Shown one piece after another: positions 1 to 64,000 of a stretch of DNA of 64,000 nt; the stretch's first letter is position 1; the number at the start of each line of letters is the position of its first letter. Made by a program: the position numbers and the translations under genes. This DNA comes from Pseudomonadota bacterium (GTDB lineage: Bacteria > Pseudomonadota > Alphaproteobacteria > Kiloniellales > Kiloniellaceae), in NCBI GenBank assembly GCA_039028695.1, contig JBCCHN010000005.1, positions 5,444-69,443 on the forward strand. The letters are read 5' to 3'. The notes under the pieces were generated by a model, which saw nothing but the letters and a program-made list of their open reading frames with translations, ran no database searches and was not told where the DNA came from.

Positions 1-1182
1 CATAGCCAGCAGGGCGAGCAGGCCTAAGCCCGCAAATCCAACCACCAAGGGCAAGACGGTACCGTCATAAAGCGCGCCGATAGCCGTTCCCACCGCAAAG
101 GAAATAAAGGTTGTTCCAGAACCTACGACGGCCGCCGCAACGCCGGCGATGTGACCCAGGGGGGCCATGGCTAAGGCATTGAAATTGCCGAAAAGAATGC
201 CGATGCAAAAGAATCCTACTATCATCACCCCCATAAAAAGCCAAAAGGGAGCAGTAGGGGCGCTCAGCAACACATAAGCCGCAAAGGCACCCGTCAAAAT
301 CGTCAGGATGATTAAGGCCACGCGGCTTAAGGGACGCATGCCATAGCGCATTACCAGCTTCGCATTGAAAAGACCGGCCGCACCAATGGCCAGGGCCAAA
401 ACCCCGAAGTAGAGCGGGAAAAGATGGCCCAGGCCGTAGAGTTCCTGAAAAATCTGCTGAGAGGAGGTTAGGTAGCCCACGAAGGCGCCGAAAACCAAGC
501 CGCCGGCAACGGTGTATCCCATGGCCACTCGACTGGCACAGCACTCATGAATAGCCCCATAAACCGTCTGCCAAGTAAAGGGCCGCCGGCGTTCGGCTTG
601 CAGGGTCTCTGGCTGACGCAGGGCAAACCAAGTCAAAGCCACCACCGCCAGGACAAAGAGCAAGCCAAAGATCACCCGCCAATGGGACAGAACAAGAATT
701 CCCTGCCCCATAGCCGGCGCCAAGGCCGGCACGAGGATGAAAACTGCCATGACGATGGACATAATCCGGGCCATGGCCCGCCCCTCATAGAGGTCACGCA
801 CCATGGCGATCACCACGATCCGCGGCCCCGCAGCCCCCAGTCCCTGGAGCAGACGCCCCACCAGCATTGTCGTGTAATCCGTGGCAAAGGCAGAGAGCAG
901 ACAGCCGGCTATGAAGATCACGAAGCCCGCGTAAATGGGCCGCTTGCGACCGAAACTATCGGACAAGGGCCCATAGATCACCTGTCCAATGGCCAGCCCG
1001 AGAAACAGCATGGCGACCACAAGCTGGCGATCGTTGTCGTGGGCCACCTCCAAGTCCGCCCCAATATCCGCTAGGGCCGGCAACATGGCATCGATGGAAA
1101 GCGCCACAAGCGACGTCATCAAGGCCGCCAAGGTCACAAACTCGCCCAAGCGAGGCCCGGATAGTGATTGGCTTGATGACAA
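1..1182 (-). CDS. MFS transporter, Bcr/CflA drug-resistance subfamily (3' end runs off the window)
   Basis: Absent from the ORF track because it is edge-truncated. My minus-strand translation from TTG at 1182 (GGGGAG 6 nt upstream) stays open to position 1. It reads ...LGEFVTLAALMTSLVALSIDAMLPAL...GQVIYGPLSDSFGRKRPIYAGF...GRLLQGLGAAGPRIV..., which contains MFS motif A and a Bcr/CflA-like N-terminus. Confidence 0.8.
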   Translation of the reverse strand, partial: MSSSQSLSGPRLGEFVTLAALMTSLVALSIDAMLPALADIGADLEVAHDNDRQLVVAMLFLGLAIGQVIYGPLSDSFGRKRPIYAGFVIFIAGCLLSAFATDYTTMLVGRLLQGLGAAGPRIVVIAMVRDLYEGRAMARIMSIVMAVFILVPALAPAMGQGILVLSHWRVIFGLLFVLAVVALTWFALRQPETLQAERRRPFTWQTVYGAIHECCASRVAMGYTVAGGLVFGAFVGYLTSSQQIFQELYGLGHLFPLYFGVLALAIGAAGLFNAKLVMRYGMRPLSRVALIILTILTGAFAAYVLLSAPTAPFWLFMGVMIVGFFCIGILFGNFNALAMAPLGHIAGVAAAVVGSGTTFISFAVGTAIGALYDGTVLPLVVGFAGLGLLALLAM

Positions 1183-1381
1183 GGTGGCTCCCCGAAAATC
1201 AGACAACTTCGAATTAAAATAACATGGATTGCAAATAAAAAGGCCCGCCTCACCGTCGCGGCCAGCCGCCCCGCCTGCCTTGTGACAGCTTGGACTTCCA
1301 ATCACAAGCCCGTAGGCATATCCATCAGACTAGAGATTTTGTCGCTAAGCGCTACTATGGGATCAATAGGAGAGGAAGACC

Positions 1382-1849
1382 ATGTCTCAAAAATTCACGG
1401 GCGGATGCCTCTGCGGGGCAATTAGGTATGAGACGACAGCCGCCCCCATAGAATCCTATTTATGCCATTGCCGCATCTGTCAGCGACACACGGGCAGTGC
1501 CTTTTGGGCGGGCGTTCGCTTTCCCATGGAGGGTTTTCGCTACACGAACGGTATGCCAAGCTATTTTAATTCCTCGCCCCTGATAAGGCGGGGGTTTTGC
1601 ATCGCCTGCGGCTCGACCCTTGAAGTGTCCTACGTGGATCCGCCCTGGGACGATTACGAGCAGGGCTACGAAATGGCGCTAGGGAGCCTGGACGACCCCG
1701 GCGAGTTAACGCCATCCTATCACTTCGGCGCCGAAAGCATGTGGGATTGGGTTCACTTCGATGGGGCTATCCCGCGTCAGCGGTGCGACGAGGATATGGA
1801 CCTACAAGCCGCTCTGTCCGATGCGGATTTTAAAAGCCGCACCCCTTAA
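1382..1849 (+). CDS. GFA (glutathione-dependent formaldehyde-activating / CENP-V) family protein
   Basis: 155 aa. Zn-binding Cys pattern GGCLCGAIRY...CHCRICQRHTGSAF...FCIACGS is typical of GFA-family proteins. Confidence 0.8.
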   Translation: MSQKFTGGCLCGAIRYETTAAPIESYLCHCRICQRHTGSAFWAGVRFPMEGFRYTNGMPSYFNSSPLIRRGFCIACGSTLEVSYVDPPWDDYEQGYEMALGSLDDPGELTPSYHFGAESMWDWVHFDGAIPRQRCDEDMDLQAALSDADFKSRTP

Positions 1850-1867
1850 GCCTTTTCAGGAAGCGAC

Positions 1868-2986
1868 ATGCAAGACTTGCAAATTAACGATCAGAGCCTA
1901 CCCGCCGACGAGCGGGATTGGCTGCGCGAGGCCATCGCGCTCATCGCCGCTGACACCAACCGTTCAGCGGACACCCACCTGATCCGCGTGCCCCTGCCCT
2001 GTTTGGGTGACGTGACCCTTTATCTCAAAGACGAATCAACCCATCCTTCGGGCAGCCTCAAGCACCGTCTGGCCCGGTCCCTTTTTCTCTATGGTCTCTG
2101 TAACGGGCGCATCCGACGGGGCCGGCCCATCATCGAGGCCTCCTCAGGCAGCACTGCCATTTCCGAAGCCTATTTTGCCCAGCTGTTGGGCCTGCCCTTC
2201 ATCGCCGTCGTGCCCAAGACCACCGCGCCGGAAAAAATCGCCGAGATCGAATTTCACGACGGTGAATGTCACAAAGTCCCGCCTAAGGACATCTATGCCC
2301 AGGCCGAGGCTTTGGCCGCCGAACGGGGCGGTCACTACATGGATCAGTTCACCAATGCGGAGCGGGCCACCGATTGGCGCGGCAACAACAACATTGCCGA
2401 AAGCCTCTTTGCCCAGATGAGCCGGGAGCCCCATCCCGTCCCCCGCTGGATCGTGGTTTCCGCCGGCACCGGCGGCACCTCGGCCACCTTGGGGCGTTAC
2501 ATCCGCTATCAAGCCGGGCACTACCTGGATACCAAGCTCTGCGTCGTGGACCCGGAACATTCGGTCTTTTACGACTTTTTCCACAGCCGGGACCGCAGCC
2601 TGACCAGCCCGCGCGGCTCGCGCATCGAAGGCATCGGTCGTCCGAGGGTTGAGCCCTCTTTCCTGCCCGAGGTTATCGACCGCATGATGAATGTTCCCGA
2701 CGCCGCTTCCATCGCCACCATGCGCTGGCTTGAGGGCGTCCTCGGCCGCAAGTGCGGCGGCTCCACCGGCACCAATGTCTACGGCGCGCTCACCATCGCC
2801 AGCAAACTGGCCGACGCAGGCGAAGCCGGCAGCATCGTCTCCATGATCTGCGATCCCGGCGAACGCTACCTGCACAGCTACTACAACAATGACTGGGTCG
2901 CCGATCAGGGCCTGGAACTGGGGCCCTATTTGGAGCAGCTAAGAGAATTTCAAAAGACCGGTCATTTGGACCCGCTTAGGGGATAA
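1868..2986 (+). CDS. PLP-dependent cysteine synthase family protein (fold type II)
   Basis: 372 aa. Has a PLP-lysine context ([11 protein letters not shown]), the glycine loop [13 protein letters not shown], and an 18-nt gap after the upstream gene. Confidence 0.75.
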
Positions 2987-3003
2987 CACCGACGGCGGTG
3001 CCG

Positions 3004-4551
3004 TCACTCCCACTCAATAGTGCCCGGGGGTTTTGAAGTGACGTCGTAGACCACCCGGTTGACGCCGCGCACCTCGTTGATAATGCGGGTGGCGACTTGC
3101 GATAAGAAGGCATGCTCAAAGGGGTAGCTGTCGGCGGTCATGCCGTCGCTGGAGGTGACGGCCCTGAGGGCACAGACATTGTCATAGGATCGGGCATCGC
3201 CCATAACGCCCACGGTCTTGACCGGCAGCAGGACGGCGAAGGCCTGCCAGATCTCGTCGTAGAGCCCGGCCTTGCGAATTTCATCCAGATAGATGGCATC
3301 GGCCTTGCGCAGGGTGTTGGCGGCTTCCCGGCTGACATGCCCTGGGATGCGGATCGCCAGGCCCGGCCCTGGAAAGGGGTGCCGGCCGATCAGGCTCTCG
3401 GGCAGTCCCAACTCATAGCCTAAGGCCCGCACCTCGTCCTTAAAAAGCTCCCGCAGGGGTTCCACCAGCTTCATCTTCATGCGCTCGGGCAGGCCGCCCA
3501 CGTTATGGTGAGACTTAATGGTCACCGAGGGCCCACCGGTGAAGGATACGGATTCGATCACATCAGGGTAAAGTGTCCCTTGTGCTAGAAAATCCGCGCC
3601 GCCCAGCTTGTTGGCTTCTTCTTCGAAAACATCAATGAAGGTCCCGCCGATGATTTTTCTTTTTTGCTCGGGGTCGCTCACCCCCTCCAGCTTGCCGAGG
3701 AACAGGTCGCTGGCGTCCCGATGCACCAGAGGAATATTATAGTGTTCCCGAAATAGGCTCACCACCTGATCCGCCTCGCCTTGGCGCAGGAGGCCATGGT
3801 CCACAAAAATGCAATGCAATTGCTCGCCGATAGCCTCGTGGATCAACACTGCCGCCACGGAGGAGTCCACCCCGCCGCTCAAGCCGCAGATAACCCTGGC
3901 CGAACCCACCTGTTGGCGTATGGCCTGGATCGCCTGATCCCGGAAGGCGGCCATGGTCCAAGTACCTTGGCAATCGGCCACGTGGCGCACGAAATTGTTC
4001 AGCAGCTTGGCCCCATCGGGGGTGTGCACCACCTCGGGATGGAACTGCACCGCATAGATTCGTCGTTCCTCGTTGGCCACCATGGCATAAGGGGCGCCCT
4101 CGCTGGTGCCCACCACCCGGAACCCCTCGGGGAGGCGCACCACCCGGTCCCCATGGCTCATCCAAACCTGATGAGTTTCGCCGGGCATCCAGAGTCCGTC
4201 ATAGAGAGCCGACGGTTCCTTGACCTCCACAAAGGCACGGCCGAATTCCTGATGATCCGAGGGGGCTACCTCACCGCCCAACTGAGCGCAAATGGTTTGC
4301 TGGCCGTAGCAGATGCCCAACAAAGGCAGATCCATATCAAACACCAGTTCCGGCGCCCGTGGCGTATCGCTGCCCGTGACCGAGGCCGGTCCACCCGAGA
4401 GGATGATGCCGTTGGGCTCAAAATCCCGGATCCGCGCTGGATCGCAATTGAAAGGAAGTATTTCGCAGTAGACGCCAGCCTCCCGCACCCGCCGCGCAAT
4501 GAGCTGAGTAACCTGGGAGCCAAAATCGAGGATGAGAATGCGGTCTTTCAT
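3004..4551 (-). CDS. guaA: GMP synthase (glutamine-hydrolysing)
   Basis: 515 aa. GATase nucleophile [12 protein letters not shown]-PPase P-loop [19 protein letters not shown], and the characteristic C-terminus PPGTIEWE. Confidence 0.97.
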
Positions 4552-4583
4552 GGCCGGAACCTAAGGATGGAACGGAGTCCTGT

Positions 4584-5936
4584 CTAGAGCGGAGTTGATG
4601 GCAAAGTCTTCGGCTTTTTGCGCTCCAAAGCTGCGACAAAAAAGCCGTCGGTACCCTGCCCTGCGGGCGTTAGATTTAGGGTGTTCCCCTCCCCTGGCGG
4701 CACACCGCCTAAGACCTGCGCCCAGACCTGGGAGATGGGCAATAGGGTGAAATCTTCATGAGCTTCCAGAAAGCCCTCTACCTGGTGAACATTTTCCTCA
4801 GGCAACAAGGAGCAAGTGGCATAGATCAAGCGGCCGCCCGGAGTGGTCAGGCTCGCCGCTTGGTTTAAGAGAGACTGCTGCAACGCCACATCACGGCTCA
4901 CATCCTCTGCGGTCAGGCGCCAGCGGGCATCGGGGCTGCGGCGCCACCGTCCCGTACCCGAACAGGGCGCATCCACCAATACTCGGTCAAAGGAGGCAGC
5001 CTGGCTTGCTAAGGCTTCAGGGTCGCTGGACAGCTCCACACCCGTGATGCCGGCCCGCTTCAGGCGAGGCCGAGTGCCGGCCAGCCGCTTTGCATCAATG
5101 TCAAATGCCACAAGCCGCCCTCTCTCCTTCGCTAGATCCGGCCCTAAAGCGGCCGCCAGAGGCAGTGTTTTTCCGCCCCCACCGGCGCACAGATCCAAGA
5201 CGGCCTGGTTCGGCTTTACATCGCACAGCAGCGCTGCCAGTTGGGCGGCCTCGTCCTGGAGCTCGAACCAGCCCTTACGAAAAGCCTCCGTGCCAAGCAA
5301 GCCGCGGCGCCCGGACACCACCAGGCCATGGGGCGCCAGTCCGCAGGGTTGGGTCTCAATCCCCTCTTCCGCTAAGGCGGCCTGAAGCGCCGCCCGATCG
5401 CAGAGCAAAGTGTTGGACCGAATGTGGACTGGAGCCGGCTCACGCAGGGCCAAGAGCTCGGTTTCGACTTGCTCCCCAAAAGCGGACTGAAATCGAGCCC
5501 AGAGCCAATCCGGCACTTCGCAGCGGGTAGCCTCGGGCATATCAGGATGATCCAAACCGTCCCCCGGCAATAAGCACAGGAGGTCCCTTTCTCTCTGCTC
5601 CAAAGCATAGGGGCCATAGGCGCCCGCCCCGCACAAAGCCTCGATCTGATCCAGGCGCGCGGCCCCGCTTTGCCTTAGATAAAACAAAGGGGACAAGCGA
5701 GCGCGTGCCGATTCCAAAAGCACCTCGGCAGGGCCCGCCTTTTGTAGCCACCAGGTAAGGCGCGCTTGGGCGCGGATCACGGCAAAGATCTGTTCTTGAA
5801 TGGCCCGGCGGTCTTTCGCACCCATATAACGCCGGGCGCGGCAATAGCGTTCGATCACCTGCTCGGCGGGCTGAGCCGCCTGGGCAATCTCTTGCAATAA
5901 TTCCATACTCGCCTGCAGGCGGGCGCCCTCTTGCAC
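4584..5936 (-). CDS. RsmB/NOP-family rRNA cytosine-C5 methyltransferase
   Basis: 450 aa. SAM motif DLCAGGGGKT and catalytic Cys motifs DAPCSGTG and YATCSLLPEEN. Sits between guaA and guaB. Confidence 0.8.
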   Translation of the reverse strand: MQEGARLQASMELLQEIAQAAQPAEQVIERYCRARRYMGAKDRRAIQEQIFAVIRAQARLTWWLQKAGPAEVLLESARARLSPLFYLRQSGAARLDQIEALCGAGAYGPYALEQRERDLLCLLPGDGLDHPDMPEATRCEVPDWLWARFQSAFGEQVETELLALREPAPVHIRSNTLLCDRAALQAALAEEGIETQPCGLAPHGLVVSGRRGLLGTEAFRKGWFELQDEAAQLAALLCDVKPNQAVLDLCAGGGGKTLPLAAALGPDLAKERGRLVAFDIDAKRLAGTRPRLKRAGITGVELSSDPEALASQAASFDRVLVDAPCSGTGRWRRSPDARWRLTAEDVSRDVALQQSLLNQAASLTTPGGRLIYATCSLLPEENVHQVEGFLEAHEDFTLLPISQVWAQVLGGVPPGEGNTLNLTPAGQGTDGFFVAALERKKPKTLPSTPL

Positions 5937-5942
5937 GGCGTT

Positions 5943-7460
<1,518 letters not shown>

Positions 7461-7702
7461 TCAATGTTCCGGACTCGCGACACCCGACAGTTTCAAACCG
7501 AAGGGGTCATGAAGACCAGGGTCATTCACCTAGCAGTCCATTGCATCGGGGTATAAAAAAAGACCCTGCCCGCGATTGGCGGAAGGGGATGCAAAAAAGG
7601 TCACGCTCGGAGGTGATTGGCGCTGCATCATACACAATGGCGCCGTGTTGCAAAGGGGATTCGCTCGGTCGGCAAAACAAAAAATATACGGACCTCTGGC
7701 CC

Positions 7703-8512
7703 CTATGAAGTCTCGTTTTCCATCGCGCCGCGGAAACCCTCTGCGACCAGATACATTTCCGAGGAATCGCTGCGGCTCGCCTCGGGCTTTACATGACGGA
7801 CCTTACGGAAGCTCTGCCGAAGGTTGTTCAGGAGTTCCCGCTCCGTGCCCCCTTGCAGGACCTTGGCAACGAACCAGCCTTCAGGTGCCAAAATAGAACA
7901 AGCGAAATCAAAAGCTGCCTCGGCCAAGGCCATGACCCGAAGATGATCGGTTTTGGGATGGCCGGTCGAGGCCGCTGCCATATCGGACAAAACCACATCC
8001 GCCGGCCCGCTCAAGGCGGCTTGCAAGCGGGCCGGCGCATCGTCATCCAAGAAGTCACCGACCAACAGAATAGCCCCTTCGACAGGTTCCACCTCGCTGA
8101 GGTCAATCCCCACAAGCCTCCCCTTGGCCCCACAGCGTTCCGCAGCCACCTGGAGCCATCCGCCGGGGGCACAGCCCAGATCCACGACCCTGGCCCCAGC
8201 CGACAAAAATCCGAAACGATCGTCGAGCTGCGCCAGCTTGAAAGCGGCACGCGACCGATATCCCAAGCGTCGCGCCTCGCTGACATATGGATCGTTGAGT
8301 TGGCGCTCCAACCAGCGGGTAGAAGATAGAGATCGTCTTTTCGCGGTTTTGACCCGCACCTTCAGGCCCTCACCACGGGGCACCGACCCGGTTCCCCGTT
8401 TGCTTCCGGCCCCCCTTTGGCTTAAGGAGCCTTTTCGGGCGCTCCGACGATTCTCTCCCGCGCGACCGTTGCCCCGACCACCGGTTCCCCGGCGGCGGCC
8501 CCCTTGGCTCAC
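7703..8512 (-). CDS. rlmE: 23S rRNA (uridine-2'-O)-methyltransferase RlmE/FtsJ with an Arg/Gly-rich N-terminal extension
   Basis: 269 aa. FtsJ motifs [37 protein letters not shown]. The GTG start overlaps the ppx stop (GTGA). Confidence 0.9.
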
Positions 8513-9702
8513 TGTCCAGGCTCCGCTAAGGATGCTTCGGTCGGGGCTGGCCCAGCAGGTCGGGACTCTGCAGGCTCGCGACCCTCCGCGCGGTGCTCCC
8601 GCATCAAGGTCATAAGAATACCTTCACGCAGACCCCGGTCCGCCACATGCAGACCCGGTGCCGGCCATAGCCGGTAGAGGCCCTCTAAAATGGCGCAGCC
8701 GGCAATGACCAAATCCGCCCGGTCCCGGCCAATGCAGCCGTGCCGCTCCCGGGCGCGGTAGTCCATCGCCACGATCGAACGGCAAATGGCCGCGACCGTT
8801 GCCCGATCCAGATAACTGCCATCAACCTGGTTACGGTCGTAGCGGCGCAATCTTTTATGGACGCCGGCCAGGGTGGTCACGGTTCCCGACGTCCCGATAA
8901 TCTGAATTTCACCGGCACGGGCCCGCTGCTCTAGATGGTGGGCCTGCTCGAAGGGTCGGGCGGCGGCCTCAACCTCGGCGACCATGGCTTCGTAGGCCTC
9001 GCGCGACACCTCACGGCCGCCGTAACGTTCCGCCAAGCTGACCACGCCGAATGGCAAAGAACACCATTCCCGCACCTGGTGCCGCCGGCCGCTTGGGTCA
9101 ACATCGCCCTCTCCCCGAAGGGTCAACCAGGAAATCTCCGTACTGCCGCCACCGATGTCGATGATCAAGGCGTCGCTTTTGCTGTGATCCAATAAAGAGG
9201 CGCAACTGTCCGCCGCCAGGCAAACCTCCTCCCAATTGGAGATGACTTCCAACTCGATCCCGGTCTCCGCTTTCGCCCGGGCCAAGAGGTCAGCCTGGTT
9301 CTCCGCGCGCCGACAAGCCTCGGTCGCCACGGCCCGAACCGACTTGACCCCATGGTACCGCAGCTTTTCAGAACAGGCGCGCAGGGCCTTCATGGTACGG
9401 GCCACCGCCGCGTCTGATAGGGCGCCATTGCTGGTTAGGCCTTCGCCGAGACGGACGATCCGTGAATAGGCATCGACGACCCGGAATCCGCCCCGACTGG
9501 GACGGGCGATCAGAAGCCGACAGTTGTTGGTCCCCAAATCCAAGGCGCCGAAAGCCGGGCCGGCCCTGCCCCGTCCAGTCTTGCGCGGCGTAGGGTGCCC
9601 AGCTTGCCCCGAGGCGGGCGTGTCGCGTTTCGCCTCTCTATTCGGCGTTGCCTTGGACAGGCCCGACTTGCTTACCGTCCTTTGAATCAAAGGGTTATCC
9701 AA
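8509..9702 (-). CDS. Ppx/GppA family exopolyphosphatase/phosphatase
   Basis: 397 aa. ASKHA phosphate motifs [14 protein letters not shown] and [10 protein letters not shown]. Overlaps rlmE by 4 nt. Confidence 0.85.
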
Positions 9703-10003
9703 TTTTCCGCCTCTGTTCGTCCGCCGTTGTTTGACCGGCGTTGGATCAAGCCCCGTTTCAGGGTCATGTATGACAGCCTACACCAGTTTGGCTGAGGCTT
9801 CCCGTCTTTTGTCACAAATTTTTCATATAGGCACACTGGCAGCCCCCGCACTCTCCGAGAGGAGAGGCCGTACCGTCGTGCGAAAGCGGTTGAACAAGAC
9901 CGCCCCCTGAGACTAAAAAGGACACCTGCGATCGGATTGGATCAACGGACCGTTAGTCGCCCGCAACGTCAGGCGCCTATCAAAAAGCCCAGCTCGATCA
10001 TTT

Positions 10004-10077
10004 TGGGGAATAGTTTAGCGGTAGAACTCTCGGCTCTGACCCGAGCAGCCCTGGTTCGAATCCAGGTTCCCCAGCCA
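10004..10077 (+). tRNA. tRNA-Gln (anticodon CUG)
   Basis: Cloverleaf folded by hand. Acceptor TGGGGAA/TTCCCCA (U1:A72, discriminator G73, encoded CCA). D arm GTTT-AGCGGTA-GAAC. Anticodon stem CTCGG/CCGAG with loop CT-CTG-AC. T arm CCTGG-TTCGAAT-CCAGG. Length 74 nt. Confidence 0.9.
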
Positions 10078-10360
10078 ATTATTTCAATGACTTAGCGTTT
10101 AGCATTGGTTGGCCTGCGAGATTTGGGCCCTAGATAGGCTTTGGCTCTTGCCTCGGCGGCCTTGGCCTGGGCCGCGAAGATGTCTGCGTTTTGATATCTG
10201 AGCCTGTCAATCATAGTCCCGCCCCTTGCGCCAGTTGGGCTAGGTAACATGTCCAATCTTTAACCCAATGATTGGGCAACCGACATCATGGCATTCGACG
10301 TTTTAGTCAAGGGAAGAAATTCCTTTTTCGTTCAACTCTCAGCACAAAGGGACTAGAGCC

Positions 10361-10594
10361 ATGACCTACAAATCTTCGAATGATCAACGCAATGCCGTCG
10401 ACTTGATCGTCCAAGCGCGTGATGCCCGTAACGCGGCATTGATGCGAGTCATTCGTCATATATTCCGTACGCCCGAGGCGGTCGTTGCCAAGTGCCATTT
10501 GGAGCCTCAAGTTGAGCCTATATCTAATTCGGCCAAACCCAGCAATCGTCGCGCAGTAAACCCACTAACACTCCGTGGGCTCCACATCAGCTAA
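10361..10594 (+). CDS. hypothetical protein (orphan, 77 aa)
   Basis: ORF with AAAGGGA about 8 nt upstream of the ATG, in the AT-rich islet. No recognisable motif, so it may not be coding. Confidence 0.3.
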   Translation: MTYKSSNDQRNAVDLIVQARDARNAALMRVIRHIFRTPEAVVAKCHLEPQVEPISNSAKPSNRRAVNPLTLRGLHIS

Positions 10595-11461
10595 GCCACC
10601 GTGCTTTGCGCCTAAAGTCGGCGGTCAAAGGAGAACTTTGATCGCCGGCAAGGCAGAGTGAAAGGTTCCAAGCAGATCGCCGCTTTCACCAATCCAAGAA
10701 AGCCATTAACGAAAAGGTGACACTAATTAGCAGCGCAGACTAGCAAAGGCTGAAACCTCATGATCCGTTTTCTTTTCATCGAATATGTACCCTGCCGGTT
10801 GTCGCACTATTCTTGGACACTAATCTGGCCTAGCCGCCACCTGATGCAGTTGACTACTCCGCAGCCACGAGGTTCCCGCCCAGCGGGACACAAACCCATA
10901 CCAAAGCGATTCTAGGGATCATTCCCCTGACATATCGCATCAATTTTTGATATGTATTTTTATCCCTCCAGTCCGATGTATATCAGTGCCCAAGCCGCAT
11001 CACAGCAATGCCGGAACTCGGGCTCAAAGTTGGCCTTGATTATTGTTCGGCTTGCTTGGCGACCGGCGGCGTCAATTTTTGATCGTGCAACAGAACCCGT
11101 TGGATCATCCCGTCGTCGTTCCGGGCTGCAAGCCAGTGCATATCACCTGCCCGTATGAGCAGATGCCGGCCGCCAGGGCCCGCTCCAAACCGGCGAAGGG
11201 ATAGACACCCATGACCTTCTCAAGCGCTGAACGCCCAGCCTTTGTGCCGCGCAGCACATCAGTTGTATCAGTCAAACCTATCCGTTTGCGCACCTTGGCC
11301 AATAGGAACTGACAGGGAACGCATGTGCGAGGGCATGGCCAAAGGATCAGTGTGCCCGGCCGCCCAATCGACGCTCACTACCCCTTATCACCCATACCAA
11401 AGGGGTGAAACCGATCCAGGCTCAGTCCATTGCGTTTGAGGACCGATATGACGGAATTGAT

Positions 11462-11740
11462 TTAGGTTCCAGCTTTGCGCCGCCAAAATTCCGCATCTTT
11501 GCCCCAGTAGGTGTGCTCAAGGGGGTATCGGCCGCTGCAGGGCATGAGGAACTTCGCCATGAGCTTTTGCCCGATTAGATATGCGTGCTTGGACCGGACC
11601 ATTTCGATGGCTTTTTCCGGGCCTGTGGTGGTCACGTAGTGCCGCTCACGAATATCATCGCGGGAGATGCCGCGCTCAGAGACTGCAAAAAGAGAAAATC
11701 CCGACATGGTCTTCCTGACCTCCCTTATTTTGTGGACCAT
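11462..11740 (-). CDS. hypothetical protein (orphan, 81-92 aa)
   Basis: ORF only, with no recognisable family. An internal ATG (MSGFSLF...) is an alternative start. Confidence 0.35.
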   Translation of the reverse strand: MVHKIREVRKTMSGFSLFAVSERGISRDDIRERHYVTTTGPEKAIEMVRSKHAYLIGQKLMAKFLMPCSGRYPLEHTYWGKDAEFWRRKAGT

Positions 11741-11948
11741 CTTGGCCCTAGAAAGGGTATCCTCTCAGGAATAGAAACTGAATTCAAGATTAACGGCCAC
11801 CTGGCGGAGAAATTCAAGACGGACATGATCGCGGCCGCCGCGCCGACGTTTGGAATCGAGACGAGTAAGGTGGTGCCCAATGGATCAGGCTTAGATTGCG
11901 CAAAGAGCGTATTTTTGAGCTAAATGTCCTATTTTGGAGAAAGTCGTT

Positions 11949-12398
11949 TCACTTTGTAACAAGCTTCGCGGCCAATTCTTCGTAGCTTTCTTCCAAAAAG
12001 TCTTCTGGATGGTTTCTTAGATTTTCTCCTAAAACACCGACCCAATATCTTGCGAGGTCTGGGTTATTCAGTTTGTCGTCATACAGTTCGGCGAGGGAAT
12101 GGCTAATGAAGCACTTGTTCAGGTCATCAGAAGTCTCGCAAGCTAACTCGTAGGCTTCTTTAAAGAGCGCCTCGCTTTCGTGCAGGTTTGGAGAATCGGA
12201 CATGAGCGAGAATTCGGCGATTGTCGCGATGATACTGGCTTTCCTTCCGTACTTTTTGGTGAGGCATTCTAATGACTCCAACAAAGCCTCAATCAAGAAT
12301 ATACGGACACGATCCGAATCGTCCGAATTGACTAAGACATATGCATCGCGCGTGATTTCATCCCAATCTTCATCACTGATCCCGTCAGGCGTCGGCAT
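11949..12398 (-). CDS. hypothetical acidic, predicted all-helical protein (149 aa)
   Basis: Clean ORF in low-GC DNA (one 60-nt line counted at 26/60 G+C). Strongly acidic (DEDWDE, SDDSD, EDFLEESYEE). The composition suggests helical repeats. No family assignment is possible by eye. Confidence 0.55.
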   Translation of the reverse strand: MPTPDGISDEDWDEITRDAYVLVNSDDSDRVRIFLIEALLESLECLTKKYGRKASIIATIAEFSLMSDSPNLHESEALFKEAYELACETSDDLNKCFISHSLAELYDDKLNNPDLARYWVGVLGENLRNHPEDFLEESYEELAAKLVTK

Positions 12399-12782
12399 TG
12401 GTTAATCTTCCCAGGGCCCAGTTGTTCAATGAGGGCTCTTGTGGTTAGCGCAAACGATAACGTGGCCCTCACCGTAGAATATAAATCCAAAGATAGCGCT
12501 TAATATTTTTATTTTATCTTAAGTTTATTTTTTCTGAAACATGGATCAGGATCGACTGATCGCTGAGCTGATCCAGCAAATGAATTGCAAAATGGGCGAA
12601 GACAATTAGCGCACCGGATCGGACAAACTTGACTGACCGAGCAGAGCCATTGCGAAGTTTCGGACTTACAGGATTTTGCCGGATTTTTGAGGATCAGCCG
12701 CCAGAAATCGCTGAAGAGATGGGTATGAGGACGATCATATCCCAAAGAGCCAAAATACAGGTCATTGGAGACTATCGGGGCA

Positions 12783-14090
12783 TCACCCGGTGGCGGTGAC
12801 GATATCCGTTAGATTGGCCTTGGCGGTTTTGGCTTTGGTCAGGTCCACATCCAGTAAGTTGGCCTTGGTTAGGTCCGCGTTTTCCAGATCGGCGCCATCC
12901 AAGATCGCACCGGTCAGGTTGGACGGCCACTGTTTGCCGGTCGGGGCACCATCCGCGTCTTTGATATCGACCGGCCCCAAGCTTACACCGCTCAGATTGG
13001 CGTGGGACAAATCTGCTCCAGCCAGACGCGCGCCCGACAGGTTAGCGCCGTTCAATTGGCAACCGCGCATACGGGCATCGGACAAATCGGCCATGGCCAT
13101 GTCCACCTCATAAAGACGCGTCTCAACAAAGCTGACACCCTTCAACGAGGCACCGCTCAAATTAACCTGGCTGAGATTTTTGCCATCCAAATTCATGCCG
13201 TCCAAAACGGCCCGCTTGCCCTTGCGGCCACTTGTGATGGCCCAGGTCTCGTGGTTGGTGATCATGTCTTGAAGGTCGGGCGGGAGGGACGCAATGGACA
13301 TATCGCTGGAAACCATGCCCAAATTCGCCTTGGAAAAATCGACGCCGTCAGTAATGGCACCGGACAGGTCCGTATTGTCAAAGTTCGCGTTATCGACCTT
13401 GGCATTGCTCAGGTCCGCATTGCGCAAATCCGCATTGGCGAAATCGGCGCCGCTCAGGTCCGCATCGGCCAAAAGGGCCTTGGGCAGCTTGGCATTTCCC
13501 AGCTTGGCTCCCGACAGGTTGCAGCCCTGCATCTTTGCGCCGCTAAAATCTGCCCCCTGCAGCGAGGCGCCGGCCATGTTGACGCCGGAAAAATTGCCTC
13601 TTTTTGCATCCAGGTTGTCCATTTCCACATCACGGAGATCGACCGCTTCAAAGGTGCGGAACTCTCCATTGTCGAGCATTGCCCCACCCCGCAGGTCGGC
13701 GCCTTCCAACTTGGCGTCGCGGAGTTTGACATTTTTCATCTCTGCGCCGCGCAAATCTGCGCCTGAGAGATTAGATCCGGACAGGTCCGCAGCACTAAGA
13801 TCGGCTGAAAAAAGGTCGGTTTCGGAAAGGTCGGCGCCATTTAACTGGCTGGATTTCAGATTGACACCCGACATTTTGGCCTTGCACAGGTTGACACCTT
13901 CCAAGACCAGGCCGCGCGCATCTAAGTCCCGCAAATTGGCGCGAACGCCCCCGCTGCGCCCCAGCAACCATCGCTCGTGGCTCGCGATCGCGTTGAGTAT
14001 TTCCATTGGTGTCAAGGCGGTCCCCGATCCAAAAACGTCGTTCTTAAGCCACATTGGCTGAGCGAATTCGCAACTCGTCGATATTCGCAA
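12783..14090 (-). CDS. pentapeptide-repeat protein, two repeat modules
   Basis: 435 aa dominated by A(D/N)LSG-type pentapeptides (ADLSGADFANADLRNADLSNAKVDNANF...). Two modules, each preceded by a similar motif (IASHERWLLGRSGGVRANL and ITNHETWAITSGRKGKRAVL). Confidence 0.9.
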   Translation of the reverse strand: MRISTSCEFAQPMWLKNDVFGSGTALTPMEILNAIASHERWLLGRSGGVRANLRDLDARGLVLEGVNLCKAKMSGVNLKSSQLNGADLSETDLFSADLSAADLSGSNLSGADLRGAEMKNVKLRDAKLEGADLRGGAMLDNGEFRTFEAVDLRDVEMDNLDAKRGNFSGVNMAGASLQGADFSGAKMQGCNLSGAKLGNAKLPKALLADADLSGADFANADLRNADLSNAKVDNANFDNTDLSGAITDGVDFSKANLGMVSSDMSIASLPPDLQDMITNHETWAITSGRKGKRAVLDGMNLDGKNLSQVNLSGASLKGVSFVETRLYEVDMAMADLSDARMRGCQLNGANLSGARLAGADLSHANLSGVSLGPVDIKDADGAPTGKQWPSNLTGAILDGADLENADLTKANLLDVDLTKAKTAKANLTDIVTATG

Positions 14091-14382
14091 AAAAGGGTTA
14101 ATGATTTATATTTTATGGAATCGTCGATGAAGGAGCAGTTAATCTTTGGTGGTAAATTTTCTTAAAATTCCAAATATAATGAAAAGGCATCCAACCGGGG
14201 AAATCATACGGAAGCCTCGAGTTTTAATTAATGCGCTAAATCGAAGAGAAAAAATTGATGCTCGGGTCATGGGCATTGTTGCCCAGGATCACCGCCGAGA
14301 TCTTATTGGCGAGACCTTACTGGGTGGCAAAAGACGAACACCAGCCCCGGCATTGTCGAATTGAAGGTACTCAATAGGAACG

Positions 14383-15687
14383 CTAACCGCCGTCCCTTAA
14401 GATGGTGCCCGTCGCTCTCTTGGATTTAATTTTGGCAAGGTCGCTTTCGGTCGTGATAAAAACCTCGAAAGTCTCGTTCTGCTCTAATGAAAGGCCATCC
14501 AACAAGGGAACCTTAAGCGTGGTTTCGGTTTGCCCCGGGCGAAGGGTCACCGTGCCGACGGCTTCCTTGTAGTGCGTGCCGGCCTTGGCCGTCCCATCAA
14601 AGGTCGCATAGATAACAAGCACCTCAAAGTCGGACGGCGCCGATAGCTCCACCTTAAAGACCACGTCGGCCTCGCCAGCCGTTGCCTTGCCTTCTAAAAT
14701 GCTCAGCACGGGAAGATCTTGAGACACTGTGGTTTGAACGGCCGCAGGCACCGCGGCAACCTCTTGGTTGCCGACATCCTCGGATGGCTCACCTTTGGTG
14801 GCGACTACCGTCTCTTCAAATTCGCCGTCCCCATTCCCATTTCCGGTGTCGGAAAGGCCCGCAATCTCGGATTCTTCTTCGACTGCCACAGCACTCTTAT
14901 CGATTTGACTTGCTTCTTTCAGATCTTCAGCCTCTGGCGAAGCGACTTGATCTGACATTAGCTGATCTTCTGTCGAGGACGCCTCACCCTGAACCAGCGT
15001 GTCTGCGTCGGCGGCGGCATCAGCCCCAGCACTTTCCACAGCTGTGGCTGTTTCTTCTTGCCCTGCGAGGTCCTGAGCGCCATTGCCTTCGGCCTGCGTA
15101 TCCACCTGCGCAGCAACGTCTTTATCGCTCTGTGCCTGCGATACACCTTGGTCCTGGATCCCCGCTATTCCGGTGATCTGCACCTCGTCCGTTGGACCGC
15201 CTGCAAATTGTTTCTCAGCAATCACACGACCATCTTGAACGCTGAGCACTATATTTGCTTGACGTACCTCGTATAAACCGCCCCGCCAAGATTCCAAACT
15301 TCCGCTGATCGTTCGACCATCAGCAAGCGAGATCTGCACCGCGTCGATTTCGGTACGGGACAATTGCCGCACACCGCCGACCGTCCCTCGCAACATAATG
15401 GTATTGCGGGTCGAGTGGATAATTTCACCTTCAATACGCTGGCCGTTTTCCAAAACAAAAACCGCCGCCTCGCCGTCGGACGGCAGGGTCAACATCAACA
15501 GCCCCGCCAAGCCAGCGGACGCCAAAAGCCGCACGCCAGCTTGCTTTTGCCCAGCTCTCTTTTGCAAAGCGGTATTCCTCCCCAAAGAACAATTGGCAGC
15601 CACTGGATGGACCTTCGGCATTTTTCGGCTGTGGGTCACGGCACTATCCTTTCCAGCGGCGCCAATGGTTGAGTCGAGCCCCGTCAC
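14383..15687 (-). CDS. membrane-anchored/secreted protein with acidic linker and C-terminal Calx-beta domain
   Basis: Hydrophobic segment GVRLLASAGLAGLLMLTL, a D/E/Q-rich low-complexity middle, and a Calx-beta-like C-terminus (VVFKVELSAPSDFEVLVIYATFDGTAKAGTHYKEAVGTVTLRPGQTETTLKVPLLDG). Start uncertain: GTG 15687 or ATG 15621. Confidence 0.7.
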   Translation of the reverse strand: MTGLDSTIGAAGKDSAVTHSRKMPKVHPVAANCSLGRNTALQKRAGQKQAGVRLLASAGLAGLLMLTLPSDGEAAVFVLENGQRIEGEIIHSTRNTIMLRGTVGGVRQLSRTEIDAVQISLADGRTISGSLESWRGGLYEVRQANIVLSVQDGRVIAEKQFAGGPTDEVQITGIAGIQDQGVSQAQSDKDVAAQVDTQAEGNGAQDLAGQEETATAVESAGADAAADADTLVQGEASSTEDQLMSDQVASPEAEDLKEASQIDKSAVAVEEESEIAGLSDTGNGNGDGEFEETVVATKGEPSEDVGNQEVAAVPAAVQTTVSQDLPVLSILEGKATAGEADVVFKVELSAPSDFEVLVIYATFDGTAKAGTHYKEAVGTVTLRPGQTETTLKVPLLDGLSLEQNETFEVFITTESDLAKIKSKRATGTILRDGG

Positions 15688-15714
15688 AGGGGGCCCGACT
15701 TTAAACGCCCCGCC

Positions 15715-16683
15715 TTATTGCATTGTGGCGAGCTTATCCGCCGCCGGTCCGAATCGGTTCCAGCCCGGCAAGTCTTCCTGCAGGTCGACTTCTTGCCACT
15801 TAGGATGATAAGGCGCTTCTTTCAGCGTCTCGATGTTATCGAAGAAGCGATCCACAAAACCTTTGACCTTGCGATAGCGGTCGCTTTCCGGATCCCAATT
15901 GTAAGCGGCCATAACGGCACCTACGGCAACCGTCGGCACCTCACCGCCCGCTGCAATGAGGTTTGGATAGTCATCCGACGTCAGGACCGAGCCGATGTAG
16001 GCACCCTCGACCGCATCCGGCAAGATGCTCACCAGCTGCAATCCCTCGTCCGAGCCAATCTGCGACAGTAGATTGAGCGGCTTACCGCCAACAAATACCA
16101 GACCATCAATCTCGCCATTGCGTAATTTGTCCAAAGCGATCAATTCGCTATCCGTGGTCACCTCAACGTCGATATCCAGCGACTCAAACACGATTCCAGC
16201 GGTCATGAAGGTGCCGCTACCTTGGGTTCCGAAATTGACCTTTTTGCCGGCCAATTCGGAAACGTTGTTAATGTCGGTGCGGGTCAGAAGATGCACCTCT
16301 TCCTCATAGAGCTTGGCGATATAGGTGACCTTGTTTTCCACATTGGGATAGACGCCGGCCGCCTTATAAAAATCCAGCACATCCGATTGCACGATGGCGA
16401 TATCGATGCCCTTCAACAGCAACAAATCCTCAATGTTGCGAATAGAGCCCTTGCCCAACACCGCCATCACCCGATGATCGTAGCCGCTGTCGAGAGCGTT
16501 GGATAAATCGGACGCGATCCGCACGTAGGTGCCGGTAACTCCGCCCGATATGACGCCCACGGTGCCTGCGTTGACGATGTCGCGCTGCTCGAAAACGTTT
16601 TGCGCCGTGACGTTGGACGTCAAGACCGCGCTAGCAAATAGCCCCGCAATCGCGCCCAACAGGTTTTTTGTAACGTTACTCAT
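15715..16683 (-). CDS. TAXI-family TRAP-type solute receptor (orphan, no membrane component nearby)
   Basis: Signal peptide MSNVTKNLLGAIAGLFASAVLTSNVTA. TAXI-like core GVISGGVTGTYVRIASDL...GIDIAIVQSDV...LAGKKVNFGTQGSGTF...GEIDGLVFVGGKP. Start taken at the ATG at 16683, not the ORF-track 16722. Confidence 0.85.
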   Translation of the reverse strand: MSNVTKNLLGAIAGLFASAVLTSNVTAQNVFEQRDIVNAGTVGVISGGVTGTYVRIASDLSNALDSGYDHRVMAVLGKGSIRNIEDLLLLKGIDIAIVQSDVLDFYKAAGVYPNVENKVTYIAKLYEEEVHLLTRTDINNVSELAGKKVNFGTQGSGTFMTAGIVFESLDIDVEVTTDSELIALDKLRNGEIDGLVFVGGKPLNLLSQIGSDEGLQLVSILPDAVEGAYIGSVLTSDDYPNLIAAGGEVPTVAVGAVMAAYNWDPESDRYRKVKGFVDRFFDNIETLKEAPYHPKWQEVDLQEDLPGWNRFGPAADKLATMQ

Positions 16684-16833
16684 GCTAATAACTTGTGCCT
16701 CCCTACATGGCCCGGCGATCAAGCGGCATACCCGACATGGATTCGCGGGGGCCTGTTTTTTCCATTCTATCGGACGTCGCGGTCATCAGCGGTTGATAAT
16801 CCCCAGTCCGAAAGACTACTTCTCTTCCCCGTC

Positions 16834-18324
16834 TTACTCGGCCGCCGGCTGATCACTTTCACCAGCGGCTGCGTTCAAAGCTTCGATACGCTTTGCGGTG
16901 TCACTTAACTTCTCTCGCAGCTCGGCAATATCCGCGTTGGATTTTTCAGCCGCCGCGGCAAAAAGATTCTCGATCCAAACCGCCGTGGCATTCCCCAAGT
17001 TCTGAAAATCGGATTGAAGTTCGCCGATACTCGTATTGGCATCGGTCAGACCAACCTTTAAATGTTGGATCTGTTGTTTCGCCGCCACCAACGCCTGTTC
17101 CTTTTCGGCGACGCCCGTGACCGCCTGGGTCAAACGATCCACCTCGCCTTGAGAAATAATCAGCATCTTGGCGATTTTTTCCGATTCTCCTTTGAGGGAT
17201 GCTAAATCCTGGCTGAGCTGGGCCTTATCCGCCTCCGCCGCTGTCAAGGCCCCTCTTAATTTCTCATTGTCACCCTGAGCCACTGACAGATGTTTGTTCA
17301 ATCGTGTCAGATCCTCTTGGGCAGCCGCAGCCGTTTCTCTGTGGCCGACAATTTCGGCCTGCAACACAGCGATTTGCTCCAGGTCCTGCTGCGTTTTCGA
17401 TAACGTCTCCGTCAGGCGCTGTTGCTCGGCTTGGGCTTGCTCCAGATCCTGTTTCAAGGTGTTGGATTCGGCAGACGACGCCTTCAAAATTTGGATCATC
17501 GCCTGCTTTTCAGCTTCCGACTCAGACAGTCCCTGTTTGGCCGTGTCCAGGTCCGCTTCCAGTTGGCTTTGAGCTTGCAAAGCATCACTCAACCTGGATT
17601 GGCTCTGTGTCAACTGGTTTTCCGAATCCGTAATCCGGCGACTGAGGTTTTGCACCTCGGTCTCGGCGGCGGAAAGAGCCTCAGACTGCGCTGTGGTCTT
17701 TTCCAGTTCCCCGGTCAAGGTCGCGATCTGGCTTTGAGCCTCTGCCAACTCGGCATTTTTACTGTCCAAACCCGATTGTAGGGTCTTCGACTCCTGTCGT
17801 GCCGCAGACAAGTCATTTTTCAGTCCGTTTGCCACTCCTTCTGAGAGGGCCAATTTTTCCTTCTGACTGGATACCTGTTGGCGTGCGGTAGTCAGCTGTT
17901 CACCGAGGCGTGCCCGTTCGATGGAGCTCGCATCCAGCAGCTTTTTTTGCTCCGCCAACTGAGCCTCGGCTTCGGCCTTTGCCAACTCGGCTTTCTCCAG
18001 CGCCGCGGTGAGCTGATCAAGCTCGTCGAGAACCGTCGTCATCATTTGCCGTAAGCTGGAGCCGCCCGATGCATCAGCGGCCATCGCGTCGCTGGCCGTC
18101 GACTCCTCGCCGGCCGCCAAAAGCACTCTCGGCCCATGGTCTCGACTATCCGTAAGCCGCCATGTCGCGCCCGACAGAGTTGTTGCAACCGGTTGGAATT
18201 TCGCCGGTAAAAATAGGTCTGAAGTATAAGGTTTAGGAACGGCCTCGGCATTGTGTCCCAGGACGAGTCCTGTTCCCAAGATGGCCGAGCCCAACAGGAT
18301 CGATTTGAACGGCAAGTACTTCAT
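16834..18324 (-). CDS. secreted long coiled-coil protein
   Basis: Signal peptide MKYLPFKSILLGSAILGTGLVLGHNAEA, followed by about 400 aa of Q/E/L/A-rich heptad-like sequence. No enzymatic motif. Start taken at the ATG at 18324. Confidence 0.7.
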   Translation of the reverse strand: MKYLPFKSILLGSAILGTGLVLGHNAEAVPKPYTSDLFLPAKFQPVATTLSGATWRLTDSRDHGPRVLLAAGEESTASDAMAADASGGSSLRQMMTTVLDELDQLTAALEKAELAKAEAEAQLAEQKKLLDASSIERARLGEQLTTARQQVSSQKEKLALSEGVANGLKNDLSAARQESKTLQSGLDSKNAELAEAQSQIATLTGELEKTTAQSEALSAAETEVQNLSRRITDSENQLTQSQSRLSDALQAQSQLEADLDTAKQGLSESEAEKQAMIQILKASSAESNTLKQDLEQAQAEQQRLTETLSKTQQDLEQIAVLQAEIVGHRETAAAAQEDLTRLNKHLSVAQGDNEKLRGALTAAEADKAQLSQDLASLKGESEKIAKMLIISQGEVDRLTQAVTGVAEKEQALVAAKQQIQHLKVGLTDANTSIGELQSDFQNLGNATAVWIENLFAAAAEKSNADIAELREKLSDTAKRIEALNAAAGESDQPAAE

Positions 18325-18582
18325 GTAGCGCCCCCAAGTTAGTCGGGCGAAGTCTACGATTTCGAACATGCCGCGACAACTCGCGGAACCGTAGAAAGAT
18401 GTGGATAACTTTGTGTATTTTTCATCGAACCTCTTCCTATGACGCGGCTTTCGGCGTCATCGCCGCGATCGCCGCGTTGTGGCAACTTGTTCTCTTCCTT
18501 ACAGCAGGGTGCGCTTTTATAAAATTGTGGCTTTTGTTACAAATACGTAACGACCCGCTGTTCATTTACGCGGGCAAGGCTC

Positions 18583-20811
18583 TTACGCGGATTTTGCTTT
18601 ATGATCATGAAACACATGCTCTTCCAGCCCGACTGCCTCCCCATCTGTATGATCGATCAACAAAGGCAGAAAAAGCGCAACCTCGGCGCCCTGCTCCGGG
18701 CGGCTGCTCAATCTCAGCACGCCGCCAGACTGAATTGCGAATCCATAGGCCATGCTTAGGCCGAGGCCGCTACCCTCACCCACATTCTTGGTGGTGAAAA
18801 AAGGCTCAGTCGCGTGTTCGAGAACACGGTCGTCCATTCCCATTCCCGTATCCGAGACAGCGATAACCGCATAGTCCCCCATGGACAAACCAAATTGAGA
18901 GGCTCTGCTTCGCTCACTCAGATTTAAAGTCGAGACAGATACCTTTAGCTGACCACCCTCGGGCATGGCTTGCTTGGCATTTAGGGCGAGGGTCAGCAAG
19001 ACTTCGCCCAATTGGGTCAAATCCACCCGCACCCAGCAGGGTTCATCGCAGACCTGGTAGCTCAGGTGAATTGCCTCACCCAGAAGTGGCTTAAGAGACT
19101 GAAATATTTCATAGGTATGGTGATTAACTTCGATCTCAGCTGCATCGGGCTTGCGCCGCCGGGAAAAGATCATCAGACGTTCGGTCAAAATAGCCCCCCG
19201 ATTGGCAGCTCGTCGAATGGCACTCAATGATCTGCCTAAGGGTTCAGGCAGCTTTCCGGCACGCTCTTCAAGAATCTCGGTATGGCCCAGAATGACTGCC
19301 AATAAATTATTGAAATCGTGGGCCACGCCACCGGTCAATTGTCCGATGGCTTCCATCTTTTGGGCATAACGAAGCTTTTCGTTCAACGCTTCTCGTTCGG
19401 TTATGTCCTCAATCATCAGCAGCCCTAGTGATGCCTTCCAATCCTTGTCTTTAATCACACTCGCCGTGATATGGGCACTGAACAACGACCTATCGTTTCT
19501 GATAAGCCGCGTTTCGAACTGGGAAATCGTCTCGTCATCGGCGGCGATTTTATCCGATAGTTCGGCAAACTGCGCGACATCATCAGCACTCAAGATATCG
19601 GACAGGGAAAGGCCCGCCATTTCCCGCGCCCCATAGCCAAGAACTTCACAGGCCCGGTTGTTAGCCATTAAAAAACGAAGGTCGGGTCCCAGGATCGTCA
19701 TGCCCAAGGAACCGTGTTCGAACACTCGGCGAAACTTTTCTTCGCTGGCACGCAGGGCATTTTCAGCAGATTTTCGGTGTGCTACGTCGATGCGGATAGA
19801 TTCCGCCATCAAATCGAATGATTTGCCTAAATCGCGCAGCTCGCGAGGGGTTATTGCCGACATTTTCTCAACCCGAGACGACAAATCACCGGTCGCCATC
19901 TTGAGTGCTGCGGCCCGAACAGCGAGAACCGGCCGAGTCAAATACCCGGATAGAACCCACCCCAAAATCGCGGCGACAAAAAAACCGATCGCAATTGTAT
20001 TGAAAATAAAACGATCGACCGATTCGGCCCGGGCGACCAATTCTTCCATGGGCTGAGGAATCAAGACACCCCATCCGGTCGCTGGCACAGGCGCATGGGC
20101 GCTGATCATCTCTTCTTGCAGCGCCGGCGAATAGAAATTGGTTACACCATTCCTGCGCTGGGCAATCTGCCGCACGGGCTCCAAGGCCGATAAATCACGT
20201 ACCTCTTGATGCCATGCCTTTACCGGGTGGGCCAGAACCTTGCCGTTCCGGTCCACGATAGTGGCATGCCCCCTCTCGCCAAAAGACACATCTTCGGCCA
20301 CCTTCAAGAAGTAACCTGTTCCGATGGTTGCCACCACGAGCTTGCCGCTGGCAAATCGGCTGAGCAAGATCTCCGGACCATCTTTTCCCAACCTAACCGG
20401 AGAGAAGCCGCTTCGGTCGTTTCCTGCTTCCTTTATATAGAGCGCAATTTCTTCAATAGAGAGAGATGACGGACAAGCCGATTTTGTTCCGGCAAAAAAT
20501 TCCGTAACCGCACCCGTCTTTGGGTCGACGACACAAATGCTCTTGAAATCTAAGTTGCTGGCGAATGGCTCCAAGCCCCCAATCTGATTCCCGGCGATTG
20601 CGTTATCGGTCATCAGCGCAAAAATCGCCGTCACATCCTCGGCATAGTGAGTAAGCGAGCTGGCAATGCCTTTTGCCAACAATAAGTTTCTTTCTGCTAC
20701 GATTTCGATTTCGTTCTGCAGCGCTTTGGACCCTGGCCAGAGCCCGAACAACGCGATGGGAACAGCCGTAACCAGAAAAAAAGATGCAAATAGTAGGAAT
20801 CTGATTCTCAT
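18583..20811 (-). CDS. sensor histidine kinase (TM, Cache-like periplasmic domain, TM, HAMP, PAS, HisKA, HATPase)
   Basis: 742 aa. Two TM segments bracket about 260 aa. H-box GGVAHDFNNLL. G-boxes SDTGMGM and GSGLGLSM. Confidence 0.9.
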   Translation of the reverse strand: MRIRFLLFASFFLVTAVPIALFGLWPGSKALQNEIEIVAERNLLLAKGIASSLTHYAEDVTAIFALMTDNAIAGNQIGGLEPFASNLDFKSICVVDPKTGAVTEFFAGTKSACPSSLSIEEIALYIKEAGNDRSGFSPVRLGKDGPEILLSRFASGKLVVATIGTGYFLKVAEDVSFGERGHATIVDRNGKVLAHPVKAWHQEVRDLSALEPVRQIAQRRNGVTNFYSPALQEEMISAHAPVPATGWGVLIPQPMEELVARAESVDRFIFNTIAIGFFVAAILGWVLSGYLTRPVLAVRAAALKMATGDLSSRVEKMSAITPRELRDLGKSFDLMAESIRIDVAHRKSAENALRASEEKFRRVFEHGSLGMTILGPDLRFLMANNRACEVLGYGAREMAGLSLSDILSADDVAQFAELSDKIAADDETISQFETRLIRNDRSLFSAHITASVIKDKDWKASLGLLMIEDITEREALNEKLRYAQKMEAIGQLTGGVAHDFNNLLAVILGHTEILEERAGKLPEPLGRSLSAIRRAANRGAILTERLMIFSRRRKPDAAEIEVNHHTYEIFQSLKPLLGEAIHLSYQVCDEPCWVRVDLTQLGEVLLTLALNAKQAMPEGGQLKVSVSTLNLSERSRASQFGLSMGDYAVIAVSDTGMGMDDRVLEHATEPFFTTKNVGEGSGLGLSMAYGFAIQSGGVLRLSSRPEQGAEVALFLPLLIDHTDGEAVGLEEHVFHDHKAKSA

Positions 20812-21102
20812 GGGTTTCGATCGGCACTGATAACAGCTGGCAAATCCTGAGCCCTTTCGGCAAATCTGGGACGAATCACCACCCCGACGCCATTAACAAA
20901 TCTCTAAGAATGAAGATCTTGCCCCGTTTCGTCGGAATTTCGCGCCTATCAGGCGTGGACAAGGTAACCAAATTTAAGAGTTAGGAAAAGGGATGGATAC
21001 ATTTTTCAATTCTAAAGCGACCGTTAACCTCGGGACAGTAAAGTGGCCGGATCTATACGGAGATGGTCGAAAACTTACACCGGGTCATGGAGTTGGTTGG
21101 TC

Positions 21103-22656
21103 ATGGAATTGGGCGAAATCCTCCTTAACAAGAAGTTAGCAAGCAAGGACGATATCGAAAAAGCGCTTGAGCTACAGCGCTCCAGCGGCGGTCGACTTGG
21201 CGATGCCCTGATCGCTTTGCAAGTCATTACCGAAGAACAACTCGCCGGAATCCTAAACGAGCCCCCCAAGGCCCCTCGAAATGTAGATGAGACCGGCATC
21301 CCATCCGGAGAAATCCGGAATTTGCTCCTTAAAATCATGAGCAACCTGGAATTGCAGACGCCGTCTAGAATGGCGGAGGTGATCAAGCTTCCCAATCCCA
21401 TGGTACAGGTCCTGCTGGAAGAGTGCGTCGCCCTCAAGATGATCGAGGTCTTGGGCACCACAGGCGATGGCAACATGATTTCCGAACTGCGGTACAGCTT
21501 GACCGCGCTGGGCAAGGAACGAGCCAACGAGGCCATGGAGCAAAACCTCTATGTGGGACCGGCTCCAGTGAACTTGGAATCCTATGCCTATCAAATCAGG
21601 GCCCAAAAAATTACCAACGAACGGGTCAATCGGGCTCAGGTGCAAACGGCTTTCAATGGGCTGGTGATCGCGGATCAGTTTATCGAGAACATCGGACCGG
21701 CCATCAACTCGGGCCGCAGCATCTTGCTCTACGGGCCTCCGGGTAACGGTAAAACCACCGTGGCCGAGGCCATCGCCGCGATTTTTTGTAATGTGGTCTA
21801 TATACCCTATTGCGTGCAAATTGACGGTCAAATCATCAAGATCTTCGATCCTTCCATTCACGTTGAGATCAAGCAGGAATCCAAAGCTGAAGGCGTTTCG
21901 ATCCGCCGAGATCACGTTGACCGCCGCTGGGTTCCTTGCCAGCGTCCCGTAGTGATTACCGGCGGTGAGCTTACCCTGGAGATGCTGGATTTGAAGTACA
22001 ACCCCACGGCACGCTTCTATGAGGCACCCCTGCACATCAAGGCGCTGGGTGGCACCTTCATCATCGACGACTTTGGACGCCAATTGGTAAGCCCGGAAGA
22101 GCTCTTGAACCGATGGATCGTCCCCCTTCAAAGCCGTGTGGACTTTCTCAAGCTGCATACGGGAAAGAGCTTTGAAATCCCCTTTGACGAATTGATCATT
22201 TTTTCCACGAATATGGAGCCGAACGATTTGATGGATCCCGCCTTTCTTCGGCGAATACCCTATAAGCTGGAAACCGTCGGGCCGGATTCGGAGCAATTCA
22301 GCGAAATTTTCCGCGCGGTCGGAGAAAAGGCCGGGCTGAACGTGGATCAAAAGAGCATTGATTTGGTTGTTGAAGCCTTGTCCTCGCGCGGGAATGGCGA
22401 CCTGGCCTGTTATCAGCCAGGCTTTATCATCGACCAGATCCTTTGTGCTTGTAAGTACGAGCATATTCCCCCGGTTATCCGGGATGACCTGATTAATCGC
22501 GCCATTGGTAACCTCTTTGCCGAACCCACAACAAAGTGGGATCGGGCCGGCGTCAAATCTCAACAAGCGGAAATCGCCAATGCACTGGACTGCGACCTCA
22601 ATGACGAGGCGGAAAGCGAATTCCCGGAAGCTCCCCGCTCCGCCCATGCAAGCTAG
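21103..22656 (+). CDS. MshEN/T2SSE_N-like N-terminal domain fused to a single classical AAA+ ATPase module
   Basis: N-terminus ELGEILLNKKLASKDDIEKALELQ-RSSGG-RLGDALIALQVITEEQLAGILNEP gives two 24-residue MshEN-type motifs separated by a 5-residue spacer. Walker A LLYGPPGNGKTT, Walker B FIIDDFG, sensor-1 IIFSTN, Arg pair FLRRIPYKL. Start at ATG 21103 is preferred; the ORF-track GTG at 21043 is the alternative. Confidence 0.85.
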   Translation: MELGEILLNKKLASKDDIEKALELQRSSGGRLGDALIALQVITEEQLAGILNEPPKAPRNVDETGIPSGEIRNLLLKIMSNLELQTPSRMAEVIKLPNPMVQVLLEECVALKMIEVLGTTGDGNMISELRYSLTALGKERANEAMEQNLYVGPAPVNLESYAYQIRAQKITNERVNRAQVQTAFNGLVIADQFIENIGPAINSGRSILLYGPPGNGKTTVAEAIAAIFCNVVYIPYCVQIDGQIIKIFDPSIHVEIKQESKAEGVSIRRDHVDRRWVPCQRPVVITGGELTLEMLDLKYNPTARFYEAPLHIKALGGTFIIDDFGRQLVSPEELLNRWIVPLQSRVDFLKLHTGKSFEIPFDELIIFSTNMEPNDLMDPAFLRRIPYKLETVGPDSEQFSEIFRAVGEKAGLNVDQKSIDLVVEALSSRGNGDLACYQPGFIIDQILCACKYEHIPPVIRDDLINRAIGNLFAEPTTKWDRAGVKSQQAEIANALDCDLNDEAESEFPEAPRSAHAS

Positions 22657-23003
22657 CCAATATACCGGGCCAACGAATTTGGCAGTTTGACAGACAAGCA
22701 AAAAGCTCTGCCACCTATGGAGGTATTTTCCAATAAAGTGGAGGGCGATTATTTGGTTGGCCGACTGTCAAGGGTCGGCTCGTGATCAAGCCATAAAGAT
22801 CCAGCCCACCAAAACAGCGAAAACCGTAAACCCAAGAATTGAAGCGTCGAAAACTTCCACCCTTCGCCTCCGTAAGAGATGCGCTTAGCCCGCATCGCGT
22901 CGCATACGCAACGCTCTTTAAACAAACACCAAATTTCGATGTCGGTTCCCGATAGGCTAGAAAGCTTATCTTTAAGGAGTCGTTAAGGTCTGCTGGACAT
23001 CCC

Positions 23004-23387
23004 TTAATGTCTAAGGGAAATCTCTTCCAGCAGCTCTTCGATCGCCGCCCTAAGGGCCAAAAAATCGATAGGTTTTGTCAAGTATCTGGTTGGGCGCAGA
23101 TCCTCGACCGCATTGATATCCCGAACATCATCCAGAGCGGTCAGGAAAATAAAGGGTGTTTCGTTGAATTGGGGAAATTTTTCCCGCAAAAGAGTTAACA
23201 TCTCATAGCCAGACAACCGCGGCATCTTCCGGTCGCAAATCACCAGGGCTGGCTTCCGCTCGACGATTTGCGTCAAGCCATCGGCACCGTCGCACGCTTC
23301 AAGAGCCCCGTATCCCCAAAGAGCAATGAATTCCTTGAGCATAACCCTAAAATCGGGCTCGTCATCAATACATAGAATTTCCAACAC
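23004..23387 (-). CDS. single-domain CheY-like response regulator
   Basis: 127 aa. Acidic pocket IDDEPD, phospho-acceptor context LVICDRKMP, conserved LTKP lysine. No output domain. Confidence 0.9.
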   Translation of the reverse strand: MLEILCIDDEPDFRVMLKEFIALWGYGALEACDGADGLTQIVERKPALVICDRKMPRLSGYEMLTLLREKFPQFNETPFIFLTALDDVRDINAVEDLRPTRYLTKPIDFLALRAAIEELLEEISLRH

Positions 23388-23780
23388 TCTGGCCCATCCT
23401 CACTGTCATTCACCTAGCCATCACCTAACCTTTTTAAGGTAGTGCCATCGATGGCCGAGACATTTTACTGGTCCGAAGAGCAAATCCTTCTTCTGGAACC
23501 GGTTACCTTAAAAGGAACCGGGAAAAAATTGGTTAAGCATCTGGTCTGGTTTGATGAACCGATACGGGCTTTTTCAATCAATCGAAAAATTCGGATCTAT
23601 TGGGTAAAGGCGTAATGGATGCGGCGGCTGCATCGAACGGCCGATTGCTCCAATTTCCTCACCTGAAACAATTTTTCCCAAATTCCTGTACCAAGCCAGG
23701 CAAGCTGGTGATAAGCTTGGTAAATCGTCGGATCGATCAAGAATAACAACTCACCATAACGACCACAGGGAGACTGCCAA

Positions 23781-25373
23781 ATGAGCGAATTTGACGACCT
23801 CAAAAAAGGATTATTGTCTGGCGCCATCAAACGGCGCGAGTTTTTGACACGGACCTCCGCGCTGGGTTTGGCCGCAGCTGCGGCGCCGATACTGGCCCAG
23901 CAAGCCCAGGCCATGACGCCGAATAAAGGGGGCCATTTGCGCCTTGGCACTGCCGAAGGCTCCACCAGTGACGTGTTAGACCCAGCACCGGATTCCAGTG
24001 CCTTCATCACCATGTTGTCCTCCACATACCTGAGCCAGCTCACCGAAGTGGATGCGAACGGCAACCTCCACCCCCTCTTGGCGGAGTCATTCGAGCCCAA
24101 TGAAGGGGCAACGGAATGGACCTTCAAGCTGCGCAAGGGTGTGGAATTCCACGACGGCAAGCCTCTGGTTGCCGAGGATGTGGTGGCGACCCTTAATCAT
24201 CATCGCGGCGAGGATTCCAAATCCTCCCTCAAGGCCTTCGCCAATCAGATCGAGGATATCAAGAGCAGTGGCGACCACGAGGTCAAAATTATTCTGTCCT
24301 CCGGTAATGCCGATTACCCCTTCGTTCTCAGCACCGGCGCCTTTTCCATCCTGCCCAGCAAGGACGGCAAAGTCCAAGCCACAGCAGGTAACGGCACCGG
24401 CCCCTACAGCTTGCAAGAGTTCGATCCCGGCGTCCGGGCCGTGGTTCAAAAGAACCCCAATTACTTCAAGGACGATGTGGGTCACTTCGAATCAGCCGAG
24501 ATCAATATCATCGCCGATGCGGCGGCCCGGCAAAATGCCTTGGTCTCCAACGAGGTTGATTTGATCGACAAGGTTGAGCTCAAGACCGCCCATCTCTTGG
24601 CGCAGAACGAAGCCGTCGAGCTGCTCGATGTGACCGGCACCCTGCACTACACCTTCCCCATGGACACCCGGCAGGCACCGTTTAACGACAACAATGTGCG
24701 CTTGGCGCTAAAGTATGCCATCGACCGCCAGGAAATCGTGGACAAGGTCCTAAAAGGCTATGGAGCGGCCGGTAACGACCATCCCATTTCGCCCGCCAAC
24801 CGCTACTTCAACACGGAACTCGCGCCGCGCAACTATGATCCCGATAAGGCCAAGTTCTACTTGAAGGAAGCAGGCCTTGATACCCTAACGGTCGAGCTCA
24901 GTGCATCCGAGGCGATCTGGAACGGTGCCATTGATGCGGTCGTTCTTTACCGCGAGCAGGCAGCCAAGGCCGGTATCGACATCGTGGCCAATCGGGTGCC
25001 CAACGACGGCTATTGGTCCAATGTGTGGATGAAACACCCTTGGGCGGCCAGCTATTGGAGCGGTCGCCCCACCGAAGACTGGATGTTCTCCCAGGGTTAC
25101 GCCGACGATTCCAGCTGGAACGAAACCTTCTGGAAGAACGACCGCTTCAACATGCTGTTGCGTGAAGCCCGTGCCGAACTGGACGAGACCAAGCGACGGG
25201 ACATGTATTGGGAAATGCAGGAGATTGTCCGCGACGACGGTGGCGCGGTTGTGCCGATCTTCGCCAATCACCTGATGGCTTATCAGAAGTCCAAGCTGAC
25301 CCATCCCGAAAAGGTCGCCGGCAACTGGAACCTGGATGGCTACAAGCTCATCGAACGCTGGTCCATGACCTGA
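23781..25373 (+). CDS. ABC transporter substrate-binding protein, family 5 (peptide/nickel type), Tat signal
   Basis: 530 aa. Twin-arginine signal KRREFLTRTSALGLAAAAAPILAQQAQA. SBP_bac_5-like body. No permease or ATPase genes adjacent. Confidence 0.9.
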   Translation: MSEFDDLKKGLLSGAIKRREFLTRTSALGLAAAAAPILAQQAQAMTPNKGGHLRLGTAEGSTSDVLDPAPDSSAFITMLSSTYLSQLTEVDANGNLHPLLAESFEPNEGATEWTFKLRKGVEFHDGKPLVAEDVVATLNHHRGEDSKSSLKAFANQIEDIKSSGDHEVKIILSSGNADYPFVLSTGAFSILPSKDGKVQATAGNGTGPYSLQEFDPGVRAVVQKNPNYFKDDVGHFESAEINIIADAAARQNALVSNEVDLIDKVELKTAHLLAQNEAVELLDVTGTLHYTFPMDTRQAPFNDNNVRLALKYAIDRQEIVDKVLKGYGAAGNDHPISPANRYFNTELAPRNYDPDKAKFYLKEAGLDTLTVELSASEAIWNGAIDAVVLYREQAAKAGIDIVANRVPNDGYWSNVWMKHPWAASYWSGRPTEDWMFSQGYADDSSWNETFWKNDRFNMLLREARAELDETKRRDMYWEMQEIVRDDGGAVVPIFANHLMAYQKSKLTHPEKVAGNWNLDGYKLIERWSMT

Positions 25374-25395
25374 TTTGCCATGAGATAGCGAGCCA

Positions 25396-25429
25396 GGCCG
25401 GCGTCCCCATGGGGCGCCGGCCCTTTTTT
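25396..25429 (+). terminator. rho-independent terminator after the SBP gene
   Basis: GGCCGGCG-TCCCCATGGGG-CGCCGGCC is a GC-rich hairpin whose inner CCCC/GGGG also pairs. It is followed by C and TTTTTT, 23 nt after the stop codon. Confidence 0.75.
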
Positions 25430-25565
25430 GGGCATTGATTGCCAAAAAGGCGCGACATTAGACCGCAGTCACCATGAATTCGGTCAGTGGGCGCTTGAGA
25501 GCCGCTTCAACTTAAGTCTATTTTGCTGGCCGAACGCGCCGCCAAACAAATTTAGAGATCCATCC

Positions 25566-26111
25566 ATGCCGATAGCCTCCTTCCTCAGAGTTTTCCTCGC
25601 GTCCCTGTTGCTATGCGGCACCGCCACAATGAGCCATGCGGGCGACGGCCACGAAAAGATACAGCTCACCGAGCCCTGGGCGAGAGCCTCGGCGGGCCCA
25701 GCCAAAAACGGAGCTGCCTACATTACGATTACAAACCATGGGACCGAAGCTGACCGATTGATCGGGCTGCGCAGCGAGGCGGCAGCGCGCAACGAGCTTC
25801 ACACTCACATCATGGAAAATGACGTGGCCAAGATGCGCCCCGTCGAGGCCATCGAAATCCCGGCCGGCGCATCGGTAAAGCTAATGCCGGGCGGCGATCA
25901 CATCATGTTCATGGGTCTGCACGACTCCCTCAAGGAAGGGGAAAGCGTCACGATCACCTTGATCTTTGAAAAGGCGGGCGAAGTTGGCATCCTGGTTCCC
26001 ATTGCCGGTGTGGGCGCCCAAGCCCCGGAAGGCGGAGGTCACGACCACGATGACCATGATCACGACAACCATGATCACGGCGATCACGACCATTCCGATC
26101 ACTCCAACTAA
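25566..26111 (+). CDS. periplasmic copper chaperone PCu(A)C (DUF461) with a C-terminal His/Asp-rich tail
   Basis: Signal peptide MPIASFLRVFLASLLLCGTATMSHA. PCuAC Cu(I) motif elements HTHIMENDVAKM and GGDHIMFMG. Tail GGGHDHDDHDHDNHDHGDHDHSDHSN. Start at ATG 25566, in frame within the longer ORF-track call. Confidence 0.85.
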   Translation: MPIASFLRVFLASLLLCGTATMSHAGDGHEKIQLTEPWARASAGPAKNGAAYITITNHGTEADRLIGLRSEAAARNELHTHIMENDVAKMRPVEAIEIPAGASVKLMPGGDHIMFMGLHDSLKEGESVTITLIFEKAGEVGILVPIAGVGAQAPEGGGHDHDDHDHDNHDHGDHDHSDHSN

Positions 26112-26159
26112 AGGGGCGCTCTTACCCGCTTTTCGGATATCTCTCTTTTAGACCGTCGC

Positions 26160-26504
26160 TTACGCTAAGATCAGGTTCGGCTCTTCGCCTTCCAAAACAG
26201 GGCGAAGAAAGTGTCGATCATACCTCTTGATGCAAGCTGTTTTAACCGCGAAGTCATAGGCGGCCCGACAATCCCGGTCTAAAGCGCTGTCTTGGCGGTA
26301 CCTTTCATAGTCTGCCAAAGATGGAAACGAGAAGGCGGCAAAGGCCAGATCGTTCGGCCCCTCGTGGGGTAAAAAATAGCCATGGTGGGTGCCGCCAAAC
26401 CGTTCGACCAGGGTGATCCAAGCTTTCGCATAAACTTCGAAATCGTCCGCCTTTGTTGGATCGATCTGATAGGTCAAATGACAAGTGATCATCGCTTCCT
26501 CCAT
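26160..26504 (-). CDS. NIPSNAP-like (dimeric alpha/beta-barrel) protein
   Basis: 114 aa. The pattern ...YQIDPTKADDFEVYAKAWITLVERFGGTHHGYFLP...FSFPSLADYERYR resembles the NIPSNAP family. Assignment is from memory only. Confidence 0.55.
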   Translation of the reverse strand: MEEAMITCHLTYQIDPTKADDFEVYAKAWITLVERFGGTHHGYFLPHEGPNDLAFAAFSFPSLADYERYRQDSALDRDCRAAYDFAVKTACIKRYDRHFLRPVLEGEEPNLILA

Positions 26505-26688
26505 CGAGAAATTGAACTACCATGATGTGATCAGCAATTGGACCCATTCGTCATAAGTCCGTACCGTCTCTGATTGGAGTTTTTGCGCGCTTCAAGCTTG
26601 AGACACTTCACGCCATTCCAAGTGTCGAGAAAAGCCATAGCGGCATCACCCTTTTATCGAGCAAGGATAACGACGCCATGCGCCTGCT

Positions 26689-29115
26689 TCAGCGATCCTC
26701 TGATAAGATATCGTTGAAGGCTGCCAGTTCAGCGGCCACCCGGCCATAAATGCTGTCGGGTGGATAGTTGCCGTCCTGATCCGGCTCACCTGCTTTTGTC
26801 CCTAAAAACAACTCCAACGCTTCATCGATGGTCTCCACCGACCAAATGGTGAAGTTACCCTCTTGCGCAGCCTGGGCTACTTCATCGTCAAGCACCAGGT
26901 TCGTTTCATTGGCTCGGGGAATGATCACCCCTTGCGTCCCCGTGAGTCGTCCCTTGTCTCGGCAAGCGCGGAAAAAGCCCTCCACTTTGTGGTGCACCCC
27001 GCCTACGACTTGAGACTGCCCGCGTTGATTGACCGACCCGGTGATGGCCAAGTCTTGGCGTGCCGGCAAACCGGAAATGTCGGAGAGGATGGCCACCAAC
27101 TCGGCCAGCGACGCGCTGTCGCCCTCAACGCCGCCATAACTCTGTTCAAAGGTGATTGAGCAATTAAAGGACAAAGGATGGCGGCGAGCAAAGTGCCCCG
27201 CCAAAAATCCCTGCAGCACCATAACGCCCTTTTGCTGGATCGGACCGCCTAAGGCGATATCCCGTTCCACGTTGATGACGCCGCGTCGTCCCACCGAAGC
27301 CCGAGCCGTTACCCGTGACGGTGTGCCAAAAGAGTGGTCCCCAAAGGAGCGCACTGTCAGGGCGTTGATCTGGCCGCGCACGGACCCGGTCACATCAATC
27401 ATTACCATATCGTCTGCGATCTGTTCATAGAGACGGTCTTCGATGCGGGCATTACGGTCGCGCCGCCGGGCGATGGCTTGGACGACCACGGCCTTATAGA
27501 GGGGCGCGGTCGGGTCATCCCCGTCGCCACACTCCCCCATCAGCAACGTCGCCTCTTGCACCGCGTCCTCGACCTGCTCGAACTGGGCGGTCAAGCGGGT
27601 CCGATCCCCCGCCCAGCGGGACGCCAGACCCAAAATGTAATCCACCGTCTCCGCGGTGCAGCGACGGCCGCAGTTGCGGGCTGCGATCTCCTGTACCAGA
27701 TCGCGATAGCAGGCCAGGTTGGACTCATCGGCCGGCATATCCGTGTCCACATCGGCCTTGATGCGAAAATAGTGATGAAAGTCCGGGTCCACGGAAAAGA
27801 AGGTGTAGTACCAGCGTGGGGCACCCACCAAGACAACCTTTACATCTAGGGGTACCGGCAAAGGCTGAGGAGCACCGGCGATGGGAACGCCCCCCCGTCG
27901 ACTGAGTTGCCCAACCACCACCTGGCGATCCCTCAAGGCGGCTTTCAGGCCCAGCCAAATGGCTGGATCGGCCGCAAGGGTTTCCGCGCGCAATACCAAA
28001 ATTCCCCCGTTGGCTCGATGAAGGGCACCGGCACGAATAAGAGTGAAGTCGGTTTCCAACACACCACCGGCCTGTCGGTATTCCATGTCCCCGAAAAGGC
28101 TGCCGGCCGTGGGATTGGCTTCCAGAACCACCTCCGGATGCGCCGCATCTCCATTATCGATCAATAGGTTGACCCCATAACGCTGTGCCAAAAGGCTTTC
28201 CGCCGCACCCGTCATTCCTCCCTGTCCATCGGCAGAAGAGGGCGCCGCCGCTTCGCCCATGAAGAGCCTCACGTTCGCCAAAATGTCCTCGCGCAAACTT
28301 TCGATCCAAGCGGCCAAATCGCTCTGCCCCTCAAAAGCCTCGGCGAGGGAATCCAACAGCCCCCCAATGGCTCGGTCGGCAACGGCTCGGTTTAGGTCAC
28401 GCAGGGCCTCGGCCAAGTCCATTTGCCGTTCTCCGGCCATGCGATTGATAGCGCGAAGACGCTTGTTGATTTCCTGAAGGGCCGTCTCCACGGCTTCTTT
28501 TTGAGCTTCCGCAATCTCCGCCGGATTGATGGGATTGCCGTCGGGCCCGACGGGCGTCACCGTGATGCCACCCGCGGTTTGGACGAGATCCAATCCCTTA
28601 CTCTTTGCATCTTTTCGTAGCGCATCGATCTCTGCGCCGACCTGGCTTTGTGCATCCTGCTGAGCAGCCTGGACCTGAGCCTCATAATCACCGGCGGTAA
28701 AGGCACCGGAAAGGGCTTCACGGAGACGGGGAAGCAGGTTGGCCATGCGAGTGCGCAGGTTGCGCCCCATGCCCGCCGGCAGACCATAGGCCCGAGGCCG
28801 ATGGGGCTCGGCAAAGTTATTGAGATAGACCCAATCGTCAGGAACCGGGCGGTCGGCCATGGCTTTTTCCAGATAGGAAAGCGTGGCCGTCATACGGCCG
28901 CTTCGGTCCTCGCCCAAAACGAAAATGTTAAAGCCAGGCGCACCCACCGATAGTCCAAAGGCCAAAGCCTCCCGTGCGCGGGCGTGGCTGGACAGGGTAA
29001 AGACCTCGGCCCCGCCGTCGGACGGCTCTTGCGGATGCGAAGCCGCTGAGGCCTCGTCCGAACCAGTAAATTGGGGCAATCCGACCCGATCGGCAGATAT
29101 CTTCTTGGCTGGCAT
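26689..29115 (-). CDS. Lon-like protease (AAA_32-type degenerate ATPase region, long helical insertion, Lon_C Ser-Lys protease domain)
   Basis: C-terminal Lon proteolytic domain YGGVEGDSASLAELVAILS...GGVHHKVEGFFRACR. The P-loop position reads GEDRSGRMT, not GxxxxGK[ST]. Start at ATG 29115 (GAGAGG 4 nt upstream) preferred over the ORF-track TTG at 29202. Confidence 0.85.
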   Translation of the reverse strand: MPAKKISADRVGLPQFTGSDEASAASHPQEPSDGGAEVFTLSSHARAREALAFGLSVGAPGFNIFVLGEDRSGRMTATLSYLEKAMADRPVPDDWVYLNNFAEPHRPRAYGLPAGMGRNLRTRMANLLPRLREALSGAFTAGDYEAQVQAAQQDAQSQVGAEIDALRKDAKSKGLDLVQTAGGITVTPVGPDGNPINPAEIAEAQKEAVETALQEINKRLRAINRMAGERQMDLAEALRDLNRAVADRAIGGLLDSLAEAFEGQSDLAAWIESLREDILANVRLFMGEAAAPSSADGQGGMTGAAESLLAQRYGVNLLIDNGDAAHPEVVLEANPTAGSLFGDMEYRQAGGVLETDFTLIRAGALHRANGGILVLRAETLAADPAIWLGLKAALRDRQVVVGQLSRRGGVPIAGAPQPLPVPLDVKVVLVGAPRWYYTFFSVDPDFHHYFRIKADVDTDMPADESNLACYRDLVQEIAARNCGRRCTAETVDYILGLASRWAGDRTRLTAQFEQVEDAVQEATLLMGECGDGDDPTAPLYKAVVVQAIARRRDRNARIEDRLYEQIADDMVMIDVTGSVRGQINALTVRSFGDHSFGTPSRVTARASVGRRGVINVERDIALGGPIQQKGVMVLQGFLAGHFARRHPLSFNCSITFEQSYGGVEGDSASLAELVAILSDISGLPARQDLAITGSVNQRGQSQVVGGVHHKVEGFFRACRDKGRLTGTQGVIIPRANETNLVLDDEVAQAAQEGNFTIWSVETIDEALELFLGTKAGEPDQDGNYPPDSIYGRVAAELAAFNDILSEDR

Positions 29116-29422
29116 GGAACCTCTCATGCTTGGATTGGTCTGCGGGCTTCGCAAAAGCCCTCGGCGGTCACCATCCTGCCAGGGATTCTCGCAAGCTGCC
29201 AAGGCCGTGGGCGCACAATCACGTATTTTTGCCTAACAATTGCCCGAAAGGCGGAACGGCGCCGGGCGATAAACACTTTGTAACCCGGCTGTCATCTCGT
29301 CTTTAGGTGATGTCCTGAATTATGGGCCACCGGCCTTCCCGAATGGCATCCGGTCCCACTGGGCCCGCCGTCGAAGGCCAATGATTTTTGGACCTATTCT
29401 TTTTCGTTGAGGAACCCAAGGA

Positions 29423-30448
29423 ATGAGCGACAACGTCACCGAGTTTGTGCCGCCGAAGGAAAAGCCAGACAACGCCCTCCCCGACCAGGACCTGATCCGC
29501 GAGGATTTTGCCGACCTCAGACGCCATCTCAAGGGTCGGATCGTCGGGCAGGAAAAACTTGTTGATCGACTAATTCTGGCTCTTCTGGCCGACGGTCATC
29601 TCTTGGTCGAAGGAGCGCCCGGCTTGGCCAAAACCAAGGCGATCAAGGAGCTCTCCCGGGCCATCGACGGCGAAGATCATCGCATTCAATTCACGCCCGA
29701 CCTCTTGCCCGCCGACCTGACGGGTACGGATATCTACCGGCCCGAAACGGGCACTTTCACCTTCCAGCCCGGCCCTGTTTTTCACAACCTAGTCCTCGCC
29801 GACGAGATCAATCGGGCACCGGCCAAGGTTCAGTCCGCCCTTCTTGAAGCCATGGCCGAGCGCCAGGTCACCGTCGGCCGCGAGACCTACCGTCTGCCCA
29901 AGCTATTCATGGTCATGGCAACCCAAAACCCCCTTGAGCAGGAGGGCACCTACCCCTTACCGGAAGCCCAGCTCGATCGATTTCTCATGCATCTGCGTAT
30001 CGGCTATCCGGATAGTGAGGCCGAGCACAAGATCCTTAAGTTGGTCCGGGGCGAAGCACGGGGCGAGATCGCGGCACCCGATAAGGTTCTGCCACAGGCC
30101 AGGATTTTCGCGGCCCGCGACCTGGCTCTAAAGACCTATATGGCGCCTGCCTTGGAGACCTACCTGGTGCAGCTGGTTATCGCGACCCGCCAACCCGAAG
30201 CGTACGGTGATGAGCTGAACGGCCTGATCCGCTGTGGGGCCAGCCCACGGGGCTCTATCTCCCTAGACCGAGCCGCGCGCGCCCATGCATGGTTGCGCGG
30301 GGCTGATTTCGTCGCCCCTGAGGATTTGCAAGCGGTGGTGAAGGATGTTCTGCGCCACCGGGTACTCTTGACCTTTGAAGCCGAGGCCGACGGCATGACC
30401 ACAGATGGGGTTCTGGATTTGCTCATAAATCGAGTACCCCTCACCTAA
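29423..30448 (+). CDS. MoxR-family AAA+ ATPase (AAA_3)
   Basis: 341 aa. Walker A LVEGAPGLAKTK, Walker B/MoxR signature LVLADEINRAPAKVQSALLEAMAERQVT. GAGGAA RBS. Confidence 0.92.
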   Translation: MSDNVTEFVPPKEKPDNALPDQDLIREDFADLRRHLKGRIVGQEKLVDRLILALLADGHLLVEGAPGLAKTKAIKELSRAIDGEDHRIQFTPDLLPADLTGTDIYRPETGTFTFQPGPVFHNLVLADEINRAPAKVQSALLEAMAERQVTVGRETYRLPKLFMVMATQNPLEQEGTYPLPEAQLDRFLMHLRIGYPDSEAEHKILKLVRGEARGEIAAPDKVLPQARIFAARDLALKTYMAPALETYLVQLVIATRQPEAYGDELNGLIRCGASPRGSISLDRAARAHAWLRGADFVAPEDLQAVVKDVLRHRVLLTFEAEADGMTTDGVLDLLINRVPLT

Positions 30449-30478
30449 CCTTTTAAATTCCTCACCTGATCGATATCC

Positions 30479-31456
30479 GTGGAAAGCCACATGCAGGATC
30501 TTTATGGCATCGTTGCCGGCATTGATGAATTGATAGCCATGCGGCCGGTCCAAGGCCGCAGCGCCATGGCACCCACACGTGCTCTGCGAACCCGCCAGGC
30601 CGGCCCTTACCGTTCTGCCTTTCGCGGACGAGGGATGGAGTTCGACGAGTCCCGGGCCTATCAAGCCGGTGATGACCTGCGTGCCATCGACTGGCGGGTC
30701 ACCGCCCGCACCGGCCGAGTTCATACCAAGCTTTACCACGAAGAGCGGGAGCGCCCGGTCATGCTCCTAATCGACAGCCGGCCCATGATGCGGTTCGGCA
30801 CGAAGGACTGTTTCAAATCGGTTTTGGCCGCCCGGGCAGCAGCCTGGCTCGCGTGGTCCGCGCGCGATGGCGGAGACCGCATCGGCGGTTTTATCATGAC
30901 GCCGACGGGACTGGTGCAATCCACACCCCATCTCAGTCAGGCCCGTTTGCTGTCCTTCTTGAAGCGAATTGCTCAAGCAACGGAAGAAGACCTCTCTCTC
31001 ACGGCAGTAGTTGACCAAGAAAAACCAAACACCTCGCCTGGCCTCACCGACAGCATAACCCGCTTGCGCCGAGCCATTCGTCCGGGCACTCAGGTTTTTA
31101 TTCTCAGCGACTTCCACGATTTCGATGAAACCACCCGATTGGAGCTAACCCGCCTGAGTTTGAACAACGATGTGGCCTGTTTTTTTATCTATGACGCTTT
31201 GGAAACCAGAATGCCCTCAAAGGGCACTTATCGGATCAGCGACGGCCACGCGGTCTTGACCTTGAACAACCAAAGCAAGGTCTGGCGACAAGGCTATGAA
31301 AATCATTTTCTCAAACGTCGACGAGCGGTAGAAGACCTCTGCCGGCAACGAGGCATCACCTTCTTGCCCATGGAAACCGGACAGGACCCGCGCGAGGTTT
31401 TGCGCTTGGACCAGTTACGCACCGTCTGCCGTCGACCGACAAAAGGCGCTGCGTGA
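30479..31456 (+). CDS. DUF58 domain protein (MoxR partner)
   Basis: Hallmark FDESRAYQAGDDLRAIDWRVTARTGRVHTKLYHEE. Start uncertain: GTG 30479 or ATG 30491. Confidence 0.85.
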   Translation: MESHMQDLYGIVAGIDELIAMRPVQGRSAMAPTRALRTRQAGPYRSAFRGRGMEFDESRAYQAGDDLRAIDWRVTARTGRVHTKLYHEERERPVMLLIDSRPMMRFGTKDCFKSVLAARAAAWLAWSARDGGDRIGGFIMTPTGLVQSTPHLSQARLLSFLKRIAQATEEDLSLTAVVDQEKPNTSPGLTDSITRLRRAIRPGTQVFILSDFHDFDETTRLELTRLSLNNDVACFFIYDALETRMPSKGTYRISDGHAVLTLNNQSKVWRQGYENHFLKRRRAVEDLCRQRGITFLPMETGQDPREVLRLDQLRTVCRRPTKGAA

Positions 31457-31971
31457 TGGAAAACTCCACAATCGATCGTGGCCTCACTCAACTGAGGGAC
31501 ATTCATTTGCCCGACCCGGTTCTTATTTGGCCCCCAGCTATGGGCTGGTGGATTCTCGCCGCCATCATTATGGCATTGGTAGTTGCCCTGTGGCTCGGCA
31601 TTTTCATTCGGCGCCGCGGTCTAGCCCATCATGCTCTCAAGGAGCTCTCCCATCTGGAAAAAGATCGGAGCGGCCACGGCGACCTTCAATCCTTCGCCAC
31701 GGCCGTTTCGGGCTTGCTGCGCCGGGTGGCCCTGGCCCGCTATGGGCGCAGTCGAGTCGCCAGCCTCACTGACCGGGATTGGCTGCAATTCCTCAGCCAA
31801 AGCGGCCGCACTCAACGATCGAGCCATAGTTGGAACGGCGACGCGGGCCGCCTTTTGGCCATCGCCCCCTATGCGCCACCGGGCGCCCTGGAAATCAAAC
31901 AGCTTGGTTTTAACGTTACCCGCCAATCCCTGGCGGAAGCGGCACGGGGTTGGATCAGGAAAAACACATGA
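31453..31971 (+). CDS. DUF4381 membrane protein
   Basis: LRDIHLPDPVLIWPPAMGWWILAAIIMALVVALWLGIF shows the typical DUF4381 single TM near the N-terminus. Its start overlaps the DUF58 stop (GTGATG). Confidence 0.75.
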   Translation: MMENSTIDRGLTQLRDIHLPDPVLIWPPAMGWWILAAIIMALVVALWLGIFIRRRGLAHHALKELSHLEKDRSGHGDLQSFATAVSGLLRRVALARYGRSRVASLTDRDWLQFLSQSGRTQRSSHSWNGDAGRLLAIAPYAPPGALEIKQLGFNVTRQSLAEAARGWIRKNT

Positions 31972-32984
31972 TTGAGTTTCTCTGGATCTGGGCTTTTCTA
32001 CTCCTGCCCCTGCCCTATTTGGTGCGAAGAGTCTTGCCACCGGCCGGGGAAAGCCGCTCGGGCGCACTACGGGTGCCTTTCTTCGGCAACCTGAACCGCG
32101 AATTTGGTAAAACCGGAAACTCAAAAAGGCACAGATGGAATAGCTTATTTTTCTTGTCCCTTATTTGGATTGCACTGGTAACGGCAGCGGCTCGTCCGAC
32201 CTTTGTGGGAGAACCCATGCCCATTCCGACAGAGGGACGAGATCTCATGATGGCCATCGACCTCTCTGGCAGCATGGGTCGACAAGACTTCTCCATGGGC
32301 GGAATACCTGCTGATCGGCTCACCGTGGTCAAGGACCTGGCCAATGACTTTATTGCCCGGCGGGAGGGTGACCGGGTCGGCCTGATTCTCTTTGGGACAC
32401 GGGCCTACCTCCAGACGCCTGTCACCTTTGATCGCACGACTGTTCAGGCCTTTCTTGATGACTCCCACGTTGGGCTTACCGGTGAAGAAACCGCCATCGG
32501 TGATGCCATCGGACTAGCCGTCAAGCGCCTGAAAGACCGACCCAGCGACAGCCGCGTCCTGGTGCTGCTCACCGATGGCGCCAGCAATGCCGGCGTCCTG
32601 GATCCCCGTCAGGCCGCCCAGTTGGCCGCTGACGAAGGCCTGCGTATTTATACAATCGGTGTAGGGGCCGATCAGATTGCCACCAACGGGACCTTCGGCC
32701 GGGCCATCGTCAATCCATCCATGGATCTGGACGAAGCGGCTCTGCAAGATATCGCTCAAATCACTGGCGGTGCCTATTTCCGCGCTCGCAACCTGGAGGG
32801 TCTGGCCAATATCTACCGGGAAATCGACCGACTGGAGCCCACCAGCGGCGAACCGCAATACCTCCGTCCCACCAAAGCGCTCTTTTACTGGCCTCTGGGA
32901 ATTGGCTTGCTGTTATCTTTGGCCTTAGGCGTAACCAAGCTATGGCCCGCGAGCCTCACGCTGGGCACCGCGTGGAGGACGTGA
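31968..32984 (+). CDS. VWA-domain membrane protein, BatA-like
   Basis: N-terminal TM, MIDAS DLSGSM, TAIGDAI, LLTDGASN, C-terminal TM. The ATG at 31968 overlaps the upstream stop (ATGA). Confidence 0.85.
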   Translation: MIEFLWIWAFLLLPLPYLVRRVLPPAGESRSGALRVPFFGNLNREFGKTGNSKRHRWNSLFFLSLIWIALVTAAARPTFVGEPMPIPTEGRDLMMAIDLSGSMGRQDFSMGGIPADRLTVVKDLANDFIARREGDRVGLILFGTRAYLQTPVTFDRTTVQAFLDDSHVGLTGEETAIGDAIGLAVKRLKDRPSDSRVLVLLTDGASNAGVLDPRQAAQLAADEGLRIYTIGVGADQIATNGTFGRAIVNPSMDLDEAALQDIAQITGGAYFRARNLEGLANIYREIDRLEPTSGEPQYLRPTKALFYWPLGIGLLLSLALGVTKLWPASLTLGTAWRT

Positions 32985-32988
32985 TGCC

Positions 32989-35079
32989 ATGATCCCCTCG
33001 GCCTTTCATTTCCTCCGCCCCGAGTGGCTGTTGGCCTTGCTACCTCTGGCTATCCTCGTCTTCGCGGCCTGGCGCCGCGGCCAAGGCCAATCCACCTGGC
33101 AAACGCTGGTAGATCGCCATCTGCTCAAGCACCTCCTAATGCAAGAGGACGGCAAACGTCGACGCTGGCCTCTGGGCCTATTGGCTTTGGGGTGGCTGGC
33201 CGCCGTGCTAGCCTTGGCAGGCCCGGCGTGGGAGCGCCTGCCCCAACCCGCCCATACCGTCATGGCGCCAACCGTGGTGGCCCTTAATCTTTCCCAGTCC
33301 ATGAATGCCACGGACGAGAGTCCCAGCCGCCTGACCCGGGCCAAGCATAAGATCTATGACCTGATAGACCGACAAAAGGGCGGCCAGATCGGCTTGGTCC
33401 TCTTCACGGATACGGCCTTTACCGCCGTGCCCTTGACTGACGACGGCGCCGTGATCAGCGAGCTTTTGCCGTTGGTGGATACAAGCCTGATGCCAGATCT
33501 GGGCGCCAGGGTGGATCTTGCCATCGAACAATCGACAGCTCTTCTCAGCCAGAGCGGCGCACCCAGCGGGCAAATCCTTCTCCTCTCCGATGGCATGACC
33601 GGCGGCCAAGCCGCGGCAGAAAGGGCAGCCGGCCAAGCCACGGATAGCGGCTATTCTTTGGGCATCATCACTTTGGGCAAGCCTGAGGGTGGCGCGGTTA
33701 TGGACCATAAGGGTCGCCCGGTCTTGGACAGCCAGGGTGGATCCCTTTATTCAGTGCCCAACATCGCCGCCTTCCACCAATTGGCCGAAGCCGCCGATGG
33801 TCAGATTAGCGCGATCACGCCTGACGACGGTGACCTCAATCAGGTTCTCGCCACACCGCAAGAAGACCTCTTAGCGCCCACAGAAAGGGACGGTGCGATG
33901 GAAGCCGATAGTTGGCGGGACATGGGGCTTTGGCTCGTTCTCATTCCCGTAGCCCTGGCTCCCTTGGCCTTTCGCCGGGGCTGGCTCGCCGTCGTGGTCC
34001 TCTCGGCCGGAATGGGGCTGGGCCAAACAGGCAAGCCCGCTTACGCCTCTAGTGCGACGTTGCCGCCGCTCGACTCCTGGACCGACCTCTGGCAAACAAA
34101 AGATCAACAAGGCGCGCGGGCGCTCTCAGAAAAAAATCCAACAGCTGCCGCCCATCTGTTTGAAAACCCCGATTGGAAAGCGGCTGCCCTTTACAAATCT
34201 CAAGACTACGATCAGGCCGCCGCACAATACGAAAAACTGGGGGGAAAACGGAACCTCTATAATCTGGGCAACGCACGGGCAAAATCCGGCGACCTGGAAG
34301 GCGCCATAGCGGCATATGATGAACTATTGGCACAGCAACCCGACCATGATGACGCGCGTTTTAACCGGGATTTGGTGCAAAGTCTTCTGGATCAACAGGC
34401 CAAACAAGAAGAAAGCAAAAGTAACGAAAGCAGCCAAGACACCGCAAACCAATCGCCGGAACAACAACAGCAGGAACAGGCTCAAGGCGATCAGGCTCAG
34501 GGCGATCAGGCTCAGGGCGATCAGACTCAAGATCAACATTCCACGAACGCTCAAGAAGATAATCAAACCAATAATGGGGCGGATCCCAACGCCCAGGCTC
34601 AAAAGGAGAAAGATCAATCTCAAGATCAGTCTCAACAACAAAGCAGCGCGTCTGGGGCCGACAGCACGGCGGAACAGACACAATCGAGCCAATCGACAGG
34701 CAACCACGCGCCTAAAGACAATCAACAGGATGAGCCCTCCTCCGGTGTGAGTGAAGAGGAGACCTCGGGCAAAGGCTCTCAGCCCGACGAGCGTGAGCCG
34801 TCAGCGATCCAAGAAGCCCAAGACCTGCTGAAAGACTCTCTCGACAGCCTGCTGGACCCGCTGCTTGCCGAACCCCAAGAAGACAAGGGCGCAGAAAACA
34901 CAGCTGAATCTGAGAACCACGCCATGGCCGCGCCAGAGCAAAAGCCCATGAGCGAAAATCAACAGGCGCGAGAACAGACCTTACGTCTAATCCCCGATGA
35001 TCCCGCCGGACTCTTACGCGCCCGCATTCACCGACATTACGCCCAGATGCCCCCGGCAGACGGCTTACCTAATCAATAA
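32989..35079 (+). CDS. VWA plus TPR fusion protein (BatB/BatC-like) with a Gln/acidic low-complexity tail
   Basis: N-terminal TMs. VWA with a variant MIDAS (NLSQSM, Asn in place of the first Asp) and LLLSDGMTGG. TPR segment YDQAAAQYEKLGG...GDLEGAIAAYDELLAQQPDHDDARFN. Then about 200 aa rich in Q/D/E/S. Confidence 0.85.
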   Translation: MIPSAFHFLRPEWLLALLPLAILVFAAWRRGQGQSTWQTLVDRHLLKHLLMQEDGKRRRWPLGLLALGWLAAVLALAGPAWERLPQPAHTVMAPTVVALNLSQSMNATDESPSRLTRAKHKIYDLIDRQKGGQIGLVLFTDTAFTAVPLTDDGAVISELLPLVDTSLMPDLGARVDLAIEQSTALLSQSGAPSGQILLLSDGMTGGQAAAERAAGQATDSGYSLGIITLGKPEGGAVMDHKGRPVLDSQGGSLYSVPNIAAFHQLAEAADGQISAITPDDGDLNQVLATPQEDLLAPTERDGAMEADSWRDMGLWLVLIPVALAPLAFRRGWLAVVVLSAGMGLGQTGKPAYASSATLPPLDSWTDLWQTKDQQGARALSEKNPTAAAHLFENPDWKAAALYKSQDYDQAAAQYEKLGGKRNLYNLGNARAKSGDLEGAIAAYDELLAQQPDHDDARFNRDLVQSLLDQQAKQEESKSNESSQDTANQSPEQQQQEQAQGDQAQGDQAQGDQTQDQHSTNAQEDNQTNNGADPNAQAQKEKDQSQDQSQQQSSASGADSTAEQTQSSQSTGNHAPKDNQQDEPSSGVSEEETSGKGSQPDEREPSAIQEAQDLLKDSLDSLLDPLLAEPQEDKGAENTAESENHAMAAPEQKPMSENQQAREQTLRLIPDDPAGLLRARIHRHYAQMPPADGLPNQ
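34477..34536 (+). repeat. 15-bp in-frame tandem repeat (3 near-identical units plus 1 degenerate)
   Basis: CAGGCTCAAGGCGAT, CAGGCTCAGGGCGAT, CAGGCTCAGGGCGAT, CAGACTCAAGATCAA. Encodes QAQGD x3 then QTQDQ inside the BatB/C-like gene. Confidence 0.85.
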
Positions 35080-35092
35080 AAAGAGATCCCCC

Positions 35093-36994
35093 ATGCTCAG
35101 CATCAGGTCCATTCGCACTCTAATAGCCGGCGGCGTCACAGCCATCGCAATCTCCGCCACCGCCGCTTGGGCGAGTAACCTTGAAGCAGACTTGGATCGC
35201 AGCGCTATCCGTAGCGGCGAATCCGTGACTTTGATCCTCAGCTTTAAAGACGGCACTCCCTCAGGTCAGCCAGATCTGTCGGCCCTCGAAGAAGACTTCC
35301 TTGTGCTCAACAGCAAACAACGGGAGCAGACCAGCATTATAAACGGTGAGCAAAATCAATCAGTGGACTTCGTCCTGTCCCTCGAACCCAAGCGGATCGG
35401 TGCACTAAAAATACCGGCCATCACCTGGTCTGGCCAGAATTCCCCGCCCCTCACTCTGCTAGTCGCCAAGGCGGCCAATCCGTCCGAGGACGGCTCCACA
35501 CCTGACCTTTTTCTCGAAGTGGAGTTGGACAACAGCGCCCCCTTTGTACAAAGCAACATCGCCTATACGGTTCGCGTCTATGACGCCGTTGGCTTGCGTC
35601 GTGGCGTCTTGTCGACACCGAATATCGAAGGCGTTGTGATCACGCCTCGCGGCGATGACCGGCACTTCGAAACAGTCCTCAACGATCGGGCCTACAAAGT
35701 GGTGGAACGCAGCTACACCCTGCGCCCGCAAAAAAGCGGCAAGCTCGATATTCCCCCAGCAGTTCTTCAAGGCAAGATCAAAGACCCCAATGAAAAGCGG
35801 CGTGATCCTTTCGCACGCCTGGGCAAAATGGGGAACTCAAGCCTCTTCAACGACCCCTTTTTTAGTCGGGCCTTCGGGAACAGTGCATTCTCGGATTCCT
35901 TGCTGGATAAATTTTTTGCACCCGGTCGGGATGTTCGGGTCACTTCCGAGCCCATCTCCTTGGATGTCCAGCCGCGGCCCAGTGGGGCAACGGGCTGGTT
36001 TCTGCCAGCCTTGGATGTCAAACTCAGTGAGCGATGGGACCCGGCACCGCCAACCTTTCGGGTGGGCGAGAGCGTAAATCGGCGTTTGGTTTTGCAGGCT
36101 CATGGTGCCGCCGCCGAGCAGCTGCCCACCATCGTCGCCCCCCAGGTCGAGAGATTGCGGCAATATCCTCAATTGACGGAAGACCGGACCATCGATACAC
36201 CCGATGGTCCTCTCGCCATCCGCGAACAGATCTTTTCGATTGTACCCACCCAGGCCGGCGAGATCACATTGCCGGAAATCGTCGTGGAGTGGTGGGATAC
36301 GACGGAGGAAGCAGCCAGGACCACGGTGGTGCCCGAGCGGGCTATCACTGTTTTACCTTTAATCGGTGGGACAAACGTAGTGTCCCCTGAGTCCTACCTC
36401 ACCGAAACGCCACCCTTAAATCGCCACGAGATAGAAACGACCTCACAATCCGGCAGCACCCTCTATTTACCCAACAATTCCTGGATCTGGGGCGGGATGA
36501 CCCTCGCATTAATCCTCGCGTCATCGCTTGCTGTGGGTGCCGTGTTAGCCCGGCGGCAGCGATTAACGGCAGGTGCCCACAACGAGGGCTGTCAGGATCT
36601 GCATCACGACCAAAACGAAGCAGTCGCAGCCCTGCGAGTGGCTTGCCGGGAAAACGATCCCCTTAAGGCGGTACAGGCATTACTTGCCTGGGGCCGCAGC
36701 ACTTGGCCGGGGGGCCAGAATTCCAAGTCAAACGGGGGCGGCTCAACTCTTTCAGTGGCGGAGATGGCTAAGCGGCTGGAAGATCCGGATTTTGCGCAGG
36801 CTGTGGACGATTTGGTTCGTTGTCTCTATGCGCCCAACCAGGGTCGGAGCCAACTGACCTGGCGGGGCGATCACTTTTGGGATCACTTTAAAAGAATACA
36901 AGGTCGCGCGGCACGGTCAAGAAAAGTCACCCGACCACAGGGCCTCCCGGCGCTTTATCCCGAATTGGCAAATAAAGGCGCCACAAGCTTTTAG
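35093..36994 (+). CDS. BatD-like protein
   Basis: Signal peptide MLSIRSIRTLIAGGVTAIAISATAAWA, a large extracytoplasmic region, and a C-terminal TM (WIWGGMTLALILASSLAVGAVLA). Last position in a Bat-type operon. Start at ATG 35093. Confidence 0.75.
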   Translation: MLSIRSIRTLIAGGVTAIAISATAAWASNLEADLDRSAIRSGESVTLILSFKDGTPSGQPDLSALEEDFLVLNSKQREQTSIINGEQNQSVDFVLSLEPKRIGALKIPAITWSGQNSPPLTLLVAKAANPSEDGSTPDLFLEVELDNSAPFVQSNIAYTVRVYDAVGLRRGVLSTPNIEGVVITPRGDDRHFETVLNDRAYKVVERSYTLRPQKSGKLDIPPAVLQGKIKDPNEKRRDPFARLGKMGNSSLFNDPFFSRAFGNSAFSDSLLDKFFAPGRDVRVTSEPISLDVQPRPSGATGWFLPALDVKLSERWDPAPPTFRVGESVNRRLVLQAHGAAAEQLPTIVAPQVERLRQYPQLTEDRTIDTPDGPLAIREQIFSIVPTQAGEITLPEIVVEWWDTTEEAARTTVVPERAITVLPLIGGTNVVSPESYLTETPPLNRHEIETTSQSGSTLYLPNNSWIWGGMTLALILASSLAVGAVLARRQRLTAGAHNEGCQDLHHDQNEAVAALRVACRENDPLKAVQALLAWGRSTWPGGQNSKSNGGGSTLSVAEMAKRLEDPDFAQAVDDLVRCLYAPNQGRSQLTWRGDHFWDHFKRIQGRAARSRKVTRPQGLPALYPELANKGATSF

Positions 36995-37041
36995 GGCGCA
37001 AGTCCTGGCCGCGCCCTTAGCCGGTGCGGCAAAGGTCCCGC

Positions 37042-38550
37042 TTAGCCTTCGTCGAAGTCTCGCCGGGGACCGTAAGCATTTTCATTTCGGGTTAAGGGCC
37101 ATGGCAATCCGTACTTCTCGGCCAGAGCCTTCAGGTTCTCTTCCTTGGCGTCGCGGCTCGGCGCCGAAGTAGGCGTTTCGTGCGCCGCATCAGGCGGTGA
37201 TATGGCTTTCGGTGCGCCGGCATCAGCTTCTTGAGCGTATCTTCCATAGGGGCTGCTGGGCCGTGTTTGGTCTTCCGACGATATGGCGGACACCGGTGTA
37301 ACCGGCGTGTGCTCGTCAGTTACGATGGACCGAGCCGGAGCACTCACCTCAGGCTCCTGTTTCATCGACGAGCCTCCTTTAAGCAAGTTAACGATCTTGC
37401 TCAATTCATCCTGGTTCGAGAAGTGAATGGTCAATTTGCCCTTGTTGCCTTTTTGCGAAACTGTAACCTTCTGACCCAAAAGTTCGGTGAGAACCGGCTC
37501 AAGGGCTTCACCGCCGCGGCGGTTGCCGGACTTAGCCTTGGACCCGCTAACCGTCCCCTGGGATTTGACAAGTTCTTCGGTATCGCGGACGCTCAGACCT
37601 TTCCTGACAATCTCTTGGGCGATCGAAAGGGCCCCATCACAGCCCACCAGGGCGCGGGCATGGCCGGCAGACAACTCGCCATCCTGAATCATCGCCTTTA
37701 CCTCAGGCGGTAAGCTCAAAAGGCGAAGCGTATTGGTGACATGGCTGCGGCTCTTACCCAGGGTCCGGGCCAAGCCTTCCTGGTTATGATGGAAATCCTG
37801 GATCAGTTGTTGATAGCCTTCTGCCAGTTCCAGAGGCGTCAGGTCCTCGCGCTGAAGGTTCTCAATTATCGAGACCTCGATTGTCGCATTGTCCGCCAGT
37901 TCACGAACCAACACCGGTACTTCGCTTAGGCCCGCCATCTCTGCCGCACGCCACCGCCGTTCACCCGCGACGATCTCGAACTCCCCTACCTTATAGCTGT
38001 GATGGCGTACCAATATCGGCTGTAACATACCATTTTGCAGCAAGGATTCAGCAAGACCCTTCAGGGTCTCACTGTGAAACGCCCGGCGCGGTTGACGCGT
38101 GTTGGGATGGAGTTTGGCCACGGACACCATCTCCATCTGAAGAGAATCGGTCAGATCGTCCAGGTCCTCATCTTCATCCTCATAGAGATATGCGCCCTGA
38201 TTTTCCGGCGGCTCAGTTTGCTGACCGACACCGGTCGCGGTGTCGCCTTGCAGACCCAGCTCTTCCTCCCATTTCAGGGCCCGTTCCAAATAGGAAAAGG
38301 GCGGCTCTTGGTCGCCCGAGCGCGCCTTATCCTGCTCGGTCACTTCGCGGGGGCCGGCTGCTTGCTCCCTTTCAAGATCCCAGTCGCTGCCTAAGGGCTG
38401 AGGGCTCTGATCCGAACCTTGCGGCTCCAACCAAGATGGCGACCCAGGGGCGTCCAATACGGCCGCCGATGGCTCATCCTCCTCACGGCGGATGCGCTTT
38501 AAGGCATTCAAGGGCTCAGATTTTAACTTGCGGGAAAATAGGTTAGCCAC
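37042..38550 (-). CDS. ParB/Spo0J-type partition protein with long N- and C-terminal extensions; no adjacent parA
   Basis: 502 aa. ParB box LQPILVRH...EIVAGERRWRAAEMAGL. HTH and flanks LARTLGKSRSHVTNTLRLLSLPPEVKAMIQDGELSAGHARAL. C-terminal dimerisation-like KGKLTIHFSNQDELSKIVNLL, followed by about 110 extra residues. About 150 extra acidic residues at the N-terminus. Confidence 0.85.
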   Translation of the reverse strand: MANLFSRKLKSEPLNALKRIRREEDEPSAAVLDAPGSPSWLEPQGSDQSPQPLGSDWDLEREQAAGPREVTEQDKARSGDQEPPFSYLERALKWEEELGLQGDTATGVGQQTEPPENQGAYLYEDEDEDLDDLTDSLQMEMVSVAKLHPNTRQPRRAFHSETLKGLAESLLQNGMLQPILVRHHSYKVGEFEIVAGERRWRAAEMAGLSEVPVLVRELADNATIEVSIIENLQREDLTPLELAEGYQQLIQDFHHNQEGLARTLGKSRSHVTNTLRLLSLPPEVKAMIQDGELSAGHARALVGCDGALSIAQEIVRKGLSVRDTEELVKSQGTVSGSKAKSGNRRGGEALEPVLTELLGQKVTVSQKGNKGKLTIHFSNQDELSKIVNLLKGGSSMKQEPEVSAPARSIVTDEHTPVTPVSAISSEDQTRPSSPYGRYAQEADAGAPKAISPPDAAHETPTSAPSRDAKEENLKALAEKYGLPWPLTRNENAYGPRRDFDEG

Positions 38551-38770
38551 GGGTCACCCCTTTTAGTTTTACCTTCGCCTGGAGTGTCCTCGATCCTCTT
38601 CGGCGAACAAAATCTGGATAAAGGTTAAAAAATATTGGTTAAGTACGGATTAAAAAACCCCGCTTCATGCGGCGAATTGGGCAGGGGCAAAAATACCCCG
38701 AACAGCGCGGAAAAGGCCCGAATCGCTGAGGTCTTGCGCAATATTAGAAAGCCGTGAAGGAGGCAAAATT

Positions 38771-39355
38771 CTATTTAACTTCCGGCAAGTTGTATTGTTG
38801 GGCAATTTCTCTGGCGCGAACCTGATCGGTCTGATTTAGAAGCGACCAGACAATATCCATGTTCTCTTGCACGTGGCTCTCTCCGGAAAGATAGGCACGG
38901 CCATACCAGATGTAAGCCTCGCCATAGTCCTGCTTGACGCCCAAACCTTGAGAGTAGAGGTAGCCCAATATTTCCATGGCCTGAGGATCGGCGTTTGCCT
39001 CCGCCCGATTATGGATAAAGGCCACGTCTTCATCGTCGAGGGACTGGGGGTCTCCCGATTCCAAAAGCCGCAACCATCGAACATCGTCCGCGGTGATTTG
39101 CGGGCCGAACATTTCCGCCTCTTCCACGGCATAGAGGCGACGATCGGCAGCGATGGACTCACACCACTGCGGTGCCCTCCAGGCATAGCGGCAAGCATAG
39201 GCCCGCATGGCCGGCGATGACTTTTGCCAAAAGGAGTGTTCCCAAGGCGATTGCGAAATGGGTTCCGCTTTAGCGTCATGATGAAAGGTAGCCAGGGGCA
39301 AAAAGGACAAAGCCATTGCCATTAGCACCCATCTCAACCCTTTGATTCTGCACAT
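38771..39355 (-). CDS. Sel1-repeat (SLR/TPR-like) exported protein
   Basis: Signal-like MCRIKGLRWVLMAMALSFLPLATFHHDAKA. Sel1 motif MEILGYLYSQGLGVKQDYGEAYIWYGRAY. Start chosen at ATG 39355; the ORF-track TTG is at 39391. Confidence 0.7.
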   Translation of the reverse strand: MCRIKGLRWVLMAMALSFLPLATFHHDAKAEPISQSPWEHSFWQKSSPAMRAYACRYAWRAPQWCESIAADRRLYAVEEAEMFGPQITADDVRWLRLLESGDPQSLDDEDVAFIHNRAEANADPQAMEILGYLYSQGLGVKQDYGEAYIWYGRAYLSGESHVQENMDIVWSLLNQTDQVRAREIAQQYNLPEVK

Positions 39356-39656
39356 TTGCGGTGATCGAACCCTTAAATCTCGCATTCCCAAGGCGACGCG
39401 CCAGCCGGTGATCCAGCTGGCCTTATGCCACCGGAGCTAAGGTGTAGTGACTTTTGGTTAACACCTTCTTTCACGACACGATTTAAACAGGGCGGACACT
39501 CTAAATACTGGAATGCGGACAAGCGGACCCTTTTGTCCATTGACGAGGTACATTTCATCTTTGCTTAGGGATAAGCCTTAAGGCTCCTTTAAGAGGTCTG
39601 ACCACAATATTTATGGACGCAGACCTTGTTTTTTTGCCTTAAGAGAGCGGAGCGGG

Positions 39657-40022
39657 ATGGGCCAAGAAGAACGATTTTTTTCTTATCCCGGCCTGGACCG
39701 GCGGAAATGGCATCGCTTTGCCTTGCCGGATCCTCTAGACCTTCACTTGCTGACCAGCGAGGGTGCCTTCGCTTGCCGTATGGTCGAGGTCTCCTGCAGC
39801 GGTGCCACGATTGTCTCCGCTGCCCCCATGCCAGAAGAAGCTCATTTTCGGGTTTCTTGCGACGGGTTCCCAATCTTTGGCGCCAGAGTGATCTGGCGTC
39901 GAGACGATGCAATGGGCGTGGCCTTCGATCAGAGCCAAGCGGCAATCGACCTTGCAACTCATTGCCTGAAAACCGGAGTGCCCCTCAATGGCGGTGAAGC
40001 CACCTCATTGACTCTCGACTAA
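39657..40022 (+). CDS. stand-alone PilZ-domain protein
   Basis: 121 aa. RxxxR motif (RKWHR) and a (D/N)xSxxG-like motif present as EVSCSG (Glu in place of Asp/Asn). Confidence 0.7.
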   Translation: MGQEERFFSYPGLDRRKWHRFALPDPLDLHLLTSEGAFACRMVEVSCSGATIVSAAPMPEEAHFRVSCDGFPIFGARVIWRRDDAMGVAFDQSQAAIDLATHCLKTGVPLNGGEATSLTLD

Positions 40023-40057
40023 GCGCTTTTTTTTGAGCCCTCCCCTCCTCGAGAGGC

Positions 40058-40468
40058 CTATTTTCCAGCCTTGTCCCCGGCTTGCTCGCGGCTTACCAGG
40101 TCGGTGATCTTCACGGCCACCCGATCCTCGACGACGACGACCTCCCCGCGGGCGACCAAGCTCCCGTTGACGGTGAGATCGATTTGATCACCAACACCGG
40201 TTTCAAGCTCAACCACCGCGCCACGCCCCATACGTAAAAGCTGACTGACCGGCATGGAGGCCGTTCCCAATATCGCGTAGGCGTCCAAGTCGACCTCATT
40301 TATCGCTGAGTCCAAATCCAATTGGCGATTGGCCAAAGCACCTGCCTGACCGGGCGCTGGCGCCAATTCCTGACCTTCAGGTGTTTCGTCCCCGTCATCA
40401 GGCTTAGAATCCGCATCGTCCTGAGACACTGCTTCGGCTTGGCCGGTTTCTTCTTCATCAGGCTGCAT
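40058..40468 (-). CDS. fliN: flagellar motor switch protein FliN (SpoA domain)
   Basis: 136 aa. Acidic N-terminus, then MPVSQLLRMGRGAVVELETGVGDQIDLTVNGSLVARGEVVVVEDRVAVKITDLV. Confidence 0.85.
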   Translation of the reverse strand: MQPDEEETGQAEAVSQDDADSKPDDGDETPEGQELAPAPGQAGALANRQLDLDSAINEVDLDAYAILGTASMPVSQLLRMGRGAVVELETGVGDQIDLTVNGSLVARGEVVVVEDRVAVKITDLVSREQAGDKAGK

Positions 40469-40588
40469 GTCCAGACCTCATTTCTTAATGAACAGTAGGG
40501 AGGAGCTTCTGATCGTCATCTTATAGCAAGCCCTATTCACTGCTGCCACCCGTCGGAGATTTTATCTTTCGATCAATCCGAAAGGTGA

Positions 40589-41206
40589 CTAGCCCACCTC
40601 GTCCTCAATAGTGATGTGCTTGGCCTCAGCCGCCACCCGTTCCAGCCAGGCCGAAATGCCGTTAAAGGGAACCATGTCAAAACCGCCGTCGCCTGCTACA
40701 TGCGTGTAAGCATAAAGGGCAATGTCAGCAATTGAGTAGTGATCTCCAACCAAAAAGCTGTGATCCTTCAAGTGATCTTCCATGATTTGCAGCGCCGCCA
40801 AGCCACCGTCTCGCTTTTGCGCGATAACGGCGTCGTTTTCGGCCGACGGTGCTTTATGTTGTCTTAAAAAGCGGGATACGGCGATAAAGGGCTCATGACT
40901 GTATTGCTCAAAAAACATCCATTGAAGAACCTGTGCCCGCTCTAAACTGTCCCCCGGCAAAAAGCGGGTTCCTTCCGCGAAATACCAGAGAATGGCATTG
41001 GACTCGCTAAGGCACTGGCCATCGTCCAGCTCGATAGCGGGAATACGACCGTTGGGGAACTTAGCGAGAAAATCAGGCATGCGTGTGGCCCCGGCCAAGA
41101 TATCCATCTCCACTCGCTGAAAAGGGATTTCCAGTTGGGTGAGCAGCAAGCGAACCTTGTAGCCATTACCGGACGGCAGATAGTCGTATAGCGTCAACAT
41201 TTCCAT
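40589..41206 (-). CDS. glutathione S-transferase family protein
   Basis: 205 aa. Thioredoxin-like N-domain with PNGRIPAIELDDGQCLSESNAILWY and a helical C-domain. Confidence 0.85.
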   Translation of the reverse strand: MEMLTLYDYLPSGNGYKVRLLLTQLEIPFQRVEMDILAGATRMPDFLAKFPNGRIPAIELDDGQCLSESNAILWYFAEGTRFLPGDSLERAQVLQWMFFEQYSHEPFIAVSRFLRQHKAPSAENDAVIAQKRDGGLAALQIMEDHLKDHSFLVGDHYSIADIALYAYTHVAGDGGFDMVPFNGISAWLERVAAEAKHITIEDEVG

Positions 41207-41219
41207 CTCTCCCCCATCG

Positions 41220-42701
41220 TCATGACTCCAAGGCTTTGGATTGAGGTGGGCTGCGTCCCTCCAAGGCGGTTAAGTCAGGAATTGGCCGTTGACAATCCGC
41301 CAAATCGGTTAAGGCTTCCTCCAAGGCCTTGGCAATGCCCAAGAGGCGCGCGTCCTCGCCCCGGCGGCCCACCACTTGAATGCCAAAGGGCATGCCACAT
41401 TCGTCCAGTCCGCAGGGCATGGCCACACTCGGATGCCCCGTTAAGGTAATGCCATAGGAAAGCGCCACCCATTGGATGTAACTGCGCATGGTCTGGCCGT
41501 CCAGCGCCTTGGGATAGAGTTGGTCCTTGTGAATCGGCGATACAGGAGCGACAGGACAAATCAAGAGGTCATAGTTTTCCATGAAGGCGAGGAAGTTTTT
41601 GAAAAGAGCTGTCCGGGCCACCTCCGCATCCGCCACGTCGGCGGCCGATAGTCTCTCACCCAGCGTTACATTGGCCGTCACATTCGGTCCGAATTTATCG
41701 GGAGATTCGGCCAAGCCTTGTCGATAGCCCGCCAAAAAACCAACCGCGCGCAAGACCTCAAAAACGTGGTCTGCATCGCCCATTGTCGGGTCCGTCGTCT
41801 TGGCAGCGCCAAAGAGCGGCGCCAGAGCGCCACAGCGATCCCGAAACACACGACGAATGTCCGGCTCTACGAGGGCAAATCCCAGATCCTCGGAAAAAGC
41901 GACCCGAAGCTTTTTCAAATCACAAGGCGGCGGCGCCAGCAAGGCGTCCGCCTCGCTCCGAAACGATAGGGGATCTGCACGGTCATATCGGGCCATGGCC
42001 GCCGCCATCAAGCACAGATCCGGAACCGTGCGGGCCATAGGGCCATCAACCGCCAGGGGCGACCAAGCCATGTTGCGATCCAAATCAGGAAAAAGGCCCG
42101 GCGTGCTGCGAAAGCCCAGTACGCCGCAATAGGCTGCCGGCGTGCGAAGCGACCCGCCCAAATCAGACCCATTTGCCAAAGGCACCATCGAGGTCGCCAG
42201 AACAACGGCCGCCCCCCCCGATGAGCCCCCACAGCTGCGCTCTGGATTGAAGGGATTGCCGGTAAAGCCGAATACAGAATTGATCGTATTGGCCCCCGCG
42301 CCAAACTCGGGCGTGTTGGTCTTGCCCAAGATAATACCACCAGCCCGGCGCAGGGAAGTTACGCTGGCGTCATCGGCAAGAGGCACATGGTCCTCATGGA
42401 GCAGCGAGCCAAAGGTCGTGCGCAGGCCCGCCGTCTCGTTCAGGTCCTTTATACCGATGGGCAAGCCATGCAGCAGCCCCAGATCCGACCCGCCGCCTTT
42501 TGCCGCGCTCATGACCTTGGCTTCGGCATTCCGCGCTGCGGCCAGGGCCCCGTCCTCGTCGATGGTCACCATGGCATTGACCGCGCCATTGACCTGATCG
42601 ATTCGAGCCAAGCAGGATTTGACCAGCTCGACAGGGGAAATTTCGCGCCGGCCAATCGCGGCACGCAAGTCAATCGCCGGGCGATCGCAGAGGTCAGTCA
42701 T
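41220..42701 (-). CDS. amidase (amidase-signature family)
   Basis: 493 aa. AS motif CGGSSGGAAVVLATSMVPLANGSDLGGSLRTPAAYCG. Confidence 0.9.
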   Translation of the reverse strand: MTDLCDRPAIDLRAAIGRREISPVELVKSCLARIDQVNGAVNAMVTIDEDGALAAARNAEAKVMSAAKGGGSDLGLLHGLPIGIKDLNETAGLRTTFGSLLHEDHVPLADDASVTSLRRAGGIILGKTNTPEFGAGANTINSVFGFTGNPFNPERSCGGSSGGAAVVLATSMVPLANGSDLGGSLRTPAAYCGVLGFRSTPGLFPDLDRNMAWSPLAVDGPMARTVPDLCLMAAAMARYDRADPLSFRSEADALLAPPPCDLKKLRVAFSEDLGFALVEPDIRRVFRDRCGALAPLFGAAKTTDPTMGDADHVFEVLRAVGFLAGYRQGLAESPDKFGPNVTANVTLGERLSAADVADAEVARTALFKNFLAFMENYDLLICPVAPVSPIHKDQLYPKALDGQTMRSYIQWVALSYGITLTGHPSVAMPCGLDECGMPFGIQVVGRRGEDARLLGIAKALEEALTDLADCQRPIPDLTALEGRSPPQSKALES

Positions 42702-42750
42702 GATGTTTCACTTTCTCATCCTCACCTTGGGACCATCGCCCCGCCAGGCA

Positions 42751-43563
42751 TTATCGCAAGAAGGGATACCCCAAACGGCCAGATTCGTCCTCCATTTCAA
42801 GAACGCGATCGTAGGCCGATAGCGGCAGAACCTCAGCGCCCAGCAGCATCATGTCCGCCCGCAGGCCCGCCAGAGACGGGTTCGCCATGACCCGCGCCAG
42901 GGAGGCTTGCAGGCGCGCGACCTGGTCGTCGGACGCTCTCAAGGTTGTAATGTAGGGCAAACTGGGCGCCGGCGCCGTGCGCCCTAAGATCTTTAGCCCA
43001 AAGACACTCTCCGGCTGGTATCGGGCCGCCAAATGATAGGTCACACAATCCACGGCACAGAGATCCGCCTCACCCGCCTGCACCCAAGCCATAGAGGCCA
43101 GGTGCCCGCCGCTGACCGCTACCCCGCTGAAAAAGGCCTCTCCCTGCGGCCGGCCTTTGAGGCTGGCAATGGCATGACGCAGGGCGGAAAAACCGCTCTG
43201 AGAGTCCCAACCATTGATCACCGCCCGGCAAGCGGCGAAGTGCCCCAAGCTGTCTCCAGCCGCGTCCTCTCGCACCAGGATCAAACTGCAGTAGTCGGTT
43301 CCAGCTACATCCGGGCAGTCGTAAAGCGGCGTCGCCACCAAGCGGACCCGGTCCTTTAGGCTATGGGTCAAGGGATAGCCGCAAGTTTGACTAAACAGCA
43401 AATCAGGGCTTAGCCACTGATCAATAAAGGGCTTATCCCGATCCAGGCGGCTCGGCACGTCCTCAATGCCCTCGCGCCCCATCGCCGCCGCCAGTGCGCT
43501 CCAAAAATCATCTACCGACCGAGCCATCCCAGGCAGATCATACATACCCAAACTAACGATCAT
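42751..43563 (-). CDS. PhnD-like substrate-binding-fold protein lacking a signal peptide
   Basis: 270 aa. The N-terminus MIVSLGMYDLPG... has no hydrophobic leader. Resembles the PhnD/SsuA-type periplasmic-binding fold; family recalled from memory. Confidence 0.6.
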   Translation of the reverse strand: MIVSLGMYDLPGMARSVDDFWSALAAAMGREGIEDVPSRLDRDKPFIDQWLSPDLLFSQTCGYPLTHSLKDRVRLVATPLYDCPDVAGTDYCSLILVREDAAGDSLGHFAACRAVINGWDSQSGFSALRHAIASLKGRPQGEAFFSGVAVSGGHLASMAWVQAGEADLCAVDCVTYHLAARYQPESVFGLKILGRTAPAPSLPYITTLRASDDQVARLQASLARVMANPSLAGLRADMMLLGAEVLPLSAYDRVLEMEDESGRLGYPFLR

Positions 43564-44012
43564 GGAGGCATCTCCTCACCGCCGCCATGCCAAGCATCGT
43601 CCTGACCCGCCATCAATTTGGGCAGCCCGTCATCGAGCTCATAGTAATCACCCTTATCTTTGACAAAAATATGCCGGACCGTCTCAAGGCCGCTGGGCTG
43701 ATCCAAAACACCTGCCGCGATGGAAAGAATATCACCGGCCAAGCGGTCCCAGAAAAGACTCGTGCCGCAATGCGCGCAAAAGCCGCGCCGCGCCGACTCA
43801 GAGGAGTGAAACCACGTCAATCCTTCGTCGCTTGAAAACACCACATCGTCCCGCGTCGCCGCGCTGTAACTCGCATAGTGGCCATGCCAGCGCTGACATT
43901 GCCGGCAGTGACAAGCCACAACCGGGCGCATCTCTCCCTTCACTTCGAACCGCACCGATCTGCAAAGACAACCGCCCGATGCCCGCTTTTTTTGGTTCAT
44001 GGATGCCTCCAT
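43560..44012 (-). CDS. GFA family protein (second copy in window)
   Basis: GGCLCRSVRF...CHCRQCQRWHG...FCAHCGTSLFW. Its stop overlaps the downstream start (ATGA). Confidence 0.8.
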   Translation of the reverse strand: MEASMNQKKRASGGCLCRSVRFEVKGEMRPVVACHCRQCQRWHGHYASYSAATRDDVVFSSDEGLTWFHSSESARRGFCAHCGTSLFWDRLAGDILSIAAGVLDQPSGLETVRHIFVKDKGDYYELDDGLPKLMAGQDDAWHGGGEEMPP

Positions 44013-44033
44013 TACTGGCTTCGGCTTACAGCT

Positions 44034-44891
44034 TTATCGCCGATCCTCAAGCGACATCAAGAGCTGCTCCAAAAAGGGCTTCACGTCGGGCGGCTGATAG
44101 ATCGCCGCGCGGATCAGGGAATCGAAATGCCGCGCCAACACCCGAATATGCTCCGTTGAGTTAAAGACAAAAAACATGCCACCCAAGTAGATGGCCGCCC
44201 GGGTGGGCCCAAAGACCGTGTAGGGCGATGCAAAGCGCCTCAAGCCGTCGAACAAGAACCAGCGAAAGGTAGGATAGAGTTCATCGATAAGCTCGATCAT
44301 GGCGCGCAGTTGGCGCACCCTCATATCCACCGGCATGCGCCGCCATATCCCTTCCCCTCGGGCAAAGCTCTCGACCGATTGAAAGGCGCTACAGGCCTCA
44401 ATATCCGTATCTGGCCGGCGGCTGTAATCCAAACGCTCTTCCGCCTGACCCATCTGGGATTCCCGTATGTCCTGACCAGCACTTTGAAATTCAAAGGCAA
44501 TAACCTCATCCGTTTTGAGGAGATCCGGAAGGGTCGTGGGCACATAGCGGATCTTGTAGCCCTCCGCCTCCTTCTGCCAACGCTCCAGCACCTCGTCCAT
44601 GGCTGCTTCGCCGCCCGCCTGGATCTCCAAACTCTCGGTGACGATTTTGGTGGCCAGATGGTCCTCTTGGCTCAAACCCAGCAGCCAATCCACCGAGACC
44701 TGCTCACGTGCCGCGATCGAGGCCAGGGTCTCAGCGCGGGGCAAGCGGGTATTGCCCGTTGACAGAAGCTGAGACAGCGTCGAGCGGTCGATCCCCGCCC
44801 GGTCCGCGAAGGCCGAGCGACTCAGCTGGCTTCTGGCAATCACTTCGCTCAAGCGATTTTGAAATAGTTCAATGGTTTCCCGGCGTTTCAT
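44034..44891 (-). CDS. XRE-family HTH transcriptional regulator with a C-terminal uncharacterised domain
   Basis: 285 aa. HTH LSRSAFADRAGIDRSTLSQLLSTGNTRLPRAETLASIAAREQVSVDWLLGL. Confidence 0.8.
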   Translation of the reverse strand: MKRRETIELFQNRLSEVIARSQLSRSAFADRAGIDRSTLSQLLSTGNTRLPRAETLASIAAREQVSVDWLLGLSQEDHLATKIVTESLEIQAGGEAAMDEVLERWQKEAEGYKIRYVPTTLPDLLKTDEVIAFEFQSAGQDIRESQMGQAEERLDYSRRPDTDIEACSAFQSVESFARGEGIWRRMPVDMRVRQLRAMIELIDELYPTFRWFLFDGLRRFASPYTVFGPTRAAIYLGGMFFVFNSTEHIRVLARHFDSLIRAAIYQPPDVKPFLEQLLMSLEDRR

Positions 44892-44917
44892 GGCTTACTC
44901 AAGAGGTGCCTGTTTGG

Positions 44918-44949
44918 TGATTTTATATAACATTTGTTTTATAAAATCA
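44918..44949. promoter_or_regulatory. perfect 10-bp inverted repeat (candidate operator) between the XRE regulator and the desaturase gene
   Basis: TGATTTTATA-N12-TATAAAATCA, 27 nt upstream of the XRE gene start, in an AT-rich patch of a 430-bp divergent intergenic region. Confidence 0.4.
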
Positions 44950-45322
44950 TCATAATTGTTAATTAGTGCTCAAAATCAACGAATTATGCGCGAACCCGCA
45001 TTGAAATTAACCCTCTAAGACGATTATCCTAAAATCTAGGAGAGATTGGAGCGACCCACGGGCGGGACCGGGCTCGGCAAAGACCTCAAACCAAAATTGA
45101 GGCGGCCGACGAAGGAAACCAAATATTTGACCTGGCGTGGCCCGGCTGACCGGGCTGAAGAACAAAAAATCATCGTGCCAAGCAAATAGCGCTGAAAAAA
45201 ACCCAGGCCGTTCCTTGCCGAAGGCTGGTCCTAGTGGGCTGTGCGGCAATTGGCCTGGAAAACGGCCACTGCGGTCAAAGCCTGAGCGCAGGAGGCCCGG
45301 ATAAAGCTCAGGTAAGGCCCAG

Positions 45323-46261
45323 ATGAGGCCAGTTAGAAAAGGTAAGCTAAGAATGTTTGTTGGTGACCGGCGCAGCCGGAATGTGCGTGTAGAATGGCCG
45401 ACGGTGGGACTCGCCGTTCTGGTCTATGCCGCCTTCGGCCTGACGACCTGGTTTTACCATGACCTGCCTTGGTGGGCGATTTTACCCTTGGGTGCCTATA
45501 TCGTTGCCCTGCATGGTTCTCTCATGCACGAGGCGGTCCACGGCCATCCCACCAATCGTCGGGGCCTCAACGAGCTTATCGTCTTCCCCAGCCTTTGGCT
45601 TTGGCTGCCGTTCCGGCTGTACCGTCGGACCCATCTGACCCATCACCGGGACGAAGGCCTGACCGATCCTTTGCAGGATCCGGAGTCAAACTACGTCACG
45701 CCGGCACAGTGGGCTAGCTTCGGCCCGCTGAAGCGGGCCTTTTGGCGAGCCCGCTGCACCTTGGCGGGTCGCATGCTCCTAGTGCCTCTGAGCAGTTGTT
45801 GGGAAACCGTCGTTGAAGCCGTCACCAAAATAACATCCAGAAACTTTGAAGACCTCAAGGCCTGGGGCCTACATGTCGTCGGTCTGATACCGGTCCTCTA
45901 CTGGGCGATAGTGGTGTGTCAAATTCCGATTCTAGAGTACATTCTACTCTTTGCCTATCCGGGTCTGGCTCTGACCGTCGTACGCTCTTTTTTGGAACAT
46001 CAGGCCCGACCAGAGCAAGGTCACCGGACGGCGATCGTCGAAGCCGGACCACTCATGTCCCTTTTATTTCTGAATAACAATTTACACGTGGTCCATCACG
46101 CCCGCCCTGAACTTGCCTGGTACCAATTGCCGGCAGCATACCGGGCCGAGAAGGACAAGTGGCTAAAAGACAACGGCGGCTATTGTATCAAGGGCTATGG
46201 CGCTATTTTCGCCAAGTACCTTTTTCGGGCCAAGGAACCGGTGCAGCATCCCCTAGCATAG
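45323..46261 (+). CDS. membrane fatty-acid desaturase family protein
   Basis: His boxes HEAVHGH, HLTHHRD and a C-terminal HVVHH. Multiple TM segments. Start uncertain: 45323 or ATG 45353. Confidence 0.85.
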   Translation: MRPVRKGKLRMFVGDRRSRNVRVEWPTVGLAVLVYAAFGLTTWFYHDLPWWAILPLGAYIVALHGSLMHEAVHGHPTNRRGLNELIVFPSLWLWLPFRLYRRTHLTHHRDEGLTDPLQDPESNYVTPAQWASFGPLKRAFWRARCTLAGRMLLVPLSSCWETVVEAVTKITSRNFEDLKAWGLHVVGLIPVLYWAIVVCQIPILEYILLFAYPGLALTVVRSFLEHQARPEQGHRTAIVEAGPLMSLLFLNNNLHVVHHARPELAWYQLPAAYRAEKDKWLKDNGGYCIKGYGAIFAKYLFRAKEPVQHPLA

Positions 46262-46287
46262 TTCCAATCTAGAGCATACAACCCCGG

Positions 46288-47838
46288 TCAGCTCTCCAGC
46301 GCACCGCCTTCTTCCTTGCGCTTGGCGACAAAGGCGTCCAATGCCTCCACGATTGCCGTGTCGATGGCGGGGGCCTCGTAAGAGGACAATAGTTCCTTAA
46401 ACAGGCTATTGGCCCGCTGGGTTACGGTCTCACTGCCCGATTCTTCCCAGGTCTCAAAGTTACGCCAGTCCGATAGGATAGGCGCGTAAAAGGCTGTCTC
46501 ATAGCGGGCCAGTGTGTGGGCCGCGCCGAAGAAGTGCCCGCCCGGCCCCACTTCCCGTACGGCATCGAGCCCCAGACTCTCCTCTGTCACTTCAAGGGGC
46601 TGCAGGGTCTGGGCCATCATCTGCATCATTTCCGCATCGAGCACGAACTTTTCGAAAGAGGCACAAAGACCGCCCTCTAGCCAGCCAGCGCCATGCATTA
46701 CCAAGTTGGCATGCCCCATCACCGCACCCCAGAGGGACATTTGCGACTCATAGGCTGCCTGACCATCCACGCAGTTCGCCGCATTGGTGTTGGACGAGCG
46801 GAAGGGAACCTTGAGGCGACGCGCCAATTGCCCGCCGGCAAAAGCGGCGCGGGTATATTCGGGCGTGCCGAAAGCCGGCGCCCCGGATTTCATGTCCACG
46901 TTGGAGGTGAAGCCCCCATAGATGACCGGCGCGCCCGGCTGAACCAGTTGGGCGAAGGCAAGGCCCGCCATGGCCTCGGCGTGTTGTTGGGCAAGGGCCC
47001 CGGCAATGGTCGCCGGGCTCATGGCACCTGACAGGGTAAAAGGCGTAATGGCCACTACCTGCTTGGCGCGCGCCATTTCGATGACACCTTCTATCATCGG
47101 ACCGTCCAAACGCAGAGGCGAAGAAGTATTGACGATGGTAAAGAGTGAGGGTCGCTCCCGCAGCCCCTCTTCGCTCAAGCCAAAGCCGATCTTGGTCAGT
47201 TCAAGGGCATCGCGGATACGCGTGCGCCCGAGGGAATAGGCATGATAGGCCTTGTCGCTCAACACCAAAAAGTCTCGGATGCAATCCAGATGCCGGGTCG
47301 CCGGGTGCAGGTCCACCGGCTCTACCGGATAGCCGCCAAAGAGTTGGACGATATTTAAGCTCTGACCCAAGCGCAGGAAATTCTGATAGTCCTGGTGATT
47401 GCCGGGACGCCGCCCCCCATCCAGATCCGACGCGTTGGGCGCACTGGCCACCGAAGCAAAGGCAATAGCGCTGCCGCCAAAGTCCAGGTTATGAGCCGAG
47501 TTACGAGCGTGAAGAGTGAAACTTTGCGGAGCCTGGGCCAGCGCCTCTTTGATGAGACCCCGGTCAAAGCGCACCCGCTCCGATCCCTCAGCCACATGGG
47601 CGCCTGCTTTGCGCAGGATCTCCAACGCCTCGGGATGGAGGAAGTCCATTCCCACCTCTTCCAGAATGGCAAAGGCGGTTTCCTCCATGGCGTCAATTTG
47701 AGCTTCGCTCAGAACCTCGATCGGGCGATAGGGGTTTTTGTGTTGCTGCCAGGGCGATTGACGAAAGCCGCTGCCATTGGGCTTTTTACGTCCTCCTGAT
47801 CGGCGCCGAGCGCCTGCTCGATCTCTCGTCCGTGCCAT
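46288..47838 (-). CDS. trimethylamine methyltransferase (MttB) family protein, non-pyrrolysine type
   Basis: 516 aa with an uninterrupted ORF (no in-frame UAG). MttB-like TIM-barrel sequence with a basic N-terminal extension. Confidence 0.85.
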   Translation of the reverse strand: MARTRDRAGARRRSGGRKKPNGSGFRQSPWQQHKNPYRPIEVLSEAQIDAMEETAFAILEEVGMDFLHPEALEILRKAGAHVAEGSERVRFDRGLIKEALAQAPQSFTLHARNSAHNLDFGGSAIAFASVASAPNASDLDGGRRPGNHQDYQNFLRLGQSLNIVQLFGGYPVEPVDLHPATRHLDCIRDFLVLSDKAYHAYSLGRTRIRDALELTKIGFGLSEEGLRERPSLFTIVNTSSPLRLDGPMIEGVIEMARAKQVVAITPFTLSGAMSPATIAGALAQQHAEAMAGLAFAQLVQPGAPVIYGGFTSNVDMKSGAPAFGTPEYTRAAFAGGQLARRLKVPFRSSNTNAANCVDGQAAYESQMSLWGAVMGHANLVMHGAGWLEGGLCASFEKFVLDAEMMQMMAQTLQPLEVTEESLGLDAVREVGPGGHFFGAAHTLARYETAFYAPILSDWRNFETWEESGSETVTQRANSLFKELLSSYEAPAIDTAIVEALDAFVAKRKEEGGALES

Positions 47839-48055
47839 AAGCCCTTCCCGTCTTTGTCAAACAGCGAGCGCGGTTGCGCGCGCATTCCATCTGAATCCTC
47901 TATAACGAAAGGCTCAAGGGCTGTATAGATATCTTTGTCGGAACCGTTCGTTCTGTGTTGAACCTAAGGACGCCTTTGGCCATCAGACAGTAATGAATAT
48001 CCTAAAGCGCGGTTAATCCATTACCCAACGATCCATCATCCTAAAGGACAAAAGC

Positions 48056-49090
48056 GTGCTGCGGATCCCCGCTCTTCTGGTCGCCATCTACGCGCTGACC
48101 TTCATAAGTACCGAACAAGCCCATGCTCAGACGGCGCTTGAGGGCCATTTTATTGCCCAGGCGGCCTGTCCAGCGACCAAGAAGCTTACCAGCGACAATC
48201 CCGGCGAGATCGTGACCTCTGTCGGCCAAAGCTATGTTCTTCTCGGTGCCAACAATGAACCCGCGAGCCATTTTTTGATTCTGGTCCCCGACGCTCCCGT
48301 GACCGAGCGACGCTGGGTACCTGCGGCCTGCGGATTGATCGATATCCCTCCCCTTCCCTCTAACGATGACTCGGTTATCTCGACGGATCCCATCGAAAAC
48401 GTATTGGCAGCCTCCTGGCAACCCACCTTTTGCGCTACGGCCCGAGGCCGTACGAAGACCGAATGTCGAGCCCTTTCGCCAAACCGGCCCGAAGCAAGGC
48501 AGTTCTCCATTCATGGACTGTGGCCCGACGACCTGCACGACAGGGAGCATTTCCCCTGCTATTGCGACTTCGGCACCCCCCGATCCTGCGAGGGCTCGCA
48601 GCCTTCCGTATCCTCTCTATCGCTATCTACCCCTTTGCGCGCCAAGCTGAGCCGCCTCATGCCCGGCACCCGGTCCGGCCTGCACCTCTACCAATGGAGC
48701 AAGCATGGCTCCTGCTACGAAGACTTCAACTCAGGGCCGGAGGCCGGCGCCGATCCCGAGGAATACTACAGCGACACCATCTTGCTCATGGAGCAGCTCA
48801 ACGCCAGCGCCGTCGGCCGGCTTTTTGCCGACAACTTAGGGCAGGAACTTACCTTCGCTGAGGTGGCCACAGCTTTCGATAGGGCATTTGGTCCCGGCGC
48901 TGGCAAGAAGGTGACCATGACCTGCCGTACCGTCGACGGCCAAGCGATGATTTCCGAACTCTTGATCAACCTGGCCGGCGAGATCACCGCCGATAGCCGC
49001 CTGTCAAGCCACATCCAAACCGCCCCCACAAGAGCTACGTCGTCCAACCGACGGTCCTGCAAGGCTGGCATCGTACGCCGGGTTGAGTGA
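48056..49090 (+). CDS. secreted ribonuclease T2 family protein with an extra N-terminal domain
   Basis: Signal peptide ...FISTEQAHA. RNase T2 CAS-I FSIHGLWPD and CAS-II YQWSKHGSCY. About 100 residues precede the T2 core. Confidence 0.85.
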   Translation: MLRIPALLVAIYALTFISTEQAHAQTALEGHFIAQAACPATKKLTSDNPGEIVTSVGQSYVLLGANNEPASHFLILVPDAPVTERRWVPAACGLIDIPPLPSNDDSVISTDPIENVLAASWQPTFCATARGRTKTECRALSPNRPEARQFSIHGLWPDDLHDREHFPCYCDFGTPRSCEGSQPSVSSLSLSTPLRAKLSRLMPGTRSGLHLYQWSKHGSCYEDFNSGPEAGADPEEYYSDTILLMEQLNASAVGRLFADNLGQELTFAEVATAFDRAFGPGAGKKVTMTCRTVDGQAMISELLINLAGEITADSRLSSHIQTAPTRATSSNRRSCKAGIVRRVE

Positions 49091-49144
49091 AAAAACTCGA
49101 AAACGCCTCTGACTAAAGTGCAAATACAGCGACGGCAAAAACTT

Positions 49145-49891
49145 TCACCACAACGCCCTATTCATGTCCCCTAGACTGGTTTTTTGCCGGCCGTCGCCAT
49201 CGAAATTGTCTTCTGCCAGCCAGGTCACGAAATTCTCTCGCACCGCCGGCCATTCGCTGTCGATGATGGCGTAGTATGCCGTGTCCCGGTTTCGGCCCTT
49301 GGGCGTGTTGTGATTAAAAAACACTCCCTCGAAACGAAAGCCCAGCCGCAGGGCTGCGGAACGCGAACCGGTGTTCAGGGCATTGCATTTCCATTCCAGG
49401 CGCCGGTATTCCAAATCGGTCATGCCGTGATCCATCATCAGAAATAAAGCCTCGGTGGTCAGGACGGAATTCTGAAAAGGCGGTGCGAACCAGATGTGGC
49501 CGATCTCGTAGACCCCCACCAGCGGTCGGATCTCCAAGAAGCTGGCCATGCCGGCCAAGCCACCCCTTTTCATATCTCGGAGGGCAAAAAAGACCGTATC
49601 CGGATCAGCGGCACAGCCCCGCAGCCACTCGGTCATGGCCTCCGTATCGGCAAAGGGCCCATAGGGCAGATAGTCCCACAAGGCGAGCGCCGTCTCGTCC
49701 TCGTGGCCCACAGCAAAAAGGCCCTCGGCGTGTTTGCGCGGATCGATCGGCTCCAGCGCGACACGGGGACCTGCCAAGGGTAAGCGGCCGGGAAAAACCG
49801 CCGGCGGCAAGCTCTCCAACGGCCGGTCATTTAAGGCACGGCGGTTTTTCTGACTGGCAAAATCCTCAGGCGAGGCGAAATCGGCGGACAT
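49145..49891 (-). CDS. GNAT family N-acetyltransferase (RimJ/RimL-like)
   Basis: 248 aa. GNAT core ...YEIGHIWFAPPFQNSVLTTEALFLMMDH...RLEWKCNALNTGSRSAALRLGFRFEGVF. Confidence 0.8.
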   Translation of the reverse strand: MSADFASPEDFASQKNRRALNDRPLESLPPAVFPGRLPLAGPRVALEPIDPRKHAEGLFAVGHEDETALALWDYLPYGPFADTEAMTEWLRGCAADPDTVFFALRDMKRGGLAGMASFLEIRPLVGVYEIGHIWFAPPFQNSVLTTEALFLMMDHGMTDLEYRRLEWKCNALNTGSRSAALRLGFRFEGVFFNHNTPKGRNRDTAYYAIIDSEWPAVRENFVTWLAEDNFDGDGRQKTSLGDMNRALW

Positions 49892-50052
49892 GGTGTTTCC
49901 TCGGAAAAATCAATCGCGATGGGTCTGATTTAGACACCGAACTGGATTAAGAAAAGATCCGGTTCCCGCAAACTCGCGGGGCCAATTTGGAACAGGTCGC
50001 TTTGAAATCGACTGATCTCAATCCCGTTTTGACATGGTCTTGGCCGGCGCCG

Positions 50053-50873
50053 TTAGTTTGCCTTGCAGACCACAATGAGCTCGTTGCCATAGGATGGCGA
50101 CGTCCCTTTGAAGTCGGAATACTCTGCTTCGACTGTAAACCCCATTAAGGCCAAAAGATGATAGAGTTCCCATCGATGGGTCCAGCGCAAGGCCATCTCG
50201 CGGATATCTTCACGCAAAGTATCGCCGTTCTCATCGATTTCCGCATAGCGCCACAGATCTCTGCGCACCTGTGCCATATAATCAAAATCCGTGCGCAAAA
50301 CCTCCGCCAGAAACCGCCTGCCGGTCACCTCATCCAACGAGATGCTCTGGGGGATGGCCGTCCCACCTTTCAAGAGCAGATCGAGACGCGGGTCAAAGAG
50401 ATGAAGTGCCAAGCGACCGCCCGGGGCCAGGTGCGCGCGCAAAGCCGATAGGGTCTTTCGTTGGTCGGCGATTGAAAGCAAATGCTGAAAGGACCGAAAG
50501 GGGACAAAAGCGAAGGCAAAGCTTCGGTCCAAGCTTAAAGCCGCCATATCCTGGCAGAGCCATTCAATTCGCTGCTGGCATGCAAGCGGCAACGCCTGCG
50601 CCTTGGCTTTGGCGACCGAGAGCATTCCTTCCGAGAGGTCTATTGCCGTGATCTCAAACCCCGCTTGTGCCAAGGGCAAGGTTATGCGGCCCGTACCGCA
50701 AGCCACTTCCAAGATGGGCCCATACGCCTCCGCGGCCAAAGCCTCGTAAAATTGCAGATCCCCGGCGATCTGGGCGTATCGGTCCGGTAGAGGATATCAT
50801 AGGCCTCCACAAATATTGACTGAGCCCCATCGTAAAAATCAGACAAGTCCGCCTCCCCAATTGGTTGCATCAA
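50053..50873 (-). pseudogene. class I SAM-dependent methyltransferase split by a 1-nt frameshift (or an assembly error)
   Basis: The N-terminal part MQPIGEADLSDFYDGAQSIFVEAYDILY is in one frame (from 50870). The continuation DRYAQIAGDLQFYEALAAEAYGPILEVACGTGRITLPLAQAGFEITAIDLSEGML is in another frame. Adding one C at the TAC-CGG junction (about 50785-50787) restores ...YDILYPDRYAQIAGDLQFY.... Confidence 0.55.
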
Positions 50874-50951
50874 GGATAACGGCTACTGCTCATTTTGACG
50901 ACTTTGCTTTCAAATTTTTTTTTGAGGTCCGCCAACTTGCAAACCGGCCCC

Positions 50952-51722
50952 TCACCCACGGCGGGCGACCACGATGGGCTGGTAATAACCGCTCTCGGCA
51001 GGCTCGACCCAGTGGACTTGCTCCAAATCAGCGGCCCGCAGTGCCGCTGCCAACTCTTTTCGGGTCACACACCAATAGTCTGTTGAGAAAATCATTGTGT
51101 CGGCCACCAAACTATCAGGCTGGTGCTGGAGGATATACTGATTGACCCGGTAGCCCTGGCCGTCGTGGCGCCAGTCCCAGGTTTGAAACACCACGCGGCG
51201 ACCCTCGGGCCCGTCCAAGACCCGTGCCACCTCGGCCCGAGGCCGGCTTTCCTTAAGAGCGTCGTAATCCCGCAAGCTGGCGATCAAGAGGCCGCCAGGG
51301 GCCAACAAGCTGGCCATCTCGGCCAATGCCAGAGGCAGGTCTTCCCGCTCCAAGTGGGGCAAGGCATTATCAAAGGCGCAGACCACATCGAAGGGGCCGG
51401 AGTAATAGCCTGACAGGGCCCGCAGGTCGGCCACGGAAAACTTGATGGGCAGCTCCGAGGCCTCGGCTTCGCGCTTGGCCCGGGCCACGGCCACCGGGCT
51501 GAGATCGCTGGCCCGCACATCATGGCCCTGCCCGGCCAGCCCCAAGGCCTGGGTACCGATGCCGCAGGCGCCGTCCAAGATCTTTTTCGGACCCGGCCCC
51601 AGCTCCTCGCTCAAGAGAGCGGTTATGAGTTTGCCCTGTCGCTGAACGGTCATCCCCCAGTCGTCAAAAAGGAGGTGATAATAAGCGCTCAAGTCATCGT
51701 AAAATTGGGCAACGTCGGCCAT
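50952..51722 (-). CDS. class I SAM-dependent methyltransferase
   Basis: 256 aa. Motif I ILDGACGIGTQALGLAGQGHDVRASDLS. Confidence 0.85.
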   Translation of the reverse strand: MADVAQFYDDLSAYYHLLFDDWGMTVQRQGKLITALLSEELGPGPKKILDGACGIGTQALGLAGQGHDVRASDLSPVAVARAKREAEASELPIKFSVADLRALSGYYSGPFDVVCAFDNALPHLEREDLPLALAEMASLLAPGGLLIASLRDYDALKESRPRAEVARVLDGPEGRRVVFQTWDWRHDGQGYRVNQYILQHQPDSLVADTMIFSTDYWCVTRKELAAALRAADLEQVHWVEPAESGYYQPIVVARRG

Positions 51723-51755
51723 GGCGAGAAATTTTGCCCGCTCTAGATTAAAAGC

Positions 51756-52760
51756 TCAAGCAAAGCGCAGCTGTTGGCCGATGCCTCGCTCGGCGGCTTT
51801 ATGCAGCATCGCCATGCCCAAGGCAATATCCGAAAGGGACAGTCCCCGGTGCCAAAAGAGGATGGTCTCCTCGGCCGACTCCCGCCCCGGCCGTTGCCCC
51901 GTTACCACCTGGCACAGCTCGCCGGAAAGAGTCTCAGCCGAGAGTTTGCCTGCCTCCACATGGGCCCGCAGAGAGCCCAGCTTGCCGCCTTGGCACTGGC
52001 CCCAATCATCGACATAAAGCTTGTCCATGACATCGGTCAGGCTCAGCTCGACCGCCGACATGGTGCCATAGGGAATGACACAGGCGCCCGGCTTGACCCA
52101 GTCGGTTTTGAAGTGGGGATGGGGCGCGGGCAGGCGCGAGGCCTCGACCATGATATCCGCGCCCTCCAGGCAACTTTGCCAATCAGCCACCGCCTGGACC
52201 GGGCGTCCCAAGTCTTGGGTTAGGCGTTCGGCAAAGGGTTCGCGACTTTCCGGTCGGCGGGAATGCACCCGAATCTCTTCCAAATCAAAGAGATGGTTCA
52301 TGAGTCGCACATTCCAGTAGGCGGACCCACGCGCTCCTATGTGGCCCAAAGACCGGCTGTCCGTACGGGCCAGGTACTTGGCACCCAGAGCGCTCATGGC
52401 GCCCGTGCGCATCTCCGTAATGGCCGTGGCATCCAGCAAGGCCTTGGGCATGCCGGTGGTGGGATCAAAGAGGTTTAAGAGCGCCATCTCAGACGGCAGC
52501 CCCTGCTTATAGTTATCCACATAATCGCCGACGATCTTCACACCAGCCGCGCGCAAGGGCTCAATATAGCCGCGCAGGACATTGAAATGGCCGTTAAATT
52601 TCGGATCAGGCTCGAGATGGACGCGGGGCTCGATCACCGTTTGGCCCAGCCCCTGGGCACGCAATCCCGCCTCAACCGCATCCAGAATTTCCTGGTCCGT
52701 CATCTCCAATCGATCAATGTCCGGTCCATTGAGGTAGGTAAAGAAAATCTCCGACATCAT
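51756..52760 (-). CDS. ornithine cyclodeaminase / mu-crystallin family protein
   Basis: 334 aa. Rossmann motif LGHIGARGSAYWNV and OCD-like N-terminus. Its start overlaps the hutF stop by 4 nt. Confidence 0.8.
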   Translation of the reverse strand: MMSEIFFTYLNGPDIDRLEMTDQEILDAVEAGLRAQGLGQTVIEPRVHLEPDPKFNGHFNVLRGYIEPLRAAGVKIVGDYVDNYKQGLPSEMALLNLFDPTTGMPKALLDATAITEMRTGAMSALGAKYLARTDSRSLGHIGARGSAYWNVRLMNHLFDLEEIRVHSRRPESREPFAERLTQDLGRPVQAVADWQSCLEGADIMVEASRLPAPHPHFKTDWVKPGACVIPYGTMSAVELSLTDVMDKLYVDDWGQCQGGKLGSLRAHVEAGKLSAETLSGELCQVVTGQRPGRESAEETILFWHRGLSLSDIALGMAMLHKAAERGIGQQLRFA

Positions 52761-54145
52761 GGCTCTCCATCCAATAAGGCTTTCAAGACCTCGCCGTAGC
52801 GATTTGAAATTTCATCCTCTTTGGCATGATGTCCGGACTCGACACACCAGACTCCACCGACCATGACATCACGCACCGGGTTATCATTGCCGGCGAAAAC
52901 CATGGCGTCCAAGATCAGGTCCCCCGCTTTGCCCATCAGGCTGCGGTTATCCGGATCCAGCACCAGCAGGTCGGCCCGGGCACCCTCTGCTAAGCGCCCG
53001 ATTGGGCGGCCCAGCGCCTGGGCGCCGCCGGACAAGGCAACCCGGTACAGCCCCGCGCCCACGGAGCTCTCGGCTTCGCTCACCAGCACGTTCCGCTGGC
53101 GGGAGATGAGCCGTTGGCCATATTCGAACCAGCGCAATTCCTCAACAGGACTCACGGAGATATGGCTGTCCGAGCCGATGCCCCAAAGCCCGCCTGCTTC
53201 ATAAAAAGCTGGTGCGGGGAAAATCCCATCGCCCAGATTGGCCTCTGTGGTGGGACACAAGCCAGCTACGGCGCGGCTTTGGGCCAGACTAAGCGTCTCC
53301 TCATCACTCAAGTGGGTGGCGTGCACCAAGCACCAGCGTGGTCCTACATTGACATGGGACAAGAGCCAATCCACCGGCCTTTGCCCCGACCAAGCTTGGC
53401 AGTCCGCAACCTCCTTGGTCTGCTCGGCGATATGAATGTGAATCGGGGCAGACGGTGCGATCGCCTCCAGCCCTTCTAACACTTTGCCCAAGCTTTCCTC
53501 CGTCACGGCTCGCAAAGAATGGGGAGCGATGCCAAAATTCACTTGATGCGATTGATGAACTTTATCTGCCACCTTATTCAGTAGATTAAGATATCGATCA
53601 GGATCATTCAAAAAGCGCCTTTGCCCCTCTCCCGCCGCCTGGCCGCCGAATCCGCCATAGCCATAGAGAACGGGCAAGTGGGTCAGCCCAATCCCGGTGG
53701 CCCCGGCGGCGGCGAAAATCCGCTCGGACATTTCCGCCAAATTGTCATAGGGGCGCCCATCCGGCCCATGGTGCAAATAGTGGAACTCGCCTACCGCCGT
53801 ATAGCCGGCCTTGAGCATTTCCATGTAAAGGGCCGCGGCAATGGCTTCCACTTGATCCGGATTGAGGCGGGCCAAAAAGCCGTACATGACCTCGCGCCAG
53901 GTCCAAAAGCTGTCCTTGCCGGGTCCGGCCCGCTCGGCTAATCCGGCCATGGCCCGCTGAAAGGCGTGGGAATGCAAATTAGGCATGCCCGGCACCACCG
54001 GCCCGACGGCCCGCGGCGCATCGACTGGATCCGACCCCGGCGTAACGCCAGTAAGAAACCCGTCCCCGTCGATTTCAAACATAACGTCATCTGCCCAGTC
54101 GGTGGACAGCAGCGCCTGCGGCGCGAAGAGTCGCGTTTCACTCAT
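52757..54145 (-). CDS. hutF: formimidoylglutamate deiminase
   Basis: Amidohydrolase motif VPGMPNLHSHAFQRAMAGLAE and overall HutF-like sequence, in hut context. Start at ATG 54145 (MSETRLFAPQALL) preferred over TTG 54169. Confidence 0.85.
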   Translation of the reverse strand: MSETRLFAPQALLSTDWADDVMFEIDGDGFLTGVTPGSDPVDAPRAVGPVVPGMPNLHSHAFQRAMAGLAERAGPGKDSFWTWREVMYGFLARLNPDQVEAIAAALYMEMLKAGYTAVGEFHYLHHGPDGRPYDNLAEMSERIFAAAGATGIGLTHLPVLYGYGGFGGQAAGEGQRRFLNDPDRYLNLLNKVADKVHQSHQVNFGIAPHSLRAVTEESLGKVLEGLEAIAPSAPIHIHIAEQTKEVADCQAWSGQRPVDWLLSHVNVGPRWCLVHATHLSDEETLSLAQSRAVAGLCPTTEANLGDGIFPAPAFYEAGGLWGIGSDSHISVSPVEELRWFEYGQRLISRQRNVLVSEAESSVGAGLYRVALSGGAQALGRPIGRLAEGARADLLVLDPDNRSLMGKAGDLILDAMVFAGNDNPVRDVMVGGVWCVESGHHAKEDEISNRYGEVLKALLDGEP

Positions 54146-54217
54146 CAGGTCATGTCCCCAGAGCTTCAATGGAAAAGCGGCGTCCCTTTGCGCCCGGCGC
54201 AGCTTATGTCATAAGAC

Positions 54218-54229
54218 TTGTCTATACAA
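54218..54229. promoter_or_regulatory. HutC-type operator candidate (hutF/hutI divergent region)
   Basis: TTGTCTATACAA is a near-palindrome of the TGTA-N2-TACA type, centred in the 121-bp hutF-hutI intergenic region. Confidence 0.6.
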
Positions 54230-54266
54230 CTAACGCCCCCTCAAGACGACGGACACAGCAAAAAGC

Positions 54267-55478
54267 ATGTGGGATACCCTTTGGATCAATGTCCGCCTGG
54301 CCACCATGGCCGGCCCCGCTCCTTATGGCGCAATCGAAAAGGGGGCTTTGGCCATTGCGGACGGCAAACTTACTTTTGTGGGACCCGCCAGAGAAATACC
54401 CGGCCCACCAGACACACTTGCCAAAGAGGTCCACGACCTAGAGGGCCGCTGGGCGACGCCAGGCCTGATCGACTGTCACACCCATCTGGTTTATGGGGGC
54501 GACCGAGCCGGGGAATTCGAAATGCGCCTTCAGGGCGCGTCCTATGAAGAGATCGCCCGGGCCGGTGGCGGCATTCGCTCGACCGTGGCAGCCACCCGCG
54601 CTGCCGATGAGGAGGCCTTAACGGCCAAGACCCGGCCCTTGCTGGGCAGCCTGCTGTCTGAAGGGGTCACCGTCGTGGAGGTCAAGTCGGGCTATGGCTT
54701 GGACCTGGAGAACGAACTAAAACAGCTTCGGGTCGCCCGCCGTTTGAGGGAAACTGCGCCGGTCACGGTGCGCACCAGCTTTCTCGGCGCCCACGCCCTG
54801 CCGCCGGAGTTCGAGGGTCGCTCAGACGACTACATCGGCCAGGTGATTGCCATGTTGCCGGAGGTACGGGCATCTGGTTTAGCCGACGCAGTTGATGCCT
54901 TTTGCGAAAAAATCGCCTTCTCACCAGAACAAATCGACCGACTTTTCACCGCAGCTGTGAACCAAGGCTTTGCGGTCAAATTGCATGCCGATCAATTGTC
55001 TGATTTAGGGGGCGCGGCCCTGGCCGCCAAACACCTAGCCCTTTCGGCCGACCATCTGGAATACACCAACGAAGCCGGCATTGCGGCCATGGCAAAAAGC
55101 AACACGGTTGCGGTTTTGCTGCCCGGCGCCTTTTATTTCTTGCGGGAGACCAAGCTGCCGCCGTTGGATCTTTTCCGCAAAGCGGGCGTTCCCATCGCCC
55201 TCGCCACGGACTCCAACCCGGGCTCTTCGCCGGTTGCATCCTTGCTGCTCATGCTCAGCATGGCCTGCACCCTCTTCCGCATGACGCCGGAGGAAGCCCT
55301 CTTGGGCGTCACCAAAAACGCCGCCCAGGCCCTGGGTCTGTCAGAAAGTCACGGCACCTTGGAGGTGGGTAAGGCCGCCGATTTTGCCACCTGGAACATC
55401 AACCAGCCGGCCGAACTGGCCTATCGCTTTGGGTACAATCCTCTGCACTATGTCGTACAGCGGGGACGCGTCCGCTAA
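54267..55478 (+). CDS. hutI: imidazolonepropionase
   Basis: 403 aa. [43 protein letters not shown]. Confidence 0.93.
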
Positions 55479-55485
55479 GCCGGAC

Positions 55486-56301
55486 TTAATCGACTTCCAG
55501 CTCCGCCCAAGCCAGCATGGTTTGAATCAGGCCGGCAATCACCGGCCGGATCTTTTCAGCCAGGTCTTCCCGGAAGGCGTAGGGCGGGTCTTCATTCATG
55601 TAGGTGGACTGGGACAGCTCCAACTGAATGGCATGTATCGCTTTGTCCGGCGCGCCGTAATGGCGGGTGATATAGCCCCCCTTGAAACGGCCGTCCACCA
55701 CGTGGGTCACGCCCAGGTGCCCGGCGTCCCGTGCCACGGCCCCCAAGATGTCGGTTAAGCTTTCCCCGGCCGCCTGGCCATCCGCACTGCCAATATTCAG
55801 ATCGGGCAGATTTCCGTCGAAAAAGCGCGGCACCTGACTGCGGATGGAATGGGCGTCCCACAACAAGGCGATGCCATGCTCGGCTTTCAAGCGAGCGAGC
55901 TCTCCAGCCAAGGCCTCGTGATAGGGCAGCCAATAGGCTTCGCGCCTCTCTTCGATTTCGCCGCGCATGGGCTCCTGCCCCGTCAGATATATAGGCTGAT
56001 CGTCGAATGTGGAGGTGGGACAGAGCTCTGTGTTGTTGGCTCCCGGGTAAAGCGGTAATCCGTCCGGCGCCCGGTTCAAGTCGATCACGTAGCGAGAGTG
56101 CCGCGCCTTTACGACCGATGCACCCAGGTCCTGCAAAAAATCATAGAGCCGGGGAATATGCCAATCCGTGTCGGGCAAAGCTTGAGCCTCTCGCGTAAAG
56201 CGTTGGCCGATATCATCAGGCACCTGTGTCCCGCTGTGGGGCATGGAGACCAACAAAGGTGTCGAACCCGACGTAAATTCAAAAACCTCCATGGGCGGCA
56301 C
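55486..56301 (-). CDS. hutG: N-formylglutamate amidohydrolase
   Basis: 271 aa. TPLLVSMPHSGTQVP and FGase-like body. Together with hutF it indicates the five-step Hut pathway. Start is GTG 56301 or ATG 56292. Confidence 0.88.
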   Translation of the reverse strand: MPPMEVFEFTSGSTPLLVSMPHSGTQVPDDIGQRFTREAQALPDTDWHIPRLYDFLQDLGASVVKARHSRYVIDLNRAPDGLPLYPGANNTELCPTSTFDDQPIYLTGQEPMRGEIEERREAYWLPYHEALAGELARLKAEHGIALLWDAHSIRSQVPRFFDGNLPDLNIGSADGQAAGESLTDILGAVARDAGHLGVTHVVDGRFKGGYITRHYGAPDKAIHAIQLELSQSTYMNEDPPYAFREDLAEKIRPVIAGLIQTMLAWAELEVD

Positions 56302-56397
56302 TCACTTTTTCTGTCGCAAATCCGAGAGTTATGACCGAGACAGGGGATGAGCCCTGCGACCCTGCCTGTCAAGGCCAGCTGGCAAAGATTGGGGAAC

Positions 56398-56410
56398 CTG
56401 TCTATACAAG
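56398..56410. promoter_or_regulatory. HutC-type operator candidate (hutG/hutC divergent region)
   Basis: CTGTCTATACAAG has the same core TGTCTATACA as the 54218 site. Confidence 0.55.
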
Positions 56411-56435
56411 TGTCGACAGCAGCAGGCTTAGACCA

Positions 56436-57182
56436 TTGGACAGTTCTCTATCTCTTTCCCAGGAGCCGACGAAGGCTCCGCTCTACCAGCAAGTTAAAGA
56501 TGCGGTGGTGGAACGGATTCTGGACGGGCAGTGGCCCGAGGGTAGCAAGGTCCCTTCCGAAAATGAGATGACCCAAAGCCTGGGCGTCAGCCGAATGACC
56601 ATTAATCGGGCGCTGCGTGAACTTACCGCGGAAGGCTGGCTGGATCGGGTCCAAGGAGCAGGCAGTTTCGTCGCCGGCCCCCGCCCCCAATCCGCCGTGC
56701 TGTCGATCCAAAGCATCGCCGCGGAAATCCAGGCACGGGGCCATCGCCATTCATCAGAATTACACCTCCTACGACAGGAACCGGCCCGCCGCCTCGAGGC
56801 CGCCAAACTGGGAATCGCGCCCGGACACCCGCTTTTTCATTCGGTTATCCTGCATCGAGAGAACGGAGTTCCCGTTCAGTTGGAAGACCGCTTCGTCAAT
56901 CCGGCCTCAGCGCCCGACTACCTGGAACAGGACTTCAACAGCCTGACCCCTTATGACTACCTCATTGCCACCGCCCCCCTGCGCGATGCCGAGCACACGA
57001 TTCGCGCTGTCATCCCAAGAGCTCGGGAGTGCAAGTTATTGCAGATTGAGGCAGCAACCCCTTGTTTGGTGCTGGAACGGCGCACTTGGTCTGGCGAGCA
57101 TGCGGTCACCTGGGCCATTTTCACCCACCCGGGGAACCGCTATCAATTGGGTGGCCATTTTAAGGGTCAGGGCAGCTCTTGA
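56436..57182 (+). CDS. hutC: histidine utilisation repressor, GntR/HutC family
   Basis: PLYQQVKDAVVERILDGQWPEGSKVPSENEMTQSLGVSRMTINRALRELT plus a UTRA domain. The TTG at 56436 gives 248 aa and leaves a real promoter region. The ORF-track start at 56331 would bury the operator and leave only 29 bp to hutG. Confidence 0.85.
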   Translation: MDSSLSLSQEPTKAPLYQQVKDAVVERILDGQWPEGSKVPSENEMTQSLGVSRMTINRALRELTAEGWLDRVQGAGSFVAGPRPQSAVLSIQSIAAEIQARGHRHSSELHLLRQEPARRLEAAKLGIAPGHPLFHSVILHRENGVPVQLEDRFVNPASAPDYLEQDFNSLTPYDYLIATAPLRDAEHTIRAVIPRARECKLLQIEAATPCLVLERRTWSGEHAVTWAIFTHPGNRYQLGGHFKGQGSS

Positions 57183-57319
57183 TGCCAGGCCGACGCCTAC
57201 CCGCCGTCGATTTTAGCCGCGTATCAAGAGATCATCAAGCGCAGTAGAATTTTCCATGTTCTGAATTTTTTCATAATTTTAGAAACTTTTTCTAATTCTA
57301 AAAATTAATGAAGGAACGC

Positions 57320-58387
57320 CTAGTTGGGACCCGTAAGAACTTTTTGTACCAATACCGGCTCGGCAATGTTTTTCAGCTTTTGATGCCCGCTCGGCCGAAG
57401 ATCATAATCCGGCCCGAGCCGTCGCGCCGTTTCCGGACCAATGACTAAGTCGCCGTTTTGCGCCACGCCGGCCAAGCGGGCGGCTAAGTTGATAACGCTG
57501 CCGTTGGCCGTGAAGACCCAACGGGCGCCCCTCTTCCCCTCATAACGCGTAGAGCCAACCAAAGCGGGGCCGGAGTTAATGCCAAGATGAACCCCGAGAG
57601 GCTCAAGGGTGCTGTGTGCATTCAAGCTCTGTGTCGTGCGGAGTAAATCCAACCCTGTGTCAACAGCCGTGCGAGCATGCCAAGCACCCTCGCTAGACTG
57701 AAAAATAACCATAAGCGCATCGCCCGCGGTGTTACTCACATCGCCGCCGGCATCGTGAATAACATCCAAGAAGGCGGAAAAATACTGTTCCACCGTTTGA
57801 TTGAGCTGGCTCGCCTCCACGGTTTCGCACAGCCGGGTGTAGCCACTGATGTCCAAAAATAAGACGGAAATATCGGATTCTCGAATCCCAAGCTCTGGGG
57901 CTTCGGGGTTTTTTCGCACCAAATGTTTGACGGTTTCCGGAACAAATTTCTCAAAATGATCCTGGATTTTCGCCAAACGGCCAATCTTATTATCCATCGC
58001 TTTTTTGGTGCGTAGGGCTGTGGCAATGCGCGCGGTCAATTCCCTCTCGTTGACCGGCTTCGTCAAAAAATCATCGGCGCCCGCTTCGATGCCTTTAATA
58101 CGGTCTTCAAAACCATCCAAGGCGGTCATGATAATAATCGGAATTAAAGCCGTATCCGCATCAGCCTTTAGGCGGCCACACACCGCAAATCCATCCAGGA
58201 CAGGCATCATCACATCCAACAGGATCAAGTCAGGCGGACTTGCGGCAACCTTATTCAGCGCTTCCTGCCCATTACAGGCGGCTTGGGTCTCATAGCCCAA
58301 AAAGCTGAGTTCCTGTTCGAGCAAGTCGACGTTAAAAGGCTCGTCATCGACGATGAGAATGGTCCCTTTGGCGGTGAGATCGGTCAT
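57320..58387 (-). CDS. response regulator receiver fused to a class III adenylate/guanylate cyclase domain
   Basis: REC: [10 protein letters not shown]...[14 protein letters not shown]...LTKP. Cyclase: [12 protein letters not shown]...GDALMVIF...[10 protein letters not shown]. Its ATG overlaps the upstream kinase stop (ATGA). Confidence 0.88.
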
Positions 58388-61300
58388 GGCAACTGCTCCC
58401 CATGACCTTGGCCCTCTTCATACCGTCGACACGAAATCAAAGCTGTTCGAACCTCCGCCAAAAGTTCCTCGCTTTCCAAACCTTGTTTTTGAATAACTCG
58501 GCGCACCCGGCGACCCAATTCTTTTTCTTCTTGCTCGCTCAGCGCCTTCGCGGTGAGCACTAAAATGGGTATATCCCGAAAATCCGCCTGGCGTTGGAGA
58601 GCGTCGATGACCGCAAAGCCATCCATACGGGGCATCAGCAGATCAAGCAAGATGGCGTCGGGCTTGAGTTTTTGAATGTCCCGCAAGGCATCTTCGCCGT
58701 CCCGTGCAAAGGCTATTTCATAAGGCTCTTTCTCCATCATTTGACTGATCATATCGCCGATAAAAGGATCATCGTCGACGATCAGCAACCGACCCGGCAA
58801 AGGGGCCAGTCGTGCCAAGGCCGCCAATATGGTATCCCTGTCAAAGGGCTTGAGCAGATAGTCCGCCGCTCCCAGGCGAAAGCCTAAATCCTTTTGATCC
58901 ACCATCGTCAACATCACCACAGGGATATCTCGGGTCACGGGATCGCTCTTAAGTTCATGCAGGACCTGCCAACCATCTTTTTGCGGCATGAAGATATCCA
59001 AGGTAATGGCGATTGGCTGCAGCTCCCGCGCCAGGGCTAAGCCTTCTTGCCCATCGGCCACGCCTTTGACCTGGTAACCGGCCTCTTCAAGATTTTCCTT
59101 GAGCAGGTAAAGGGCATTGGGATCGTCATCAATGGTCAAGACCACATTTTTCCGCGCAGCTGCTGGCCGTCGATCCATCTGCTTGGTTTCATTCACGGCG
59201 GTATTCGCTATAGCTTCCGCCAGTCCTCGATCCTCTGAGAGAACGGACACTCCGCCGCCCTGGCGAGGGATATGCAAATGAAAAGCCGACCCCTGGCCCA
59301 ATGCGCTGTCGACCGTAATGGTCGCACCGATGAGGTCCGCCAAGTTGCGGGTAATGGAAAGGCCCAGGCCCGTGCCGCCATGCAGGCGGGTGCTGCTCGC
59401 GTCCAATTGGTGAAAGGCCTCAAAGATTTGCGACTGGGCTTCCGCGGGCATACCGATACCAGTGTCACTGACTGTCAAAGCGATCGAGGATTTTCCCTCA
59501 AAAATCTCCGATCGGCCTGTAACCTGAACTTTACCTTTGTCGGTAAACTTGACCGCGTTGGTAAGCAGATTAATCAAAATTTGCCTGAGCTTGTGATGGT
59601 CGCTTTGAACCTCAGCAGCCTCTTGATCCAGATTCGACTCAAGCCGAATATTTTTCGTGCCGATCAGGGGTTCGACCGTTTTAAGGCACTCGTCAATTAA
59701 GGGCCCTAGCTTAACTCGTGAGAAACGGACATCCATTTGGCCCGCTTCAATCTTGGACAGATCGAGGACCGAGTTGATGAGGGACAGAAGATGATCCGCG
59801 CTGATCAGAATCTTCTCTAGGTTCTCTACTTGACGGTCGGGCAAATGCTCTCCGCCCCGGCGCAAGACCAGACGGGTAAATCCAATGATCGCGTTCATCG
59901 GAGTACGCAGTTCATGGCTCATGTTGGCCAGGAATTGGCTTTTGGCGAGGGTTGCCACCTCAGCGTCTTCTTTGGCGGCCATCAAGGCAATTTCAGCTTC
60001 CTTTCGCGCCGTAATATCGCCCACAGAGCCTACCATTCGGAAAATGCGCCCGCTTTCATCTCGCAAGCCCACGCCGCTTCCCTCAATCCAGCGCAATCTG
60101 CCGTCGCGGCAGCGAACCCGATACTCTCGATTACGAAACTCCTGCATGCCTTTCAAATGGGCAATCATATCCTTGTGAAAGCTCTGATAGTCTTCGGGAT
60201 GTAGATTAGCTTGCCATTGTTCCGGCGTGATCTCCATTGCGTCGCCTTCAATTTCCAGCAGATCCTTAAAGCGAGGCGATACATAGACACGGTTGTTCTC
60301 AGCACGCCAATCCCAAAGGCCAACCGCAGATCCTTCCATGGCGAGAGAAAAGCGCTCTTCACTGTCGCGCAAAGCCTGCTCTACTTCACGGCGCTTGGTG
60401 ATGTCTTGCAAATAGGCGGTAAAGATCGGCTTGCCTTGCAGGTGAGCCGCCGTAATGGCGATCTCGATCGGGAACTCACTGCCGTCGGCGCGTTGCGCAT
60501 CCAATTCGATGCGACGGCTCAATACATTGCCCCTTCCCGTTTTCAAATATTCTTTTAACCCTCGATAGTGAGCCTTTCGGTAGCGCTTGGGGATAATGAG
60601 TTCCGCCATAGCGGTGCCCATCACCTGCTCACGACGATAGCCAAAGGTCGCCTCGGCGGCCGGATTGAACTCAAGCAATTTGCCGTCGACGTCGATGGAG
60701 ATGATACAATCCAACGCCGATTCTAAAATCGAGCCCTTGAAAGCCTCGCTTTCGCGCAAGGACTGCTCGGCACGGCGCCTTTCGGTCACATCCGTAAAGG
60801 TCGCAAAGCCGCCACCGCCCGGCAGGGGTTTGCGTCGAATCTCAATAATTCGCCCGTTTGCGGCCGACCGCTCCAATCGAAATCCGCCACTCTTTCCCGC
60901 TTCGGAGATCCGTTCCGCGACCAAGGCATCCACATCGCCCTCACCATATTCGCCCCGTTCCGCGTTGAAGCGATAAATATCAATCAAGTTGTGGCCGGTC
61001 TGGAACTTACCAGCGGGCAAGCCCAAAAGATCGAAAAATCGTTGATTGCAGGCAACGATGTTCAGATCCGCATCGGACATACAGATGCCCTGATCCATGT
61101 TCTCCATGGTGGCTTCCAAAAACGCTGTCTTCTCCGCCAGCTCTCCTTCGCGCTTCTTAAGTTCGGTGATGTCGTAATAAGTGAGCATGCGCCCGCCGTC
61201 GGGCAACTCCAGGCATTTACGCAACAAAAATCGTCCGTCGCTGAGGTGCGACACCCGCGGTGTACTGGAGCCGCTGCGAATCTCCGCAAGGCGCGCAGAG

Positions 61301-62361
61301 ACATAGGTCTCCCAGTCTTTGTCGGGAATACTGAACATGCCCCGGCGATAGCAATATTCCATGTCGTCACGTAACGAGGGATGATCATCGAAATAGGTCT
61401 CCGAGATATTCCACTGCTCCCGGTAGGCCCGATTGCTCAAACGAATGTTGAGATCTTTATCCATAAACAAGATCCCGTATTCGGACGCATCCAGGACTGT
61501 CTGAAGTTCGCGGAGTGCCTCGGCTTTATCCCGGTTAGCCAAGTCCAATTCGGTTTCCCTTTGGCGTATCTGGGTGATATCAACCCCCATCATGCCAAGC
61601 GCCGAAACCTGACCCTTCCCATCCAATATGGGAAATTTCACTTCGCGAAAGATACGACGCCGACCTGCGGCATCGACTATTTGATCCCGTTCCACCGCTT
61701 GGCCGCGTTTCAGGACCTCTCGGTCGTGATCGGTGAAAGCATCGGCAATCTCTTTCGGGAAAAGGTCATAAACAGTTTTACCGAGTATATCGGTTGCACC
61801 CAGCTCGTGTACTTCCTCAAAGCGACGATTGACAAAGGTGTAAACGCCGCTGAGGCTCTTGATGCAAATGATTCCGGGCGAATGCTCCGCAATGGCGGAT
61901 AGCCAGGCCGTGCTCTCCCTAGGTCCAATGTTGCCTATAGAAGACTTGGAGGCATAAGAAATCGGCTCGCGCCGACACTTCAACAGCAGTCCGCCCGAGT
62001 CCAAGGGACGAATTTTCACGTGGACATGTTCTGTTGAAGAATAAAGACCGCTGGTTCGCGTGGTTATGGTTTGAGCTATCTCATCACCCGATTCGAGTGT
62101 CCTTGCCCAGCCCTCGGCCGCCCCGGATTCTTGCGCTCCCTTCTCTTCAAGGAGAGTCAGTAGGACCGTGACCGGGCATCCTTTTTGCCGCAGATCGGAG
62201 GGTAACCACACCTCTTCCTGGAAGCCCTTTGTCCATGACCGTAAGCGCCAGCCATGATCATAGAGAGCGGCCGCGCCTTCGGTCGCTTCAAAGGCACGCA
62301 GAAAAAGTTCAGAATCCCGAGGCGACGCCACCAAGGCAGGCCCATCCCTTTTACCGGCCAT
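58384..62361 (-). CDS. cytoplasmic multi-PAS hybrid histidine kinase with two receiver domains
   Basis: 1325 aa with no TM segment. Several PAS/PAC units. H-box [21 protein letters not shown] and [12 protein letters not shown]1 [16 protein letters not shown]2 [13 protein letters not shown]. Confidence 0.9.
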
Positions 62362-62480
62362 CTACCAATCGTTATCCGACAGGCTAACACGGTCAGCCCT
62401 TGGCGCAAAAACCTCAAAAAGCTGAAAACGAGTGGACGGACTGAAAATCCGTTCCTTCGATCCTCGACAGTAGGCGCACA

Positions 62481-62494
62481 GTTGTATATACAAC
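62481..62494. promoter_or_regulatory. HutC-type operator candidate upstream of hutU
   Basis: GTTGTATATACAAC is a perfect 14-bp palindrome, 31 nt upstream of the hutU ATG. Confidence 0.65.
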
Positions 62495-62524
62495 TTCAAT
62501 CCCCGATCATGACGGAGTTTTCCC

Positions 62525-64000
62525 ATGGCTGACCGCCGACTCGACAACAGCCGGGTTATCCAAAGCCCCCGCGGAGCTGAAATTTCCGCCAAGTCCTGGC
62601 TGACCGAAGCCCCCTTGCGCATGTTGATGAACAACCTGGACAGTTCGGTAGCGGAGAATCCACATGAATTAGTTGTATATGGCGGGATCGGCCGCGCGGC
62701 GCGAGATTGGGAATGTTTCGACACAATTGTGCGGTGTCTGCGCGACTTGGATGACGATGAAACGCTGCTGGTTCAATCGGGCAAGCCGGTCGGAGTGTTT
62801 GCCACTCACAAGGACGCCCCCCGCGTGCTGATCGCCAATTCTAACTTGGTACCCCATTGGGGGACCTGGGAGCATTTCCACAAGCTGGATAGGGCCGGTT
62901 TGATGATGTACGGCCAAATGACAGCGGGTTCATGGATCTACATCGGCAGCCAAGGCATCGTACAAGGCACCTATGAGACCTTCGTTGAAATGGGTCGTCA
63001 GCACTTCGACGGCAATCTTCGGGGAAAGTGGATTCTAACCGGCGGCTTGGGCGGCATGGGCGGTGCACAACCTCTCGCCGCCACCATGGCCGGTGCCTCC
63101 ATGCTGGCCGTGGAGTGCCAACCCAGCCGCATCGAAATGCGACTGGAGACCGGCTACCTGGACACCAAGAGCGACAACCTTGATGAAGCCTTGCACATCG
63201 TCACCGATGCCTGCGCAAAGGGAGAAGCCATCTCCGTCGGCCTCCTTGGTAACGCCGCCGAGATTTACCCCGAGTTGGTCAAGCGGGGCATCACGCCCGA
63301 TGCCGTGACCGATCAAACCTCCGCCCACGATCCCCTCAACGGTTACCTGCCTGCCGGCTGGTCCCTGGACCAGTGGGAGCGGCAACGAGAAAGCGATCCT
63401 GACGGTGTCATTCAAGCTGCCAAAGGATCCATGGCCGTTCAGGTTCGGGCCATGTTGGATTTCCACAAGATGGGCATCCCTACCGTCGACTACGGCAATA
63501 ATATTCGCCAGATGGCCCTGGAGATGGGCGAGGAGCACGCTTTTGATTTCCCTGGCTTTGTGCCCGCTTACATTCGACCCCTCTTTTGCCGGGGCATAGG
63601 TCCTTTCCGCTGGGCGGCTTTGAGTGGCGATCCGGAAGACATCTATAAGACGGACGCCAAGGTCAAGGAACTGATCCCGGACAATCCCCACCTACACAAT
63701 TGGTTGGACATGGCCCGCGAGCGCATCCATTTCCAAGGTCTACCGGCGCGCATTTGCTGGGTCGGCCTCGGCGAGCGGGAGCGCCTTGGCCGCGCCTTCA
63801 ACGCGATGGTCGCCTCCGGTGAACTTTCCGCGCCGGTGGTTATCGGCCGGGATCACCTGGACTCTGGCTCGGTAGCCAGTCCCAATCGGGAAACCGAGGG
63901 CATGCGAGACGGCTCAGACGCGGTATCCGACTGGCCCTTGCTCAATGCTCTTTTGAACACGGCCAGCGGGGCAACGTGGGTGTCCCTTCATCATGGTGGC
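62525..64000 (+). CDS. hutU: urocanate hydratase (3' end runs off the window)
   Basis: Absent from the ORF track (edge-truncated). My translation reads [39 protein letters not shown]...[19 protein letters not shown]...[12 protein letters not shown]...[26 protein letters not shown]. Confidence 0.95.

Follow-up and report, generated by a model that had tools for sequence, protein, structure and literature searches.

An MshEN_N-type module joined to a winged-helix AAA+ ATPase in an alphaproteobacterium, and its possible link to Tad/Flp pili

Gene and domain architecture

The gene studied here lies in a 64-kb stretch of DNA, the whole of which is referred to as the window. It encodes a protein of 517 amino acids followed by a stop codon. 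In the list of open reading frames the frame opens earlier, at GTG 21043; the ATG at 21103 is nevertheless supported as the start site by a GGAG sequence 10 nt upstream and by the common start M-x-[LI]-G, found in all the aligned homologues. The gene limits of the original prediction (21103-22656, from ATG 21103) agree with both lines of evidence. A search for an upstream riboswitch or other RNA gave no Rfam match at positions 20000-24000, and a scan for promoter and terminator consensus sequences revealed none above the expectation from shuffled sequences. Homologues found with the window protein keep 52-78% identity across alphaproteobacterial orders. The structure was modelled with AF2 from an alignment of 119 sequences, and this model replaced an earlier one built from 53 close homologues (pLDDT 73), in which the ATPase insert was unmodelled and the fold matches were uninformative. 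The features of the locus, all on the forward strand, are the following:

21089..21092, forward: Shine-Dalgarno-like GGAG, 10 nt 5′ of the ATG at 21103 (sequence)
21103..22656, forward: complete ORF encoding an MshEN_N module, a winged helix, an AAA+ ATPase and a C-terminal tail (identical protein P0001 in a Pseudomonadota MAG; AF2 model, pLDDT 92.8)
21106..21177, forward: MshEN motif 1, residues 2-25, ELGEILLNKKLASKDDIEKALELQ; E for R at position 1, K for G at position 10 (NF053729, PDB sequence and profile matches)
21178..21192, forward: five-residue spacer RSSGG, residues 26-30; GG 90-97% conserved in the family (116-member alignment)
21193..21264, forward: MshEN motif 2, residues 31-54, RLGDALIALQVITEEQLAGILNEP; Q for G at position 10, P for Q at position 24 (NF053729, PDB sequence and profile matches)
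21280..21546, forward: MarR-like winged helix, residues ~60-148, with helices 68-82, 87-94 and 98-110, hairpin 114-133 and helix 135-147 (AF2 secondary structure; domain profile)
21565..22278, forward: AAA+ alpha/beta core, residues ~155-392 (Pfam, PDB searches, AF2 model, fold search)
21733..21756, forward: Walker A GPPGNGKT, residues 211-218; G211, G214, G216 and K217 invariant (alignments)
21808..22053, forward: conserved, structured insert of ~80 residues (236-317), which follows beta2 and precedes the Walker B strand (alignments, AF2 model)
22054..22083, forward: atypical Walker B TFIIDDFGRQ, residues 318-327, with IIDDFG at 320-325 (alignments)
22138..22182, forward: pre-sensor-1 beta-hairpin (predicted), residues 346-360, following helix 331-344 and preceding the strand of sensor 1 (DSSP on the pLDDT 92.8 model)
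22204..22212, forward: sensor-1 STN, residues 368-370; N370 99-100% conserved (alignment)
22249..22254, forward: putative arginine fingers R383-R384 in LMDPAFLRRI, with FLRRI at 381-385 (alignment)
22288..22518, forward: helical lid, residues 396-472 (alignment, AF2 model)
22519..22653, forward: low-confidence, non-conserved C-terminal tail, residues 473-517 (alignment; AF2 model)

The MshEN_N-type module

The two 24-residue MshEN-type motifs with a five-residue RSSGG spacer, which had been read from the sequence at the N-terminus, were confirmed by domain and structure databases. The NCBIfam model NF053729 (c-di-GMP_motif, MshE-related) matched residues 3-53 with 55.4 bits (E = 3.8e-15), 17 bits over its curated cutoff of 38 bits, and was also passed by all 53 close homologues. 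In a PDB sequence search the window protein retrieved PilF GSPII (6e-6) and residues 9-61 of MshE (5htl; 1e-4), and a family-profile search gave an in-register alignment with MshE residues 9-62 (1.7e-9) as well as PilF GSPII (6e-18). The module is predicted to consist of four helices (residues 2-9, 15-28, 32-38 and 44-51; pLDDT 88-97), and it also weakly matches the NCBIfam models of NfrB and EpsG. The assignment to MshEN stood for its MshEN_N half, a unit of 53 residues with which ATPases such as MshE, PilB and GspE bind c-di-GMP, and not for a full MshEN domain, since the proposed Pfam check with T2SSE_N (PF05157) gave no match even at E ≤ 1 and the profile of residues 60-148 showed no match to T2SSE_N1/MshEN_C. 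The further claim that the module is fused to a P-loop ATPase other than a secretion ATPase also held, as Pfam revealed no T2SSE (PF00437) domain in the protein and the ATPase has an AAA+ fold.

The 24-residue helix-turn-helix motif pair with its five-residue spacer is shared with MshE of V. cholerae (5HTL), PilF of T. thermophilus and PilB. Unlike these proteins, the window protein has the MshEN_N half only, fused to an AAA+ module instead of a T2SSE/PilB-type ATPase. A stand-alone MshEN_N on a non-secretion output is likewise seen in NfrB and in the MshEN_N-only architectures given by Wang et al. (2016), e.g., EpsG (MshEN_N-AAA_31), Bd2402 and cce_1044. The difference is that the accessible part of their Supplementary Table 4 has AAA_31, a P-loop domain of the ParA/BY-kinase type, and has neither AAA+ nor a winged helix plus AAA+ among its entries.

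The most conserved positions of the module among 116 family members are those of ligand contact (positions are given hereafter as M1 or M2 plus the place in the motif). Gly-3 of both motifs, G4 and G33 in the window copy, is 100% conserved, and the hydrophobic triads are kept, here as L3/I18/L22 and L32/L47/L51. As in MshE, Gln is present at M1.24 and Arg at M2.1 in 93% and 81% of the members, respectively, the window copy having Q25 and R31. Unlike MshE, the family has Arg at M1.1 in only 22% of the members and Gln at M2.24 in none. The deviations originally listed for the window copy (Glu at position 1, and Lys and Gln at position 10) were found as described, together with an additional Pro at M2.24. 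Both turn glycines are thus replaced (K11 and Q40), and Gln at M2.10 occurs in 2% of the family. The relaxed pattern of Wang, [RKPN]hGxxhhxx[GAS]hhxxxxhxxxhxx[QNKRYWST], is failed by both halves of the window copy (E at M1.1, K at M1.10, Q at M2.10 and P at M2.24), and both halves pass it in only one of the 116 members.

The conserved contact residues are those whose importance was shown by mutants of MshE. Binding was lost in G11L and was reduced 72-fold in G40I, 28- to 38-fold in Leu to Ala substitutions and only 11.8-fold in Q61A (KD 5.9 μM) (Wang 2016). The Ala found family-wide at M2.24 is the equivalent of Q61A. In PilF GSPII-A an N-terminal helix extension blocks binding; the window protein has no such extension, since its motif begins at residue 2. 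Binding within this domain family is not predictable from sequence alone (Neissner 2025), and no GGDEF or EAL genes were found in the 64-kb window. From the conserved positions, binding of c-di-GMP by the family is plausible, whereas binding by the window copy, given its E, K, Q and P at positions 1, 10, 10 and 24, is doubtful, and the caution first expressed about ligand binding is upheld.

A possible reading, to which we give less than even odds, is that this particular copy has lost c-di-GMP binding, as XpsE and PilF GSPII-A have, so that its N-module would serve only a structural or protein-interaction role and the ATPase would be constitutive or under some other control. The failure of the relaxed pattern in both halves and the rare Gln at M2.10 favour such a loss, and so do the description of the turn Gly as required for the helix turns in MshEN (Wang 2016), the existence of non-binding GSPII domains with small deviations, and the further decay of the motif in close relatives from the marine subclade of the window copy (P0014 and P0017, where P-I-G replaces R-L-G and M2.10 is E). 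On the other side, the most critical residues (Gly-3 in both motifs, the six triad positions, Q25 and R31) are intact, the loss of a single polar residue of MshE weakens binding by only 5- to 12-fold, and the NF053729 match is well over the curated cutoff. The sensor of the window copy is more degenerate than that of most members, and its binding may be weak or absent.

Winged helix, ATPase and their family

The stretch originally described as a linker of about 150 residues turned out to comprise a folded MarR-like winged helix and the N-terminal helices of the AAA+ module. The winged helix has a helix-helix-helix-beta-beta-helix topology in the model, and a profile of this middle domain matched structures of MarR-family regulators and AspA (E values from 1.9e-5 to 2e-4).

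The ATPase carries all the features of the AAA+ superfamily (Walker A, IIDD, N370, R383/R384 and the lid), conserved in 119 sequences, and the predicted motifs GPPGNGKT, IIDDFG, STN and FLRRI are present and conserved across the family. In Walker B, D322, D323 and G325 are invariant, and R326 and Q327 are at least 97% conserved across the whole core family. Conserved elements of the insert are D273-x-R275-W, R281-P282, GGELTLEMLDL and YEAPLH-K-A-x-G. The sensor-2 position 440 is Gly in the window protein, K or R in 75% of the MshEN_N members and R in 79% of the others. A fold search with the model gave 1322 AAA+ matches at E ≤ 1e-3, headed by 8p49, LonB (4zpx), RuvB and NorQ/CbbQ (E from 2e-12 to 5e-7; TM up to 0.61-0.64, target-normalised). 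The window protein resembles these AAA+ proteins of the pre-sensor-1-hairpin type in fold, at a sequence identity of 12-16%; they differ from it in having neither an MshEN_N module nor a functional link to pili. The entry 8p49 is an uncharacterised hexamer from Pyrococcus furiosus (Q8U0N8), on which no paper was found.

These data bear on the proposal that the protein is a classical-clade AAA unfoldase or remodeller, gated by c-di-GMP and threading its substrate through a hexameric pore. The Walker A region and LMDPAFLRRI do resemble those of NSF, p97 and Rpt, Rpt subunits are among the fold matches, and Pfam AAA scores over its gathering threshold (24.5 vs 21.2 bits). However, that match is limited to 22 residues around Walker A (207-228), the Rpt subunits rank lower in the fold search (TM 0.37-0.46) than LonB, RuvB, NorQ/CbbQ and 8p49, and the invariant acidic pair of Walker B is DD, not DE. 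The model places, with high confidence, a pre-sensor-1 hairpin and the 80-residue beta2-beta3 insert in the domain; classical-clade AAA proteins reportedly lack this hairpin in the AAA+ classification of Iyer and colleagues. An aromatic-hydrophobic-Gly pore loop was not visible in the alignments, no conserved protease or substrate-adaptor partner was found nearby, and nothing tested pointed to unfolding. DD in Walker B is typical of AAA+ proteins that act as slow switches, and the motif points to an ATPase of that kind rather than to a processive unfoldase. Neither term of the original description, classical AAA or unfoldase, is supported by these data, and we consider this reading quite unlikely.

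An anti-phage defence ATPase of the IetA type is far less probable still. IetA is the nearest named family by HMM, with weak and consistent matches (PADLOC, 4.7e-11; NCBIfam IteA, 1.1e-10, in 53 of 53 homologues) that cover residues 113-226, beginning late in the winged helix and reaching Walker A. Unlike in IetAS, the score is far under the equivalog cutoff (41.2 vs 510 bits), no IetS-like protease or conserved partner was found near the gene in the window or at 80 further loci, and a defence-island context is missing. The neighbours are housekeeping genes, phage matches are absent, and the gene is conserved across alphaproteobacterial orders at the identities given above.

The winged helix and the AAA+ module together form a core that is conserved throughout a large family without a name, in which the N-terminus is a swappable input. 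A core-family search against representatives at 50% identity gave 9321 matches at E ≤ 1e-3, with 1195 at E ≤ 1e-30, which align over profile positions ~54-475 and have variable N-termini; at 90% identity the clusters number more than 8000. The inputs found across it were MshEN_N, FHA, PAS, HDOD or none. No description of the family was found in Pfam, NCBIfam, PADLOC or the searchable literature, in keeping with the first impression that the protein belongs to no characterised class. An apparent T2SSF fusion (P0268) was no true fusion: the gene call had taken in 61 residues from the C-terminal end of a neighbouring TadC-like gene.

Tad/Flp loci and the possible function of the family

Core members lacking a sensor were found inside Tad/Flp loci of differing gene order in Rhizobium/Ensifer, Salipiger, Burkholderia/Paraburkholderia and two branches of Desulfobacterota (loci L081-L084 and L086). 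In Rhizobium etli CFN42 the gene RHE_RS25680 (WP_011428170.1) lies on p42e directly 3′ of cpaF-tadB-tadC, with further Tad-embedded members in Rhizobium WSM4643 and Ensifer, and in Burkholderia and Paraburkholderia the gene lies between the prepilin peptidase gene and cpaB. These proteins, annotated as AAA family ATPase or ATP-binding protein (also L2Y90_RS34800 of Burkholderia pyrrocinia), have the same core as the window protein at 35-42% identity across residues 55-472, with E values down to 1e-109, and share its DDFGRQ, STN and RR motifs. They differ from it in lacking an N-terminal sensor and in lying inside tad/cpa operons, and are uncharacterised like it. Seventy-six plasmid records matched residues 55-472 at 31-42% identity. 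The Tad-linked members fall into at least two major clades of the tree, one of which adjoins the MshEN clades, and core identity between P0160 and P0164 is only 38%. Three other sampled subfamilies (L085, L087 and L090) were not Tad-linked, and four sampled contigs (L088, L089, L091 and L097) were too short to be informative. A partnership with TadG in the MoxR/VWA style was considered and rejected, as no VWA or other domain was found in the neighbours at the Tad loci.

The members bearing MshEN_N, the window gene included, stand alone. The original statement that the window has no T2SS or T4P genes was verified by tblastn with Tad probes, including the T2SSE ATPase, and by Pfam analysis of 20 window ORFs; no gene of these systems or of Tad turned up in the 64-kb window, nor in the 8 kb on either side of 80 MshEN_N-type loci. 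Flp pilins were sought with a generalised G-x4-EY scan controlled with reversed sequences, because strict Flp-pilin expressions missed alphaproteobacterial pilins, and none was found in the window or at those loci (L001-L080). In one MshEN_N member (L098) a Flp pilin gene lies 1.9 kb away. The proposed survey of gene neighbourhoods, made by strict and relaxed clustering of the neighbours at 81 MshEN_N-type loci, gave no partner: no gene family recurs beside these genes, the maximum being 7 of 81 loci, all from close relatives. Since its own loci have no Tad genes or recurring neighbours, the Tad link of the MshEN_N subfamily rests on relatives of about 40% identity.

Another reading is that of a transcription factor, in which the winged helix would bind DNA, the AAA+ module would act as a nucleotide switch and c-di-GMP would control, e.g., flp/tad or other surface genes. 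The match of the middle domain to DNA-binding MarR-family regulators and AspA is consistent with such a regulator, and so are an invariant Arg in the wing (R130, in the context R-Y-x-L-T-x-x-G), the annotation of two relatives as PadR or MarR regulators by JGI, the swapping of N-terminal sensors (FHA, PAS, HDOD, MshEN_N), which is typical of regulators, and the switch-type DD Walker B. The logic would be that of FleQ, VpsR and FlrA, where c-di-GMP controls an AAA+ protein with a DNA-binding-type domain, in a different architecture. Those proteins bind c-di-GMP in the AAA+ domain itself (Wang 2016). They are of the sigma-54 activator type with a C-terminal HTH, whereas the window protein has a separate N-terminal sensor and an HTH-type domain N-terminal to the ATPase. 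Features of bacterial enhancer-binding proteins were looked for in it; GAFTGA is absent and Sigma54_activat matched only residues 192-225 at E = 0.074. Against DNA binding, the winged-helix domain has a neutral to acidic character, with a median net charge of −1 (0 for H3 and the wing together), and its recognition helix has no basic or polar residues conserved across the family. Moreover, the Tad-embedded members are themselves co-oriented and sometimes translationally coupled genes of structural operons, a position that suits a part of the machine no less than a regulator. Altogether, we regard a DNA-binding regulator as rather improbable.

Our preferred explanation is that the product is a cytoplasmic, signal-controlled AAA+ ATPase of three modules: MshEN_N, a MarR-like winged helix and a non-classical AAA+ module. 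Observed directly were the domain architecture, the conservation of the motifs, the structure of the family and the genomic associations, and we put the whole explanation, including the mechanism that follows, at a probability of about 0.5. The N-module would bind a cyclic dinucleotide, most likely c-di-GMP, with an affinity in the low micromolar range. Its packing on the winged helix or the ATPase would change as a result, and this change would gate how an oligomeric ring, probably a hexamer, assembles or turns over with ATP. From what is seen in the relatives, the output may act on the assembly of Tad/Flp (type IVc) pili or on their expression. More specifically, the core might be an unrecognised accessory component or dedicated regulator of these pili, and the stand-alone version fused to MshEN_N in Alphaproteobacteria and Acidobacteriota the missing c-di-GMP receptor for Tad assembly, retraction or expression; this extension is tentative, and we hold it clearly less probable than our preferred explanation.

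To our knowledge, only two c-di-GMP receptor modules are truly widespread, and MshEN is one of them; its known outputs are mainly the motor ATPases of T2SS and T4P and glycosyltransferases. In the protein described here the MshEN_N half sits on a different output, a large winged-helix and AAA+ family without a Pfam or NCBIfam family model. As that core is embedded in Tad/Flp loci of several phyla, the module would again be found on a pilus-associated ATPase family, and not on the secretion motor itself. The Tad loci of rhizobia, Burkholderia, the Roseobacter group and Desulfobacterota thus contain a conserved ATPase gene that has been overlooked. As far as we know, the Tad motor ATPase CpaF/TadA has no MshEN domain of its own, unlike PilB and MshE, and the gene may be a possible link between c-di-GMP signalling and Tad/Flp adhesion pili, that is, a candidate route for c-di-GMP onto Tad pili, surface attachment and entry into biofilms where the Tad motor has no c-di-GMP sensor. 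Even if the Tad link should fail for the MshEN_N subfamily, these proteins would form a class of putative c-di-GMP effectors with a new architecture, present in soil and marine bacteria.

N-terminal module of the window protein

The window gene extends on the + strand from ATG 21103 to a stop ending at 22656. A GGAG sequence precedes this ATG by 10 nt and homologues all start at an equivalent M-x-[LI]-G, so the 517-aa product initially proposed is right; a protein identical to it (P0001) is encoded in a Pseudomonadota MAG. An AlphaFold model built with 53 close homologues had only a modest pLDDT of 73, whereas one based on a 119-sequence alignment including distant relatives reached a pLDDT of 92.8 and a pTM of 0.87. 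The protein has a three-module architecture, with the following features (residues; folds according to the AlphaFold model):

2-51, four helices, MshEN_N module
2-25, MshEN motif 1, ELGEILLNKKLASKDDIEKALELQ
26-30, spacer between the motifs, RSSGG
31-54, MshEN motif 2, RLGDALIALQVITEEQLAGILNEP
68-147, H-H-H-beta-hairpin-H domain
~190-392, AAA+ core
396-472, helical lid
473-517, poorly conserved tail

The two motifs and their five-residue spacer are as originally described, and residues 3-53 passed NF053729 ('cyclic di-GMP-binding domain, MshE-related'), a curated NCBIfam domain model (55.4 bits vs a cutoff of 38; E 3.8e-15). The search with Pfam T2SSE_N envisaged in the original prediction gave no match to the protein even at E<=1. 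Single-sequence searches matched PilF GSPII (6e-6) and residues 9-61 of MshE 5HTL (1e-4), and a 53-homologue profile matched PilF at 6e-18 and MshE residues 9-62, precisely its 53-residue ligand-binding stretch, at 1.7e-9. As judged from these sequence comparisons, the likeness to MshEN is beyond chance, and profile and register place the module in the MshEN_N fold family, yet it fails the strict motif definition.

To assess its ligand contacts, motif conservation was counted in 116 MshEN_N-bearing members (M1.x and M2.x, position x of the first and second motif).

Motif positions in the family and in the window copy
Gly-3, both motifs: family G 100%; window G4, G33
Hydrophobic triads: retained in family and window copy
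M1.1: family L30/R22/Q12/E9 (%); window E
M1.10: family G51/N25/K14 (%); window K
M1.24: family Q 93%; window Q25
M2.1: family R 81%; window R31
M2.10: family G 93% (Q 2%); window Q
M2.24: family A53/I15/M9/P9 (%), never Q; window P

Wang's relaxed pattern was passed in both halves by only one of these members. According to published mutagenesis, binding by MshE depends above all on the amides of Gly-3 and on the Leu triads: it is undetectable in G11L and reduced 72-fold in G40I and 28-38-fold by Leu to Ala changes. Q61A causes an 11.8-fold loss (KD 5.9 uM) and Q32A a 9-fold one, with a loss of <5-fold also reported for changes at R9, D12 and Q32; the helix turns are said to require the glycines at position 10. 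Work on PilF GSPII-A has shown that binding can be lost through minor deviations combined with a helix extension at the N-terminus, and that sequence by itself is a poor predictor. The motif of MshEN_N-type members begins at residue 2, so they have no such extension. We regard low-micromolar c-di-GMP binding as plausible for the MshEN_N-type family. It is clearly less certain for the window copy, whose subclade shows decay of the motif (P-I-G and Glu in P0014 and P0017); the uncertainty voiced in the original prediction is borne out by E at M1.1, K at M1.10, Q at M2.10 and P at M2.24.

Winged helix and ATPase class

When the middle domain was searched by itself, its profile matched winged-helix regulators of the MarR family (best E 1.9e-5) and archaeal AspA, with no T2SSE_N1/MshEN_C-type match. 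Therefore, the segment taken for a 150-residue linker is a MarR-like winged helix, and of the proposed MshEN domain only the MshEN_N half stands.

The predicted ATPase motifs (GPPGNGKT, IIDDFG, STN, FLRRI) were all found and are conserved across homologues. Their assignment to the classical AAA clade did not hold. The Pfam AAA alignment is limited to residues 207-228, and the Walker B reads hhhhDD-F-G-R-Q, with D322, D323 and G325 invariant and R326/Q327 conserved in at least 97% of 119 sequences. In the AlphaFold model, a structured and highly conserved insert of about 80 residues (236-317) lies between beta2 and Walker B, and a beta-hairpin (346-360) is predicted in the pre-sensor-1 position, following helix 331-344 and preceding the sensor-1 strand. 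Among known folds the model came closest to 8p49 (E 2e-12), an uncharacterised hexamer from Pyrococcus, to the ATPase domain of LonB (4e-10), and to RuvB and NorQ/CbbQ; proteasomal Rpt subunits ranked below. These data indicate that the ATPase lies outside the classical AAA clade; in membership tests the protein belonged to none of full MshEN, T2SSE ATPase, classical AAA, IetA or bEBP. At the putative sensor-2 position of the lid (440; nt 22420-22422), 79% of non-MshEN members have Arg and 75% of MshEN_N members Lys/Arg. The window protein has Gly there, a further sign of an atypical copy. Altogether, the original observation was confirmed and its interpretation partly supported.

Core family and its association with Tad/Flp loci

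The best 120 of at least 8000 candidates in a protein search were full-length and 52-78% identical, came from Sneathiella, Rhizomicrobium, Dongiaceae, Bauldia, Methylobacteriaceae and Methylomirabilota, and carried only the names 'AAA family ATPase' or 'hypothetical'. A profile search of 1.84 billion representatives gave 9321 matches at E<=1e-3, of which 1195 reached E<=1e-30; the part conserved among them is winged helix plus AAA+ (profile positions ~54-475). About a quarter of the best 150 representatives align over positions 1-53 too; the N-termini of the others are short or extended by 100-390 residues, and Pfam domains in 43 extended members include FHA (4), PAS (3) and HDOD (1). The core is thus an output module whose N-terminal input can be exchanged. 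It has no family model in Pfam or NCBIfam, where IetA, scoring far under the cutoff, is the sole named relative, and the literature searched describes neither the family nor a winged-helix AAA+ protein from a Tad locus. The portion of the architecture table of Wang et al. considered here includes MshEN_N-AAA_31 (EpsG) and lists no AAA+ fusion; EpsG shares MshEN_N but its output is AAA_31, whereas that of the window protein is AAA+. We rate the novelty as a known sensor joined to an undescribed output family.

Sensor-less core genes were found at Tad/Flp loci in several arrangements:

Desulfobacterota, P0160 clade, order 1: secretin, Tad, TadZ-like, T2SSE, T2SSF, T2SSF, then core gene, stop/start overlapping
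Desulfobacterota, P0160 clade, order 2: core gene after tadB-tadC and a TPR protein of 1430-1458 aa
P0164 (38% identical to P0160): RcpC, secretin, TadZ, TadA, TadB, TadC, TPR, prepilin peptidase, then core gene
Rhizobium etli CFN42 p42e, Rhizobium WSM4643, Ensifer adhaerens: core gene immediately 3' of cpaF-tadB-tadC, complete flp/cpa locus
Burkholderia pyrrocinia, Paraburkholderia terrae: core gene flanked by prepilin peptidase and cpaB
Salipiger: core gene convergent with tadC

In cultured bacteria, tblastn retrieved 76 plasmid/chromid records (31-42% identity, residues 55-472); there were no phage matches. Because gene orders differ among distant lineages, we argue for a functional coupling of the core family to Tad/Flp pili. 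This link has exceptions: three other sampled subfamilies (loci L085, L087, L090) lie outside Tad loci. No Tad-linked protein retains a trace of MshEN_N; in a neighbour-joining tree, which is rough and has no support values, these proteins fall into at least two major clades, one adjoining MshEN_N clades. A bona fide Flp pilin gene was nearby in one of 82 MshEN_N-type loci (reversed-sequence controls, 0 matches):

L098 13363-13551 (-), orphan Flp-type pilin, MSQLVEILRKIARDESG/ISSVEYTLILALVAGGIV..., 1.9 kb downstream of the MshEN_N-bearing P0128, with PCMT methyltransferase and IspA between

For the MshEN_N-type subfamily, a Tad link would thus be by homology only.

Two further neighbours were observed. 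An ICMT/PEMT-like membrane methyltransferase (~205-228 aa, 42-65% identical between loci) adjoins sensor-less core genes of two subfamilies, and is absent from MshEN_N-type loci and the window. In alphaproteobacterial plasmid Tad loci, an L,D-transpeptidase gene lies between the TadZ-like gene and cpaF, which is unusual for a tad operon.

L082 8248-8865 (-), methyltransferase
L083/L084 7333-8013 (-), methyltransferase
L090 9410-10096 (+), methyltransferase, start overlapping the ATPase stop (translationally coupled)
L092 8013-8576, L,D-transpeptidase
L096 14727-15287, L,D-transpeptidase

Gene neighbourhood and proposed mechanism

The window gene is monocistronic, with these genes around it:

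12783-14090 (-), 435-aa pentapeptide-repeat protein
14383-15687 (-), Calx-beta protein with acidic low-complexity region
16834-18369 (-), 511-aa Ala/Gln/Glu-rich coiled-coil protein; these three upstream of the kinase
18583-20811 (-), dCache-HAMP-PAS histidine kinase, divergent flank
21253-22701 (-), 482-aa antisense ORF
23004-23387 (-), 127-aa single-domain receiver, convergent flank
26689-29202 (-), LonC-like protease (LonC_helical, AAA_32, Lon_C)
29423-36994 (+), MoxR (AAA_3)-DUF58-...-VWA/TPR-BatD operon, Bat/aerotolerance-type, divergent to the protease
46288-47838 (-), full-length MttB-family methyltransferase homologue (PF06253, E 3e-201)
57320-58387 (-), receiver-adenylate/guanylate cyclase fusion
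58384-62361 (-), hybrid histidine kinase (1325 aa, multiple PAS domains, two receivers), translationally coupled to the cyclase

Farther neighbours also include an ABC substrate-binding protein and PCuAC. The flanking kinase and receiver do not recur as a pair in other loci, so their presence here is probably coincidental. No GGDEF/EAL, T2SS, T4P or Tad genes were detected in the window, as originally noted for T2SS and T4P, nor an Rfam element near the gene. The antisense ORF covers nearly the whole gene, has similar ORFs in 10 homologous loci, where greedy ORF calling favoured them over the true gene, and no family matches; it is a shadow ORF opposite a conserved gene of high GC content. The cyclase/kinase pair represents cyclic-mononucleotide signalling, not c-di-GMP, and the MttB homologue, without in-frame stop, is consistent with the non-pyrrolysine type. 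In 80 loci of MshEN_N-type homologues (Alphaproteobacteria, Acidobacteriaceae, Verrucomicrobiota, Gammaproteobacteria), the most-repeated neighbour family occurred in 7 at most, all close relatives, and flanking genes were mainly on the opposite strand; the MshEN_N-type gene is therefore stand-alone.

We propose that the N-module would bind a cyclic dinucleotide and thereby alter its packing against winged helix and ATPase, for which the high pTM of the model suggests a defined arrangement, and that this change would gate ATP-dependent assembly or turnover. The output on Tad/Flp pili could be that of a machine accessory or of a regulator acting through the winged helix. The latter may bind DNA: the domain is MarR-like with a conserved wing Arg, but it is not basic (net charge about -1). 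A processive unfoldase, the original prediction having named an unfoldase or remodeller, is the least supported of the modes considered, as no aromatic-hydrophobic-Gly pore loop is conserved in the family. The main interest of these proteins lies in the Tad-locus association of the core family and in a candidate c-di-GMP input to Tad pili, an idea that can be tested.

Follow-up and report, generated by a model that had tools for sequence, protein, structure and literature searches.

The 64,000-nucleotide stretch of contig JBCCHN010000005.1 that was analysed, hereafter the window, encodes an orphan ParB paralogue of 502 aa at 37042..38550 on the minus strand (GTG at 38550-38548, stop counted in at 37044-37042). 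The reading frame is supported by the ORF list and its translation and by Pfam and NCBIfam matches. Upstream of it, also on the minus strand, is a Sel1-repeat gene (38771-39391), and BatD lies downstream in convergent orientation (34997-36994, plus). The original prediction, made from this DNA alone, had described this 502-codon frame and both neighbours correctly, and its report that parA is missing also stands, as none is found in the vicinity of the orphan gene. A Shine-Dalgarno-like AAGGGG (38557..38562, minus) is located 6 nt before the GTG. The orthologue from another genome of the same genus (G001) retains this element, the GTG and the first residues, which read MASLFARKFK there and (M)ANLFSRKLK in the window. 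After the Sel1 gene, a consensus scan found a terminator-like hairpin with a T-run (38659..38676, minus; a pattern match only), which suggests that a promoter of its own drives the orphan parB.

The core of the protein had been described as that of a canonical ParB, and domain searches agree. Pfam ParB_N, HTH_ParB and ParB_C all match, as does TIGR00180 (parB_part; 181.6 bits against a cut-off of 58), and the motifs quoted earlier, GERRWRAAE, GKSRSHVTNTLRLLSLP and GHARAL, are all present. The N-terminal CTPase domain (residues 138-233; 37852..38139, minus; PF02195, 1.5e-32) has complete boxes I (QPR), II (GERRWRA, of the form GERRxRA) and III (ENLQR, of the form ENxQR). Alignments show Q153, P154, R155, G196, E197, R199, W200, A202, E230, N231 and R234 to be invariant relative to canonical ParBs and R198 to be nearly so, and AlphaFold assigns the domain a pLDDT >90. 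The HTH DNA-binding domain (residues 235-330; 37561..37848, minus; PF17762, 1.4e-33), aligned to the Caulobacter structure 6T1F, keeps the parS-contact residues Q257, G265, K266, S267, R268, N273, T274, S279, G296 and R299. The C-terminal dimerisation domain (residues 349-391; 37378..37506, minus) matches PF23552 (1.4e-9, 37.7 bits against a cut-off of 23.8), aligns in the family form ..KVTVS..G.LTIHF.. and has a pLDDT of 87-91. The best-scoring relative in the PDB is Caulobacter ParB 6T1F, and Foldseek gives a TM-score of 0.85 to the ParB-parS structure. Compared with canonical ParB/Spo0J (Caulobacter crescentus ParB, PDB 6T1F/7BM8), the orphan shows no difference in its three-domain architecture, shares 50% identity across the N-domain and HTH, and has all CTPase boxes and parS-contact residues in common. 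At the sequence level, the orphan ParB retains every feature of a parS-loading, CTP-gated DNA clamp. One change in the HTH, E242L ('LELA'), is specific to the orphan family and serves as its synapomorphy; together with the short linker between the HTH and the C-terminal domain, it could alter clamp behaviour.

Both terminal extensions are genuine. About 150 acidic extra residues had been predicted at the N-terminus; the extension exists, with 137 aa preceding ParB_N, but it is not uniformly acidic, since the net charge is +6 over residues 1-22 and -26 over residues 23-137. Canonical ParB of this genome has roughly 45-50 aa ahead of ParB_N, so the net N-terminal extension is ~90 aa. The C-terminal extension, predicted at about 110 Pro/Ser/Ala-rich residues, is 111 aa long (residues 392-502). 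The same-genus orthologue keeps the start, the N-terminal basic peptide, a PFSYLE.AL.WEEE block and the C-terminal LKALAEKYGLPWPLTRN(ENAYGP). A mis-called start, which the original prediction had held open as an explanation for the N-terminal extension, is ruled out because a Shine-Dalgarno-like element stands 6 nt ahead of the GTG, the start is kept in the orthologue and residues 66-100 are constrained.

Conservation within the tails is concentrated in three places. The basic N-terminal peptide N1 (residues 1-22, net +6; 38485..38550, minus; (M)ANLFSRKLKSEPLNALKRIRR) stands in place of the canonical LGRGL ParA-binding motif, and this region is ~48% identical to the orthologue over residues 1-25. 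The N2 block (residues 66-100; 38251..38355, minus; GPREV..PFSYLERALKWEEELGL) lies in the acidic linker and is 71% identical to the orthologue, compared with 25-38% in the flanking linker, with a helix predicted by AlphaFold at 87-97. The C-terminal conserved peptide (residues 469-497; 37060..37146, minus; ..ENLKALAEKYGLPWPLTRNENAYGPRR) carries the family signature L..LA..Y.LP.P..(W)NE.AYGP; its LKALAEKYGLPWPLTRN is identical in the orthologue and common to metagenomic family members, and AlphaFold predicts a helix at 466-479 (pLDDT 71-90). A shallow AlphaFold run on the C-terminal domain and tail alone gave a mean pLDDT of 52. The Pro/Ser/Ala-rich disordered linker ahead of this peptide (residues 392-468; 37147..37377, minus) is 21% identical to that of the orthologue, with a pN of 0.56 and a pLDDT <50, and the linkers between conserved blocks drift almost freely. 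Neither the tail peptide nor the N2 peptide was found in other proteins of the same genome, and so there is no shared-peptide clue to a partner.

Synonymous sites are saturated between the window gene and this orthologue, so dN/dS is not computable and pN and pS are given instead. pN is 0.08-0.10 in the core, 0.14 in N2 (0.136, with a pS of 0.58), 0.12 in the C-terminal peptide and 0.5-0.56 in the linkers. On this comparison of two sequences, the disordered tails carry three short blocks that are under purifying selection. The reading frame is intact in two species despite the saturated synonymous divergence, and the orphan ParB is a real, selectively maintained extra ParB copy.

The family defined by the C-terminal peptide is rare, comprising ~7 clusters at 50% identity among 1.84 billion representatives. 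Within its family of genomes, the orphan ParB occurs in one genus only among 40 relatives; locus searches of the representative genomes' contigs, with the single protein and with a C-terminal profile, found no family member, and a degenerate DNA scan of genome contigs for NENAYGP gave only chance matches among the matches listed. The flanking Bat operon (BatD) is absent from 30 other family genomes searched, and the neighbourhood is unconserved. Given this rarity, the restriction to one genus and the unconserved neighbourhood, it is possible that the orphan parB is an accessory or horizontally moved gene. In a phylogenetic tree the orphan ParBs group apart from canonical ParBs. The same order also holds further ParB fusions, Hpt-ParB and ParB-histidine kinase, and these hint that clamps bound at the centromere may receive signalling inputs.

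The one-genus distribution and the absence of the Bat operon from the other genomes searched would also suit a decaying or selfish duplicate without a cellular role, such as the remnant of a mobile element, and orphan ParBs are often linked to such elements (PMC12704722). However, the intact frame, the low core pN and the constrained tail peptides argue against decay, GC content is ordinary, no integrase or tRNA flank lies nearby, and a conserved promoter element is present (see below). We consider this explanation very improbable.

A canonical mnmE-mnmG-rsmG-parA-parB locus is found on another contig of the same genome, C24, where it is accompanied by two perfect parS sites. These are the only perfect parS in the genome (C24:29635 and C24:29765); they lie in and beside rsmG, directly upstream of parA (ORF start ~30410). 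The orphan is 41% identical to the canonical ParB encoded there. The separate canonical parAB bears out the proposal that the window gene is a paralogue outside the par operon, and with its two parS it refutes the alternative that the genome has only this ParB or an unusual par locus. The search for a second parAB and for parS that the original prediction had proposed thus found the canonical operon, with parS only beside it: relaxed scans of the genome gave no further parS-like sites above chance, no parS-like or other palindrome was found near the orphan parB, and no parS-like site was found on its contig.

The placement of both parS directly upstream of parA is consistent with a transcription regulator that acts as a CTP-dependent sliding clamp, as KorB, VirB and BisD do; it would load at the parS in and beside rsmG, slide from there and modulate parAB or neighbouring promoters. 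There is precedent for this, as the CTP-gated regulators include several orphan ParB-like proteins (PMC10770331; PMC12409273). However, similarity of the orphan to KorB is weak (1.3e-12, versus 8e-59 to ParB), a KorA-like partner is not evident, and the conserved terminal peptides would be left unexplained. As an account of its own it is unlikely, and it overlaps with the explanation that we favour rather than excluding it.

The residues that set DNA specificity bear on another proposal. In the 6T1F alignment R268/T274/S279/G296 fall at Caulobacter positions 173/179/184/201, giving R/T/S/G, and the contacts Q162, G170, K171, S172, N178 and R204 (Caulobacter numbering) are also kept. Under the rules that separate parS from NBS recognition, in which the Noc type is Q173, K179, K184 and R201 (PMC7383237), the specificity residues predicted for the orphan ParB are of the parS type. 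The family is expected to recognise parS still. Position 184 (Caulobacter numbering) is Ser or Asn across the orphan family. The original prediction had raised a Noc-like role. Spelled out, the orphan would be a membrane tether or nucleoid occlusion factor whose basic amphipathic N-terminal peptide would bind the membrane on CTP-dependent clamp closure and hold DNA at the envelope as in Bacillus Noc. Residues 2-11, ANLFSRKLKS (ASLFARKFKA in the same-genus orthologue), resemble the N-terminal FSRFF peptide of Noc; AlphaFold places a helix there with low confidence, and the hydrophobic moment and hydrophobicity of the orthologue's peptide are close to those of the Noc peptide. The peptide in the window, however, is weakly hydrophobic with modest amphipathicity, 115 aa of polyanionic linker lie between it and the clamp, and it is not conserved in the wider family, whose other members start with a loose MANxxxRxL-like motif (for example, MANTAQRNL or MANSDPRKP). 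Noc provides a precedent for repurposed ParB duplicates (PMC8429893; PMC12704722), and the orphan is like it in being a ParB duplicate that has apparently lost ParA coupling, encoded as an orphan, with a basic/hydrophobic N-terminal peptide where Noc has its membrane helix. The orphan nevertheless scores 213.6 bits with the Noc model (TIGR04285), below the cut-off of 315, has R/T/S/G instead of Q/K/K/R, and has no dispersed set of cognate sites, since there are just two and the origin-proximal par locus contains both. It also differs from the Noc of Bacillota in being alphaproteobacterial, in not being adjacent to the par locus and in having N2 and C-terminal conserved peptides, which are absent from Noc. 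On these grounds the Noc-like role is not supported, and we regard it as improbable.

The ParA-binding motif [LFI]G[KR]G[LFI], as defined in PMC12704722, is absent from the orphan ParB by regular-expression search, and canonical ParB of the genome carries LGRGLAALFG. No ParA-family gene is adjacent to the orphan in any of the 4 lineage contexts examined. The usual ParA activators are N-terminal basic peptides, and both FSRKL in the window and FARKF in the orthologue fit [LFI]x[KR]x[LFI], the ParA motif with its glycines replaced. FSRKL of N1 may nevertheless act as a degenerate activator peptide for a ParA, and the orphan is thus only presumed not to drive one. If this diverged N-terminal peptide, which has a basic residue near position 7, is an activator of that kind, the orphan ParB might be a partition or positioning adaptor that activates an orphan ParA/MinD/MipZ-type ATPase encoded elsewhere and so positions a replicon or cargo; at least 8 orphan ATPases of the ParA family are encoded in the genome, as well as two MipZ paralogues. 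The poor conservation of the N-terminal peptide across the family, the lack of an adjacent ParA gene and the lack of a parS-like site near the gene or on its contig all argue against such an adaptor, which we think doubtful. Co-occurrence of the second MipZ with the orphan ParB was considered and rejected, since Pelagibius genomes have two MipZ without the orphan.

Upstream of the orphan parB is a consensus CtrA box, TTAATCCGTACTTAAC (TTAA-N7-TTAAC), a sequence match at 38638..38653 (minus) that lies 88 nt upstream of the GTG (-103) and overlaps the T-run of the terminator-like hairpin. Its aligned counterpart in the same-genus orthologue is TTAATCGCCAGTTAAC (-143), in which the spacer has diverged. 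A CtrA box is also found at -135 to -137 in the lineage of loci L150/152/154/155 and likewise in the P0066 lineage; in the latter it is the sole such site in 17 kb. Family locus L149, in one of the lineages, has one with a one-base mismatch. The box is thus present upstream of orphan family members in three lineages, 103 to 143 nt before the start. Across the 5.56 Mb genome there are 38 sites with the N7 spacing compared with 10-19 at other spacings, a ~2.7-fold enrichment, and N7 sites occur upstream of flgI, cheZ and a DUF2336 gene. The genome encodes a CtrA orthologue (425 bits against a cut-off of 350). The orphan parB sits behind a conserved predicted CtrA site and appears to be wired to CtrA, and with this predicted site in front of its gene the orphan ParB is probably a repurposed centromere clamp. 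A literature search on CtrA-regulated ParB paralogues found nothing relevant.

Set against canonical ParB, then, the orphan is distinguished by the lack of an LGRGL-type motif, of an adjacent parA and of a nearby parS, by a mostly acidic 137-aa region before the first domain and a 111-aa tail ending in a conserved peptide, by the short HTH-to-CTD linker and E242L, by the CtrA box in its promoter and by its coexistence with a bona fide ParB. It agrees with the definition of orphan ParB-CTPases in PMC12704722 (PNAS 2025), having clear ParB similarity that includes the CTPase fold, a location outside parAB and no ParA-binding motif. Most of the orphans surveyed there have diverged, are associated with mobile elements or are fusions with enzymatic domains, whereas the window protein is full-length and close to a canonical ParB, has disordered tails that bear peptides, and is preceded by a conserved CtrA box. 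We found no description of this combination in the literature. PadC, KorB, VirB and BisD set a precedent for ParB-fold CTP switches that act as scaffolds or regulators rather than as ParA-driven centromere proteins, but the similarity of the orphan to KorB and to PadC (Foldseek ~2e-5) is much weaker than to ParB, and the DNA sites and partners of these four proteins differ from those of the orphan.

We favour, with a probability of about 0.5, the reading that the orphan is a functional, neofunctionalised chromosomal ParB paralogue, a CtrA-timed accessory parS/CTP clamp that would serve as an adaptor. The original prediction of a recruited paralogue was right that this is a second ParB, and its Noc-like role found no support; its more general suggestion, recruitment of the CTP switch, is the best reading, and it is sharpened by the loss of the ParA motif, the conserved terminal peptides and the family-wide CtrA box. 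Under the favoured reading, CtrA would turn on the orphan parB in concert with the motility and late-cell-cycle regulon. Its product would then load with CTP at the two parS beside parAB and slide, working alongside canonical ParB or competing with it, presumably without driving ParA. The terminal peptides may bring a further protein to the centromere/origin region or may modulate the partition complex located there; candidates for this partner are SMC, a protease adaptor, MipZ or another ATPase of the ParA/MinD type, and a factor at the pole or membrane.

A more specific version, which we offer tentatively, is that this is the lineage's own Noc-style ParB: a CtrA-timed second clamp on the shared parS, inactive toward ParA, whose WNENAYGP-type tail might tether the origin to a polar or envelope partner. 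Inability to activate ParA would in that case let the clamp cap the partition complex, or remodel it, while the cell is motile or late in its cycle.

The rarity of the orphan family limits its general importance. To our knowledge, few ParB-CTPase paralogues have been characterised, Noc, PadC, KorB, VirB and BisD among them. Each characterised paralogue has given a new use of the CTP switch. If the more specific, Noc-style version is true, the CtrA motility and cell-cycle programme would be coupled directly to centromere behaviour. If confirmed, the orphan ParB would provide a naturally occurring example of two distinct clamps acting on one centromere under cell-cycle control, and it would offer a tractable handle on the remodelling or anchoring of the partition complex in Alphaproteobacteria.

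The assembly of the window's own genome (5.56 Mb in 255 contigs, 99.8% complete) contains three ParB_N matches, one of which, on contig C24, has a Soj-type ParA immediately upstream. This locus has the gene order mnmE-mnmG-rsmG-parA-parB, and its ParB carries the canonical peptide LGRGLAALFG. Only two perfect parS sites (TGTTTCACGTGAAACA) occur in the assembly, C24:29635 and C24:29765, both at the C24 par locus; no further match within two mismatches was found in the assembly, and three-mismatch matches were at or under the scrambled-control level. The orphan ParB shares 41% identity with the C24 ParB and is not the cell's partition ParB. The original prediction had called for a genome-wide search for a second parAB and parS, which recovered both on C24, and the suggestion of an unusual par locus served by a single ParB falls with the discovery of this canonical parAB and its two sites. 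A third, divergent ParB-like gene (G000:C111:~280-1095; L003:145-1095), 29% identical to the orphan, lies at the beginning of a 17-kb contig that may be of plasmid or mobile-element origin.

The orphan parB appears in the ORF list as 502 codons on the minus strand (37042-38550), with a GTG start at 38550. Its position and motifs had been predicted correctly, every quoted motif being found in the protein, but its minus-strand location had been missed. No ParA-family gene occurs in its flanks within the window, as had been claimed. A Sel1-repeat gene lies upstream on the same strand (38771-39391, minus), and on the other side the gene is convergent with BatD (34997-36994), the last gene of a MoxR-DUF58-BatA-BatB-BatD operon (29423-36994). 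No BatD homologue was found in 30 other family genomes searched, including a same-genus draft (91% complete).

According to Pfam, residues 138-233 form ParB_N, 235-330 HTH_ParB, and 349-391 ParB_C, and the NCBIfam parB_part model gives 181.6 bits, with a cut-off of 58. Among solved structures the top match is Caulobacter ParB 6T1F (8e-59; Foldseek TM-score 0.85, rmsd 2.5 Å, 50% identity), and the motifs QPR, GERRWRA, and ENLQR never vary when the orphan is aligned with canonical ParBs. From its sequence, the core looks fully competent. Jalal et al. (PMC7383237) traced parS specificity to R173 and G201, with positions 179 and 184 free in parS binders, while the Noc binding site (NBS) signature is Q/K/K/R at positions 173/179/184/201. 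Aligned to 6T1F, the orphan has R268, T274, S279, and G296 at these positions and keeps all remaining conserved contact residues, and we therefore infer that its target would be parS and not an NBS-like site. A Noc-like role, as originally suggested, here as a membrane tether, is quite improbable given these parS-type residues, a Noc model score of 213.6 bits (under the cut-off of 315), the presence of only two parS sites, both at the C24 par locus, and a poorly conserved N-terminal peptide.

The ParA-binding motif [LFI]G[KR]G[LFI], taken from a 2025 survey of ParB-CTPase proteins (PMC12704722), has zero matches in the orphan ParB. ParA-family neighbors are likewise missing from the contigs of its relatives P0066 and P0110 and from the retrieved locus L155; on the P0110 contig, the ParB gene is preceded by gyrA-C and a gene of the cytidylyltransferase family (CTP_transf_like). 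The orphan could instead serve as adaptor to a distantly encoded ParA/MipZ-type ATPase, since its genome encodes many orphan ParA proteins and two full-length MipZ paralogues (G000:C161:9519-10298, minus strand, and G000:C87:18235-19017, plus strand; 353 and 282 bits). However, no such ATPase co-occurs with the orphan ParB, and we consider this role rather unlikely. Two MipZ copies are also found in G001, a same-genus genome, in Pelagibius (genus g2, named from tree identities), and in several other genera of the family, and no specific co-occurrence of the two copies with the orphan was found.

Among 40 related genomes, only G001 contains an orthologue (67% identity), likewise placed after a Sel1 gene. 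Identity to this protein is 81% in ParB_N (residues 138-233), 90% in the HTH (234-330), and 72% in the C-terminal dimerization domain (CTD, 349-391). Outside the core it is 48% in the N-terminal basic peptide N1 (1-25), 71% in the N2 block GPREV..PFSYLE.AL.WEEE.GL (66-100), and 81% in the C-terminal peptide (469-489), where LKALAEKYGLPWPLTRN is the same in both species, versus 25%, 38%, 33%, and 21% in the linkers at 26-65, 101-137, 331-348, and 392-468. Synonymous sites are saturated, and pN follows the same pattern, with values of 0.08-0.10 (core), 0.14 (N2), 0.12 (C-terminal peptide), and 0.5-0.56 (linkers). The gene, including its short tail blocks, is therefore under purifying selection, which makes a decaying duplicate highly improbable. 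A mis-called start had been raised as a possible source of the extensions, but in G001 the GTG start, its Shine-Dalgarno sequence, and the initial residues (MASLFARKFK) are all kept, and the tail blocks are constrained. AlphaFold assigns pLDDT > 90 to the core and < 50 to the linkers and predicts three helices (2-24, 87-97, and 466-479), of which the third has pLDDT 71-90. Both extensions are best described as real, predicted disordered tails bearing peptides. These peptides were not found in other proteins of the same genome. The G001 protein (L166, G001:C476) has an approximately 60-aa insertion at residues ~100-160, inside the acidic linker near its N-terminus, W/E-rich with Trp/Glu repeats WSEETWSEETWSEEGW and absent in the window protein, indicating that linker length evolves fast.

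Upstream of the gene, the alignment with G001 contains a single conserved island in otherwise diverged DNA. Inside it, 88 nt upstream of the GTG, is a candidate CtrA box, TTAATCCGTACTTAAC (window 38653-38638), aligned with TTAATCGCCAGTTAAC in G001; the half-sites are conserved and the spacer is free. We take TTAA-N7-TTAAC to be the CtrA consensus of the Caulobacter literature. The box recurs in L150, L152, L154, and L155, 135-137 nt ahead of the start, as a one-base variant in L149, and upstream of the more distantly related P0066, with no second TTAA-N7-TTAA in 17 kb. The window's genome encodes a CtrA orthologue (425 bits, cut-off 350) and contains 38 TTAA-N7-TTAAC sites, versus 10-19 at other spacings of 3-12 nt, and 62 TTAA-N7-TTAA sites, versus 22-45. 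Further N7 sites precede flgI, cheZ, and genes for a DUF2336 protein, a SleB-like hydrolase, and LemA; the same scan found no TTAA-N7-TTAAC at the canonical parAB locus. Rhodospirillales-grade Alphaproteobacteria have flagellar genes under CtrA, which is dispensable there (PMC8116508). The predicted membership of the orphan parB in the CtrA regulon is well supported by sequence comparison, and a terminator-like hairpin after Sel1, between the two genes, suggests that parB has its own promoter. A second TTAA-N7-TTAA (TTAAGGCTCCTTTAA, 39578-39592) lies between the divergent Sel1 (start 39391, minus) and PilZ (start 39657, plus) genes, in a region adjoined by a solitary fliN-like gene (40058-40468). 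Sel1, PilZ, and the orphan ParB gene may form a small cluster with CtrA boxes.

No close homologue was found among 5.8 billion proteins searched. In several metagenomic proteins of 371-436 aa, LGRGL is missing and the C-terminus bears the shared signature L..LA..Y.L..P..WNE.AYGPK; six more family loci came from a metagenome scan, and P0127, P0128, and P0133 are additional members. A CTD plus tail profile recovered only seven clusters at E <= 1e-10 from 1.84 billion cluster representatives, and the family appears to be rare. At residue 242, all members, and the looser relatives P0066 and P0005, carry L in place of E ('LELA' versus canonical 'LEEA'), and the family branches apart from canonical ParBs (SH-aLRT 90-94, subject to a long-branch caveat).

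The other Kiloniellaceae and same-order genomes among the 40 have canonical ParB only, except for ParB fusions. Two genomes of another family in the order (G025, L163:720-2543, plus strand; G034, L164) encode a 608-aa protein in which a long linker rich in Pro and Ala joins an N-terminal Hpt domain (PF01627, 1.3e-12) to a complete ParB (N, HTH, C); both also encode a canonical ParB. A conserved near-CtrA box, TTAATGCGAC[AG]GTAAC, one mismatch from the CtrA box, lies upstream of both fusion genes. G027, which also encodes a canonical ParB, has a 788-aa protein (L165:110-2473, minus strand; C1:~690.6-693.0 kb) in which ParB_N and HTH_ParB are followed by a hydrophobic segment that appears to span the membrane and, at the C-terminus, by a histidine-kinase-type HATPase_c, a predicted ParB-clamp/sensor-kinase fusion. 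LGRGL is absent from all three fusion proteins.

Orphan ParBs are a known and common class (PMC12704722), so the bare observation of one is unsurprising. We found no account in the literature of a ParB paralogue, close to canonical and of parS type, in which conserved peptides at the termini are combined with a CtrA box found across the family. The predicted clamp architecture is intact, with parS-type residues and with neither a ParA motif nor a partner gene, and the tail peptides and putative CtrA box are conserved. A KorB/VirB-like sliding regulator, which overlaps with the reading we prefer, seems rather improbable. In our preferred reading, to which we assign a probability of about 0.5, CtrA would induce production of the orphan ParB, which with CTP would load at the two parS sites adjoining parAB. 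It would be unable to activate ParA in the canonical style, and either its peptides would bring in or touch a further factor in the centromere/origin region, or the protein would modulate the partition complex or parAB expression.
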